From Amphiscolops sp. MND2022 (Eukaryota): 64,000 nt of DNA. The translations under genes were made by a program, and so were the position numbers. Below, in pieces: positions 1 through 64,000 of the stretch. The notes beneath the pieces are model-generated. The model was not told where the DNA came from and ran no database searches. It saw only the letters and a list, made by a program, of their open reading frames with translations. The stretch is from positions 51,770,001 to 51,834,000 of the forward strand of contig OZ076418.1 in the NCBI GenBank assembly GCA_964187785.1, given 5' to 3'. Positions within the stretch are counted from its first letter, which is position 1, and the number at the start of each line of letters is the position of its first letter.

Positions 1-1374
1 TCTGATAGTAATCAAAGGGACCTCATCAAATAGGTTCGAAGAAATTCAGAAAACAAGTCTCGTAGTGCCAAAAAAAACTTGAAATTGGACCTTTTAGTCT
101 TTGCTGTACATTCTTTGGAAGCATACAAAGTTTTGATTTAGGAGTGGCTCCCGTGTACACACAGAGTTACTGCTACTATCAACGGAAACCACTGTAGGTA
201 CCGGGAGAGCTATTGTCAAAAGGGAAAAAAGATTTTTTAATGCCCCGCCTGCAGCTAAGAAAACGAAACAAAAAGAGAATTGCGTATCGCTTTACTAGAG
301 GAATCTGTAGGGCAGGAGCCCATCGCCACAAGTCCATTTTTCCTCCCGAGGATGAAAACGACCCGTCAGGGAGGAGGTCTCGTTCGCTAGAATACACGCC
401 GCCAACCTGTCAGAGTCTGTTGCTGCTAATTATAACGGGCATTTTCCTTTTTTTTCCTGAAGAGCACCGGTTAGTTAGCCTTTGAAAACTGGTGGTTATA
501 TCTAGTGATTTTTTTTCGCAGGTACAAGAAGAGTAGCTCACGATCTGAGTCATAATAAAATATTGTACAGCAACATTTTGGCAATAAAAAACAAGAAGGG
601 GCTACAGGCACCGTGCGCATGAATTAAATCACTAGACACATAATTAAGAGTTCATTACTCAAGGTAGCAACATGCGAAAAGTATGTCTTTATTCCGTCTT
701 GGCGCTCTTGGCGCTCTTTGCGCTCGCTAATTGGGTCTCCAGCTCTTTGCAAAGTGTTCTTCTGCATTCGCTTTTTGCGAGATGCGTTCAACTTTTTGAA
801 GGGATTACATTCAAAGAAAAAAATGTATCACAATAAAAAGAAAGCTGCCCGAGAATGGGAAAATGAGTAAGGAATTTTGATTGACACGAACTTGCATTTT
901 TTGGTCGTTCGCAGACTTCTTTTATGTCGATATTTCATATGGTAACAGCAGGCTGTGAATACTTATTTAAAAGTTAGATCTTTTCAATAACCAGGCAAAT
1001 GGTGTTACTGTTTTGAATGAAAGTTAGCCGGAAAGTTAGCCTTTTGAAATTTTCTGTCCATATTCGCAGGCTTTTTGAGCTAGCAAACAATCAAAACTCT
1101 TCTGATTAAAACATATCTCTTGAATGAACCTCAATATCGGTCATTGACCCTAAAAAGAAGTACATTATACCAATTTGTGTTTCAAAAAATCCAAGATCTT
1201 TATTATGACTTGTAACATCCAATACATTAAAACAACGACAGACAAAAAAATTTTGGTTTGGTGAATTGCCAAATACCTGAAATCAAGTTTAATATTATTC
1301 AAGGTTTGTTTGTTTTTTCTATTTTGTCTTGTCAACCATGATTAATCTATGTGATACCCCCTCACGACGTATAG

Positions 1375-4300
1375 GGCCCAAAATTGCAGACGATGTTGTG
1401 TCGGGGTCCCTTGGGCGACTGCGATTGGTGTGCTTTTGCTCATCGTGGCTTCTATCACGGGTCATATTTTCATAATCAGGGCTCATCGATACACAGTCAT
1501 CAATTTCGGCAAGGTAAGCAACACCTTTTTCTAATCCTTCCAAGTTTTTTTCCTAATTTCCTAATCCTACAACCTCATATCCCCCCAATACACTTTCAGA
1601 GAAAAAAAAACAACAGAAGGAATATATTTGGCTATATCGTTTAATATTTCTTCAGATAAATATTTTCCTTTGTTTTGCTGTCTCCACGTAGACTCACACA
1701 AGTGACTGTCAACCATACTTCTATGTGTTACCCGTGGGGGGGGGGGGGTTGGTGTAGGATTTTAAGAAAAAGTCCCCACTTGACAATTCGGAGTAGGGGT
1801 AGTTGAGTTTCACCCAAACTTGGGTTTGAAAATGAATGAATGAAGTAATTAATGCATGAGTGCATGCTTTGCAAGCATGTTGCAAGATAGATTTTCAAAG
1901 TTTTCAATGATTTTTAAAAGTTTTCCAAAGTCTCTGTGGGAATTTGATCAAATCAGACCCAAGGCAATTTGACATCTTCAAAGTTGAATGTGATGTCAAA
2001 CAATTTGGTATAGGTCAGAATGTTGCCTTGAATGCTGATGCCATATTATGTCAACCAATTGTCAGCTTCCGTTACTCAATCTAGACACCAGTTGCGTTTT
2101 CAGGAGTCGGAAAAAGAAGTTTCGACTACTTATTGAATCGTCTGTTTTCTCTCGATATTTTAATGAAAATATCAAATTTTTCAAAAACAGTCCATACGAT
2201 TTCCATAAGGGCGTTTCTGTGTGTGCAATGGAATCAAAATCGTATAACTGGAATCTGAGGAACATATTCAAAAATAGTCCCAAAAATGAACAAAAAACGG
2301 CCATTTTTGGACATTTTTCGTTTTTCTCAAAAGCTCTAAAACGATTTGAAAGAACTTTTATGGAGTCTTTCTACACCATATAAGGGCTTAATATGTGCAA
2401 TTTGATCAAAATCGTATTGCTGGGATGTGAGAAACAGCCATAACTATCCCAAAAATGGCCAAAAAACAGCCATTTTGCGACTTTTTTCGATTTTCGCTAA
2501 AACTGTCCATACGATTCGAAAGAAATTTTGTACGTCATTCTACATTATATTAGGGCCCTATGTGTGGCATCAAATTCGTATGACAGGGATTCGTGCGAGT
2601 CAGAAGGGAAAAGTCCTAATCCTACTTTTTTATCGCACATGCGGCTGCGGTTTATTTGATACAATTTATTGACAAAGCATTTCAGCATTAAAATGAACGC
2701 TCTCACGCATGTTGTAAATCCTGATGTTTTTTTTCAGAATGTGAGTGCTTTGATGTCAGAGGAAAGCAAGGCTGAACTCAAAATCTTTTCCGACCTTCTG
2801 GGCAGCATTAACACAATGGTGCAGGTAACAGGGCTCCGGAAATGTTTTTAAAAGGACTGATCTTGCTTTTTTTCAATGTCGGTTTCGTTCTGTAACGGAA
2901 CCCATATAAGTTTTAAAACAAACGATTCGACAATCGTTCAAATTTCAAAGTAATAACTAGAGAAGTCCAAGGATTGCTAAATTTCGTTTTTGCCCCTAGA
3001 AAAAGAATTGCGAAATTGATTTTTGGAGGAGCAATTTTTTTCCATTTTTGAGAAATTCAAATTGGTTTATCAATTCATTACAGACAAAATAAGGGGTCAA
3101 TTTCAAAAATTCCTGGCTTGTTCGTGTTGATTCTTGGGTAATTTTTCGTGAACTTTTCAACTCAAATTTCTGTATTTCTATTCAGAAATAGCATCAATAA
3201 AGTTACTGTACGGTAGCTGTTCGTATAACCGAACGAGCTTCAAGAAAAAGGAAATTACAGCTGATCTCAAATCTGATTGGATGACGAAGTTATCAAAATA
3301 CCACCTTGACTTTCATTTACTCTGAGTGGTTGTATAGTTTAATGATAGTTTCATCATTCGAAGCTCACTGTCGAATGGAGCGACCAATCACAATTAAGAA
3401 TTCAATTCGGTTCTGCTATCAATTTATTCTTCATTATCGCCGTTCGGCTATACAACCTAACACCACTGAGGACAAGTATTGTTGAAAACAGCTTTTTTCT
3501 TCAATTCTTTCCGGTGTCCTTAGGCAGCGTTCTGTCTGGCATATATCATCTCTCCCGCCACCCTGATTGTAGCTATCCTTTCATCTGGACATACCAGGTC
3601 TGGGACTCCGAACAAATATTGTTTATAGAAAGAATTGTCATAAATTATTCATCTTTCATCATGAAAAAAAGTTATTGGATCATGTCATCTATTCCCCCCC
3701 CCAAACTGCGGCGGGGGGAAAACAGAAGGTTCAAATACCATTATGTCGACATCGTTTGCGTTGAAATTTTAATCCACTAAAATAATTGATGTCGACATAA
3801 TACTATCAATTACATTGACTGTCAGTTAAAGGTTGCTCATTAGATTTCATAGCGGACAAAATTTGCGCCAAATAGGGGCCTTTTTATACGATTTTAGCTT
3901 ATTGCAAACGTGAATTGCTGCTATTTTGGACAAAAATATCAAAAAATTATGTATTTTTTGCCTGAAGTGTCCAAACAGTTGTGGAGACAATCCTCTAAGT
4001 ATTCACATTCATATGATATTCTCTTATTAGCGAAATGTTTTTATTCAGAAAATGTGCTTTCGTGTTGGGGGGGGGGTATTGGGGATATTCCTAACAAGGT
4101 GTACCTGGGGGGGGGGAATAGATGACATGGTCCAAGATATTCATTTTAGTTAAAGTTTAGGGACATATTTCATTTCACATGCTTGAAATAGTTTACAATA
4201 ATATTCGCGCCAAGACAGGTGGAAAGCATTTAACAGGCGCGATGAAAAGCTCTTTTTGTCCTGTAAACATTTATTTAGCAACGCCAAGCTCAATATTGGG

Positions 4301-7011
4301 TAGTCAAGGCACAATCAACACCAATGCACCTGAAAGTTTAATTGTTTTTGACGATCAATAAAAAATTCTTCGACGCCAAATTGACTTCCAGTGTAATCTA
4401 AGTTCAAGTTTCAAATTGTTTTGGAAGTTTACCATTTTTTACATTTAAAAATTTAGGGAAAGATTCGATGAATTTATGTTCATAAAATGCCATTATTTTA
4501 ACGGAGTCTCTGTACCAGGTTGGTTTTCGGCAAACACATGAGGGGGGCCAAAGCGGCTCTCACTCTCCTCATTTGCATGCAAATCATTCTGTTCCTGCTC
4601 TACACGACTTTCGTGGTGGCCGAAGCGTGCATGGGAGTTCACGTTGGTAAACACTTGTCAACGGTAGTAAAAAATAGGTGGATCTCTTTCACTATGTCCC
4701 CCCCTATATCACTCGTTACACTATGTCCCTTAGAGAAAAAGAATTGTGGCTCATTTATATTTATCTCCTATTGGCTAATCTCACATGCTATTCTGTCAAT
4801 CAATTGATCTCGTCATAACTAACGACGACACTTTTTATTGGTTCTCATTATCAAAATCCCCACTCAGCCACTCAGAAGCGTTGCTAGATAAGAGCAGATC
4901 TGCGCTGTTAGAATGTGCAATACATGTATTTAATAGCGTTTCACTATGTCCCCCTGTTTTGCTCTAGGGGGGAGGATATAGTGAAAGAGATCAAAATAGG
5001 TCGATGAAGTGTTTGAGAGAAAGCCAAAAAACATGGAAAATGTTTAGAATGGAGAGCAATTTGGACCCATGTAGAAATGAGTACCCGGGTTGACCCTCCA
5101 TGAATACTTTAGTAAGATCTATGCAAATCCGTTGCAAGATCTTTGGACAATCGTGGCTAAGATGTTGCTAAGACTTTCCCATGGCGAGATCATATTAAAA
5201 CAGAACTTTTTTCCAGGAAAATCCTATTTGGAAGTCCAAGATGGCAAATAAGTTTGCCGAGGACTTCATGATAACATGGTTGCCAAGATGTAGTAAGACT
5301 TCGGAAAAATCTTGCCATGGGTGCCAAGATGCTTGTAAGAGGGTAAACCAAGATATTTTCAGAGACAATGACTAAAAAGTTCATCTGGTGAACTTTGACA
5401 CCAACTTAACGCAATAAGTGCCTGTAACAAATATCCTTGCAAGATAAGTGGTCTTGACAAGATTTTGCGGAAAATGCTCGACTTTTGCACAGCCAAGGCT
5501 GTGAAGATTCAACGAGAAGGTTGAATGTAACTAGAGAACAAAATGTTTTTTTTTCTAACGAGAGATAAGAAACAAGACGCCCGCTATGCACCGGTATATT
5601 TTCCGCCTTCAATTGGCTAACAATAGACACTTAATCGGTGTCTTTACCTGCTTGGCAAAACGCAATTTACTTCGGTCAAAAATCGGATAAAGCGCAATTG
5701 TTTCGAACCTCCGCTTTCTCCGTAGTAAAACACAATTAACTTCGGTTATAACGTCAAAAGTTTGTTTATAGCGTGGCTGGGTCAAATGGGAACGCTTGTT
5801 TTCGAAGCTCTGCTTCCTCCTGAGCAAAACGCAATATTAAATAATTAAATGGAGTAAAAAGTGGAGATTTGGCAGATATTCGAAAAAAAACGCAACACAG
5901 AATATAATTTTCCTCCCCCCTACACAAGAAATCGTGGGGGCGGAAAATAACAACGGGTCACATAAATCAAATAGCTAAGCGTTGACGAAGCGAAAAATTT
6001 GATGCAACTTTTCAGTTGATATCAAAACTAAGCAAAGTGACAGAATAGCAATTGAGTTAGAATAGGTTAGGCTATCGTGATAGACATGGTTTGGGATTGT
6101 GAGATGAAGCTCTTTGTTCTAGAACGAGGCCATTCCCTATAAAAAACTTTCTTTTTAAAGGTTGTTTGGCTACTTCGAACCCACGGCCTCATGTTTGCCC
6201 GTCTAACGCTCAAAGCGCTAGGCCATCGGGCTTTATATCTGTGACAGTTTAGTTTAACTCATAGAAGTTACGGAAATAACTTAATAAGAGTCTTGCTTTT
6301 TTTCAAAATGCGCCGCCTGAAAATGCAGTTTATCCAAAATTTTAACCTTTTTAATGGCGGCGGAAACTTTTAAATCACCATATTGAAACCCATTCCATTC
6401 ATATATGCATAACTAGTTTTCAATTTTAGAGGCATTTTAGTCGATAGTTTTTACTATTTCCGAACTTTTTCCAAACACCTGAGATTTGCCAGCACCTTGA
6501 AACACCATAGGAGAATTATCGCAGTGTCACTGCGCTTCTTGTTGAAATTTCAGTCTCAATGAAAGTTGACAAGCGTTGCATAGGGTTGTTCTACGCGATG
6601 GAAGCAGCTTGTATGTATAGCCGGGACTCTTTAGAAGACGTTAGCAGAAACCCTATGGTCAAAGAGCTTCTGGATAAGTATACAAAACTAGCCAGAATTG
6701 TGGCGGCGATAACCGACAAGAAAAGTCCTCTGCCGGAACTGAAAAGTGACTGTATAGCCGGGGTTTTATGCATAGACATCAAAGATCTGGAACTCGTATG
6801 CAATAACTTTATGAACGGAGCCAGTGTTTCCGTATATCTGGCAGTTTGCGTCATCATCTGTATGCTGGGTCTGGCTATAATTCTGGCAGCTTCCGGCTCT
6901 AATTTTGTCTGGCTTATTGAAGTGGAAAAAGAGTTTTACTTCCACCAGGCACGGAAAAAGTTCGAAGCCGATTTGGAAAGATCAGGATATTTGCACAATG
7001 CTAGAAAATGA
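1375..7011 (+). CDS. Proteolipid protein (PLP/DM20/M6)-family tetraspan membrane protein, spliced; 5' start not located
   Basis: Phase-compatible GT-AG exons: 1375-1513, 2738-2824, 3524-3597, 4519-4646 (alternative donor after 4663), 6554-7011 (alternative acceptor before 6511). The joined protein has CRRCCVGVPWATAIGVLLL (cf. PLP CARCLVGAPFASLV), LSSGHTRLVFG (cf. M6 TTGATR..G), LCIDIKDL, and a last helix ending LAASGSNFVWL (cf. PLP MIAATYNFAVL). Four hydrophobic helices. AATAAA at 7050-7055. Confidence 0.75.
2130..2600. repeat. Degenerate ~150-170 bp tandem repeat (about 3 units), intronic
   Basis: Recurring blocks CCCAAAAATG (~2280, ~2448), CAAAATCGTAT (~2236, ~2408) and GTCCATACGATT (~2190, ~2505). 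Confidence 0.5.
4680..4992. mobile_element. MITE with ~24-bp terminal inverted repeats and 9-bp TSD (Mutator-like)
   Basis: Left end GATCTCTTTCACTATGTCCCCCCT; right end GGGGAGGATATAGTGAAAGAGATC. Direct repeat AAAATAGGT at 4671-4679 and 4993-5001. Confidence 0.6.
5100..5470. repeat. Degenerate short-period satellite (CCAAGAT/CTTGCAAG-type)
   Basis: Repeated CCAAGAT/GCAAGAT/TCTTG motifs. A similar array lies at ~44570-44860. Confidence 0.45.
5570..5953 (-). mobile_element. Helentron-like non-autonomous element, copy 1
   Basis: Subterminal inverted repeats TATTTTCCGC (5597-5606) and GCGGAAAATA (5940-5949), a GC hairpin and an AAACAAGACGC end. Ends shared with 7792-8090 and 47695-48042. Confidence 0.55.
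6165..6232 (-). repeat. tRNA-derived fragment (SINE-head-like)
   Basis: Minus strand carries an A-box-like TGGCCTAGCG and a B-box-like GGGTTCGAAG. No complete cloverleaf. Confidence 0.4.
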
Positions 7012-7049
7012 AGTGTGTATATTTAACCGAAGCAGTATTTATGCTGAAC

Positions 7050-7055
7050 AATAAA
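7050..7055 (+). promoter_or_regulatory. Polyadenylation signal of the PLP/M6-like gene
   Basis: AATAAA about 40 nt after the TGA stop at 7009-7011. Confidence 0.55.
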
Positions 7056-7791
7056 GGAACAAAACTTTCTAACAGAATTGAACAATTTTTCAAACAAAAA
7101 ACACCTAAAAAATTTTCTAATTTTGGCATATAATTAGTAAATTATGACCATTTTGAAAAATGAATCTTTTCAAATTGTTTTTATAATTCGCTTTTATTGA
7201 GAATGAATTCCTGAACAAACCAAAATCGAGGCCAAGTTAACCAAGTTAAAATCTACAATACACCACACAGCAACCATTGAAACTTCAATTTTTTCAAAAC
7301 AGACTTTTTTCATAATGATGTTTGGTTTCGTTTTGTGTGTCGACGCAATTATTGTTACTTTATTGCTCAATATGAATCTTTGTCACCAATTTCCTTATGT
7401 CGCCATTACTTGGTTTCTATACTTGTTGGTTAAACAATCGATTACTCACAATGTCAACTTGGGAACACATTTTTGTTGCTTTCACAACATAGATTATATT
7501 CAAAAGCGAACAAAATTCCCCAAATGCCGCCTTTTAAAAAATTCAGTTTTCCGTAAACTACTGGAACAAGGTTTGCGACACATGAATGAGAAGCCAATTG
7601 AAATCTAGAAACAATAAATTCACAAAGCTGATTCGACACAACTTTTCAATGAAATATAATGAGTTGATTTTTTCACTATTTCCCAAATTTTGCTTTCTGA
7701 AATAAATTTAAGTTTGATTCGACATCATGTTTTCGATTTCGCCGATACAAGTTGGACCCAATTCGTTTACCATTGAAAAACAGTTTAGAAT

Positions 7792-8090
7792 AAACAAGAC
7801 GCCCGCTAAGCAACGGGATATTTTCCGCTAAAAATGTAACAGATCAGCCCGGGTTCGAACCCACGACCTCCTGTCTGCCAGGCAGTCGCACTACCAACCA
7901 TGGCGGAGATTTGGCAAGTGGACTTCAAGTGACTAAAATAATCAAGTAACTATATAAAATGGTCAAGTAGTGGATGAACTATAAGTGAAGTCGATGGAGG
8001 AACTGGGAGGAGATTTGACAGAATTTGGAAAAAAAACGCAACACAGATGATGATTCCCCTCCCCCATTATATGTGGCGGAAAATAATAAA
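7792..8090 (-). mobile_element. Helentron-like non-autonomous element, copy 2, containing a tRNA-like segment (~7845-7905)
   Basis: Subterminal IRs at 7819-7828 and 8076-8085; hairpin CCCGCTAAGCAACGGG; internal B-box GGGTTCGAACCC. Confidence 0.6.
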
Positions 8091-8394
8091 ATGAGGGCAT
8101 ATGAACATCTGAAATGAGAGAGAAGATGAATTGAAGATTACGCTTAAGTTAACAAGTACTCGAAGGGCCCAAATGGTTTCCCTTTTCAATATTTCGCAAT
8201 TTACTTCGATAGAAAAGCTGCATGAGACCGAGCAGTTTGAAAAAAAATGAAATTTTGTGTACAAAAGGTTACCTCTTTGGATTTTTATAGCACGACGATA
8301 TCATCGTTTTGTTTCAAGAAAAATAGCTTCTTTCTGAAGTATGAAAAACAATCCGATGTTTGTAATAAAGATCTGAGGTTTTTCAACGTACCGT

Positions 8395-8600
8395 TACAAG
8401 ATACCAGTACATACCATTACATACCATTACATACCATTACATTCCATTACATAAAGCCATATCCTTACATCCTATTTCATACCATTACAAGATACCATTA
8501 CATACCATTACAAGACACCAATACAGACCATTACAGACCACTACATGCCATTACAAGACACTATTACATACCATTACATACCATTACACACCATTACACG
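8395..8600. repeat. 10-bp minisatellite (CCATTACATA)n
   Basis: Tandem CCATTACATA/CCATTACAAG units. Confidence 0.9.
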
Positions 8601-8730
8601 ACACCAATGCTCCTAATTGATTACCAGCCAATAAATGACAGGCTCAAAGACTTTGATTGCTTCCGAGCATTCGTATTAGATGATACAAAAGCGCTTACCG
8701 ACTGAAGTCTCCTATTGTCCCAAACGTGTA

Positions 8731-9145
8731 CGGACAAAAGCGCCCCAGACAAAAGCGCCCATCTTACACAGTCATAAGCGCCCCAGTTAAAAGCGCCCGT
8801 TTTACCCAGTCGTAAGCGCCCCAGTTAAAAGCGCCCGTTTCACACAGTCATAAGCGCCCCAGTTAAAAGCGCCCCTTTTACATAGTCATAAGCGCGCCAG
8901 TTAAAAGCGCCCATCATACACAGTCATAAGCGCCCCAGTTAAAAGCGCCCGTTTTACGCAGTCATAAGCGTCCCAGTTAAAAGCGCCCGTTTCACAGAGT
9001 CATAAGCGCCCCAATTAAAAGCGCCCATCTTACACAGTCATAAGCGCCCCAGACAAAAGCGCCCGTTTTACAGAGTCATAAGCGCCCCAGTTAAAAGCGC
9101 CCGTTTTACACAGTCATAAGCGCCCCAGTCAAAAGGGCCCCAATA
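8731..9145. repeat. 38-bp tandem array (CAGTCATAAGCGCCCCAGTTAAAAGCGCCCGTTTTACA), about 10-11 copies
   Basis: Unit starts at 8769 and 8807 and continues. Units are contiguous with no unique spacers. Confidence 0.92.
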
Positions 9146-9495
9146 CAAAACGTCTGACTAATTTTTGAGTTGATTTCACCGCCTCTAATTAAGTCTTTTT
9201 GAAGAATGTTCAAAGACAAGGTTAACTCACTTGTAATGTCATATTTGAATTTTTGACTCATCAAATATCGTTTGAAAACGCCTTAAACTGCTAATTTTGA
9301 CAATTCTGAACGAACTATATCAATTTATCAATGAATCAATTTGTCAATACACTGGTTTGAGATGAAATACTGATAATTATTTAATTGGAGTGAGGAACTT
9401 AAAATTGGTGGTGGAAGAGAGACAGCAAATGCGTTTTAGTCTTCGATTGCGGCGCTTATGACTGGGGTGGTTTTGTCTGGGGCGGTTTAGCCTGG
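8731..9495. mobile_element. Probable TA-flanked TIR/foldback-type non-autonomous element with an expanded left subterminal array
   Basis: Inverted copy of the array unit and terminus at 9451-9495 (GGCGCTTATGACTGGGG...TTTGTCTGGGGCGG). TA at 8729-8730 and 9496-9497. Confidence 0.45.
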
Positions 9496-9979
9496 TAAGC
9501 GCCAGGAAAACCAATAGATTGAATTCAATCTCCAAAATCATCAATTTATTCTTTCAAATCAGTTCGTACCCACTTCCTCAAAAAACATCATGATAAAGAC
9601 AGCATCCGTATAAATCATAGTCACCATTAACCAATAACCATTGAAACATGCAAGATGCCGCCAAAAGAACAAACATTTATCCGTAAGGATCTTTAGCAGT
9701 AACGGTACATACTTATCTCCACCCAGTGCACAAATACTATTTGAACCAGAAAAACTGAACGCATAAATTTTTTGAGCCCTCAAAGCGTCAAATATTTGTC
9801 GAACTTTTCAAAACAACTTTGAACACAAAAATTCAGCTTGCCAATCATTCAATTTGACATTTGTTTTACACATTCGAGTTTCAAAGAATTTTCGCACATC
9901 AGAAGTGCGAACAAAATGACTGTTAAAGATGTTCAGACTTTCTCGGAAGGTTTAAACCATGCTTTGTTCAAGATGTGAT

Positions 9980-11441
9980 TGTAAGAACCACAACAAATCT
10001 CCTACCGACCTTGAGTCCTTTTTAGCGATCTTCGTTTTGGGCCCAGATGCGTTTTCCCTGTTTTCCTGACTATTGGGGGACATACTGTCCTCAGTGTCCC
10101 TGTGAACTGCGGACGACATTGAATTTGCTATATTTTGAATCTCCGGGATGACTCTTTCAGCTATAGCTGTAGTAATAGCCCTGTTTATCTAACTATGCAT
10201 CATGGACATCATTGAGTCCATTTCTTGGGATAGCCTAAGATTAAATTCAATTGAGAGGACCTCAAGGGACTGTCTAACATCGTTTTGCCTCACAGAGTCA
10301 TTTTCATATGTCAAATTACCGTACTCATTACTATGTTACGCATTTGTATTCGCGTCCTCGTGGACCGATGATTGCTCTATCGCATCGGCTAATTCTCTTT
10401 CAATGGGATTGTTAATATCATTTCCCAACATTACGTCTAAGTTATCATAGTCGGACATCATGTCCATTTCCCTAGATTTTCTGGCTTTTGCCTTTTGTTT
10501 TCTTGTTGAAGGCATAAGAAATTGTTACAAGATAAAGATGTAAAGTATCTTTGGCTTCCAAATTTAGTGTGATATTACTAAGCGATAGGTAACTTCAATA
10601 TGTAATATCTTCCAACCATTCTGTCCCCTGGACTAAATGTCCCAGCTATTTATATTAGATACCACATGACATTCAAAATATGGGTTGTCATATTCTAAAA
10701 ATAGCCTTAATGGCTTGGTAAAATAGCAACAGTTCCAAAAACTTCAAAGGGTCTTCCCGACAATCAGCGTGATGGCGGGAAGCCCGTGTGTCTACTAAAC
10801 AGATCAATAGCATACATGAACGAAAGCAAAATACATGCATTTCAACATTTTACATGTGATTCATCAATAGCACGCTACATTTCGTTAATATGCGGTCTTT
10901 TGACACTAAGTGTCCATTTTATGAAAGATGAAAGGCCTTTCCAAGTTCCAAGTAAATGTACTCTCTATTTAGCACCTTTAATTCAAAAGTGGACTCAGTG
11001 TCCAATCGACATGGCAGTCCTCATTTTATTTGTTGACAGGCGGCATATAGCTGTCTAGTCCGAAGATCAAAGCGCCGCATAAAGTAATAAATATTAGCAC
11101 TGGTTTTTCAAATACTCCATTGTGATAGGTTGAAGCTCATTCGGACTTGCTGTCCAAGGCGACAGGCGAGGGAACATTTGAACACGTTTTCTCTACCTGT
11201 ACGCCTTGGTGTCCAATTCACTAGCATCGTACAATTAGCGCTGGTATTACATAACACTAAATCATAACTTTAATTGATATCTTACATTCAAAATAAGTAA
11301 ATTACATGACTTCTAAAGTATAAATGCGGTTTAGTTTAAGAGTTTCAGAGTTTCAATTTAAAGGGATTGTGCTGGGTAGGGCGTTTTGATAGTCATGACA
11401 AATAGAGTACATGTTGCCATCACAGGCGGACGCCTGGGACA
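9980..11441 (-). repeat. 3' LTR of element A (1462 bp)
   Basis: Aligns with 23734-25002. PPT abuts it. TATAAATA on the minus strand at 10647-10654. Copy of the gag ATG at 10515. Confidence 0.92.
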
Positions 11442-12186
11442 CTCCCCCTGCGATTAGCATGAAGCTTCCCACCTTCATCCCTTCTAGGATCGCTAGTCTT
11501 CTGGCATTAAATTGCTCTGGAGATTCCCTCCGAACGGCCGTCTTGTGTAGGTAGTCAATCACTGTCTCGAATCTGTTCAACAGATTTTCCGCAAATGAGG
11601 CAGTCTGTGCAGCCCGTGATGTAAGGGTTGTCATCGCCGCTTGGTCCTTTAACGTGAATTCCACACGGGCATTGTTGCTTATTGCCCGTAGAAGATTCTG
11701 TAACCGCTCTCCAGTCGCCTGTTGGGTATTTGTCCACTGCGGGGGCGACATTGGTTTGTCCACCATTGGGATCAATTGGCTGCAAATGTTGATCGGGTGC
11801 TCGTTTCTAAGTCTTGAGTCTCTTGCAACTGGCCCTCTCCCCATCCCTAGGTCGAAATATCCAGCGTCGAACAGAGGTCCTGGGATGTATGAAAGCCTGG
11901 GGGTCCTTGCACAATTTTCCCCTTGTTGATTTGAGCAAGAGGGCACTGGGAAGCTCTCTGAGGCCGTCGGGAGTTTCATTTGCCTTTCTATGCATTCTGC
12001 TAGTAGGGCCACCACATCATCGTCGGACAAAGAGTCCAGGTCGTCTACCGAAGCGCTGCTCGCACATCCTATCTCATCGTCGCTGGATATATAAAGTATC
12101 CCGTCTCACGGGGCTGCTCCCTTAAAGTCTTCTGGGTAGTATTCAGGGGACTCCGAGTCAAAATGGCTTGATAGGAACTTGTCCAT
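11353..12186 (-). pseudogene. Accessory sense ORF ('ORF3') of element A, with one in-frame stop and two compensating frameshifts
   Basis: Homologous to 53841-54662: ILYISSDDE, CIERQ, GPVARD.R...HPINIC, GCTDCLICGKSV (in the shifted frame), GGVSQASACDGN...ALPSTIPLN. Confidence 0.8.
11442..11450 (-). promoter_or_regulatory. Polypurine tract of element A (CAGGGGGAG)
   Basis: Immediately precedes the 3' LTR TG on the minus strand. Identical to the PPT of element B. Confidence 0.8.
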
Positions 12187-12576
12187 AATTATTTTTTTTG
12201 CAATTTTTGAAGAAATTTACAAGTTTTAAGTTTTGATTTTGAGAAGCAACTGGTTGATGTGAATGATACTGAAACAATGGCTATTCTCCCTTCTGTCGAC
12301 TTGCGGGAGTTTATGTTTCAGTTTCCCGGGGTTTTGCGTTTCCCCCGAAGAAAAAAATTTCAATCACAAATTCCATCTTGGTAAGGTTTTTCAACTAGCC
12401 GCCTTGTCTTCTTTGATAGCGCCGATCACGGCCTTGTTGGCTTACATCAATTCTGTCAACACTTCCATTTTAAGAGTGTCGCTTCGAGTGTTTATTAACA
12501 CTCGTCTAGCACTTGAGGGTTTCAAGAGGGTGAAGCTATGGCAGTCAGCCACACTGTCCTACACCAATCTGATTAA

Positions 12577-12656
12577 CCAATAGGAAAACAGCATAATTTC
12601 TTCCAAGTTAAAACGGCTCCCCAAGGTTGTAAATCCATATAAGGAATAATATAAAA
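12577..12656 (+). promoter_or_regulatory. Candidate internal antisense promoter of element A (CCAAT + TATAAAA)
   Basis: CCAAT at 12577 and TATAAAA at 12650. The same 73-nt spacing occurs in element B. Confidence 0.45.
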
Positions 12657-13441
12657 TGACCTTGAAAAAAATAAAATTATGATGAAGTCATGAAATAATT
12701 CTCAAAAATAACAAAGTTTTCGGAATAAAAAAAAATAATAATGTAGGTATTGCTGGCAGACTTTATCCACATAAAGCCGTAATTTGTAAATAACAACAAA
12801 TTTGACACCGAACTGTATAGTCACGAACTCCAATTTTGACATCTTGTCACATTGCCGATTCGCCTTTCGATTCTTTATCACTCAATTCTTTCTTGTATTA
12901 CTCTTTCCGTCGTATTATCCAGTATTTAATCAACTTTAGTCTTTCAGTCTTTGAGTCGTATTTAATCACATTTATTTGAAGTTTTTTTTGTATCATCTCC
13001 TTGAGACATCCCGTGTATTCCTCATCACCTCTGTGGTTTTCCTTGGTCTGACCGTGGACAATCGACGCTGAATCCCCCTTTTGCAGTTCCAGCTGCCTTC
13101 ACCATTCCTTCCTTCTTCAAAGAAGATTCTGTTCTTCAGTGATTCCAGACAGTGAGACATCGTGTCCAAATTCCTTTGGCTATCCTTCCGTGCTGCAACA
13201 CGCTTCTTCCAATTTGAAAATCGAAACAAGTCAGTAGTTCTCAGGGTTTTTCCATACATTTTTTGACGAAGAACTAAATCGAGGCTTGATCAGGGCAATC
13301 TCTTCGTTCACGTACTTCCTGTACTTTAACACAATCGTTCACTTGAGTTCAAAATATCTACTTCCTAAAGGTTTTTTTAACTCGGTAATGGACTCTTTTT
13401 CAGGAAGTTTTTCGATTGAGTTTATCTCTTTTTAATTAGAG

Positions 13442-16400
13442 ATGTCGTCCGAAGATCGTAATGAGGCCACTCCTGAGTTTGCTGCTGAGACGCAAGTAGA
13501 GACGTGGCACAAACACTCATGGAACCAGAAGCTGGGCAGAGTGGCGAAACCCGTGTGGATGCAGCACCAACAGCATCCAATAAGCCAGAAGAGACAGAGG
13601 GTGGTACAGTCAGGGTCAAGCCGACCTCCAGTCCGTCCACCGTTGAGAGTATCTCCGCTTACATTGAGCGCACCCTGCAAACACTGGGCTGTCAAAGAAC
13701 AGGACTTGACATCACTTCCCTTCCTCCTACTGATCCTGTTAGCAACGTAGAGACACAGGAACTAGAAACAGAGAAAGCCTCCGAATCTGACCCTATTCCA
13801 CAAGTTGCCGCTGACCAGGGAGGAAAAGCAAACAGACACCAGCGACGTGGAGGAATTTTTGGACAGCTCTGGGGCGGAGTCTACTAAAGACCCGCCAATT
13901 TTGATTTCCTCGATGACATGAGTACCGCCGAGACAGAAATTTCCAAAGAGGCCGAACACACTCCCACAGGAGGGATTGAAGACTCGATAATCCTCAGTCC
14001 AAGTCGGCCATTATCTTCTTCTGCACGGACTTTGATTAACTGGCATTTTGCTTAAACCAACCCCAGCATCCTACCAGTAGGCCATCCGACAGTGGCATTC
14101 AACCAGGGCCAGGTCCATTCTATCCTGCGGGCAGTGTCCAGTGAGACTCTGATCTCATTAGTGCACCTGATGAAAAACATGCTAGAGGAAGCCATGAAAG
14201 TGGGGGCGCGCACTCAGAGCAGTTCGCAAGGAACTAGTCGCCCGAAAATCAAATGCTTTCGAAAGCAGTCCGACGGGTCTGACGCAAGCGGCCTGGAGAG
14301 TGACCCTGGCACAGAAGGGTACACAAGCGGTGCTCTCAGCTCTGATGACGAGTTTGTCGTCAATTCGCAGAAGAGGACTCGGGAAATTGTGATCACGAGG
14401 CCCCCAGTCCATCCAGCCACGTCACAACCACGGCCGCAATTCCGTTTACCAGTCATCAGGTCCCCAGTCGAGGATACTGCGCTACAGACTATGAACCCTT
14501 GTCAAATTTGGCTGTAGATCGATCGCCAAACACCAGTCCTCCACGCAAAAACCACCGACTCCAGGGTCGAGCTGGAAAAATCATGGAGGAGGCCTATTTC
14601 AAGGGCATACAACGAACCCGAACCTTCGTGACTGGCTCACTAGACCCGGAGCACAATAAACATAAATTTCACTGCCAAATTTGTAAGACGAATGTCTCAA
14701 TCTGTTCAAAAGGTGCCCGGGAGATTGTTCGACACTTCCAATGCGAATCACACTTTCGCAAAGATCAGCGTTGGCGATTCGAATATCTGAAGAAGAAAGA
14801 CAGGGTCACTGGCCGAGAAGTCCATGAGGTCATAGGGAACAACGGACAAGTGCTTACGCTTCTAGAACTTGAGAGGGAGAAACCCATTTTCATGAAGGCT
14901 CCCTTAGTCGAAACAGGATGCAATGCAATTATCATTTTTACGACGAGTACATGGTTGGGCTTGGTTCCGTGGCAAGTCGAGAGGAAATCAGACTAAGTGT
15001 ACAGATTTCCATGGTCGCCCTCTTCGCTCCTCGCTGTGGGGACTTGCATGTGCTCGAGTCTTTGTGGTCCCAAATTGGCACCGTGACCAATCACCGGGCT
15101 CTGTTCTCTTCCTACGATTGGGGTTCCAGCACACTAACTGTAAGTATTATTGGTCACTTGTACTGAAGGTCTAAACTGCGGAATATAGCCAGGTGATTTT
15201 TTATTTATGTTGTTCATTTAAGGCAATCTTCATCACATCTTCCTCTGTGGCGTGGCAGACATTGCTTACCAAGTTAGCATCACTGGGCAGTTTTCTTTGG
15301 AATTCGAGACGCAAGGGACTTACAGCTTCATTTCAATTCGTTTCTGGAAAGGCGATCCCTCACTGTTGTCCGTCTGTTGCGTTACCGGACTGCTTCAGAA
15401 CCAGCTGCAGGCTTCTTATTGGCCATTTCTCGATTGCTATCCGTGTTGTCGGCACAGCCCCAAATATTGAATGTGTCCGGGTGCCCCGCCGAACTCATTC
15501 ATCTCCTTGAGCGTTCTTGCTACTTCCAGAAAAAGATTGAGTATCCTTTCCGGTTCGATGCCCTTTCCTTGCCCACCGAAATGCACGAGCGATGGGGAAG
15601 CGTTTTCGGAGCGATCAGCTTCTTCTCGCAGCTGAATTTTCTAATTACCTTCCTGAATGGTTGTAGTGGGCAACCCTGGGCCGCCCTGATGCCAGATTTT
15701 GTCAAGGTAAGGGTCTTGTATTTTCGGCTATAAGTCCAGACAGGGATCGGTCCTAATCCTCGTTTTGATTGTAGGCTACTTCTACCTGCCGCTTGGAGAT
15801 AACTGCCGCCCCTGGCATATGTTCTGAGCTGATAGCGAACTGGAAGTCCGTGCACCCTTATCTGGCCCAGATTGCCCCTCCACAAGAAAACCAGGGTGTG
15901 AAAATTAAGCCCCAGAGTCTCCAGTGGGAGATCATCGCCAATGACTTCTTCCTCATCAAACTGGAATTCTTCGCACGGATCGTTCGTGACTGTTAGTATC
16001 AGTTCCCAGTCGTTTTAATTTTCAACCGTAAAGGTGGGGGTTTAGGTGCTCGCTGAACAGGGTTTTATCCATATTCATAACAGATAGTCGAATCAGGGCC
16101 GAGGGTGTCTTGTAGACCTGACGGAATAATATCACATTTTGTTTTACAGACACTAAGATCTTCGAAAGCCAATTCGCTCAGAGGAGAGAAAGTGGATTCT
16201 ACACCTTCCGAGAGTTCCACCAATTCATTCGGAAGTTGGCCACGCGATCTTTGCTTCCCAAGTATGTACCCGAGATGCTGGACTGGAAGGCGCTAGATGG
16301 GTTGCAAGGCCAAGATTGGCGTCAGTTGTCAAATCGCGATTTCCTGAGCCGTTTGAAACTGAAAGAAGATTTGGACGCAGAGTGCCAAGCCCGAGCCAAG

Positions 16401-17301
16401 CGGGTCCATAGTGAAAAGAAGTTGACACCTTCTGAGTTGGACGCTGTCATTGAGGCTGTTCGAGACGACTTTGCCACCAAGGCTCGTGGTTACCTAGTCT
16501 ACCTGCTGGAAGTCTTCCTTTCAGACATCAGTCTCAATGCTGGTATCGTCAGAGGGTTGGGTAGCTTTGACCCAGTTGCCTTGCTGAGTGTCCCCGTTGA
16601 TCAGGCGACATATTGCTTCTCTGCCCTGTATCGGTCCTTCAGCCTGCGGGGTTGGTTGGAAAATTCGCCCGAGTCAGATGCGCGGGACGAGTACGTCGAC
16701 TACCTGGAGTGTTTCCGCAAGAAGTACTCTGGAATGAAGGACACCCCGGAAGTCTTCACAGATATGGTCGCCTTCCTAAAGGAGATGCCTGAGTTGAAGA
16801 TGCGCAAGCATCTATCATATGTTTTTCAGCTCAGCTGCTCGTGCTTGACATCCAAATTGCTAGAATTGCCTGCCATCAAGTTCACCGGAGTGGATTGCAG
16901 TGACCCACGGAGCCAACTGTTTGATGTCATCATGCCTGCGCAGTGTTACCTCGCTAATGTGGCAGACTCTGTGGCGGCGTGTACAACCGAAGCTTCTCTG
17001 GGTACTTTCAAGGATCTTGAAGGACGAATCAGCGGTGGTATTATTGCAGGAGATCCTTGGTCTCATGTCGACAGTTTCGGGAAGTCCAACTTCCACAAAG
17101 TGCTGATCTCCGTTCATAAGGCCTTGGTCAAGAGTATGCGACCCGACATTGAGTCTGCCTCTACTACGTCTTCCAAAGAAGGGGGAGGAACAGCGCAAAC
17201 AATCCCCTGACAAGAAAAAGAAAGTTAGCTTCAAGGCCGCTAGTAGTTCTGGAGAAGCAAAGCCTTCCAATGGGAACACTCCTGGTACTTCTAAGTCTTA
17301 A
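13442..17301 (+). pseudogene. Antisense, intron-containing hAT-transposase-like accessory gene of element A (frameshifted)
   Basis: ATG at 13442 follows an acceptor-like AG. Introns 15140-15222, 15707-15774 and 15992-16149. CQIC-x16-H-x5-H finger at 14673-14753. Collinear with 55883-59846. Stop at 17299-17301 is followed by the conserved ATGTACAT. Confidence 0.82.
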
Positions 17302-17540
17302 ATGTACATAGAGTACATTTGTTTTTAGACTGAAAACTGAATTTTATTTATTCCTTCTATTGCTGTTTCTTGTTATATATCAGTCTTGTTTGTATGTGGC
17401 TTTGTATTATTCGCCACTGAGTCTTCCCTGTTGTATATGGTTATATCAGACAAAAGTAAGTCAGAAAAGTCCCAAGTAACAATATTTGTCCTCTCGGACA
17501 GGCAATAAAGAGACAAGGGACTAGTACTTGAAATTTCTGG

Positions 17541-20500
17541 CTAATATCTGTTTTCTTCAGTAAAGTTGGGGTTGGGGTTAGGTCTGAGTTTGTATTTTCC
17601 TCCTCTAGGACTAGCATTTTCTTCAAAGTTTTCTTTTTCCGATATTCCGGGCACGGTATTGTCTGTGCCTCTGTTTGAAACATTTTCCGCATCTTGTAAA
17701 TAATTAGTGACGTCATTTTCATTTTGAGTCCCATTAGTCGTTTCATCTAATGGTGACTACACGTCTCGGTTATTACGCGATTGCGTTCGTATTTCATTCT
17801 CGTTGACGTTATTCTCGTTTGTTTATTGTTCGTTGCAGTTTTCATTCTCGCTTGCGCTGCTGCGTTCATTCTCGATGACGTAATGGTCCACACTGCCGTC
17901 CTCAGTGTCGGTCGGCCGGCGTGTCGCCACGTCGGTCCAATCTTCTTTTCTCGATTCGAATAATTCGTATTCAAAATCTACTTCCCATGAGATAGTATAA
18001 AAGTCGTCTTGCGGTATTATTATCTCATTGTCGGGTTGTAATTTTTTGCCATCATATTTGTCCTCTAGGGGGCATTTGGCAAGAATTTCTTTAGTTTAAT
18101 ACGATGGAGAATTTGCGTTTTATTGGTATTCAATCGACGCTCAATATAATTGTCATTAGACAATACTGTCTGAACGACAAAGGGGCCAATCCACCTGTAG
18201 TCCCTGAATGGGATTTTTGATGCTTGACTATCCGTTTTAGGCTGTACTACAAAACAATAATCCTCTTTTTTACGCGGAGCCGCTTTGGCCTTCCGGTCGT
18301 AATAGACCGTGTACTTTAAATAGGACTGCATTTTATTCTTTTTTGTTTGGTCAATGAGGATTTGTGTCCTCTGTTGTACTTCTTCCGCAAATTCCGTAGT
18401 TGGCAGGAAATTTTTATTGGGATTGTTTCCCAATTTGTGATCTAGGACATTGAAAGCAATTCGGCCGTGAAAGATTTTACTCGGCTCACATCCAATACTG
18501 GAGTGATATGTAGTATTATAGTTGAGCACCGTCAATGGCAAGTATTTGTGCCATTGTCGTCGATATTCCCCTGAGGCCATTTTCAAGTTGGTCTTGAGAG
18601 AAGCGTGCGTCCTTTCAAGCTTGCCAATTGTTTGCGGGTGCTTCGTAGTGGCGCATTTGAGTGTTATGCCCAAAATTTGAGTTATTTTGGCTATGATGGT
18701 CGATGTAAATGCGGACCCTTTGTCCGTAATAAGAGTTGTCGGTAAGTATGAATGGTTTCGTCATGATGTCTATTTTTACCTTGGCTACGTTTGTGGCTGT
18801 TGCTTCAATTAGCGGGTAGGCGAATAAGTATCTTGAAAAAAAATCAATGGCTGTCATTACTGTCTGGTATCCGCCGCTTTGGTAATAAATCAATTTGGGT
18901 GGCATCTTCAGGGCCAAGGTCCCATTCGGGCAAAGTTAGTATTTCTGGTGTAATAGTAATATTACGGACCCTTTTGTCTCCGGCACACGTTTCACAGCCT
19001 TCTACCCACTTCTTGACGTGTTTTGCTATCCCAGGGTAGTAGTATTTTTGGCGGATTTCCTGTAGCATTTCAGAAATGCCCGGATGTCGATGTGCCGTGC
19101 CATGTATTGCCTGCAATATTTCTTCTAATAGGTGTTTGGGTAGTGAAATCTGGTGGTATTTGATTTGGCCTGTTTCATCGCAGTATTTTCCTGTCACAAT
19201 TTTGTCTTTGAGGACTATTCGGTCTAAGTTATTCATGTAATGTCTATACCGGATGTCCTGTTGTAAAATTTCTTCGGAATATTCTTCGTTCTGACTTTTT
19301 GTTTTTAATTGAAGCAATATCGGGTCTTTGGATTGTTCTAGCAGTATTTGATTTGTTCTGCGGAGTTTCTGGGTGAAATTAGTCATTTCTTTGACGGCGT
19401 TTGCGGATATGGCATCAATTTGGATGACGGTCTCCTCGACCTTGAGTCCTGCTTTTGACTGCTTTTTCCTTTCCCAAATTTGTTCTCCTGTTTCATTGTC
19501 TTCTTCGGTAAAAAAAACACTTGCTCCTCTTCGAACACTCCGGCCGTTTGGACATTGACTTTAATAGGTTGTGTTTCAACGTCTGCACGTCTTTTCAGGA
19601 CCAATTTTTCAGTGTTGTCCATTTCCATACGGGACAGGTAATCCGCCGTTGTGTTATTCTTGCCTGAAATATGAGCTATAGTGAGATTGAAGTGAATGAC
19701 AAAATCACATGCATTCCATAATGTTGGCGGTATTATCTTGGCCTGGAAGAACCTCGTGACCGATTGATTATCCGTGAGGATAATCACTGGTTTAAGTGTC
19801 CCCCAGAATATATGTCCGAATTCTTTGAAGGCGTAGTATATGGCGAGAAATACTTTCGCATATATTAACATTTTGACCTGGGAGGGAATAAAAGTTTTCG
19901 AGTCGTAAGCAATAAGCGCATAGGATTTCTTGACTGAAGTGTATTTCTGATTTGCATCATCTTCAGTAAGTATAGCATATCCTGCTGCTGTAAAGCTGGC
20001 ACCTGTCATTAGGACTAGCTGTCGATTCGGCAGTGGTTGCCGCAGGGCTAGCTGGCTGCATCGATTCAGGTCTCTATTGATTTCGTTGAATTGTTCAACC
20101 AACTCCGTTGTCACAAAGACCTTCTCGTCCTTCTTAAGTAGTTGAAAGAAGGGAACCAGTTTTTTTGACAATCTTGGTATGTAGTTTTTGTAGTAATTGA
20201 GAAATCCAAGGTATCGTTGCAAGGCCTTTTTGGATTTTTCTAGGAAGTTTGTAATGCTTTCCTTTTGAGACTTGACGCCCTCAGGGGTGATTGTTCTTCC
20301 TAGGAAATCAATTTCGGTTGCGCCAAAACGACATTTGTGCATGGTCAGCTTTAATCCGGCCTCTCTGATGCATTCAAAGGTTGCTCGGAGGTTTTTGATC
20401 AAGTGTTCGGCATCGTTTACCGCTATGCCAATATCGTCAACATATTGTGCGCACTGGTCTGCTTTGATAACGCGATCCAAGTATTCTCTCATAAAACTAG

Positions 20501-22588
20501 AGAAGTCTGACATGGCTCTACTGAGCCCTTGTGCCAGTCTTCTGCAAGCGAATGTTCTGCTGGCAAAGTTGAAAGCCAGCATTTCAATGGACCTTTGGTC
20601 CGCCATCTGAAGGCAGTGGTACGCCTGTGAACGATCAAGTTTACAAAAGATCTTCTTCCCGGCCATGTGTTGCGCAGCGTCTGCTAGGGTACTGACTGGG
20701 TGGTTATTATTGATAAAATCATCGGAGATCAGATTATTGATCTTCCTGAGGTCAACCAACAACCGTAGTTTCCCATTGGGCTTCTTTTGCGCAAAAAAAG
20801 GACAAAATGATACCGTATTTGTGAATTAGCGCCAACTCAACCAGAGTGTCCTCTTTTTAATTGATCGGAGTTGGTAGGCTCTGGCTGTAGGCCGGTGAGT
20901 CGTCCTTAGGGGTCAATTTGACCGTGAATTCCTCATTCATACCAATATCAAATCTAAGTCGTTTAAATATATCGTGCAACTCCAATAAGAGAGCTTCTAT
21001 TTGCTTTATTTCGTGTTGTTGTAGCATGGAATCCTTCCAGCGAAGTTGCTAAGAAAATTTCGCCGAGATTCCTCTTTTTGCTGTGGATTGAGGCTTTCTG
21101 CTTCTTGTAAACTTCGTAGTTCTCTGAGAAATCTTTTTTGTATTGGCGTGTGGGACGCTTCGTCCCCTGGATTCTCAGGTGTTGGAAACCAATATTGTTC
21201 GTATTGGTCGTTGTTCCTGTTAGCTTTAAGAAGGCTGCTAATATAGTGAATAGCGTCTTCTTCCTTTTCATTGAGTAGATGCCAGGTGGACACTGGGTCT
21301 TTTGGCCTGACGTGTTTCATCTGCTCAGGCGTCATTACTGAAAAGCTTGCTATGTGCATTCCCTTTTTAAGTTTGTACGGCTGATCAGAGAAATTATTGA
21401 CGTGTATCCTTGTAGTCCCTTCACTCAGCGTGATTATAGCAGCGCAGAATGTTTTATCATTCTCTTCATTTAGGAGTTCACTGGGCTGTAGTATCCCAGT
21501 GACAGCCTTTTCTGCGTAAATTTGGGACTGAATAGGAATAATTGTGCGGTCATTTGGCGGAATCATTACATCCTCAGGGTTGAGAATGGGTTCCATGACA
21601 TTTGAGTGTTTGTGGTCAGCCGTTTTCAATTGCATTGAGAAAAAAGGAAAATTTAGTATGCCTTGGCGCATATCTAGGACTGTGTGGTTGCGTTGTAAGA
21701 ACATCAGTCCAATTATAGGGCTGGATAGTTTTTCCATTACAATGAAGATTTCATGGAACTCAATGTCCCCACTTCAAATTTCAGTTCCACAGTCCTTTTC
21801 GGAGTCTCTAGCTCTCCATTTGCAAACATTATTTGTAAAGACGGGGCAGGTCCCTCTTTGACTATGGGTTGAGGCGCTAGTAGCCGTATTCTCCTGAGGT
21901 CTGCCTCTGGTATTGCACTGGAGTGGGCCCCAGTGTCTATGAGTCCATCTAACGTTAGTTCTCCAAAGTCCATTGGAAAGTATAACATACGCCTTTCGAT
22001 TTTAGGTCCAAGGTTGGTGGAAAGGGGAACGTATAACGGTTCGCCTTGTTGTTCCACTAAAATGTGCAGGAAAGCTGTTTCGCCTAGAAAGCTATTGAGG
22101 CCTTGATAGTATTCCTGGTATTGAGGTTCCTCTATTTCTTCTATGAGTGCTTCAGAATTTGGCTGCCAAAGTTCAATGAGGGCCCTAGAGATTTCGGTGT
22201 CCTCTATCTGGGGATCGTCCTCATCGTCCGTTGGTGGATAGTCATCACGTCTGAATTGCAGGTTTTGTCTATCATATAGTTCATCGTTCCAATACGGATC
22301 TTTGCCGTACTCTGGGACCGTATATTTAGGGTGATACTCTTCGACCAATGGTAAGGGACGGAACTGAGTTTCGAAGTCTTTAGTATAGTCAATTTCGTAG
22401 AATTGGTCTGGGCGATGGTTGTGTACTTGTTTATAGGCTTTTATACAGGCCTTTTCCATCTGTTGCTGCCAGACGACTAATGGGGTGCCATTGGTGTCCT
22501 TTATATATTGTCGAAAGTTGATAATTGGAGGATCTGATATGACATATTGTCTGACCGACATATAGTCATGTATTTGGAGTCGTGGCAA
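17541..22588 (-). pseudogene. pol: pol of element A: protease, dUTPase-like segment, RT, RNase H, integrase (multiple frameshifts)
   Basis: Protease LIDTGA (~21930), RT LLVDLRKIN and QYVDD (~20440), RNase H, integrase H..AHRHPG...C..C, IGKLERTH, WIGPF, and an acidic tail ending NPNFTEENRY*. Confidence 0.92.
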
Positions 22589-24260
22589 AATTAGTTTTTT
22601 GGATAAACTTTGTTCTTTTTGGTATTGGATTGGCTTGAATTAGTGGCCACCGAGTCACTGGTTGTTTTAGGATTTCCCTCAGAAGTTGAGACATTTGCGT
22701 CTTTTTGTTCTGTCTGTGGCCTCTTGGGACGCAGGTGAAAGCCAGCGCCTTGCCAACAGCTTTAAGTTGAATGATTCTTTTTCCCGCATGTGTCACATGG
22801 TGGGTAAGTTGGTCGCTGTGGTTTCTTGCCATTTTTCTCCTCCTTTTCTTTTTCTTTTTGAGTTTACGACAGCTTTCGTAGTAATGTCCCGTCGCTTTAC
22901 AATAGGAGCATTGGGCGTCTTTGTTGGTGTTGATGCCGTTAGACAGCAAATTGCTCTGATTCGTGGACGCCGAGGCCATAGTGGCCATTGGCAAGTCATC
23001 TGACTCTTCTAATTCATTGAGTTCTAGTTCTCTTTCGAGATGAGCAACAATTTCTTCGTACGTTCCGTTCTCCAATCGGGCCATGTTGACAGATCGTTTT
23101 AGCTTTGGTGGCAGTTTCGCGTATAGCAAGCTGTCAATCATGCTTTTTGCATTTTCACCAAGGGCTTTTTCGGCCCCTTCGTTCAATTCTTCCAAGAAGT
23201 CTGGCAATTTCATGGTACTTGGGTCGAATGTCAATCGATGCCAATTGTGTTTGCCGTTGCCTGTGATTACGGTTTAACGCTCTTTCTCCGGAATATGACG
23301 AGTACGTCCTCTAGAGTCTGACGGTTGATGGAAATTATGTTCCTGAACGTCTGTAATGCCCCTTTTCGTAGCAATGAGTGGAAATGATTGATTTCCATCT
23401 GTTCTGTCATTGCGGGTTGCTTTTTGATCATCATGTGGAACAAGTCCTCGAAAAGCTCAAATTTTCCGCTTTTCCCATCGAATGTCATTGGCGTGGTTTG
23501 AACTGGTCTAATGGTCATGGATTGAGGTTTGTTTTGTAAATTGACCAATACATCGGCTAATCTGTTGAGCGGGTCCTGTGAAGGTTCATGGAACTCGGGG
23601 TCTGGGGCTGGCAGAGTCGCGTCCAGAGAGACATTGTGGTTAGATTGTTGCCTCCCCAGGTTTGGGATTGAGTGGTTTCGTCCAGTCAGAAATTCAGGAA
23701 TTTGCTGTTGGGTGTCAATAGCTCCTGTCACAATGTAAGATCCATAACCTGTGGTGTCCCTCAAATGTCCTATGGACCTTGAGTCTTTTTTAGCGATCTT
23801 CGTTTTGGGCTCAGATTCGTTTTCTCTGTTTTACTGACTATTGAGGGACATACTGTCCTCATTGTCCCCGTGACCTGCAGACGACATTGAATTTGCTATA
23901 TTTTGAATTTCCGGGACGACTCTCTCAGCTAAAGCTGTAGTAATAGCCCTGGACATCATTGAGTCCATTTCTTGGGATATCCTAAGGTTAAATTCTTTTG
24001 AGAGAACCTCAAAGGACTCTCTAACATCGTTTTGCCTCACAGTCATTTTCATATGTGAAATTATCGTTTTCATTTCTATGGTACGCATTTGTATTCGCGT
24101 CCTCGTGGACCGATGATTGCTCTATCGCATCGGCTAATTCTCTTTCCATGGGATTGTTATTATCATTTCCCAACATTACGTCTAAGTTATCATAGTCGGA
24201 CATCTTGTCCATTTCTCTAGATTTCCTGGCTTTTCCCTTTTGTTTTCTTGTTGGAGGCAT
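22566..24260 (-). pseudogene. gag: gag of element A, starting inside the 5' LTR, with zinc knuckles
   Basis: MPPTRKQKGKARKSREMD... at 24260; FDGKSGKFELFE, INHFHSLLR and CSYCKATGHYYESC. Frameshifted. Confidence 0.85.
23721..23733 (-). promoter_or_regulatory. Primer-binding site of element A, tRNA-Leu-like and degenerate, lying inside the gag frame
   Basis: TTGTGACAGGAGC directly after the 5' LTR CA. It resembles TGGTGTCAGGAGT, the complement of a tRNA-Leu 3' end. The 47251 copy reads TGATGGCAGAAGT. Confidence 0.55.
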
Positions 24261-25002
24261 AAGAAATTGTTACAAGATAAAGATGTAAAGTATCTTTAAC
24301 TTGCAAATTTAGTGTGATATTACTAAGCGATAAGTAACTTCAACATGTAGTATCATTCAACCATTCTGTCCCCGGGACTAAATGTCCCGGCTATTTATAT
24401 TAGATACTACATGACATTCAAAATATGGGTTGTCATTTTCTAAAAATAGCCTTAAGGGCTTTCTAAAAATAGCAACAGTTCTAAAAAGAGCAACGATTAT
24501 AACTAGAACAAGTGACATCATCATGATATGTGTAACTTCAAAGGGTGTTCCCGACAATCAACGTGATGGCGGGAAGCCCATGTTTACTAAACAGATCAAT
24601 AGCATACATGAACGAAAGCAAAATACATGCATTTTAACATCTTACATGTGATTTATTAATACAACGCTACATTTCGTTAATATTCGGTCTTTTGACACTA
24701 AGTGTCGATTTTATGAATGATTAAAGGCCTTTCCAAATTCCAAGTAAATGTACTCGCTATATAGCCCGTTTAATTCAAAAGTGGACTCAGCGTCCAATCG
24801 ACATGGCAGTCCTCATTTTATTTGTTGACAGGCGGCATATTGCCGTCTAGTCCAAAGATCAAAGCGCCGCATAAAGTGTTAAATAATACTGGTTATTCAA
24901 ATACCGCGGAGTTTCACTTTAAAGGGATTGTGCTGGGTAGGGCTTTTTGATAGTCATGGCAAATAGAGTACATGTTGCCATCACAGGCGGACGCCTGGAA
25001 CA
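23734..25002 (-). repeat. 5' LTR of element A (1269 bp, with a ~240-bp U3 deletion)
   Basis: Aligns with 9980-11441 but lacks the equivalent of ~11110-11350. TATA at 24392-24399. Confidence 0.92.
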
Positions 25003-27169
25003 GTGATTACTTAATGAAAGACTCTTTTTGCATGCTTCAAGCAAAAAGTGAAAGCGCCTGGTTTACACATTTTTCAATTTTGACGTGTGAACTTTTTATA
25101 AATACAGTTTTTTTCAGTTCACCTAGTATGAATACCGAGATTTACACATTGCATCGATTTAGTCGAGGCGTACGTAACGATACGTGTCTAAACAATGATC
25201 AACAATCACACTTGAAGAAGCAACGAAACTGATAACACTATTGATATGAGAATTAGCCAAATGGCAGTAGACGTCAATACAAGAAAGTTCCTCAAACGGA
25301 AAACAAGGTGACAAAGTTGATTTATTCAGTGAGAGATTTTGAAAACACAATGTACTTTCTACTTAAATAAGTATTACAAACATTTCTATTTCGAGAGGAA
25401 CTGTGTATACTATAAATGAATTGAAACGTAGTAAAGGTTAAATGGTGTGATTATGGGGACGTGATGTTTTGAACTGTTGTCGCAGCCAGCTCCCGGTTTT
25501 TATCGCTTTGAACGCGAAAACTTCCATTGAAGTTACTGTGCTGAACTACTTGGAATGTGATGTCATCACGAGAGCAATGCTAGTAATACTTTTTTGTTTG
25601 GAATGAGTTTGTGACGTCACTAATCACAACATTGGAAAGATTTTCTACAGCTTGTTGAATTGTTTTCGTCACGCCTTGGTCAGCTAAAGCTTAATCTTGC
25701 TTACTCATTGACACTAAGTTGCATTTGAAGGTTGACTCAACTCTTCAATATCTTCAGTAGCTAAAGACTCTTTTTTGAACTCCTGAATAGTTCGTAGGGA
25801 TCACACGAAGATTAGGTCATATTTTAGATAGCTGTGTTGTTAAATAAAACTGAAAATACAGTACTTTGCTGTATAAATGTAATCTCCTATTAGTATTAAT
25901 AGCATTAGAGTGCATAGGCAAGCTAAAGTTGTTCAAAGCACAATTTTGTGCTCTCGATACCTCGGATTCCACGACCATACCTTTAACCGTGCAAAATTGG
26001 CAATTTACGTCATAAGTCCCGGATTCCACGGACAAGCACGAGAATTTTCGTGTCCCTGATTCCACGACAAGCAGCAAAATAGCTTGCCTATCAGTGAAAT
26101 GAGTGTAGAGTGACTATTACTCACCTTGGCAGTACGTCAAAGGAAACGTTTTCTCAACCTTTTCGTGAACGCTCATCAATCGAATCAGTTGAACTACCGT
26201 AAGTGATGTCCTAATCATGAAACCAGTAATTAGCGGCTATGGACTATGAATATCTCGGGATATTCAATATACATTCATGTGTAAATATCGTGTTATTAAG
26301 ACATCGTAATTATGTGACGTAAGGCCAACGTTGACTCAGGTCAACTGTGTCTGAATGTGCTTTTATTGTTTTATCATCCGAGAACTTTTCTGATGCTTAG
26401 GGTGATTTTGTCAATCGTTAAAACTGTAGATCACAACTATGGTATTACGTTGCTCTAGACTATTGTTCTCATTCGTGACTTCTAATCATTTATATGACGT
26501 AAGGTCGCCGTTCTAACCTGTTCATTGATGCTGTTTCATCAAGATCGTAACCAACATTTTATAATGAATTATGACGTTACGTAATGATGTTTTGTTATCA
26601 CCAGGGCATTTGTTGTTAAATGCATATTCTCTTCTAGTAACATTTCTCCTCTCCATTTTTGGCTTGTCATTCTTAGAACAGTTTTTCTCCGCTTCCTGTC
26701 AGTTTTGCGATTCATCATGTTATCTCGATTTTTCCTAATTTCTGAACTGGTAGTTGATAAGTTGACTAGTTGTTCACGCTTAGCGTACTTTCATCGCTAA
26801 ATTATGATTTAGCCTGATTTCGCCGCTGTAATGACGCTAACACAGGAAGTATGTTCACGTGAACAAAATTGTTTTCAACAAAGAATGACGATGGTTGACG
26901 CAATTAAGAATTCCTATTTCTGATTGTTGACGCCGGAGTGAAATAATATTAATAAGCAGGTGTTTTAGTCGGCGCATTCTAGTAGAAAATGTGCCCGACT
27001 ATTACAGTGGGTAGTTTTTTTAGACACGAATGGTCCACTTTTTTGTTCATTTGTTCAACAACCTCAAACCTCAACAACTGCAAACCTCAACAACTCAAAC
27101 CTCAGAAGCGCAATCAAAACGAAAAGAAAAAACAAAACAGACGTCCACAACCTCGAAAACACACTAAAG

Positions 27170-27505
27170 ATCTCACCTTAGCCCCACTTTTTTTCGGCAC
27201 TATGCGACTTTTTTCGAAGTTTTTTGGATTGCACCAGAGGGTCCCCCTTCATTTGTTCCGATAGTTTGCAACACAATGGATGTCAAAAAATCGCAAAGGG
27301 TCCCCCCTTTTACATTTTTCGGCACTGTGACACTGTTCAAAAATCTCCTTAAAAAATTTTTTTGGGAAGTTGTTTCATGTGTCCAAAGGGTCTTTCAATT
27401 TTTTTAAATTTTTTGCAACCAGCTGGAGTTTCACAAAGCCCGAAGGGTCCCACTTTTAAAGTTTGAGCCTTAGATATAGCGCCGACGTTGGCCGTTCTCG
27501 GCTTG
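27170..27505 (+). repeat. Dispersed non-autonomous repeat (TTTTTCGGCACT/GGGTCCCCC family) with a hairpin-CTTGTT end
   Basis: Internal repeats TTTTCGGCACT and a terminal GCCGAC...TCGGCTTGTT. Related sequences at ~43560-43900 (opposite strand) and ~51190-51890. Confidence 0.5.
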
Positions 27506-28059
27506 TTATTAACAGGTTGTATGAGATTATATACAAGAGTATAAGTATATTTGTTCGTAAATTAACAGTTCAGTTATCATTTTCATATTTCTGTCGACTT
27601 TTGAACGATTGTGTTGATATAATCAAAAAGACACGAATCAAATTTTTTCGTACCAGAAAAGTCTGAATTTACATCTATGCGGAGTTTCTCAACTTCTATA
27701 AGATCCAAAACGAATCTAAAAAAGAAAACTCCACTAGTGAGTCGTAACAACTGTAAACAATCGAACAGTAAAAAGTATTTTTGGTCGGTCCTTTTCATCT
27801 TGTGAGCTTGGAAAAGAAAAAAAAGATTTTCTTCCATTGTTTTGTATGGAACTTTCTCATTTATTATATTTAGGGTGTTCATGAGGGTTTGAACTGTTTT
27901 TTTTGAAAAACATTTGCAAAGTCTTTCGGATGTTATTTTCATATCTGAATAACCAATATGTGTTCTTTCATGCATCAAGAGGCATTTGTAATCCAAAAAG
28001 ACCCAACCGTAGGGTTTCATGTCAAAAATTGAGATCTGTTGAAACGTCAAAATTACCGT

Positions 28060-29000
28060 TTTTGAAAAGAGGTTAAATTACACGGTACTACTGCTTTGTG
28101 ACTGTTGTGAACAAGTTTTCACTGATACCAGTAATTAAAATAATGTACTGTTTGCCTAAAAAAGTGTGCACTTGAATGTTGGAAAGAAGTTGTCCTCATA
28201 AATTGATGGCGTCCTCATCGAAATTTAGATGATGCATTTTTTCTGAAAGGATTTCATCAAACGAGCAATTGAATGCTGTTGATAAGTCCAAAAAGCTGCT
28301 GCAGTGCTTCGATTATCATCAAAATCTATCCTTGTTTTCAGTAGCGTGTAGTAGGGCATTAGTTGTTGAGTAGTTTGCTCGGAGTCTAACTGGCACGTTC
28401 AAATGTTTTCTGAAGATATGTTCAAAAACTTGCAAGGCCAAAGGTGATCGATAATGGTCTGTAATTATCACGACTTAGATTATTACCTAATTTGTAATTC
28501 ACTATTACGTGTGCTTGTTTTAGGGGGTCTGGAAAAAAACCCTTTCCAATGAAGTCAATTATCATGAAGCAAAGCAGTTCAGCTAAAAAATTCAAACCAT
28601 CTTTCAGCGCCCAAGCTGGAATGTCAGATGCTGCGTCCAACGGTTTGTTCTTGTTTACCCGTTTCAAATGATTTTTTCGCATTCAAATATGCTCATGTGA
28701 TGAAAAGTGAACCTTCTATTTTTTGTTTTGCATTTGTTTCGACGCAGTTTTCATGTTTTGTTTGGCTTGTCCGAAGTATTCTCGGAATTATGGAATTCGA
28801 TAGTTCACTAGGTTAGCACTTTTTTTGGTCGGTTACTGTTACCAAACTGTTGTTCATGTAGATTATTTCAGTTTCCGCTTTTTGTTGTTTCTGGCTTCAT
28901 TGATAGAATTCCATCTGTCGCGTTCAGACTTTAAATTATTGAAGTTATCATTCAATTTGGAATTCTGAACGATTAGAGTTAATATTTTCATGATTTATTT
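28060..29000 (-). mobile_element. Degraded non-LTR retrotransposon (LINE) ORF2 remnant
   Basis: Translation gives ...DIPAWALKD...FP..LK.A.V...NYRPLS, then FR..YSTT.ALLHATE and an FLDLS.AF-like RT motif across frameshifts. Confidence 0.7.
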
Positions 29001-30852
29001 TGAATTTGTTGCTGTGGTAAAGACTGTGGCTTCGTGCTACAGTTAATTTTCCAGAACAATTTTTCCGTGCACTTTTTTTAGTTTTTTAAATGTTAACTCG
29101 TTTTTTTCGCTCCTAATGAAAACTGCTTTTGGCTGCACAGTACCGCAATGCTTTTGTTCTAAAATAATCCGCGAATACTAGAGACATTCCTTCAGCAAAA
29201 CTTTGAATATAGAACAAACACCACTTCCTATTACTAATCAAGTTTCTCAGTTCTTCTACTCTGTAGTCTGTTTTATCAAAAAGTTCTTTTGGTATATTTT
29301 TTGTCCGATAATTCAAAGAACGCGACAGATCCTACGTCTTTTTCTACTTTCGGCGTCAAACAATTCAGATCTTTGTTAAAATAAAGAATGTTTTGGAGCT
29401 AAAGGAACAAAAAAAAGCCCATCTTTGAAAACATTTAAGACGGTACCTATTAAAGAAGACACGATGACCAAGATGTCGAGATAAATGCAAAAACTGAAAA
29501 AGTACAAAGAATTCCAATTACTCGACTAAAGTCAGTCCGTTCTGAGAAGAGACCAGAAAACCAGCTTGCCACAACCAGCGAGCAGTTTGTGAAATTCGGT
29601 GAAACTATGAAAGTGGGAAAATGGATACTTCAAAAAGTCTGCAAGTCAAAACTCGAACGATTCATTTTGATGTTAACATACACAGCTGACGAAGTAGAAT
29701 GTCGAAAATCACAGTTTACCGCCTGTGAACAAAATTCATCAAGGAACCTCTTTTCAGGGTAAACTGGAACAAATTGAGAAGTTTTCCAATTTGGAGACAG
29801 AAACCTGGTTGAATAAACGATTTTACACAAACATGCAATAAAAAAAGTGGATCAAGTCTTTAAACATTCTAAGGAAGAATTCAAAATTACTACAACTTGT
29901 TATCACAATGGAAAAGGTACTGTGTCGTCATCAATTTCGCTTTGCTGGGAATCTTTTGACTTTTCCCTAGTTAAGATGCGTTCAATTCAAGTTTGATTCG
30001 GGGAGTTTTCCATCAGTTTTCTTGAGATTCCTAACTTCGACGGTCCTATTTAATCTACTGGTCCATATTTACCCCTAACCTGGTCATTTAACTGCCAATA
30101 GTTTTTTTGGATTACAGGAAGTACTTTCTCATTTATAGCTGAGTTTATTGAATCCAATAACTGAGTATTTTAGTCCTTTTCAACTCATTCAACTTTCTAG
30201 AGACTTGGTTCGTAACCAGTGTTTATCATTCTTGCGGTCTCATTTGTAACTTCACTGTTGTCGCTGCCATTGGTATTCAGTAGGGATCTAAAATTCTCGC
30301 CATTTTGAATAACTTGTCTAACTCGTTTCTGGATTAATCAACTGTTATCTAATCCATATTTTCTATATCAGACATTACGTCCGTCTGCCTGGAACGCTCT
30401 TTTCTGGCTTTCTGCTTCCTAGTTGAACGAATTGAGAAAATGATTGACCAATGAAAAGTCTATTGATGAGCTTGTTATTTCAAACGAATTGACTATGTTG
30501 ATTAACACTGGTAAAAACAGAACTAAAACAGTAAGGAAGAATCAAAGTGCAATAAAAGTCTGTTTGATATTGAGTTGTTCCTATCACGGAAAATTGAGTT
30601 GTGTCTCTTAGACCTCGGGGTTCTTGAGTTTGGATGGGTTGCACCAGGATACTCAAATTAGTGAAATTATTATACAAAATTGAAATATGGCCTTGACGTC
30701 ACAATGACATCCTTCTGGGTTAAGGCTAAAAATAGTATCATTACCTTTTCTGAATTCTATAAATAAATCAAGAAAAGGGAAGAGGCGGTACGCCTTTCAA
30801 GTCTAGCATCAACTATATGTGACAGGTAATCAATTACATAATTCACAGGTAC

Positions 30853-31049
30853 TGAAGTAACTTGGAGAAACAAGAGGATAAATACAGTGAATTAAAAAGC
30901 AAGAGTGTAAGTATCGAAGCCACTCTAAATTGTAACTGATATCTCAGTGAGTTTCTATATACGCATTAACATTACATGACATCATAAAAGTGGCAGGTAG
31001 TTCAATGTTCATTTTAACTGTATTGTTCATTTTGCCATTTCATGCCACA
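30853..31049 (-). repeat. 3' LTR of the Mag element
   Basis: Direct repeat of 36137-36333 with TG...CA ends. Confidence 0.95.
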
Positions 31050-31189
31050 TTCCCCTTCTTCCGGGACCTTCTAAGGGAACCATTGTTGCCGTGGAATGTC
31101 TTTCTTGATCCGTGGAAATGGAGTGAACGGGAATCGAGCTGGAGTGGTGAAAGTGTAGGCGTCTCCTAAACGTAAAAGATTTAAAAATA

Positions 31190-34100
31190 TTATACCCCAC
31201 CTAGTTTCACTACTCTTCGTGCTGATTTTATTCTTTCGGATCTACGTGGTTCAGGTTCTGATTTTATTTGATTTTTTCTAAAGTAAGAGTTTTGTTCCGC
31301 CCTAATTTTACCTGTTATCCCGTCTCCTGGTTCGGCGATTTCGATTCCGGTATCAAGCGTTGTTTGGCGGTGTATCGGTGTGCCCTGAACGTCCGGTTGT
31401 GGTGGAGTGCTGGCCCGTCCGGTGCTACATCCGACTTGTGTTGTGGGTGCCGGTGTCTGTTCCCGCAATCTTTCAATTTCTCGTCCGATCTCGGCTCTGA
31501 GGTCTGTCTCCTCCGGATCGTCTTCTTCTCTGTCGGAGTTGGGGTTATCTTCTCCCGAGCTGGGGTCGGCGGTGTTGGATTCTTTGCTGGATGAATCGTA
31601 AGTGATTATCCGCTTGTACTTCTTCTTTGCGGGCATTGTCGGGAAGTTGCGGCTGGTGCTAGGTCCTTCCTCGGCGTCATTGTTATTGCTGTCTAATTGT
31701 CGGTGTGCTTCGCAGTATTTGTCGCTGCTGAATTCTCCGCACCTTTTGCAGCGGGTGATGGCCTTCTTCGGTTCGTCTGGTTTCCTTTGGGTCTGAAATT
31801 TTAAAGGTTTAGAGGCGAGTTTTTTGTGTATTATCCTCCCATCGGAGGTGGTGACAGTATGATCGGTTTCTTTTGTTGCCGTTAAAATTTTATCTGTTTT
31901 AAAACCACATTTCATTGAATTGGGTCTGTTTTCTTTTTCTAAAAACTGATATTTTTTGAATTTCCGGCTTACCGAACGGCTTCTTTTTCGAGTATCGTTG
32001 AGCACCAGGTAGTCGGCCATTTCCCCTTCAGCATCGTTGATGGTGACTACTTGTAACTCCGTTGGTTGTGCTAAAATGTAATTGGTTAGCGTTTTCTTCC
32101 AATTGGATAGCAGACATTCAGGTTCACCGATTATGTTGATAAGTGCAGTTCGTGGTTTTCTGCCTAAGTGCATTTGAAAAGGCGTCATGTTTAGTCTACT
32201 GTGTGGAGTTTGTCTGATTGTTTTGATTGCTAATTGGATGCTGTCTTCAAATTTTAATCCATCGGTCGTATTCGCTCTAGTTAATGACTTAATTGTCCGT
32301 ATCATACGCTCGACTAGACCAGTGCCGGTATGTAGGTTCGGAGTGCATCTTATACGTTTTATGTTTTCATCCGTACGAAATTTTTTGAATTCGCTGCTTT
32401 TAAAGCAGCTGCCGTTATCGGTTCTAATGCACTGTGGTGTCCCGTTGTTTGTGAAATATTCGGTTAAAAATTTTAAAACGGTCCGAGTATCCGCACTTTT
32501 ACATACTTGTGCGGTGGGCCATTTGCTAAAACGGTCTACTGCTACTAAAATGTAAACGTCACCGCGTGATTTTGATTTAATTGGACCGGCGAAATCCAAT
32601 TGAATCTCCTGATTCGGTTCGGTTAAAATTTCTAAATTATTTTTTTCCGTTGACGGAATTTGTGTAATGATGTTCTTACCTGCATCTCTACAGCTCGGGC
32701 ATGTTTCCGCTTTTTCGTGTACATCTCGGTTCAGGCCGGGCCACCAGAAGGCTTCTGCGAGTTGTTCCATTTTGTTTTTGGAGACATGGCCGTGATGTAG
32801 CATAGCAATGATTGTCGACCGCATGTTTTCCGGTATGACTATTTTGTCGTTGTAAAATAGCAGTCCGAATCTGGTTGATAGATGTAGACAGTGAGGGCGG
32901 TATGGATAGAATATGCTCTCCAGTTGTTGCTGTTCGATTGCGGCAATTGTATTTAGGATTTTGATATCGCGTGCTGTCTCCTCCACCAGTAGGGGCAGGT
33001 CCAATGCACAACCTTCTCTGCTTTCTTTAGTACGTCGGCGGTCTTCTCATTTTGCTCCGGCTCTAGCGTGTTCAGTTTGGCCGTCTGCTTCAGTCTAATG
33101 AGATTGACCGTTTCGTGTTTCTTGAACCGTCTCAATGCGTTGGTGGGGCATTTGTCTTGTTTTGTCCGGCTCGTCTGGCTTTCTCCATCGGATTGATTGC
33201 TGTTGGTCCAGGATTCATTGTTGTTCTGTTGAAATTCTTGTAAAGGGGTCGTGTTTAATGTTTCGCAATAGTGGAAGAAACGGTTATAAATTTCAATGTT
33301 TAATTCCGCAATTCGTTTTCGCCCCGCTTGATTGGGCCTATATTCCTGAATTCTTTCACTTTCTTTGCCCTTCCCCACTATTCGAGTTTTGTCCGGTTTC
33401 AGGATATGGTTTCTTTCGATCCATAAACGCTTCGTTTCTGGTGAATGGCCTCTCGTTTTGAATATAAAATCCATATCAATTCCGTTGACCTTGTCCATTT
33501 TATTGCTTGACGACGGTAAAGTTTTGAATGAGTTTGGAATGCTGCTGTTTGGTAACGGTGAGGCTTTAAGCAAGTGAGTATTTTGGTTCCGTTCGCGTGT
33601 GTTAGAGCCGCGTTGTGATTGGTTGAATTTTTCTGTCGTGTCTTTTCGTTCAGTGAATCGTTTTATGCTGCCGCGTTTTTGGTTGAATTCTAATAAGCCG
33701 TATATTTGATTAATGACGAACTCTTCTTCGGCTTCCGCTTCGGTTAATCCGTCCGCTTTGTTTTCTAGTTCGGCGATCTCGGATGGTATAATCGGATGAC
33801 GGCTCAAATAGTCCGTCAGCGGAATGTTTTTACCGGCCGTGTATTGAACATTGACATCGAAATTGCTCAATCTATCCAGCCAACGTGTTAATCGTGCGCT
33901 GTATTGCTTATGAGCTCGGTTCTTTTTCAATAGCGGTTGTAACGCCTGGTGATCTGTTAACAAATTTACTCTTTTTCCATATACAAAATACCTGAAGTAT
34001 TCTAAACCCCACAGAGCCCCTAGTAATTCTAGTTCATTAATTGCGTATTTCTTTTCACAATCAGTTAAAAATCTACTTGCGAATGCTACGGCTCTAAAAG

Positions 34101-36101
34101 TTTCACCTTCTTTCTGCCATAGTGTTGCGCCCAGTCCGGTATTGCACGCATCTGTGGTGATGTAGTTTTCCTTCTGTGGGTCGAAATGTGCTAGGCATAC
34201 CGTAGGGATGTCGGATAAGCCGTAGAAGCCTTCCTTGAACCGGTAGTGTCCGGTGAATTCTCCCCCAATGATGGAGAATACGCAGTGTCTTGCGGCTTCT
34301 TTCGACAATTTCGCTTGTCCGTATGCATAATCCAGATCGATTTTGGACATCCAAATATCCCCATTTCCTTTGGTAATTTTTGCGGAGATTTTGCTAATCA
34401 GTTCTTCCATGTTCGGCATTGCAGCTTTTCTTTTTATACATGCGTCGTTCAGTTTTCGTGAATCCAGAGCTATTTTGACTGATTTGTCATTTTTGATGGT
34501 GATAACTGCGGGTGATACAAAACAATTTTCAGTTGTTCTGTCAGCCTTTTCCAGATGTCCTTTGTCTATCAGTTTTTCTAACTCTTCACGGACAATTTTT
34601 TGAAAATGGATAGGGACCGGCCGTCCCTTTTGCTGGATTGGCTTGACGTCTTTTTTCAACTGAATGTCAATGGTAAGGTCTTTGATAGTGTGGTTGTTTT
34701 TGAATAGATCTTCGTATTCGTTGAGGATTCTTTTTCTTCTTTCGTCTTCTGTCACATGACGAATAACATTTGTTTTCTTGCTGCCTTGTAATCCAATTTC
34801 CAATTTATCAAGCCAGTCCAAGCCCAATAATGGTTGAGTATTTTCATTTTCTGTTATTAAGATTGGTAATATCTCTCTGCTTTTTTCTGTTTTCACTTCA
34901 ACCATGGCTTCCCCCTTGAATTTTATTGGATTCTTGTTTACGTCCACAAATGTTTTTGTCGTTTTCTTCACTTCGGTCAAATCAATAAATGGCGGAATAA
35001 TTGTCACTGGAGAGCCGGTATCAATAATGAATTCTATTGGCTGGCCGTGGACCAATAGGATAGTTTTGTAGAAGTCGACTCGGTTAATACCGTTCACGGA
35101 TTGAATGTGGTCCACTTCCGGCCATGATTCGGTGTTACTGTCCGATGAAACCACTTCGGCTATCCGGCTTACGGTCTTGGATTTGCAAACCTTGGCAAAG
35201 TGTCCCATCTTTTTGCAATTATTACATTGTGCTCTCCGTGCCGGGCAAATGTGTTCCATGGACCAGTTTGGCTTTCCGCAGAAGCGACAGTTTTTGTTCG
35301 TTAATTTCTTTTTGTCGTTAAATTGTGTTCTCCGCTTCCGTGATTGGTTCGTATGTCCGATTAGTTTGGTGCTTGTTGAACTACTTGTGGAATCTTTTTT
35401 GGCTTTTTTGGTTTTGGGTTTTTTATCACCGTACTTTCTGTTGTAATTGTCGAGCTCTATGGTCTCTAATACCAATTGTATTTTCAGAGGGCCCTTTATG
35501 AATTTGTCTCGGGCTCGTTTATCTTTAATTGTGGCTGCAAATTTGTACGTGATGATTTCTTCTGCCGTTATGTTCCCAAAGTCACACTTTCTCTCGATGT
35601 CCACGAGCCTCTTCCAATATTCATCTAAAGTCTCGTTATCGTCCTGCTTCATATTGAAAAATTGGGCCATGCTGTGGAAGACGTTTCTTACCGGGAGAAA
35701 TGTTTTTTGAATAGTGTCAATAATTCTGGCAATTTGACATCTTTTATTTCTCGACCCCATTGTCCTCTCATGATTTCATGTTTGGCTTTTGGGCCTAGAG
35801 CCCAGATAACGTCACTTTTTATGTGGTATACCGTGTGAGGGTCCATGTATTCTACTCCTTCATCGGTAATTTCGTCCAAGTTTCGGTTGTAGGTCAAAAG
35901 AATGTATTCCGAAAATTGTTCCCACCACATCTTTGGGTTGGCCTTGGTAAGATCGGTTTCTCTATCAGACAAAATGGGAATCTTGTACTTGCTTTTTTCC
36001 GCTCTTTCTGACATCGTTTGGTTGTTGGTTGTCCGTGTTGTCTGTTCCGAAGACATCGGTCTGTCCTCCGTGGAATTGAGGTCAGTATTGTTGTTATCCA
36101 T
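31190..36101 (-). pseudogene. gag-pol of the Mag element, with frameshifts near 35705 and 33005 and an in-frame RT deletion at 34197/34198
   Basis: Protease IIDTGS, RT IALDSRKLN, RNase H TTDACNTGLG, integrase H.GH...C..C, QLDFAGP, TDNG, GLVER. No YxDD motif present. Confidence 0.9.
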
Positions 36102-36136
36102 TATTTTTCTTTTTGTTCAAGATGCTGACTGCGCCA

Positions 36137-36333
36137 TGAAGTAACTTGGAGAAACAAGAGGATAAATACAGTGAATTAAAAAGCAAGAGTGTAAGTATCG
36201 AAGCCAATCTAAATTGTAACTGATATCTCAGTGAGTTTCTATTAACGCATTAACATTACATGACATCATAAAAGTGGCAGGTAGTTCAATGTTCATTTTA
36301 ACTGTATTGTTCATTTTGCCATTTCATGCCACA
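36137..36333 (-). repeat. 5' LTR of the Mag element
   Basis: Direct repeat of 30853-31049. Confidence 0.95.
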
Positions 36334-38941
36334 GGTACATATAATTTCATGCTGCGGACCTACGTTCCAATTGACTGAGTGCATCCTAATAAACTAGCAC
36401 GGTATTCTTTTTGAACGCGTTCCCTTTAACTTTATATGTTGATTTCAAAAATGATGTTACATTTGCTACTTGTACGCACTACGCAAGTTACTGCTTTACA
36501 TGAGAGCTTGTTTTTGTGATTTCGTAAACATAATTAATGTAATTAATGTAACAAACAGAGTCTTGAAATTAAGTTTAAATACTTTGCATATTAAAAATGT
36601 TTGTAGTTTGTAGGACCAATGATCCGTCTGTTTATATCGGCAAAACTCCTGGGAGTGTGGTGAAATTGTCGCAATTACGAGTGGCCTCTTGGTATCGGTT
36701 GCTCTCGCAGACGGCAGCCTGCGAAATACGAACTCTACTCGGTATGGATTTGTTAGACGAACTGATCACCGAATTCTCTATACAATATTTGATTTCATAG
36801 AAAAACAAAGAATACAACAATCGAAACAAAGAATAACGCAATCACGGATCATTCGGAGAAGTCAATCGAGTTTTTGGAACTGTCAAAAATTTCTTCGAAA
36901 CAAACTCTAACTTATGAAGTATCGAATTGGATATCCATACTCAAATATCATTCAGCATAAAGTTCAACCCAATAAACATTCAGCATAAATACCTGTAGAT
37001 AAATACTTTTCTACAGGATTGAGTATGAAACAAAATGACAAGACTCTTGAAAACAGGCAATCTACTAACTGCAACTAAACTGAAAACAACTAAATCAATG
37101 GCGGTAACAATGGTAAATGATGGGACTCCCATGAAACTTTCGTTTTCGACTCTAGAGAAACAATGACACACGCTCAAAGAAACAACCTCAAGTTCCAAAT
37201 CTGAAGGCGCTAACTAGGGAATTATCAATATCAATTCTAACAATTCTAATAATACCAAAAAACTGCTATGAATTTCCAAAGAAGAATTTTTCTATTTTCT
37301 AGATTTTTAGAGATACGAAGAAGTCAACATAGAACTACTAATCAATTACTGACAAGACCTCATGTTCGTAAAGAACGTAAGTTGCATTTTTAGAAGAGTT
37401 CATTTTCGCTGTATGGTTTTGTGTTTGTGTGCTTATGAATGGGCGTTTAGTCATTGACCTTCACTAAAAAAAATATCATAAAACTTGAAACAGCTTCAAC
37501 GTATTTTTTAAGATGGCTCATTGGATACAACATAGAAATCCCAAAAGATGCTTGCAGTTTGGCCAACACACGAAGCGACATTTATCGGTATCTCAAAAAC
37601 CAGAGTCCCCAGGAAAGAGTTTTCCACACTCCCTATTGACTAACTTTTACGGATTTTTAAAATCAGAAAAGCATCAAAACATCAAAACCAGTTATGCCGT
37701 ATCCATTTTAAAGTAGCCCGAGAGCACCTTCCATTACATGCAAATCCCTTGTATTAAGTCCCCGAGTGACAAGGAGGAGCATTTATTACACTTGAACGAA
37801 TGTCTTCACACAAAAATTTTTTGGCACCTCATTTTCAGACCAACTATGGAAGATCTTTTAGCGAAGGAGTCTGGATCACTATAGAGTTCCCACTTCCCGA
37901 AAAACCAGTCCACTGAGGAAGCGTCCCTATAAGTAGGGTATAATGCCCTCAAAATTAGCCCTTTGGACTACTGACCAGCTATTTACGCTATAATTGGATC
38001 ATGATTGCTAATCTGTGAATCAAATTTGAACCTCATCGGATAACCTTGGTTTACATCTAATAGAAAGCTTTCTTGCACTGTTGACGGCTCTGCCAACGAA
38101 TCTACAGTCGCGGTCATAATAGTTAGGACACAATGATTTGCTGAGTTTTTTCACAAAAACCACCACTTAATAATAGAACAGATATAAACAAAAAGGATAT
38201 ATCATACATATGTCAAAGCTTGAACTCTATGTTTTGATCAGTTGCTCAGTTTCATATTTTATTTAACAACCTGTCGTATCGATCGAATTGTTTTCAGTTG
38301 CGTTCTGGCAATCTGTTCTAACTATTCTGTCCTGTGTCCACGACTGTAGCTGCTAGCAGTACCTTTCCCCACCCGCAGAGGCATCCTGTACCAGACTTAC
38401 TGATTCGGGAACAGGTTTCCAAACGTTTGGTCTTGTACTTAATAGAGATAGAACTGAAAGGTCCTCACTCAATCAAGAAAGCCATTACTTTGGTACTGGT
38501 TTCACACTGTTATTCGACTAGATCAGAAAAGGAAAAAGGTAAGGAAACTTTGTTTGAAAGGATATACAACAATAATGAGTTGAATAGGCAAATGTATGGT
38601 ACAGTCATGAAATTGTATTGAAGATCGATATGCTAACAGCACTACCTATGACAAAAAGTTCCGAACTTTTTGAGCTGTACAGATATTTGCGAGTTGAGCA
38701 AACGCGTTCATATTTTTGGGTATCAAATCCCTGTCTTTTAGCCAGTTGTATGCTTGCCGTAATCTATTTTCAACTGATTTCGATTCAGTGACAGTCCCAC
38801 ATTAGGGGATAGGTAACAGTCCCTTTTGGCTCCTTCTAATATAATATGAATGATTATTCTGAGTCTGCTGTATTTGGTAAACCGAGAGATGATTTCACTC
38901 TCAATTGTTTGAAAATTTCTGTGAAAACCTCCATTAGATAT

Positions 38942-40579
38942 TGTAAGGAACAGAGTCCGTGTGGTCCCTCAGATTACAAGCGGACCTCGAGTCCTTCTTT
39001 GTAAATTTCGTATTTGCGTTCTTCCATACATTCCCAATTCCATCCTCGTTTGTGGACGTACACGGCTCAACGCCATATTGACCCAAAGGCAAGTTTTCCA
39101 CCATGTTTTGTATTTCTGGAATAATCCTCTCACTTATGGCAGAACTAATAGCACTACTGATTTGTGAATGCATTAAGTCCATCATCGTTTCCATTTCGCG
39201 TGACATCCTTGCATTCATTTCTCCACACAAAATGATAATTGATTCTAATAGTCTACTTTCTTCAACAGGTTCATTTCTGCTATCAATATCTCTAATCTCA
39301 TTTTCTTGAGATGAATTTTCCCTGTTAGGAAACGACCTGAAGTCTTGAGGCCCTTCAGGGGCGTTAATGAGACTATCTAATTCTCTTTCTATAGAGTTAG
39401 AATTACCTTCACCCAGGATTACGTCCATGTTGCCGTAGTCGGACAACATGACTAACTCTCTTGATTTTCTGGCTTTAGAATTTGTTTCCTTGTGGAAGGC
39501 ATTGAAAATATCTTTCCAGGAGAAAATAAGTAAATTGTTCCTATGGACAATGTATGTTGGGTTTACAGTGAATCTTGTACTACCAGTAAAAGAACAACTG
39601 AATAATAACCGTATCGTATCTATCATTGAAATTGTGGGCAAACTTGGGCATATATATACTCAAGACAGCATGACGTCCTCAATTCTGACGGTCATGCTGC
39701 TAAAAACAGCACACAGACTAAAAATAGATACACCAGAACTATAAATAGTAACATGACTTCATCGTGGACCTATGTGAGCAGCTAGATCAAAATGCCCAAC
39801 AACGTCACGTTGCACATAGGTCAAATTGTTTACAGGTATAAATTCATGTAAGCAACGATTTTACATGCGAAGTGATTCATGTCGGTCCAATACGGCTTAC
39901 CGCCGTAAGGAACTATTTAACCCCGTATTACTATATTAAATGGGGAAATACAACTACATATTAACGTTTACATGAGGTTGAACACTCAGTAATTCATAAC
40001 ACGTATTTCATTATCATATCATCAAAAATAGCATCGATTTCATCATATTAACAAATGAGAATACTCATTTAGTCCGCTGGCCGTATAGGGCCTCATTTCT
40101 CTAGCAGCAGCACTAGTGACTTTTGGACAAGTAAGGCCGTTCAGCCATTAGGACCGCATTCGCTTTGTTTTATCTATTTAATAGCTCCAGTATAGCAGCA
40201 AAATGCAATTAGTCCGCTTAGGCCAAGTAGCCGTGACGGTCCATTCTGATTAATAAATGAATGCATCACTACAATTACAAACAGAACAAGATGAGCTATG
40301 ATTGGCTAATACGCCGTACGCGGCTACGCTAGCTATACTTAACAGGCAAACATTTGAACTCGTTTCCTTTCTGCCTGTCAGTATAGCTTGCTGTCAAACA
40401 TCAATCATATTACAAATAAAATAGCTAAATTGACTTACATGGGTTGCAAATATTAAAATGAAATAATGTTCCCAAAGTTATTCATCCTTGTAATTATATA
40501 GGTAATGTACCGGGTAGGGCAATAGGCAGGCTGTGGTCAATGGTATAGAGGTTGCCATCGCAGGCGGCCGCCTGCGACA
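38942..40579 (-). mobile_element. Solo LTR (1638 bp) of the large Gypsy family
   Basis: TGTAAG...GCGACA ends; TSD GATAT at 38937-38941 and 40580-40584. Contains the gag N-terminus homolog (ATG 39502) and the ORF3 C-terminus homolog SQAAACDGN...ALPGTLPI. Confidence 0.92.
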
Positions 40580-40999
40580 GATATATTTCAAATACAGTCA
40601 TAATTTTGTTCCGTTCGAATATATATCCAACACTATCATACTTATTCCTATAAAGAATTCTACAAGAGGCCAATTGAAGCATGTCGAAATGTTTCGAAAC
40701 TCGCTAAAATTTTCCTTGTACTCGTTATGTTTCACAGATGAGAAAGTTTTACCTGTTGAACTGCAGTTTTAGTTTCGATTGAAAATTTTCATTCAGGTCC
40801 CTGATTTTAGCGTGCATTCTAATCATGTGCTTACAAAATTTCACGGCATTTTCAACTAGAGTACGTGCAACATTTGACTTGAATGGTCTTGATTTTTGTA
40901 TAAATTGAATGGTCATTTTTTGACTGAAATAAATCACCATGTCTTATTTTTACTGCATTTTTTATTATACGTTTTGTACGGAGGTCAACCCGGGATTCC

Positions 41000-42000
41000 A
41001 GTTTGGTGTCTTTCGGAAGACATGGCTGAAACATGTAAATTAGTCCAATATGCAGACGATATTTTTATTTTTGTTGCCGATAAATTTGTCAACACTGCTA
41101 AACAACGACTTGAAAATAATATTGCCAAATTAGTTGAAAGTAAGAGACTTAATCTCAATGAAGATAAAACCGAATTCATTGTCTTCTGCAAAAATTCCCA
41201 GAACAAATTAACAAAACATCTCAAACTACAAGTGAAAAATCACTCCACAAGTCTTAGTTCTTTTGTAAAGTATCTTGGAGTTTACTTAGACCAAAATCTA
41301 ACTTATGAAGTAAAACATGTCTTGAAGAAAATGGCTTGTGGTATTAAAACAATCTATGCAGTGAAACAATTCTTGCCGGCAAAAATTTGTCTATTGCTTC
41401 TGAATGCTCTAGTTCTTAGTCATCTTCACTATCCAGCAATATTGCTTCAAGGCATTTCACAAAATCTCTTAGCACTTAAAAAACAGTTGAGTTGGGGTGT
41501 AAAAGCCTGTTTTAATCGTCAAAAACAGGACTCATCCAGTGATTTGAAAATTAAACACAATATACTTCCAATAAGAATTTTTCTTGTCTATAAATCATAT
41601 TTTTACTTCTGGAAAAATCAAAATAACCTACTACCAGCCTTCAGTGGTCCTAATACAATACCAACAGCTAGAATGAAGTATCACATTCGAACGAAGAAAC
41701 TTGTATGCAAAACAAAAATCTCTAATGAATTCATGAGAAAAAGTTTCTTCATAAGGACTCTACCCCTGTGGAATAGCCTACCATCTTGTCTGGTCAAAAA
41801 GAACTTTTCCGCTGAAACAATTAAAAGCAAATGTAAAGTTCACTTCTCAAATAAAATAGCGAAAGAAATGGAACAACCGGAACATAGAAAAAAATGCTGG
41901 AGAGATTACCGCTTTAGTTAAGTTTATAATTAATGCATTAGTTTGTTATTGTTTTTATTAATAATCACACTGCCTTTTTTAAGGAAACAAAATGATGTCT
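41000..42000 (+). mobile_element. 5'-truncated LINE (CR1/L2-like) RT C-terminal region
   Basis: QYADD, LN..KT, KYLGVYLDQNL and LPLWNSLP motifs in the ORF ending at 41921. Confidence 0.85.
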
Positions 42001-43024
42001 CTTTTAATTAAGGAATTCAGTGTTTTTTTTACTAAATCGTTTCCTCTCACACCCCAGAAGTCAAGTTGCGTGAACACTTTAGAGTGATTGGAATGAGCTA
42101 CTTTCTTAGTATTATATTTCATCACATTCCAACAAAACGAGTGCTTTCATATGTTGAACTCTAGCTACGCTCAGAAAAGTCAAAGAGTTACTATTCAAGG
42201 AACTCAGAAAACCAAACCAGAAGATGAAAACAGCGAACATCTTTCAGTTCTTTGTTTGTTCAAACTAGAGTTCTTATTGCCTTTTAAAGACAATCTTACC
42301 AGACTGGATTGTTGCCTAACGTGTGAGTGAGAACACGATTCGTCTGAAAAAGCATATGACCAATTTGACTTAGTGTTATATAAAAAACTATTTGTACCTA
42401 CCGCGTTGATACCCGAATGAGGTCATTTCCACGTCTGGAAAACCTTTTCACAAAATAAATATCGAGACAATTCGCAGGCGAGTATGGTTCTTTTCTGTTT
42501 TTCCCCCACCGCATATTTTTTTGAAAGTATTTTGTATTGAAATAAAAAGACTTAGAACTAAATTAGGAATCTTTACTTTTGATTATTTTCAGAATGACAG
42601 CTTAGAATTCAGATAAAAACTTTGTTTAAGCCATTTTTCCCGATGAAGTCACGCATTTTCCTTGAAAACTCAATAGCTTCCTGTTTTGAGTAACAAAAAA
42701 CAGTTAATTTTCAACATATTCACAGCCAAAGTGAGTGAAAGATGTTTTGCTCGAACGAAAAACTATTCCAATAGAAGTTAACTTCCTGTTATTTGGAAAA
42801 ATTTTACTGCGAATTCAACAAGTTTAATTTTTTTGTAAATTTCCCTCATAAACTTTTAATGTTAGGGGGGGCGTTGACAGATAAGAGCCGCGAGAATTTT
42901 CAGTGGACAGGAAATTCGAATACGGTGACATGGTGCCAAAAAACGCAAGAAAGACCCTTTTGTCTCTTTTAGTTTCGAAAAAACTTTAGCCTCTGATCTT
43001 GACTACCTTTGCAACAAGAAGCTT

Positions 43025-43115
43025 TTTAAAGTCCAAAGTGGGATTCGAACCCACGTCATTGTGCTTCCGAGATCCAGCCATGCACGGACACGCGCGAGCC
43101 ACTCGACCACGTGGG
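43025..43115 (-). repeat. tRNA-derived (Leu/Ser-like) pseudogene or SINE head
   Basis: A-box TGGTCGAGTGG, B-box GGTTCGAATCC and TPsiC stem GTGGG/CCCAC. Acceptor and anticodon stems do not pair properly. Confidence 0.5.
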
Positions 43116-44386
43116 AAGTAGACAACGGCAATCGACTAGTAGTTGCAAGCAGAATCCGCAGAAGAAAGAAATTATTCAAAAAAAGAAAAACCGCGTTGAA
43201 GTTGGAGCTTTTTCAACTTTTAACTTTCTGTGAACTTTAAATGATTATTCAAACGGAACATTCAAAATATTGATATCGAACAGAACCCTCGTACATACCG
43301 AAAAACCGAAAAAAAGTAACTAAATCCAATGCTTTCGGAAATACTTCCTAAATTGAAGCATTTATTTCGTCCGCTCTTCATCCTCTGAAAACCCAAGGTA
43401 AAACATAAAATATTCTACCCGTACTGGCAACCCACCGCAAGCCACCGGTAGAGACACTTTAGGGCTGCCAATTTAGTTTCCACCGGTGACCACCGGTGGA
43501 AAATTTTTTCGAAAATTCTAAAACAATTAATGGAAGTTCCTTTGGACACAATCAAAACATTTTCGAAAAAAAAACACCTCAGTGCCGAAAAATTGAAGGG
43601 GCCTTTAGGCTCGTCCGGCTTTCTATGATACGTTAAAAAAGGAAAAATTGTAAGGGGGACCCTTTGCCCTAACTTAGATGCGTTTCCGAGCTATTCGTTT
43701 AGTTGAACAAACTGAACAAAAATTTCGTCGCGTTCGAGTCTGTCTTGAATAAAAAAACGAGTGACTGTAATAGTCGGGCTCTTTTATTCTGAAAGCACCG
43801 ACTAAAAACTGTCGAGAGAAAAACCCTTCGGATTTTATCGTGATTGCCGTGATTGTCGGGAAACTTCCAAGATCTTACCAGAAATTCCAAGATGTCAAAC
43901 GCTGGCAATGTAATCTTACAAACTTTCACTAGGCAGGCTAAAGGGAATTTTCCATATTTTGTAGAAAAATTTCTTTGTAAGCATGAGAGGAGCATGATAA
44001 ACGTCCAGAAAATTCAAAAAGATCATCACTTTTACCAAAATTGTTCAGATAAATAAACAAATACCAACTTCAGATAAAAACAACTAACTTTGCTTTCTGA
44101 GATGTGGCAGATTTTTAAATCCGAATCAAACTGAATCCCTTATCTCGCCAAACATTGTTAGCTTTCTTCTATTCTATTCAATTTTGTTACTCTTCATCTT
44201 ATTCTCGACATTACATGTAAAACGATGAAGATGAGAAAATGCAAAATCTTCTTTGTTTCATCGGGTTTATTGGTAACTTTCCTTTATATCGTTATAACTG
44301 GATTAGAACATCTTACTTTTATCGGTTTGGGGTTCATTCTGAACATTATTACTTCCAATCTGACTGAAGTTGAGCGGAATGAAAAA

Positions 44387-45715
44387 ATGGCAACAAAGTT
44401 CAACAGCATTCATCGTTACTTGTCGCCAACGGCTGATCAAGATCTCAAAAAGATTTTCAACCGCATCAAAGAAGTGGAGGTATGAAAATTTTCTGAAAGC
44501 GCGGAAATCCCCCTATCTTCACATTTAAGAAGTTTTCAGGGAATATTCTGGTTGAAAAAAAGCTTTTTTTTGAAAGGACCTTGCAAGAATCTTTCAAAAT
44601 GCTGCAAGAAAATGTATTCTCCTTGGATTCCTTCAAAGAATCCTGCAAGGTCTTGCAACATAATGCATTCTCCTTGGGTTCAATGAAAGAGTCTTGCATA
44701 ATCCTTGCTTAAAATGCGTACCTTGCAAGATCTTTGCCAGCCATGCATTCCTGGTACTGATTTTTGCAAAATTCTTGCTAGGAACTAAATTGCTTTCAAG
44801 AGCTTTCAAAGAATGTATTAAACACAGGTATCTTGCAAAATTCTAGGAAACATTGCATTTTTTCAGTCAGTTTCTTTACCTAAAAATAAAGTCAAGATAA
44901 AAAGCTATTATCAATTTCTGTGACGCCATCAAAATAATGTGAAATTTTTTTTCAGGAGTCATTTTTAAAAATTGGTGTAATTTAGAAGTTCAAGTTTAGT
45001 AGGTCCAAAGTTTTAGTAGAGAAGAAAAAGCCAAAACATTATCTAAGATGAAACTATTCCATGATTTTCACATAGGTTTAGTCCGTGATTTGACAGCCTT
45101 CTTTGACTTTTTGCAGACAATTTTCTTTATTTCTGCAATGTTAAACTTGGGGGTTTGGAATGAGAAAAATATCTTTGATCTATTGAAGCGACTCTTTAAT
45201 TGCTTATGAAATTGCTAGAAAAGACTCAATATTGTTGGCGAAAAAAGACAAGAAAACTTCTATAGTTTTTGTGCTGCTTTAACTATAGTTTTGGATAGAT
45301 TTTTTTTCTAAGGACCAAATGAGTTTTCTTCGATAAATCAATGTTTCAACCTTATCTGTCGTTTCAGGATTGTTTTTTTTCGAGGATTCCGAAATCTGTT
45401 GACTTGGGTTCTTTGATTTTGAATAGCCAAAAATTTTATGAGTCTTAGGATCAAAAAATTGCGGAATCGCTCTTCATAAACATGGTTGCGCAATAGCATT
45501 GGGTCAAAGGGTACTTTTTGTTGTTTAGCAGTATTTGTAGTCTTAAAAACAACGTTGGTTTTCAGGCTCCGATCATTCACTTCAAACAAGAAAAAGTCTT
45601 GTGGGGCTTCAACGGAGCCAGCTACTCTCCTGTTACTGAATATTGCGGCGGAAAAAATGACAGCCTGCAATTCTACCAATTCAGGGATATATCGCTTCAG
45701 TCATACGTGGATTGA
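44387..45715 (+). CDS. Possible two-exon coding segment (44387-44479 + 45566-45715), weakly TLDc-like
   Basis: Phase-0 donor GAG|GTATGA and acceptor TTTTCAG|GCT join two open frames. The motif resemblance is weak. Confidence 0.25.
44570..44860. repeat. Degenerate CTTGCAAG-type satellite
   Basis: Repeated CTTGCAAG/TGCATTC motifs. Confidence 0.5.
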
Positions 45716-46689
45716 TTGTTTTGTTGTTTGGCAATTTTCATGATTTTCAAGGCTTTTTTCAAACTTTAGCATTGGGGCAAAAGTGTTCGCGGTAAGTCGA
45801 TTTTTTTTCAATTTCTAGTATCTATCAAATGTTTCTATCTAGAATTGGTTTATGTACTGTTTTGACAAGGTAAAAAGTGTCTGTTGTATTTTCGAATGTA
45901 ACAAAATGAAAGCGAGTGTAAAAGAAACAATGTATTGTAAGTGTACTCTAGCAACAATAACGTGTTAAAAATTTTCCAGTGTAATTCAGTACAGATGACA
46001 TTTCGGGCAGGTACTAAAGTGTCGCAATGACCTTGAAAGACATAAGCCACATAAATTCCATTTTTAAAAAAGTTTAGTTTAGGTATGTACACAAGTAAAC
46101 AAAAATAGCTATAAGTACACTAATTAACGGTTAATATTACAGCACCATTATCGCAAGTTTGCCTCGTGAAAAGTTCTACTAGTGGACAGTAAACTTTCGA
46201 CTGATCCAACCCAATGTTTCTCTTCTTATTCCATCGACTATTGACCAATCAGAAATTTTTTCAGTTGTAGCCAAACGGACCGTAGTGCTATTAGAATGCG
46301 CTGTTTGATATGCCATTAAGTACTTGTAATGTGAACCAATTGGTGGTGCCAGTTTAAATGAAAAACCGTGCCTCCTTTTCACACATTTTTTGCAAAATTT
46401 CTTTTTGAAATAATTAGACGAGGATACTTTTAACCCTACTTATCGATGACGGAATCATGATGTCTTTTTTCTTTCATTCCTAATTATGACCAAGAATTTG
46501 AGTGTCATGCAGAATTTAGTATATATAGCGGATACACATTACATTACGGATATACATTACGGATACACTCAATTATAATCAAATCGCTGTGTTTCATTCT
46601 GAAAATGGTTTTTTGTTTTATATTCAGTTGATTTAGTTCACACTTTTGGATGAAATTTGCTCTATAACACACTATTATAAGAGCAAATA

Positions 46690-47540
46690 TTCTTTCAAGG
46701 AGAAAACAGAAAGCAAAGGAAAAACGTTCTAGGCAATTGGACGTGATGTCCGATCTAGAAAATTTGGATGTGATGTCAGAAAATTACTCTAGAAATGAAG
46801 TAGAAAGCCATCAAGGCGATAGGGAAATAGAGTTGAAACTTGAGTCCAACGGCCTACGACACAATGCAAACTCGATTAGTCGGGATATTTGGTCGATATC
46901 AAATACAAATGGTGGCGAAAAGAGCGTAACTACTGCCGAGACTGCGAGAGCAATTAATTGCAAGATTACCAGCCAAGTCACTAGACCACTTGATGAGATT
47001 GAAATTGACTAGAACTCTCTGATATTAGAGGCTGTAAACTCTGCAATCACTGACCAGATCCATCCGTCTATTCATAACACTTTGGACAGCAGGTAAAAGA
47101 TTTAAACCAAATGTGGACCAGTGGGCTACGCATGATTTCCGAAGTTGAAAAAAAAAAGAAACTTGCCCTAAATCGAACACATAGTTTAGTTATCAAGTCC
47201 GCTACGTAAGGGAGAGCTCTATAGACTCCCAAGGAAGAAAAAAGGTTACATGATGGCAGAAGTCAACCCATCGAACTGTTCTCGAATTTCTCACTGGTTT
47301 GCCCATGCAACCCAGGGAAAACATGCAACGCCAAGATAGAGGCCCTAATGACATAATGAATTTCTGTACAAAACTCTTCCGGTTCCAGAGATGCCAGCCC
47401 CACCTACCCTTACTGGTCCCATCAACCGTCTTGCAGATGAGTCAGTCGACATGAAGAACCGATCATCAGCACGAACACTGATGATACGCCTGTTCGATGG
47501 ATGATTCGGAGGCCCAGACAAACATGAGTAGTTTTTAAAT
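46690..47540 (+). mobile_element. Degraded fragment of the large Gypsy family (LTR U5 part, PBS and start of gag)
   Basis: SRRKQKAKEKRSRQLDVMSDLENLDV; LTR end TTACA at 47250 followed by TGATGGCAGAAG; downstream EFLTG and PINRLAD homology. Confidence 0.7.
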
Positions 47541-47694
47541 AGCCAATTGTTCAACAAGTTTTGAGGAGTTTTGATTTTCGTAGCAAAGGTTTTTTCCTGA
47601 AATCGAATATTATGCCATGTTGACTCACAGTGTCCAGACTACGAACTCAGAAACAGAAAACCTGTTGAGAGAAAAGGTTGCTCCATATATGATA

Positions 47695-48042
47695 TACAAG
47701 ACGCCAGCTAAGCACCGGTATATTTTCCACCTTCTTCGCCTCCACCAACTGAGCCATAGCTATTTTGGGAGAGGGGTATAGGATTTAGAGTATAAGATCC
47801 AAAATTTAGTGATTTTAATCTTATTTCCTTTAGATCTTATTCCCACTTTTGACTTGAGATTTTAATTCCCCCTCTAAGGTGTTTTAATTACGTGACTATT
47901 TTAGTTACTAGTAACTAAAATAGTCAAGTAGCTATAGTTGAGGTTGAATGAACCGGGAGGAGATTTGGCAGAGCTTGGAAAAAAGAACGCAACACAGATT
48001 ATGAATTTCCTCCCCCATTATATGTGGGCGGAAAATAATAAA
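47695..48042 (-). mobile_element. Helentron-like non-autonomous element, copy 3
   Basis: Same ends as 5570-5953 and 7792-8090. Subterminal IRs at 47721-47730 and 48028-48037. Confidence 0.55.
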
Positions 48043-48656
48043 GACATTGAAATATGGTTGAAACTTCTCAAGTATCATTTATCGGAACAAAAACAAAGGG
48101 CTTGGAGTTAGTTCCGAGAGTGATCTTGCATACAATTGCACCATTCAATAATTTAAAATTTTTCTCTATCGTTGTTGAAAAAATGTAACTCATCATCGGT
48201 ATTTTTATCACATTTGGTTCAATAACGGATTTTGTTTGGATTTTTTCAATTTCTTCAAGTGCCTTTTTGAGCGTTTCATTGTTCTTTATGCTGGTTTTAT
48301 TAAGCCACATCATTATTATGTGGCAATCATTGCAGAGCACTGATTATTGAAGCTACTATCGTTATCGTTCTAGTTACGATTCTGTTCTATTGCTATAAAG
48401 TTCTTGTTTTGTAGTTGAGTAGTTGAAAACCAAAGCTCTATCAAATTATGCATTGTTTTTTTGAGTTTTTGAAAAATAGATGTAAACTTTGTCTGGTATC
48501 AAAAATGTTCAACTGACTCTTCTTTCTGCATCAATAAGGCTTCTCAAACAAGTTTCAGCATTCACTATTTTACTAGTTGATTTTGACGCCACGATAAAGA
48601 CAGCGCAGAGAAACTGATAGTTGAATGAAGCTAATTTATAAATAAAAACGCAAGTC

Positions 48657-50450
48657 ATGAACGATCCTGTGGAGGAAAACGTCAAGAACGGAACAAATGG
48701 GTCAGAGGTTAATGAAGGATCTACAAATTTAAACCCGAAGCAAGTCCCGGGCCATCCAGAATTCGTGGGAAGCAGCCAAGAGAAGCAACGCAAACTCAGC
48801 AAAGATCTACCTGAAGGGGAACAGTTTGAACTTGAACCAAAATTGCCACCTCAAGAGCTTCCCAATGCTGAGCCAGAATTCGCTGAAACAAATGGGCTCG
48901 GGGTTGATGGAAAATGTACCAAATCAAACCCAAACAAAATTGCGGAACATTCAAACTGCATGGAAAGCAGCCAAGATAATTGCGACAAATTCAGCGATAC
49001 TCAATCTAAACAAAAGAGAAGTAGAAATCCAAGAACTACATCTGACCCGTTTCCCGTGATGAAACGAATTGATCCAGAGGCTAATTCATTCCTTGACGCG
49101 GACCAAGTGGCGGAGGTAACAGATCTACCTAGCCTGGAAACTAGCACAAAACCTGAACGACAAAATGATGAAATTGTCAAAGAAATGTTTGAAAACACAG
49201 AAAAAATGATCAAACATTTGTATCAAACATATGATCAATCTACTCTTGTGGATATGTTCAGACTTGAAGACACAAAGGAAGAAATCGAAGAGCCGTGTAA
49301 AGAAAACACAGGGAGATATAGTTATTATCTATTTCTCGAATGCCTTCGCGAACTCGCAAAGACAGATGGTGATAGAAACGAGATTAAACAGTTCCAACGA
49401 GAAATGTCTTCGAGATGTTGCAACTCTGGGAATAAACCTGTTAACAATACTTTGATTTTGATTTTTTGGATAAAAACCCGGTGTTATATAAGTGACAGCA
49501 ATCCTAACCTTGAGCTTGAATCATGTATCAGAGATCGATCTTGTTCGCTTTGGGATAAAATTTTTAGTCCTAGGAAGAATGCACAGGGATATGAAAAGGT
49601 GTCAACATCTGATGGAGATCATAATAAAGAATCGAATACGTTTACAGAAGGTCACACTAGCTCATCCAATGCACAAAATTCGAGTGTTCACAACGGCCAA
49701 ACATCCGAACAAAATGGTCAACTTTGTACAAGTGCACCAAATGGTATTCAATCATCGAATGGTCTGCAAGACGAAGATCTGGAAGGCGTTAACTCAGGTC
49801 GTCAACCCTTGGAAAGGCACTCAGAAGATAATGCTATAGCCAAAAATGGTTCTTCTGATTCTTCATCTGACGATCCCAACAATACCAGCCAACCACATAG
49901 CCAAGAGTTGGGCGGTGATCAAAAAAATGCACAACCAACTGTTGCATTTGCGAGCGGAAATTCAAAATCTCAAGAGCTACATCCTGAAAGAGTTAACAAT
50001 GAAGAACCAAATCCGTCTGCTAGTATTGCTAAACAATCAAATTACGTATCTCTTCCAAAAGAGAAAAAATCAGCAGCTACCGATTCTACGGAAAAAAAAG
50101 TATATGATAAATTAAACGGGAACCCTCAACCTATGTCTCAGGAGAAATTCTTCCGTTACCTACGTCAAAATTTCAGGGAGACATTGCAGGTAAGATGTTT
50201 CCTCATAAATTTAGAGAATTCTTGTTGCTTTCACCCAATACAACACTTCTTCCGATACTGCCACGAGAAGTTCTTCCTTGGAATCTACATGGAGTATGCT
50301 GCAGTTCGAAGGAATTACACAAAGATTTCCTGTTGCTGTGGATGTTGCGGGACTTGCCTCATCTTTCTTATATCACTTCTCGTTATCATAGGTATTCTCA
50401 TTGGATTTATAAACCTTCTGTGGAAAATTGTAGAAACATTGGGTCATTGA
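48657..50450 (+). CDS. Uncharacterised 597-aa protein: disordered N-terminus, Cys string and C-terminal transmembrane helix (probably tail-anchored)
   Basis: 1.8-kb open frame in AT-rich DNA; SCCCGCCGTC followed by LIFLISLLVIIGILIGFINLLW. Possible in-frame intron from the CAG|GTAAGA donor at 50190. Confidence 0.65.
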   Translation: MNDPVEENVKNGTNGSEVNEGSTNLNPKQVPGHPEFVGSSQEKQRKLSKDLPEGEQFELEPKLPPQELPNAEPEFAETNGLGVDGKCTKSNPNKIAEHSNCMESSQDNCDKFSDTQSKQKRSRNPRTTSDPFPVMKRIDPEANSFLDADQVAEVTDLPSLETSTKPERQNDEIVKEMFENTEKMIKHLYQTYDQSTLVDMFRLEDTKEEIEEPCKENTGRYSYYLFLECLRELAKTDGDRNEIKQFQREMSSRCCNSGNKPVNNTLILIFWIKTRCYISDSNPNLELESCIRDRSCSLWDKIFSPRKNAQGYEKVSTSDGDHNKESNTFTEGHTSSSNAQNSSVHNGQTSEQNGQLCTSAPNGIQSSNGLQDEDLEGVNSGRQPLERHSEDNAIAKNGSSDSSSDDPNNTSQPHSQELGGDQKNAQPTVAFASGNSKSQELHPERVNNEEPNPSASIAKQSNYVSLPKEKKSAATDSTEKKVYDKLNGNPQPMSQEKFFRYLRQNFRETLQVRCFLINLENSCCFHPIQHFFRYCHEKFFLGIYMEYAAVRRNYTKISCCCGCCGTCLIFLISLLVIIGILIGFINLLWKIVETLGH

Positions 50451-51189
50451 CTCTAATGAAAGTTTCCCCTTTCAATCCAATACATTGATGAAAGACATCG
50501 CCCATTATGTTACCAAGTCATGATTTAAATTCTAGCTAAATTAGTGATACCTACTTGAATTTATAATGATTGCATCATAATAATTGGTTGTGTAAAAGTT
50601 GCTCAAATATCTTAAAATGTATTTGCCAGAAAACACCTTTCAAGTGCTTTTCAGCTAAGGAAACCATCGAAACCATTTATAAGGAAGCCATCACTGATTT
50701 AAATCAAGGAGAAACACGATTTTTTCTTTCACTAAAAACTTTTATATCAAATAACTTCAAAAACAAAAAAAACTTATTTCATCATTGCACCAGCGAACGA
50801 ACAACACGAAGTGCGATAAGTTTCTACAGTTACATATTGGATTCCAATTGTAGGCTCTGGTGCTCTAACACGCTTTTATGAAGCAAGATGATACCATTCC
50901 GGATTCGCAGACTACAACAATGTTCGTTTGTAAACTTGCTTTATGAAGCATCGCAATGCAAGAACAAGTCGTGCACTTGATGCAGACAATGTGGTGCTCT
51001 TGGGTGTATGATTCCATGCTCCTTCATTTTCTATAATGCAGTTATGGATATTCCAATTTTTGGACCCGTTTGCCAGTCTCAAAGTCATAGGGATCATCTA
51101 AATTTCTAGCTTCGACTGCCTCAAAAACTTCTTTCATTGTATTGTCGGGAAAAAGTACATGAAAATCTCATTACTATAACAATTGCCGA

Positions 51190-51890
51190 AACCCCTCGGG
51201 TTTTAGTCGATGCTTTTATTTAACGTCGTTCTTTTGTTTTTCTCTAAGACAGACTCGAATGCGACGAAAGTTTTATACAGGTTGTTCAACTAAACGAATA
51301 CCTGAAAAACCTATCTAAGTTATTGCGAACGGTCTTCCCTTTCATTTTTGACGTAAAATACAAAATTTTTTAAACGTAACATACAAAACTGGACGAGGCT
51401 AAAGGGTCTTTTTCCGATTTTTTTTGCACTGTGAGACTTTTTTCGACAATTTCCAAATGTATCCAAAGGCCTCCTTCATTTTTAAAAGTCTGCAACTGAA
51501 TGGATGTTAAAAAGTACCAACGAGTCCCCCATTCACATTTTTCGGCACTACGAGACTGATGAAAAATTTCATTTATTGTCTCATATTAGGTTTTGCGAGT
51601 ATGAATCCAAAAATTTGTTTCAATACTATGCGCAATTCTGACGTGACATCCGAAGTAACGCGAAATTTTGACGTTATATATGACCTATATGGCGTTTACC
51701 AAAAAAGCGGAGTTCCGGGAAAAAGTGCTTCCATTTGTTCCGGGACGCTATATCTCAAGCGTTTTCCCAGCACGAAAGACACCTTTTTGGTGTTTCGGTA
51801 TTTTTTTTTCAGTTTTTCATAACGTCCTGAGCATATTTCAAAAACATTTTGAACTTTTCGCGCCTTAGGTATGGAGCCAACTTGAATGAA
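51190..51890 (+). repeat. Dispersed repeat related to 27170-27505 and 43560-43900
   Basis: Shared TTTTTCGGCACT, GTTCAACTAAACGAATA and GCCTTAG.TAT.G.GCC.ACTT blocks. Confidence 0.5.
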
Positions 51891-52383
51891 AAAACCCTTT
51901 ACCTTATGTGTCATGCCGTAAGCATGATTGAGTGTTTGGGATTTAATGATGACGTCAAACACACAGCGCTCAAGAGTAGCAATTGACCAAAATGGGAAGC
52001 AAAAATGCAACGTGGTTGAACACACAACACTATAGAACAAAACGGAACAAAATTCAATTTTATACATTTTTCGACAATTTTGGACAATACAGCATTTTTC
52101 AACAACGACCCGCCTTTTCAGTTGTCAAGTGCATTTTCATCAATGTTCCTATTCAAAAGTAGTACGTGTAGTTCACCTCATTATCATCATTGTTTTCTGT
52201 GTAGTAACGAAAGAAATTCCCAATGATGTTTGGTTATTTTATGTACCATATATGATTCATATTACGACAGTGACATACCATCGTCATACATTGCAGTAAC
52301 GCCACTTAGCGGCCAATTTTGTATTGACACCTAACATGCCTATTAACACCAGTTAAAGAGATCAATATTTTCGGGTACGGTAG

Positions 52384-52927
52384 TGTAAGAGCCACGTTCC
52401 GCGGCGTTCCTTAAGTCGCCCATGGACCGTGAGTCCTTTTTCAATATCTTAGTTCTTAGACCAGGTAAATCATTCCTATTCTCCTGACTACTAGGGGACG
52501 TACTTGCCTCAGTGTCCCTGTTCCCTGAAGACGACATAGAACTCACGATGTTTTGTATTTCTGGAATCACCTTCTCCGCTATAGCAGTGCTAATTGCTCT
52601 GTTTATTTGCCCGTGAACCATAGCCATCATGGAATCCATTTCCTGGGACAACCTAAGATTAAATTCATTTGAGAAAGTTTCAAAGGACTGTCTTATGTCA
52701 TTTTGACCATGAGGCTCATTTTCATGTATGTAATCTCTAAAGTCATTTCTTGAATGGTTATCAATTTCCATGTCACCGTGAACGGAAGATTGGTCTATTA
52801 CGCCTGCTAACTCTCTTTCTAAAGGGTTTTCATTCCCAATCATTACGTCTAAATTATCCATATCGGACAATATGTCCATTTCTCTGGATTTTCTAGCTTT
52901 TGCTTTCTGTCTCCTTGTAGAAGGCAT
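52384..52927 (-). CDS. LTR-encoded Gag N-terminal 181 codons (3' LTR copy, open)
   Basis: MPSTRRQKAKARKSREMD...RGSY is uninterrupted to the LTR end and reads 13 codons into the flank. Confidence 0.6.
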
Positions 52928-53929
52928 AAGAGTTTATTGCAAGAGGTAAGAATTTGAATTAGTTCCTTAGGCTTGCAAACAGAGTTTGAGTATTCCAACA
53001 AACTGATTGTAATAATAACAGGTAACATTCTGTTTGGGACCTAGGGTCCGCAGTATATATAGTTCGAATTTACATGACACGCAATATTATGGGGGTCACA
53101 TTCTAAAAATAGCCTTCACTGTCATCTAAATACAGTAACTGCTATATATATAGTAACATGACATCACATAGTGGTCTAAAATTAGACTTCAAAGCCTGTC
53201 GGCTTGATTTGTTTAAGAGGACACTGAGTCCTTAACATAGCATCATCAATTCAACACTTCATACTTTTACATGTACATCAAATTTCATGTTTTTTAATAA
53301 ACAAAGTGGTGTTTTAGCCAAGCAGGCTAAATACATACTAAATAGCAACATTTCATGGTATATTTCATCATTTCTAAGGCACATAGAAAATACGTCCTTA
53401 GCGTCCAAATAGACGTGGACGGACTGAAATAATGGCTTGTTTGAAGCAACGCATGTCTAGTTGGACCAGCAGTCCTTTTAATCACAACTAAGCACTAAGT
53501 GAATATGCGAACAAAGGCCGAGTACGGCGCTTGTACAAAGCCGCGCCGTACTAGAATGGATTAATTTAATGAACACTGCACTCTGATTGGTCAGTTTAAT
53601 AATTGGACTGGCCGTCCTCGGCGACAGGAGAGAAAACACTTGAACTCGTTTCCTCCTCCTGTACGCCTTGGTGTCCAATTATTAATGCTGTTAATCAACT
53701 TTACATAATGCAATGTATTAAATCAATAATACAGTAACTGAATAAAAGTAACATCGTATTTTAAGGGCATTAATACATGGAAAATAGTTTTGCAAAATGG
53801 TTAGTTTTACACTAAGTTTCAAACTTCTTCGTTATTTTCCTCAATTAAGGGGGACCGTTCCGGGTAGGGCCTTGCTGTAGTCATATGCCACAGAGTACCA
53901 ATTGCCATCGCAGGCGGCCGCCTGCGACA
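52384..53929 (-). repeat. 3' LTR of element B (1546 bp)
   Basis: TGTAAG...GCGACA ends homologous to the other family LTRs. PPT CAGGGGGAG at 53930-53938. Confidence 0.9.
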
Positions 53930-54662
53930 CTCCCCCTGGCATGAGTAAAAATGTGCCTGCTGCCATCCCGTCCAGAAAGGCTCTCTTTCTTCTCTCCGTT
54001 TCCGCAAGAGTTTCGCCAATCACTACAGTTTTGTCGATGTAATCGTTTACTGCTTCCGTTTGGATCTGTAGGACTGACTTGCCGCAAATGACACAGTCGG
54101 AGCAGCCTGCCAAACTGGTATTTCCTGACAAAGCCATGCCGTCAAAGTGATTCGAAACTGATTCTATTGACACATGATCTGAAGAATAAGAGCAAGTCGG
54201 CGTTTGCTGGTCCCGTGAAGGCCCCCTGTCCTCTGGGGGAGGCGACATGGGTGTGTCAACCATTGGACGTAAGTCCCTGCAAATATTGATTGGATGATTG
54301 GATTTGACTCGCATATCTCGTCCCACTGGTCCGTTTCCTGAACCTAGATTGAAGAACTGCTGAGAGAAAGTCGGGAATGGAGGAAGACTAGGTCTGGGCG
54401 TCCCGCATCTGGCTTGAGTACTTGAAGTCCCAACATTGGGAATGGTGATGGGCTCAGTCAACTGCCTTTCTATGCATCTGGCCATAATCTCAACGTCTGT
54501 GAATTCTTCCTCTGACGATAAGTACAGATCGTCCACTGAGTCTCCGCAGACTGAATCCATCCTTTCTTCCTCGTCACTTGAGATGTAAATTATATCTGGT
54601 TCCCCTTCTGATCGGACGATGCCTTGGAAATCCATTGGGAACGTCTCAGAAATGTCAGACAT
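53841..54662 (-). CDS. Accessory ORF3 (273 aa): SIM-like motif, CxxCxxC, C-terminus encoded in U3
   Basis: Intact ORF with DIIYISSDEEE and GCSDCVICGK. The PPT encodes PGG, and the last ~29 codons lie inside the LTR. Confidence 0.8.
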   Translation of the reverse strand: MSDISETFPMDFQGIVRSEGEPDIIYISSDEEERMDSVCGDSVDDLYLSSEEEFTDVEIMARCIERQLTEPITIPNVGTSSTQARCGTPRPSLPPFPTFSQQFFNLGSGNGPVGRDMRVKSNHPINICRDLRPMVDTPMSPPPEDRGPSRDQQTPTCSYSSDHVSIESVSNHFDGMALSGNTSLAGCSDCVICGKSVLQIQTEAVNDYIDKTVVIGETLAETERRKRAFLDGMAAGTFLLMPGGVSQAAACDGNWYSVAYDYSKALPGTVPLN

Positions 54663-55042
54663 ATATCTGTCTTTTATCAGTTTTTTCGCAATTTTGTGAA
54701 GAATTTTGACTTTAGGGGCAACTTCTTTTGAGATTGAAACTTGAATAATGACGGACCCGTCTCGGCAGACTAGCGGGTTTTGCGTTTAGTTTTCCCGGGG
54801 TTTTCATTCCTCGTGACTGCCGAATATCTCACAACAAATTTCCATCTTCACCTCTTTTAACTAGCCGCCAATTCCACTTTGATATAGTTGCCGACGGCCT
54901 CGTTGTTCTTCATCAACTTTGTCAACACTTCCAATTTAGGAGTGATCTCTCAAGTGTTTATTAACACTCATCAACCACTTAAAAATTCTCAAGTGGGTGA
55001 AGATATGGCAGAAAGCCACGCCGTCCGTCAGGTCCTGAGTAG

Positions 55043-55122
55043 CCAATAGGAGAGCAGTAAATTCTTCATCGATTCAGAATGGCTCCCCACAGTCGTAATT
55101 CCATATAAGGAATAATATAAAA
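55043..55122 (+). promoter_or_regulatory. Candidate internal antisense promoter of element B (CCAAT + TATAAAA)
   Basis: CCAAT at 55043 and TATAAAA at 55116. The 34-nt block CCATATAAGG...CTTGAAAA is identical to element A. Confidence 0.45.
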
Positions 55123-55882
55123 TGACCTTGAAAACAAATAAAAATGAAAAATAAAATGAAATAAAATAAGATAAAATCATGAAATAATTTTGTAAAATAC
55201 CAAAGTTTTCGAAATAAATAAAGGAAATGTAGATATCGCTGGCAGACTCTATCCACATAATGCCGTAAAATGTAAATAATTGTAAATTTGACACCAAACT
55301 GTATAGCCACGAACTCCAATCTTGACGTCTTGTCACATTGCCGATTCGCCGTTTCAATTCTTTTACATTCAATTGCAATCATATTACTCTTTCTTCTTCG
55401 TATTTAATCACCAACATATTTATCCACTTTGTATTTAGTCACTTGTTAGTCTTTTAGTTCATCTTCTTTTATTATCACCACATTTATCAGTGAGTTATCT
55501 TCCCCCTCGTCAGTTGGCCGTACACGGACAATAGACAACTACCCCTTGGTGACGGACATCCTTCTGGAATTCAAGCCTCCCCATCTTCATAGCAGTGTCA
55601 GCCCCTTCTGGGTTTATTTGACTTCCAATCAATTGCCCTCCCGGACAACATTCGATTCAAACTCCTTGCATCTTCAGGTTAGCTATCTGGTCTTTTTCTT
55701 TTGAACGGAAATGGGTTTGATCAGGACCTATTCACGTTCGTAATACTTCCTGTCCATTTGTTTTAAAGAACGTTGACTTCATGTCTTGTGTTCCAATCTC
55801 ACTTCTAGAAGATTTGTAAAGCGGTCTCATGGATTCATACTCAGGAAGTTACCCGCTAAAATTTGTATCTTTTCGTTTAGAT

Positions 55883-58800
55883 ATGTCCAACGAAGAGGAT
55901 CTGCCAGAATCCACCATCCCTGTAACAGTCCCCGTTAGTCAGGGGCAAGAACAAGAACCGCCGCAAGTCCAGAATGTGCCCGAGAAGGAAATCAGGCCTG
56001 AGTCCCAGGCGTCCAATTCAACCGATGAGAGTGTCACTGCATTCATTGAGCGAACAGTTTCTCAATTTTCAAACCCCCCAGCAGTCCCTCCTGACCCTGA
56101 AGCAGGAGAAGGCAACCGAGAGTCTATCAAGGCTTCTGAATCTGATCCTTTAGAGAGAGCAGGAGAGACCCGATCAACAACGACCGTTATTGAAGAAACA
56201 CAACAGGACACTCACGAACGAAGGGGATTGTACAGTAGTGACAATAGTGATCAGGGAGACTTGTACGACAGTTCAGGAGTCGATTTACCCACCACCAAAT
56301 TGGGCGGATTTACCTTTGATCCAAACGCGTTCCCAGCTTTTGATGATGAATTGCAGCATTCTTCGGGAAACAGCGATGCTGAACAAGCAGCTTACCGGAC
56401 CAAAGTGTTTTCAAGTGAAAGACATTTGTCTCCAAGCGGTAGAGAAGTGATCCGCAAATATTTCAGTAAGAACGTTCCCGTCGAACTGCCTCCAGGACAC
56501 TCAACAGTTGCTTTCAGTGAAAGCCAAGTGCACGCTGTGTTACGCACCATAGCTGACGAGTCAGTGTTATCATCGTTTCACATGATGAAATCACTGTTGG
56601 TAAAGGTGACTGAAGGGATCCCTTTAAACAAAAAGCCATCTCGGAACATCCCTCGTCGATCAGCCACACCCGGACCAGGACAAGAATCTAGTTCTGGAGG
56701 GGAAAGCGCTTCTGCTGACAGTGATGGATATACTAGCGGAGCTATAGATACTGACGAGGACTTTCGAAATATCGAAACTGGATCTGAAGGCAGTTCTCCC
56801 TTCGTCTCAGCCTCTAAAACTCTCGCCACTGTATTGGGCGAGCCGGGTCCGTCTAGAGTCGCGACCCCAAATTCAGGCAGTAGTTACAGCAGCGCAGATT
56901 ACCGTCCTCTAGCATCTCTCACACAGGCGCAATCCCCTGTTACGTCCAACCCCAGTCCTCCTCGGAAGCGAAGAAAGATGCTCTGCAAACCGGGCAAAGT
57001 CATGAAGGATGCCTACTTTAAAGGCATCCAATGGACAAGAACCTTTGTCTCGGGGCCCCTCGATCCTCTACACAACCGTTACAAATTTTACTGCCAGATA
57101 TGTAAGACAAACATATCAATTTATTCAAAAGGAGCCAGGGAGATCCTCCGCCACTATAAGACTCAGGGACATTTACGTCGAGATCAAAGGTGGAGGTATG
57201 AACACCTCAGCGAAGTTGATGCCACAACCGGTAGAGTGACCCACCAAGTCCGGGATAAAGATGGATATTTGTTAACACCTTTACAGTTGGAAAAGGAGAA
57301 ACCCCTTTTCATGGATGCTCCTCTCGTCGACATTGGAGACAAGTTTCCTTTTTATGATGACTACGTTGCCACTTTAGAAGGGTCCTCCAGTCCAGATGAG
57401 CTCCGAACGACTACACAGATATCCCTGATCGGACTCTTTGTGCCTCATGGCGGAGACTTAGCGCTCCTGCGTACCCTGTGGACCCGATTCGGAACTTTTA
57501 CGAGTCATCAAGGATTCTTCTCTGATTTTGACTGGCGAGCGGACAACCTCACTGTAAGTATTGCCTCCATCTACGTGGCCTGGTGAGATCCCTAATTATT
57601 CGGTTCTAATGCGATTGATTTTATTTTTAGAAAATTTTCCATCACATCTTCTTGCGCTGTACTGAAGACATCGCGTGTCAGATCTCCACGGAGGGCGCCT
57701 ACTCATTGGAGTTCACTAGTCGCAAAGGTTTCTGCTATATGGCCGTACGTTTCTGGCGGGAGGACGTTGTCCAACGTGTGGAACTGTGTAGACACCCCTT
57801 GGCATCAGCGTACCCTGGAAATTTCTTCGGGTCAATTTCTCGGGTCTTATCCTTCATCTCCTCAGGGCCCAACTTGGTAAGCGTGTCCGGATGTCCCGCT
57901 GCTGTGCTGCAAACGCTTGACCAGAGCAAGCTGTTTAAATTCTCCATCCAGTACCCGTTCAGATTTGAGGTCCTGTCATTGCCGCGTCTCATGCATCAGA
58001 AGTATGATGACTTCTTTGGGAAAATTGACATCTTCTCCCAACTCAAGTACCTAACTGTCTTCCTCATCAACGCACTTAGTCAACTATGGATGTTGGACTG
58101 CCCTAACCTTTCAGCGGTTAGATCTTTCTCTCCTTATTTCCTTGATTAAGGTTACCCAGATGTATAGTTGGACATGCGGGCTAAGAGTGGAGTGAGTCCG
58201 ATTTGCATATGATTAATCAAACATTTGTATTCCAGGCCATTACCAGTTGTGATTTGGACTTGCAGAGCATCCCCGCCATTTGTAGTGAGATGATTGCACA
58301 GTGGCCTAACATCCGCGACTTCATAACTCGAGAAGCTCCTTCCCAATCCTGGCAGGGAGTCCGGGGCAGGGTAAGACACTTATTATTTGGTTAATTTCCT
58401 TTTGATACTACGGTTAGATATCAGAATCGTGCCCCTGATTTTGACCCCATAATTGTTTCTCCATTCAGGACCTAAATGTGGTAGTCTTTAGGGTCCAAGT
58501 TGGGTCATTTGCCTGGCGTTTCACTTTCTTTTCCTTTCAGCCGCAAAGTCTTGAGTGGATGATCCTGATGGATGCTTACTTCACTGTGAAATTGGAGATC
58601 TTCGGCCTCATAGTCCGCGATTGTAAGTATGGTTCTTTTGGTCGTTTCTGTTTTCTCTTAGATCCTGCTGTATGTGTGGTGTTTAGACGTGAAGTGCTTC
58701 GAACGCAGTCTGTCCGGGCGGTCCGATGCTTCCTTCTTCACTTTCGGGCAGTTTTGTCGTTTCCTGCGAAAGCTTTGTTCTCGCGCAGTTCTCCCCAAGT

Positions 58801-59846
58801 GTATCCCTGACGACACGAACTGGACGGGCTTACTTTATTTGTGCCCTGACGACCTGAAGTTGCTTTCGTGCCGAGATTTCTTGAACCGGCTGAAACTTGT
58901 TACTGACATAGATGCCTCTTGTAAAGCCAAAGTCCGCCAGTCCCGAATTGACCCCAATATCAGTGCCAGTGAGTTCAGCGCTTTACTCGCCACTGAAAGA
59001 GACAGCTTTGCAACAAGTGCCAGAGGATTCTTCGTCTTTTTACTTGAGACGTTCTTACGTGACGTCCATCTCACCGCCGATATTGTCCATGGTCTAGCTT
59101 GTTTTGATCCACATACACTGGTTTCTCTGTCCATGGATCAAGTGACCTTTTGTTTTGGAGCTTTATTCCAGACCTTCTGCCTGCGTGGATGGATTCAACG
59201 GTCCTTGGAGCCTGATTACCGAGACGAATATCTGGAATTTGTTGATTACTTCAGGGCTAATTTCCCTCAGTTCAAGGACATGCCAGGGCAAATGAAAAAT
59301 GTGGTCAGCTTCCTCGTCGCTCTTCCAGCCATGCGTACTCGCAAGAATTTATTTCACTTGTTCCGACTTAGTTGCCTTTGCCTGACCGAGGGCGGTGCTG
59401 ATCTTCCGGCTATCAAGTTCCATGAAGTAGATTCCTCCAAGCCTAAGTGCCGTTTTGTGGACATGCTCTTACCTGCCCAGTCTTATTTAGCTAGTTGTTC
59501 GCAAGCTATAGCCTATTGCACTTCAGAGAGCTCCCTTGGTAAATTCCGTAGTTTGGATAATCAGTTCAATTCTGGGCAATTTGCTGGCGATCCTTGGACG
59601 CATGTAGATACCTTTGGGCGTTCCTCTTTCCAGAAGAGTCTGATGACAACTTTTAAAGGCCTGAAGCCTACCCCTGTAAAGGCAGTTACCATCCCTTCAC
59701 GTTCCTCTTCCATCTCGTCCACAGTGGGCCGCAATGTTCTTCCCGGATCTGGGGGTGCTCAAGAGCTTACTCTCTTCGGAAATCTTTCTTCCACCGAGGT
59801 TTCAAAGACCGTCGAAGACTTAAAGGAAGGATGCTCTAAAGACTAA
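55883..59846 (+). CDS. Intact spliced antisense accessory gene (1177 aa): BED-like Zn finger and catalytically degenerate hAT-transposase-like protein
   Basis: Exons 55883-57553, 57631-58116, 58236-58370, 58541-58622 and 58687-59846 total 3534 nt (1178 codons including the stop). All introns are GT-AG and phase-compatible, and the gene is collinear with the element A copy. Confidence 0.85.
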
Positions 59847-60010
59847 ATGTACATAATGTACATTTGCCATTTTAGACTTTGTTTTGTATATTTTGATTCT
59901 GTTTGTGTTTATATAGTTAGTCTGTTGAGTCAAAAAGTCAGAATAGTCCCAGTAGAGAATATGCCTTATTAGGCTACAAAATATGTAGGGACATAATTTA
60001 ACATTTCTGA

Positions 60011-63000
60011 CTAGTATCTATATTCATCAGTGTAGTTGGGGGTGGGGTTAGGTCGAAGATTATATTTCCCTCCTCTAGGGCTAGACGTTTCATTCTCATT
60101 TTCCGTATTTTTCCCATTGTCCGATATTCCGGGCACGGAATTATCCTCCCCTCTGTTGGGAGAGTTTCGTACATCATCATAATTTTCATTCGGTAGGTGT
60201 GTAGGGGCATCGGTAAAATTTCGGTTGTCTCGGCTAGTAGCCGTATTCGGCCTTTCAGTTTCGCTGCGTTTTTCATCATTTGCTGCATAGTCGTTGACGT
60301 CATTTTCATCACGCGTTGTAAGTGTATCTCGGCTAGTGGCCGTGCGCGTCCTTATTTCATCTTCGGTGACGTTATTCTCATTTTGCGGCTTGGCAGTCGA
60401 TTCGTCCCGAGTGGACGTCATTTTATGGCCATCGGACGTACTCGTCCTTACTTCGTTTTCAATGACGTCATTTTCGTTCCTTTCTTCGCTGTTGCATTCA
60501 TTGTCGGTGACGTAATAGTCTACATCACCGCTCGTGGCGTCCTGTGGAAGGCGCGTGACCGCGTCCCTCCAATCATTCTTTCGCGGCTCAAACAGCTCGT
60601 ACTCAAAGTCCGCTTCCCATGAAATGGTATATAAGTCGTCTTGCGGTATTACTATTGATTCGTCGGGCTGTAGTTTCTCTTCTTTATATTTGTCTTCTAA
60701 TGGGGCGTTTGGGACAAATTTTTTGAGCCTGATTCGGTGTAGGATTTGCGTTTTGTTCGTATTTAAACGACGCACTATATAATTATTGTTTGGTAGGACT
60801 TTTTGAACAACAAAGGGTCCAGTCCATCTGTAGTCCCTAAAGGGTATTTTTGATCCTTGACTATCCGCTTTTGGTTGAAGAACAAAACAATAGTCCTTTT
60901 CTTGTAGCGGAGCCGCTTTGGCCTGGCGGTCGTAGTATTCCTTGTACTTTAAATACGACTGCATGATATTGTTCTTCGTCTGATCAATGAGGATTTGCGT
61001 CCTCTGTTGTAATTCTTCCGCAAATTCAGTTGTTGGTAGGGAATTTTTATTAGGATTATTTCCCAATTTATGATCAAGGACGTTATAGGGAATTCGTCCG
61101 TGAAAGACCTTGCTGGGCTCACATCCAATACTCGAATGATAAGTAGTGTTGTAGTTGAGCACAGCCAGTGGCAAATATTTATGCCATTGACGGCGATATT
61201 CCCCTGAGGCCATTTTCAAATTAGTCTTCAAAGAGGCGTGAGTCCTCTCAAGTTTGCCAATAGTTTGCGGGTGCTTTGTAGTTGCGCATTTGAGTGTTAT
61301 GCCCAATATTGCAGTAATTTCTGCCAAAATTGTTGAAGTAAATGCGGACCCCTTGTCTGTGATGAGAGTTGTCGGTAAATAAGCGTGTTTCGTCATTATG
61401 TCAATTATCACCTTGGCTACATTTGCGGCTGTTGCCTCAATTAGCGGGTAGGCGAAAAGATATCGTGAGAATACATCTATTGCTGTCATCACTGTCTGGT
61501 ATCCGCCACTAATTGGTAAATTTGGTAACAAATCAATTTGCATGGCATCTTCTGGGCCAAGGTCCCATTCGGGCAAATTTAGCAATTCAGGTGTAATTGC
61601 AGCATTGGGGACTCTCTTGTCCTTGGCACATATTTGACACCCTTCTACCCACTTTTTGACGTGTTTTGCTATTCCTGGGTAGTAATACTTTTGACGAATT
61701 TCCTGTAGCATTTTAGAAATGCCCGGGTGTCGATGTGCTGTGCCATGTATTGCTTGTAATAATTCTTTGAGTAAATGCTTTGGCAATAAGATTTGATGGT
61801 ATTTGACCTGTCCAGTTTCATCATAGTACTGTCGCGTCACTATCTCGTCTTTGAGGACTATTCTGTCTATGTTGTTCAAGTAATACTTGTACCGAATATC
61901 CTGTTGAAGGATTTCTTCAGAGTATTCTTCATTTTGAAGTTTCGCCCTCAGTTGGAGGAGAATCGGGTCTCTGGATTGTTCAAGCAGTATCTGATTTGTT
62001 CTTCTTAATTTCTGTGTGAAGTTAGTGATCTCTTCGACGGTATTTTCTGATATAGCGTCAATTTGGATTACTGCCTCAGGGACTATGAGGCCCCTTTTGG
62101 ATTGTTGTTTCCGTTACCAAATTTGTTGCTCTGTCTCATCGTCTGCTTCAGTAAAAAAGACTTGCTCTTCTTCAGATACTCCCGCTGATTGAACATTGAC
62201 TTCAATTGGTCGGGTCTCGACGTCTGCACGTATTTTCAGGACTAACTTTTCATTAGGGTCCATTTCCATACGGGACAAGTAGTCTGCCGCTGTATTGTTT
62301 TTGCCTGGAATGTGAGCTATAATGAAGTTGAATTGAATGACAAAATCACAAGCATTCCAGAGGGGCGGTGGAATTATCTTTGTCTGGAAGAACCTTGTGA
62401 CCGATTTGTTATCTGTGAGGATAATCACGGGATGAGGTGTTCCCCAGAAGATATGTCCAAATTCCTTAAATGCATAATATATAGCTAGGAATTCCTTTGC
62501 ATATATCGACATTTTGAGCTGAGAAGGCGTGAAAGTCTTAGATCCATATGCAATCGGTGCATAGGACTTTTTAGCAGAAGTGTATTTTTGGTTTGGGTCG
62601 TCTTCGGTCAATATGGCGTAACCGGCTGCTGTAAAACTTGCGTCAGTCATGAGGACCAGTTGTTTGTTCGGCAGAGGTTGTTTCAACGCCAATTGGCTAC
62701 ATCGGTCTAAATCGCGGTTGATCTCATTAAATTGTTCAACTAGCTCTTGCGTTACTAGTACCTTTTCATCTTTTTTGAGCAATTGGAAGAAGGGAACTAA
62801 TTTTTCGGATAGCCTTGGAATATAATTCCTGTAATAATTGAGGAAACCAAGGTAGCGTTGTAAGGCCTTCTTGGATTTTGGGAATTTCGTCTTTTCCAAA
62901 AAGTTAGTGATTCTTTCTTTTTGGGGTTTTACGCCTTCAGGTGTAATGGTTCTCCCAAGAAAGTCAATTTCAGTAGCACCGAAATGGCACTTGTGCATGG

Positions 63001-64000
63001 ACAATTTCAATCCTGCTTCTCTGATACATTGGAACGTTGCTCTTAAGTTGACGATAAGCTGGTTAGCGTCTGTCGCCGCGACGCCGATATCGTCCACATA
63101 TTGAGCACATTGGTCTGCTTTTATAACACGGTCCAAATATTCCCTTATAAAACTGGAGAAGGCCGACAGGGCTCTACTGAGTCCTTGGGCTAATCTTCTA
63201 TATGCAAATGTTCTGCTGGCGAAGTTAAAGGCCAGCATTTCAATCGATTTCTGGTCCGCCATGGGTAGGCAGTGGTAAGCCTGGGAACAGTCGAGTTTGC
63301 AAAAGAGCTTTTTGCCTGCCATATGTTGTGCCGCATCCGTTAGGGTACTGACTGGGTGATTGTTGTTGATATAATCGTCTGAGATGAGATTATTTATTTT
63401 CCTCAAATCAACCAACAGTCTCAATTTCCCATTGGGTTTTTTCTGCGCGAAGATGGGACTGGCATACTTTGAGAATGGTAATGTCGTTATAATACCATAT
63501 TTATGAAGTAACGCCAGTTCGACCAATATGTCCTCTTTGAGGTTGACTGGGGTAGGTAGGCTCTGACTGTAGGCAGGTGAGTCGTCTTTTGGGGTCAGTT
63601 TGACCGTAAATTCCTCATTGACGCCTATGTCAAATCTATGGCGTGCAAAGATGTCATGGAATTCCACTAATAGAGTCTCTATTTGTCTGATTTCATGTTG
63701 TTGTAACATTGAGTCTTTCCAATCAAAGTTGCTGAGGAATTTTCGACGAGATTCCGCATCGTCGTGCGGGTTGAGTTGTTCTAAACTTTGTAGATTTCGT
63801 AATTCTTTGAGAATTCTTTGTTGTATTGGGGTATGAGTCGTTTCGTCCCCTGGGTTTTCAGGCGTGGGGAACCAATATTGTTCGTATTGGTCATTATTTC
63901 TGTTAGCTTTAAGAAGGCTACTTATATAATAAATAGCGTCATCTTCATTTTCATTCAGTAAGTGCCAGGTGGACACTGGGTCTATTGGCCTGACGTGTTT
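60011..64000 (-). CDS. pol: pol of element B (RT-RNase H-integrase); one in-frame TAA at 62114-62116
   Basis: RT YVDD, RNase H MTDAS...KEFLA...TDNK, integrase HHCC with QIDLL, TDKG, KLER and GPF. The frame is continuous across a single stop. Confidence 0.93.

Follow-up and report, generated by a model that had tools for sequence, protein, structure and literature searches.

The accessory gene and its carrier element

The window analysed here, the whole stretch of 64,000 nucleotides, holds an LTR retrotransposon (element B) on its reverse strand, whose last gene is an accessory open reading frame that we call ORF3. The carrier has the following features in the window.

52379 to 52383, reverse strand: target-site duplication CTACC of element B.
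52384 to 53929, reverse strand: 3' LTR of element B, 1546 bp, with TG..CA ends.
52384 to 52927, reverse strand: start of gag (MPSTRRQKAK...), the first ~181 codons of which lie inside the LTR.
60011 to 61711, reverse strand: integrase part of pol (Pfam rve, H2C2).
62114 to 63709, reverse strand: reverse transcriptase and RNase H part of pol (Pfam RVT_1, RT_RNaseH).

Element B is a Ty3/gypsy-type LTR retrotransposon of 15,580 bp, as seen from its paired LTRs, target-site duplication, primer binding site (PBS), polypurine tract (PPT) and the pol order RT-RNase H-integrase. Its 5' LTR is located outside the window, at L031:3418-4963, differs from the 3' LTR by one mismatch and is followed by the PBS-like sequence TGGTGACAGGAGC; the PPT is short. 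In this copy an in-frame stop parts the integrase from RT/RNase H. The parts of ORF3 are these.

53841 to 54662, reverse strand: ORF3, 273 aa counted from the first ATG.
54663 to 54692, reverse strand: conserved in-frame N-terminal extension, (I)AKKLIKDRY.
54692 to 54690, reverse strand: putative AUU start codon in the context AAA-ATT-G, giving a product of 283 aa.
54564 to 54593, reverse strand: phospho-SIM-like motif IIYISSDEEE, residues 24-33.
54504 to 54527, reverse strand: second hydrophobic-SS-acidic repeat LYLSSEEE, residues 46-53, with a weaker core.
54234 to 54296, reverse strand: HPINIC (C128) and DTPMSPPP, of the form [DE][TS]PxSP.
53955 to 54095, reverse strand: CxxCGK (C190, C193), then a predicted helical hairpin ending AFxxGMxAG.
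53930 to 53939, reverse strand: short PPT CCAGGGGGAG, translated P-G-G-(V) in ORF3.
53841 to 53929, reverse strand: U3-internal part of ORF3, SQAAAC...PLN* (28 aa and stop, 89 nt).

The first-pass annotation had described a 273-aa frame that is read through the PPT as P-G-G and ends in U3, and LTR alignment bore this out, with 28 codons and the stop lying in U3 as the last 89 nt of the gene. The N-terminal half of the chain is acidic and disordered, with a net charge of -17 and hydrophobic patches across residues 1-70, and the C-terminal module is small, Cys-bearing and helical. The same annotation held that the protein is not an env, which we confirm, since ORF3 has no TM helix (the highest 19-residue hydropathy window is 1.17, and KD-19 is 0.86-1.55 in 10 homologues) and both of its possible N-termini, (M)AKK or MSD, are charged.

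In every clade examined the LTR starts within the same Val codon of ORF3, and one large clade whose pre-LTR sequence is not purine-rich retains the peptide, which argues that the overlap with U3 is held by protein selection and not by the PPT alone. The C-terminal peptide had also been reported from other LTRs, and it was indeed found in a solo LTR with the target duplication ATATC (40497-40580), weakly at 36635-36727 (E 0.079) and in the 5' LTR of a second element, element A (24920-24997). However, because ORF3 overlaps U3, its presence in LTR copies is automatic and adds no evidence. Element A itself has a broken ORF3 homologue (11353 to 12156, reverse strand, 39% identity), which we consider a pseudogene because a stop precedes the SIM and the Cys motif GCTDCLICGKSV lies in another frame than the remainder. 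Of the motifs first listed as common to both elements, IIYISSDEE, HPINIC and SQAAACDGN are shared, but the Cys block is out of frame in this broken copy.

A selected, fast-changing family and its conserved motifs

Four divergent ORF3 queries gave at least 143, 155, 141 and 139 matches in the genome, counts that include the best candidates only and are lower bounds. No internal stop was present in 131 of the 143 matches of the first query, a count biased to intact copies. The family thus numbers hundreds of copies, which fall into at least 21 clades at 60% identity, and its carriers are very young, with LTR pairs 96-100% identical. Public collections yielded 105 ORF3 homologues of 30-99% identity and 530 clusters at 50% identity, and the members sampled from 10 of these clusters were all unnamed ENA proteins.

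For the analysis of selection, a full frame was recognized by pattern in 63 of 80 loci (in the 17 left out the region was absent or the pattern missed), and these were reduced to 12 representatives. Among intact subfamilies with 75-93% nucleotide identity dN/dS was 0.05-0.21, and pairs including the broken element A copy gave 0.23-0.61; the pooled value was 0.15 (21 pairs, 4 of them with the element A copy). Pooled by region, dN/dS was 0.09 for the SIM, 0.10 for HPINIC-DTPMSP, 0.12 for the Cys/helix module, 0.22 for the linker and 0.17 for the U3 part. In the same elements the integrase is 80-99% identical and ORF3 27-97%; between the window copy and L041, dN is 0.285 for ORF3 versus 0.026 for integrase. 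ORF3 is under purifying selection across its whole frame, as the low dN/dS indicates, yet it changes about ten times faster than the integrase of the same elements. Neutral evolution is contradicted, and the initial view of ORF3 as a selected, non-env accessory gene stands. That the frame is only passively kept, by PPT and LTR constraints or by recent copying, could be suggested by the 98-100% identity of the window subfamily copies. This reading is hardly credible and is refuted by the low dN/dS along the whole ORF with dS reaching saturation, by a frame that stays open even in clades about 30% identical, and by the peptide being kept where the PPT is not purine-rich.

A "Cys triad" was part of the original description, but as a family motif it did not hold. 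Among the 105 homologues, counting those that cover each position, Cys is kept at C190 in 92/97, C193 in 93/97, C128 in 94/99 and C251 in 72/80, but at C187 in only 29/97, where the family mostly has Tyr or Phe. The conserved form is a CxxC with two distant Cys residues, which is a possible zinc site.

A phospho-regulated SUMO-interacting motif (phospho-SIM) lies in a disordered region and consists of a V/I/L core, ΨΨxΨ or ΨxΨΨ, with Ser and acidic residues after it. The sequence IIYI-SS-DEEE fits the phospho-SIM form, and pLDDT is below 50 there. Of the 75 homologues that cover the region, 62 have the hydrophobic-SS-acidic motif intact. Its occurrence exceeds chance: a loose phospho-SIM pattern arises in 1.2% of 100,000 shuffles, and the 90,857 residues of other ORFs contain it twice, both times as IIYISSDE in loci fetched for ORF3 copies. 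When scored by clade (21 clades at 60% identity, 18 of them scorable), the core is canonical V/I/L in 10/18 (16/27 at 75% identity) and has at least three hydrophobic residues in 15/18; in one abundant group SLSYL, SSYF or PSYQ precedes the SS-acidic tract. TPxSP, which we take to be a proline-directed kinase-like site in its [DE][TS]PxSP form, is present in 18/18 scorable clades, as is SQAAAC, and CxxC in 17/18. The SUMO-interaction-like motif of the first-pass annotation is therefore well kept among close homologues and strongly constrained, but its core is canonical in little more than half of the clades. Since the SIM core decays while TPxSP, SQAAAC and CxxC persist, SUMO binding may not be the core function of ORF3, whose C-terminal half is its most universally conserved portion.

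Profile searches and structure prediction placed ORF3 in no named family. Pfam scans of 33 and 27 members gave no family and only weak single-member matches, among them a Rad50 zinc-hook (1/27 members, E 0.023). The PDB sequence profile search reached a best E of 0.31, and ESM Atlas gave nothing usable. The AF2 model is weak and mostly disordered (mean pLDDT 50.8, pTM 0.24), with helices at 53-68 (amphipathic), 166-173, 197-211 and 219-236 and, following the CxxC, a hairpin at 197-236 that is predicted with fair confidence. Searched with this model, Foldseek against PDB and viral structures returned none at E <=0.001, and the best VIA-align hits (Z 6.1) were generic helical hairpins. Because the model is of low confidence, these blanks show neither novelty nor absence of a known fold.

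A probable near-cognate start and a divergent antisense gene

Alignment of upstream DNA from nine copies showed that an in-frame K-I-A-K-K peptide precedes the ATG. The motif K-I-A-K-K-x-x-x-x-R/K was present in 80 of 86 distinct upstream regions and in frame in 79 of those 80, with the Ile codon written ATT (59), ATA (18) or ATC (2), preceded by AAA or AAG and followed by G. In 23 representatives, identity by codon position was 0.74/0.78/0.45 from the Ile codon on, against 0.36/0.38/0.37 upstream. The search pattern fixed the first four codons; over the free codons 5-10 the values were 0.56/0.63/0.43, with an amino-acid identity of 0.36 against 0.10 upstream, and leader position 9 is R or K in 23/23. 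Upstream of the first AUG, coding conservation thus sets in at a near-cognate codon whose context is strong. From the Ile down to the first Met the distance is 5, 6, 10, 11, 13 or 19 codons, and in locus L022 the usual ATG is lost and the open frame from the Ile codon is kept. An in-frame stop is located at most 10 codons upstream of the Ile in 9/23 representatives, the nearest at 3 codons.

Other sources of this peptide were considered. An upstream spliced exon was rejected as a general source, as in 10/23 representatives the stretch from the nearest upstream stop to the Ile codon lacks a YAG, and so was an upstream ATG, as an open in-frame one occurs within 120 nt in 1/23 only. A start at a spliced-leader AUG was also rejected, given that the acoel leader as published in PMC9911081 does not end in AUG. 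The in-frame peptide, the codon-position signature and the frequent lack of a usable upstream ATG or acceptor make a start at AUU or AUA (at 54692 in the window copy) likely. The simplest reading, judged from the alignments, is likely initiation at AUU/AUA in strong context, giving the 283-aa product together with a shorter isoform from the ATG. The leader peptide is basic and does not form a textbook NLS. Cellular genes with AUU-started extensions are known, and non-AUG initiation is usually at most 5-10% of the AUG level, as described in PMC9082881.

Between ORF3 and the integrase, a further gene is encoded on the opposite strand.

55883 to 59846, forward strand: antisense gene of five coding exons (55883-57553, 57631-58116, 58236-58370, 58541-58622 and 58687-59846).
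54693 to 55882, no strand assigned: region between the divergent genes, ~1.2 kb, with conserved non-coding blocks in a 9-copy alignment.

The antisense gene codes for 1177 aa (1178 codons) without internal stops, with GT..AG at all four junctions and compatible phases (0,0,0,1), and the peptides and lengths of its exons are found again in most of 13 copies compared. The product carries PPRKRRK and a C-x2-C-x16-H-x4-H finger (C2H2/BED-like). Because the two genes stand head-to-head and the region between them has conserved non-coding blocks, we infer a putative bidirectional internal promoter and 5' UTRs there. Neither this head-to-head gene nor the probable non-AUG start figures in the first-pass annotation. 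ORF3 is exchanged on near-identical pol backbones, and between L036 and L040/L048 it is 95-96% identical while the last antisense exon is only 45-46% identical. The two genes are therefore not strictly co-inherited, which argues against a strict cognate pair. A link of the antisense gene to hAT transposases was by-eye resemblance only: Pfam, HMM and hhalign comparisons with 30 long ORFs from hAT-bearing loci of the genome gave nothing above decoys, and a hAT origin was likewise unsupported by PDB sequence, Atlas, or AF2 of the last exon with fold searches. A DUF4371 search was empty and a search for longer homologues gave two unnamed proteins. For P0198, no match in the genome reached E 1e-60.

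Possible functions of ORF3 and its relation to known systems

The host genome encodes a SUMO with 81% and 80% identity to named proteins of Convolutriloba and Symsagittifera, which makes an acoel host likely, and a search for MIZ/SP-RING genes gave two zf-MIZ matches. In Drosophila, SUMO is described as a scaffold for piRNA-guided silencing through SIM-bearing effectors (PMC8490990), and phosphorylation has been reported to tune the SIMs of PML, Daxx and PIAS1 (PMC4276917). The motif of ORF3 resembles the latter, with Ser and acidic residues after a hydrophobic core and disordered surroundings, but differs in being encoded by a transposable element and in the decay of its core in some clades. 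The reading that we tentatively prefer, although we hold it with somewhat less than even confidence, is that ORF3 is an internally transcribed, AUU-initiated, disordered nuclear phospho-SIM adaptor, predicted to bind SUMO and to ease silencing of the element. Its steps differ in strength. Transcription would fairly likely start from an internal promoter that also serves the spliced antisense zinc-finger gene, which stands head-to-head with ORF3. Translation from the near-cognate Ile codon would very probably add the basic (M)AKKxxxxR/K leader, with leaky scanning to the ATG producing the shorter isoform. We lean slightly towards a step in which a CK2-type kinase would phosphorylate IIYI-SS-DEE and so promote SUMO binding, with the CxxC/helical module binding zinc and oligomerizing or binding a partner. 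It is doubtful that ORF3, as a decoy or adaptor, would then weaken the SUMO-scaffolded heterochromatin of the element.

Counter-silencing by ORF3 is plausible, and its fast change is as expected from a host-facing protein. A broad SUMO decoy, on the other hand, would derepress many elements, and this counts against the decoy reading, as known anti-silencers of transposable elements are described as acting narrowly (PMC6719617). The weak AF2 model and a leader unlike a textbook NLS likewise weigh against the preferred reading. A more ambitious version, in which the element would carry a counter-silencing module of its own, made of an AUU-initiated, phospho-switched SUMO decoy or adaptor and the spliced antisense zinc-finger protein under one internal promoter and swapped as cassettes in an arms race with SUMO/piRNA silencing, seems distinctly unlikely.

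Other roles for ORF3 have to be weighed against the SUMO adaptor. It might be a transactivator of the element's own promoters, with a Tax/Tas-like function, in which the hydrophobic-acidic repeats would serve as an acidic activation domain and a partner, for instance the antisense zinc-finger protein, would tether it to DNA. The charge of residues 1-70, their hydrophobic patches and the amphipathic helix 53-68 are consistent with this, and so are the persistence of the acidic SS tract where the SIM core decays and the head-to-head position with an NLS- and zinc-finger-bearing gene. Nevertheless, ORF3 has no DNA-binding domain, the two genes assort independently, and an exact beta-strand-like ΨΨxΨ core stands right before SS in more than half of the clades, so we consider a transactivator unlikely. 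The C-terminal half, as the most universally conserved part, the CxxCG[KR] between predicted helices and the weak Rad50 zinc-hook match would suit a cofactor of the replication cycle (particle assembly, nuclear import or integration targeting), an oligomer formed via the zinc-hook-like CxxC and an AxxxGxxxG helix and docked on SUMOylated chromatin or on Gag/integrase. This role appears quite unlikely, given that a tight Gag/Pol partner would not be expected to diverge about ten times faster than integrase or to be exchanged on near-identical pol.

The same motifs that suggest a SUMO adaptor could also belong to a self-limiting or competitive factor that directs SUMO-dependent repression at its own subfamily or at rival ones for copy-number control, and a near-cognate start would hold its level low (PMC9082881). 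The carriers are abundant and very young, and there is no direct sign of repression, which makes such a factor improbable. We consider it highly improbable that ORF3 acts in Nef-like fashion on host signalling or trafficking, as an adaptor in the cytoplasm or at membranes with the basic amphipathic leader as its anchor, a role that could be proposed from the position across PPT/U3, the basic-hydrophobic leader and the conserved proline-rich motif. Nef has its myristoylation Gly at position 2, but neither ORF3 start offers an N-terminal Gly and there was no Pfam match to Nef, so that the Nef-like placement of the first-pass annotation is retained as a positional likeness only. HIV/SIV nef and MMTV sag and rem are likewise described as last genes that run through the PPT into U3 and code for non-structural accessory proteins (PMC12789967); the overlap in sag and rem also implies that position across U3 says little on function. 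Compared with these genes, ORF3 overlaps U3 by a short stretch only, shows no sequence similarity and is likely not expressed from a multiply spliced LTR transcript.

Returning to the phospho-SIM adaptor, its general layout has a viral counterpart. The adenovirus E1A and papillomavirus E7 hubs combine an acidic disordered N-terminal part, short motifs, CK2-type sites and a CxxC zinc module, and ORF3 has an acidic disordered N-terminal part with short motifs, CK2-type sites and a CxxC module as well. Unlike them, it has a single CxxC, no homology to either and no LxCxE, which was absent from all 18 clade representatives scored. Among transposable elements, VANC of the Arabidopsis VANDAL elements is also a rapidly diversifying accessory protein and acts against silencing (PMC6719617), the role proposed for ORF3. 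However, VANDAL is a plant DNA transposon and the motif-specific activity of VANC has been demonstrated by experiment (PMC6719617), whereas ORF3 has no homology to it and its counter-silencing role is proposed from sequence. For a third gene with its own internal promoter in an animal LTR element, the Tor elements of Oikopleura offer a precedent, their env being reported as transcribed from such a promoter (PMC4402516), although the product there is a membrane Env glycoprotein and ORF3 lacks a TM segment.

Additional genes between pol and the 3' LTR are already known, as is the U3 overlap of nef, sag and rem. They include the sense and antisense aORFs of plant elements (PMC7264820), TRP28 of Retand (PMC11963269) and the non-env ORF3s of rotifers (PMC5408684). 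Like those described in these reports, the present ORF3 is family-wide, conserved, non-env and placed between pol and the 3' LTR with an antisense gene alongside. In contrast to them, it is unrelated in sequence, belongs to no Pfam family, extends into U3, probably begins with AUU/AUA, contains both a phospho-SIM-like motif and a CxxC, and has an intron-containing antisense gene as its head-to-head partner. The literature searched described neither this ORF family nor a retrotransposon accessory protein with a SIM or with an AUU start, and subscription journals, Repbase/Dfam entries and supplements could contain such an account; acoels are unmentioned in PMC13524379. New here are the protein family itself, a probable near-cognate start that is conserved between clades with about 30% identity, and the arrangement of the gene head-to-head with a spliced antisense neighbour.

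The probable near-cognate start, conserved as it is, would be unusual as the expression signal of a retrotransposon gene and would escape ATG-based annotation. Of element-encoded proteins that blunt host chromatin silencing, plant VANC is described as the clearest case (PMC6719617). For such a protein in an animal retrotransposon, the ORF3 family is a concrete candidate, with hundreds of natural variants, one short motif and a host SUMO whose sequence is known. LTR elements are reported to dominate acoel genomes (PMC9911081), and a counter-silencing factor of this kind could bear on their success in these animals.

Coding content of the LTR and state of pol

The LTR of the family that carries ORF3, the last gene of the Ty3/gypsy-type element B, is coding at both ends. 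As gag begins within the LTR and runs across the PBS, a Gag N-terminal fragment of 180-230 aa is present in every LTR, including solo LTRs:

52384-52927 (and L031:3418-3967, within the 5' LTR of element B): start of gag, about 540 nt within the LTR, frame continuing through the PBS
38934-39626: Gag N-terminal fragment in a solo LTR

In the pol of element B, RNase H and integrase are separated by an in-frame stop (61711-62116), despite an LTR pair that differs by one base, and pol is uninterrupted in other copies of the element family. In one large clade (10 of 86 regions; L103-L114 and L117), ACCCGCAG and no purine tract is found immediately 5' of the 3' LTR, and this clade still has young copies, with LTRs 99% identical.

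The spliced antisense gene and its interval with ORF3

Element B also contains a spliced antisense gene, and the stretch that separates it from ORF3 carries blocks conserved in an alignment of 9 copies:

55883-59846, + strand: spliced antisense gene, 4 GT-AG introns with compatible phases, 1177 aa
about 54900-55340: conserved non-coding blocks between ORF3 and the antisense gene

An extra intron is probable in the 5' UTR of the antisense gene, at about 55679-55881. The product has a PPRKRRK motif and a C2H2/BED-like finger, and the gene is present in every clade with flanks long enough for checking, including the clade at ~30% identity. The product appears, only by eye, to resemble a dead hAT transposase. 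The conserved blocks comprise TTGGAGTTCGTGGCT (9/9 copies), GTCTGCCAG, ATTGG, the CArG-like CCTTATATGG (6/9 copies) and the YY1-like GCCATTTT.

Other features of the window

9990-25002 (approximate): element A, a degenerate relative, target duplication ATCAC
38929-40579: solo LTR, target duplication ATATC
about 36635-36727 (near 36.7 kb): more decayed LTR fragment
30853-36333: unrelated gypsy element of 5.5 kb, LTRs of 197 bp, 98% identical
48657-50450, + strand: low-complexity ORF, 597 aa, C-terminus hydrophobic and Cys-rich
8376-9185: tandem repeat arrays, 10-bp and 38-bp units

The unrelated gypsy element has apparently lost its RT by deletion; it codes for a CCHC-bearing gag, a protease, RNase H and integrase. 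The C-terminus of the 597-aa ORF has CCCGCCGTC followed by a TM-like stretch, and a Pfam search with this ORF returned no notable match.

Possible exchange between subfamilies and probable distribution among hosts

Among L036, L040, L048, L041, L038 and the window copy, integrase identity is 80-99%, whereas ORF3 ranges from 27 to 97% and the last exon of the antisense gene from 30 to 98%. ORF3 and this exon assort independently among these copies, a pattern that suggests an exchange of cassettes. All public homologues of ORF3 that were sampled are unnamed ENA proteins. For some of the public homologues (P0121, P0197 and P0198) this genome offers no close match: the best match of P0121 reaches 46%, and P0198 has none here at E 1e-60 or better. 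The ORF3 family is therefore likely, judging from these comparisons, to occur in more than one host species.
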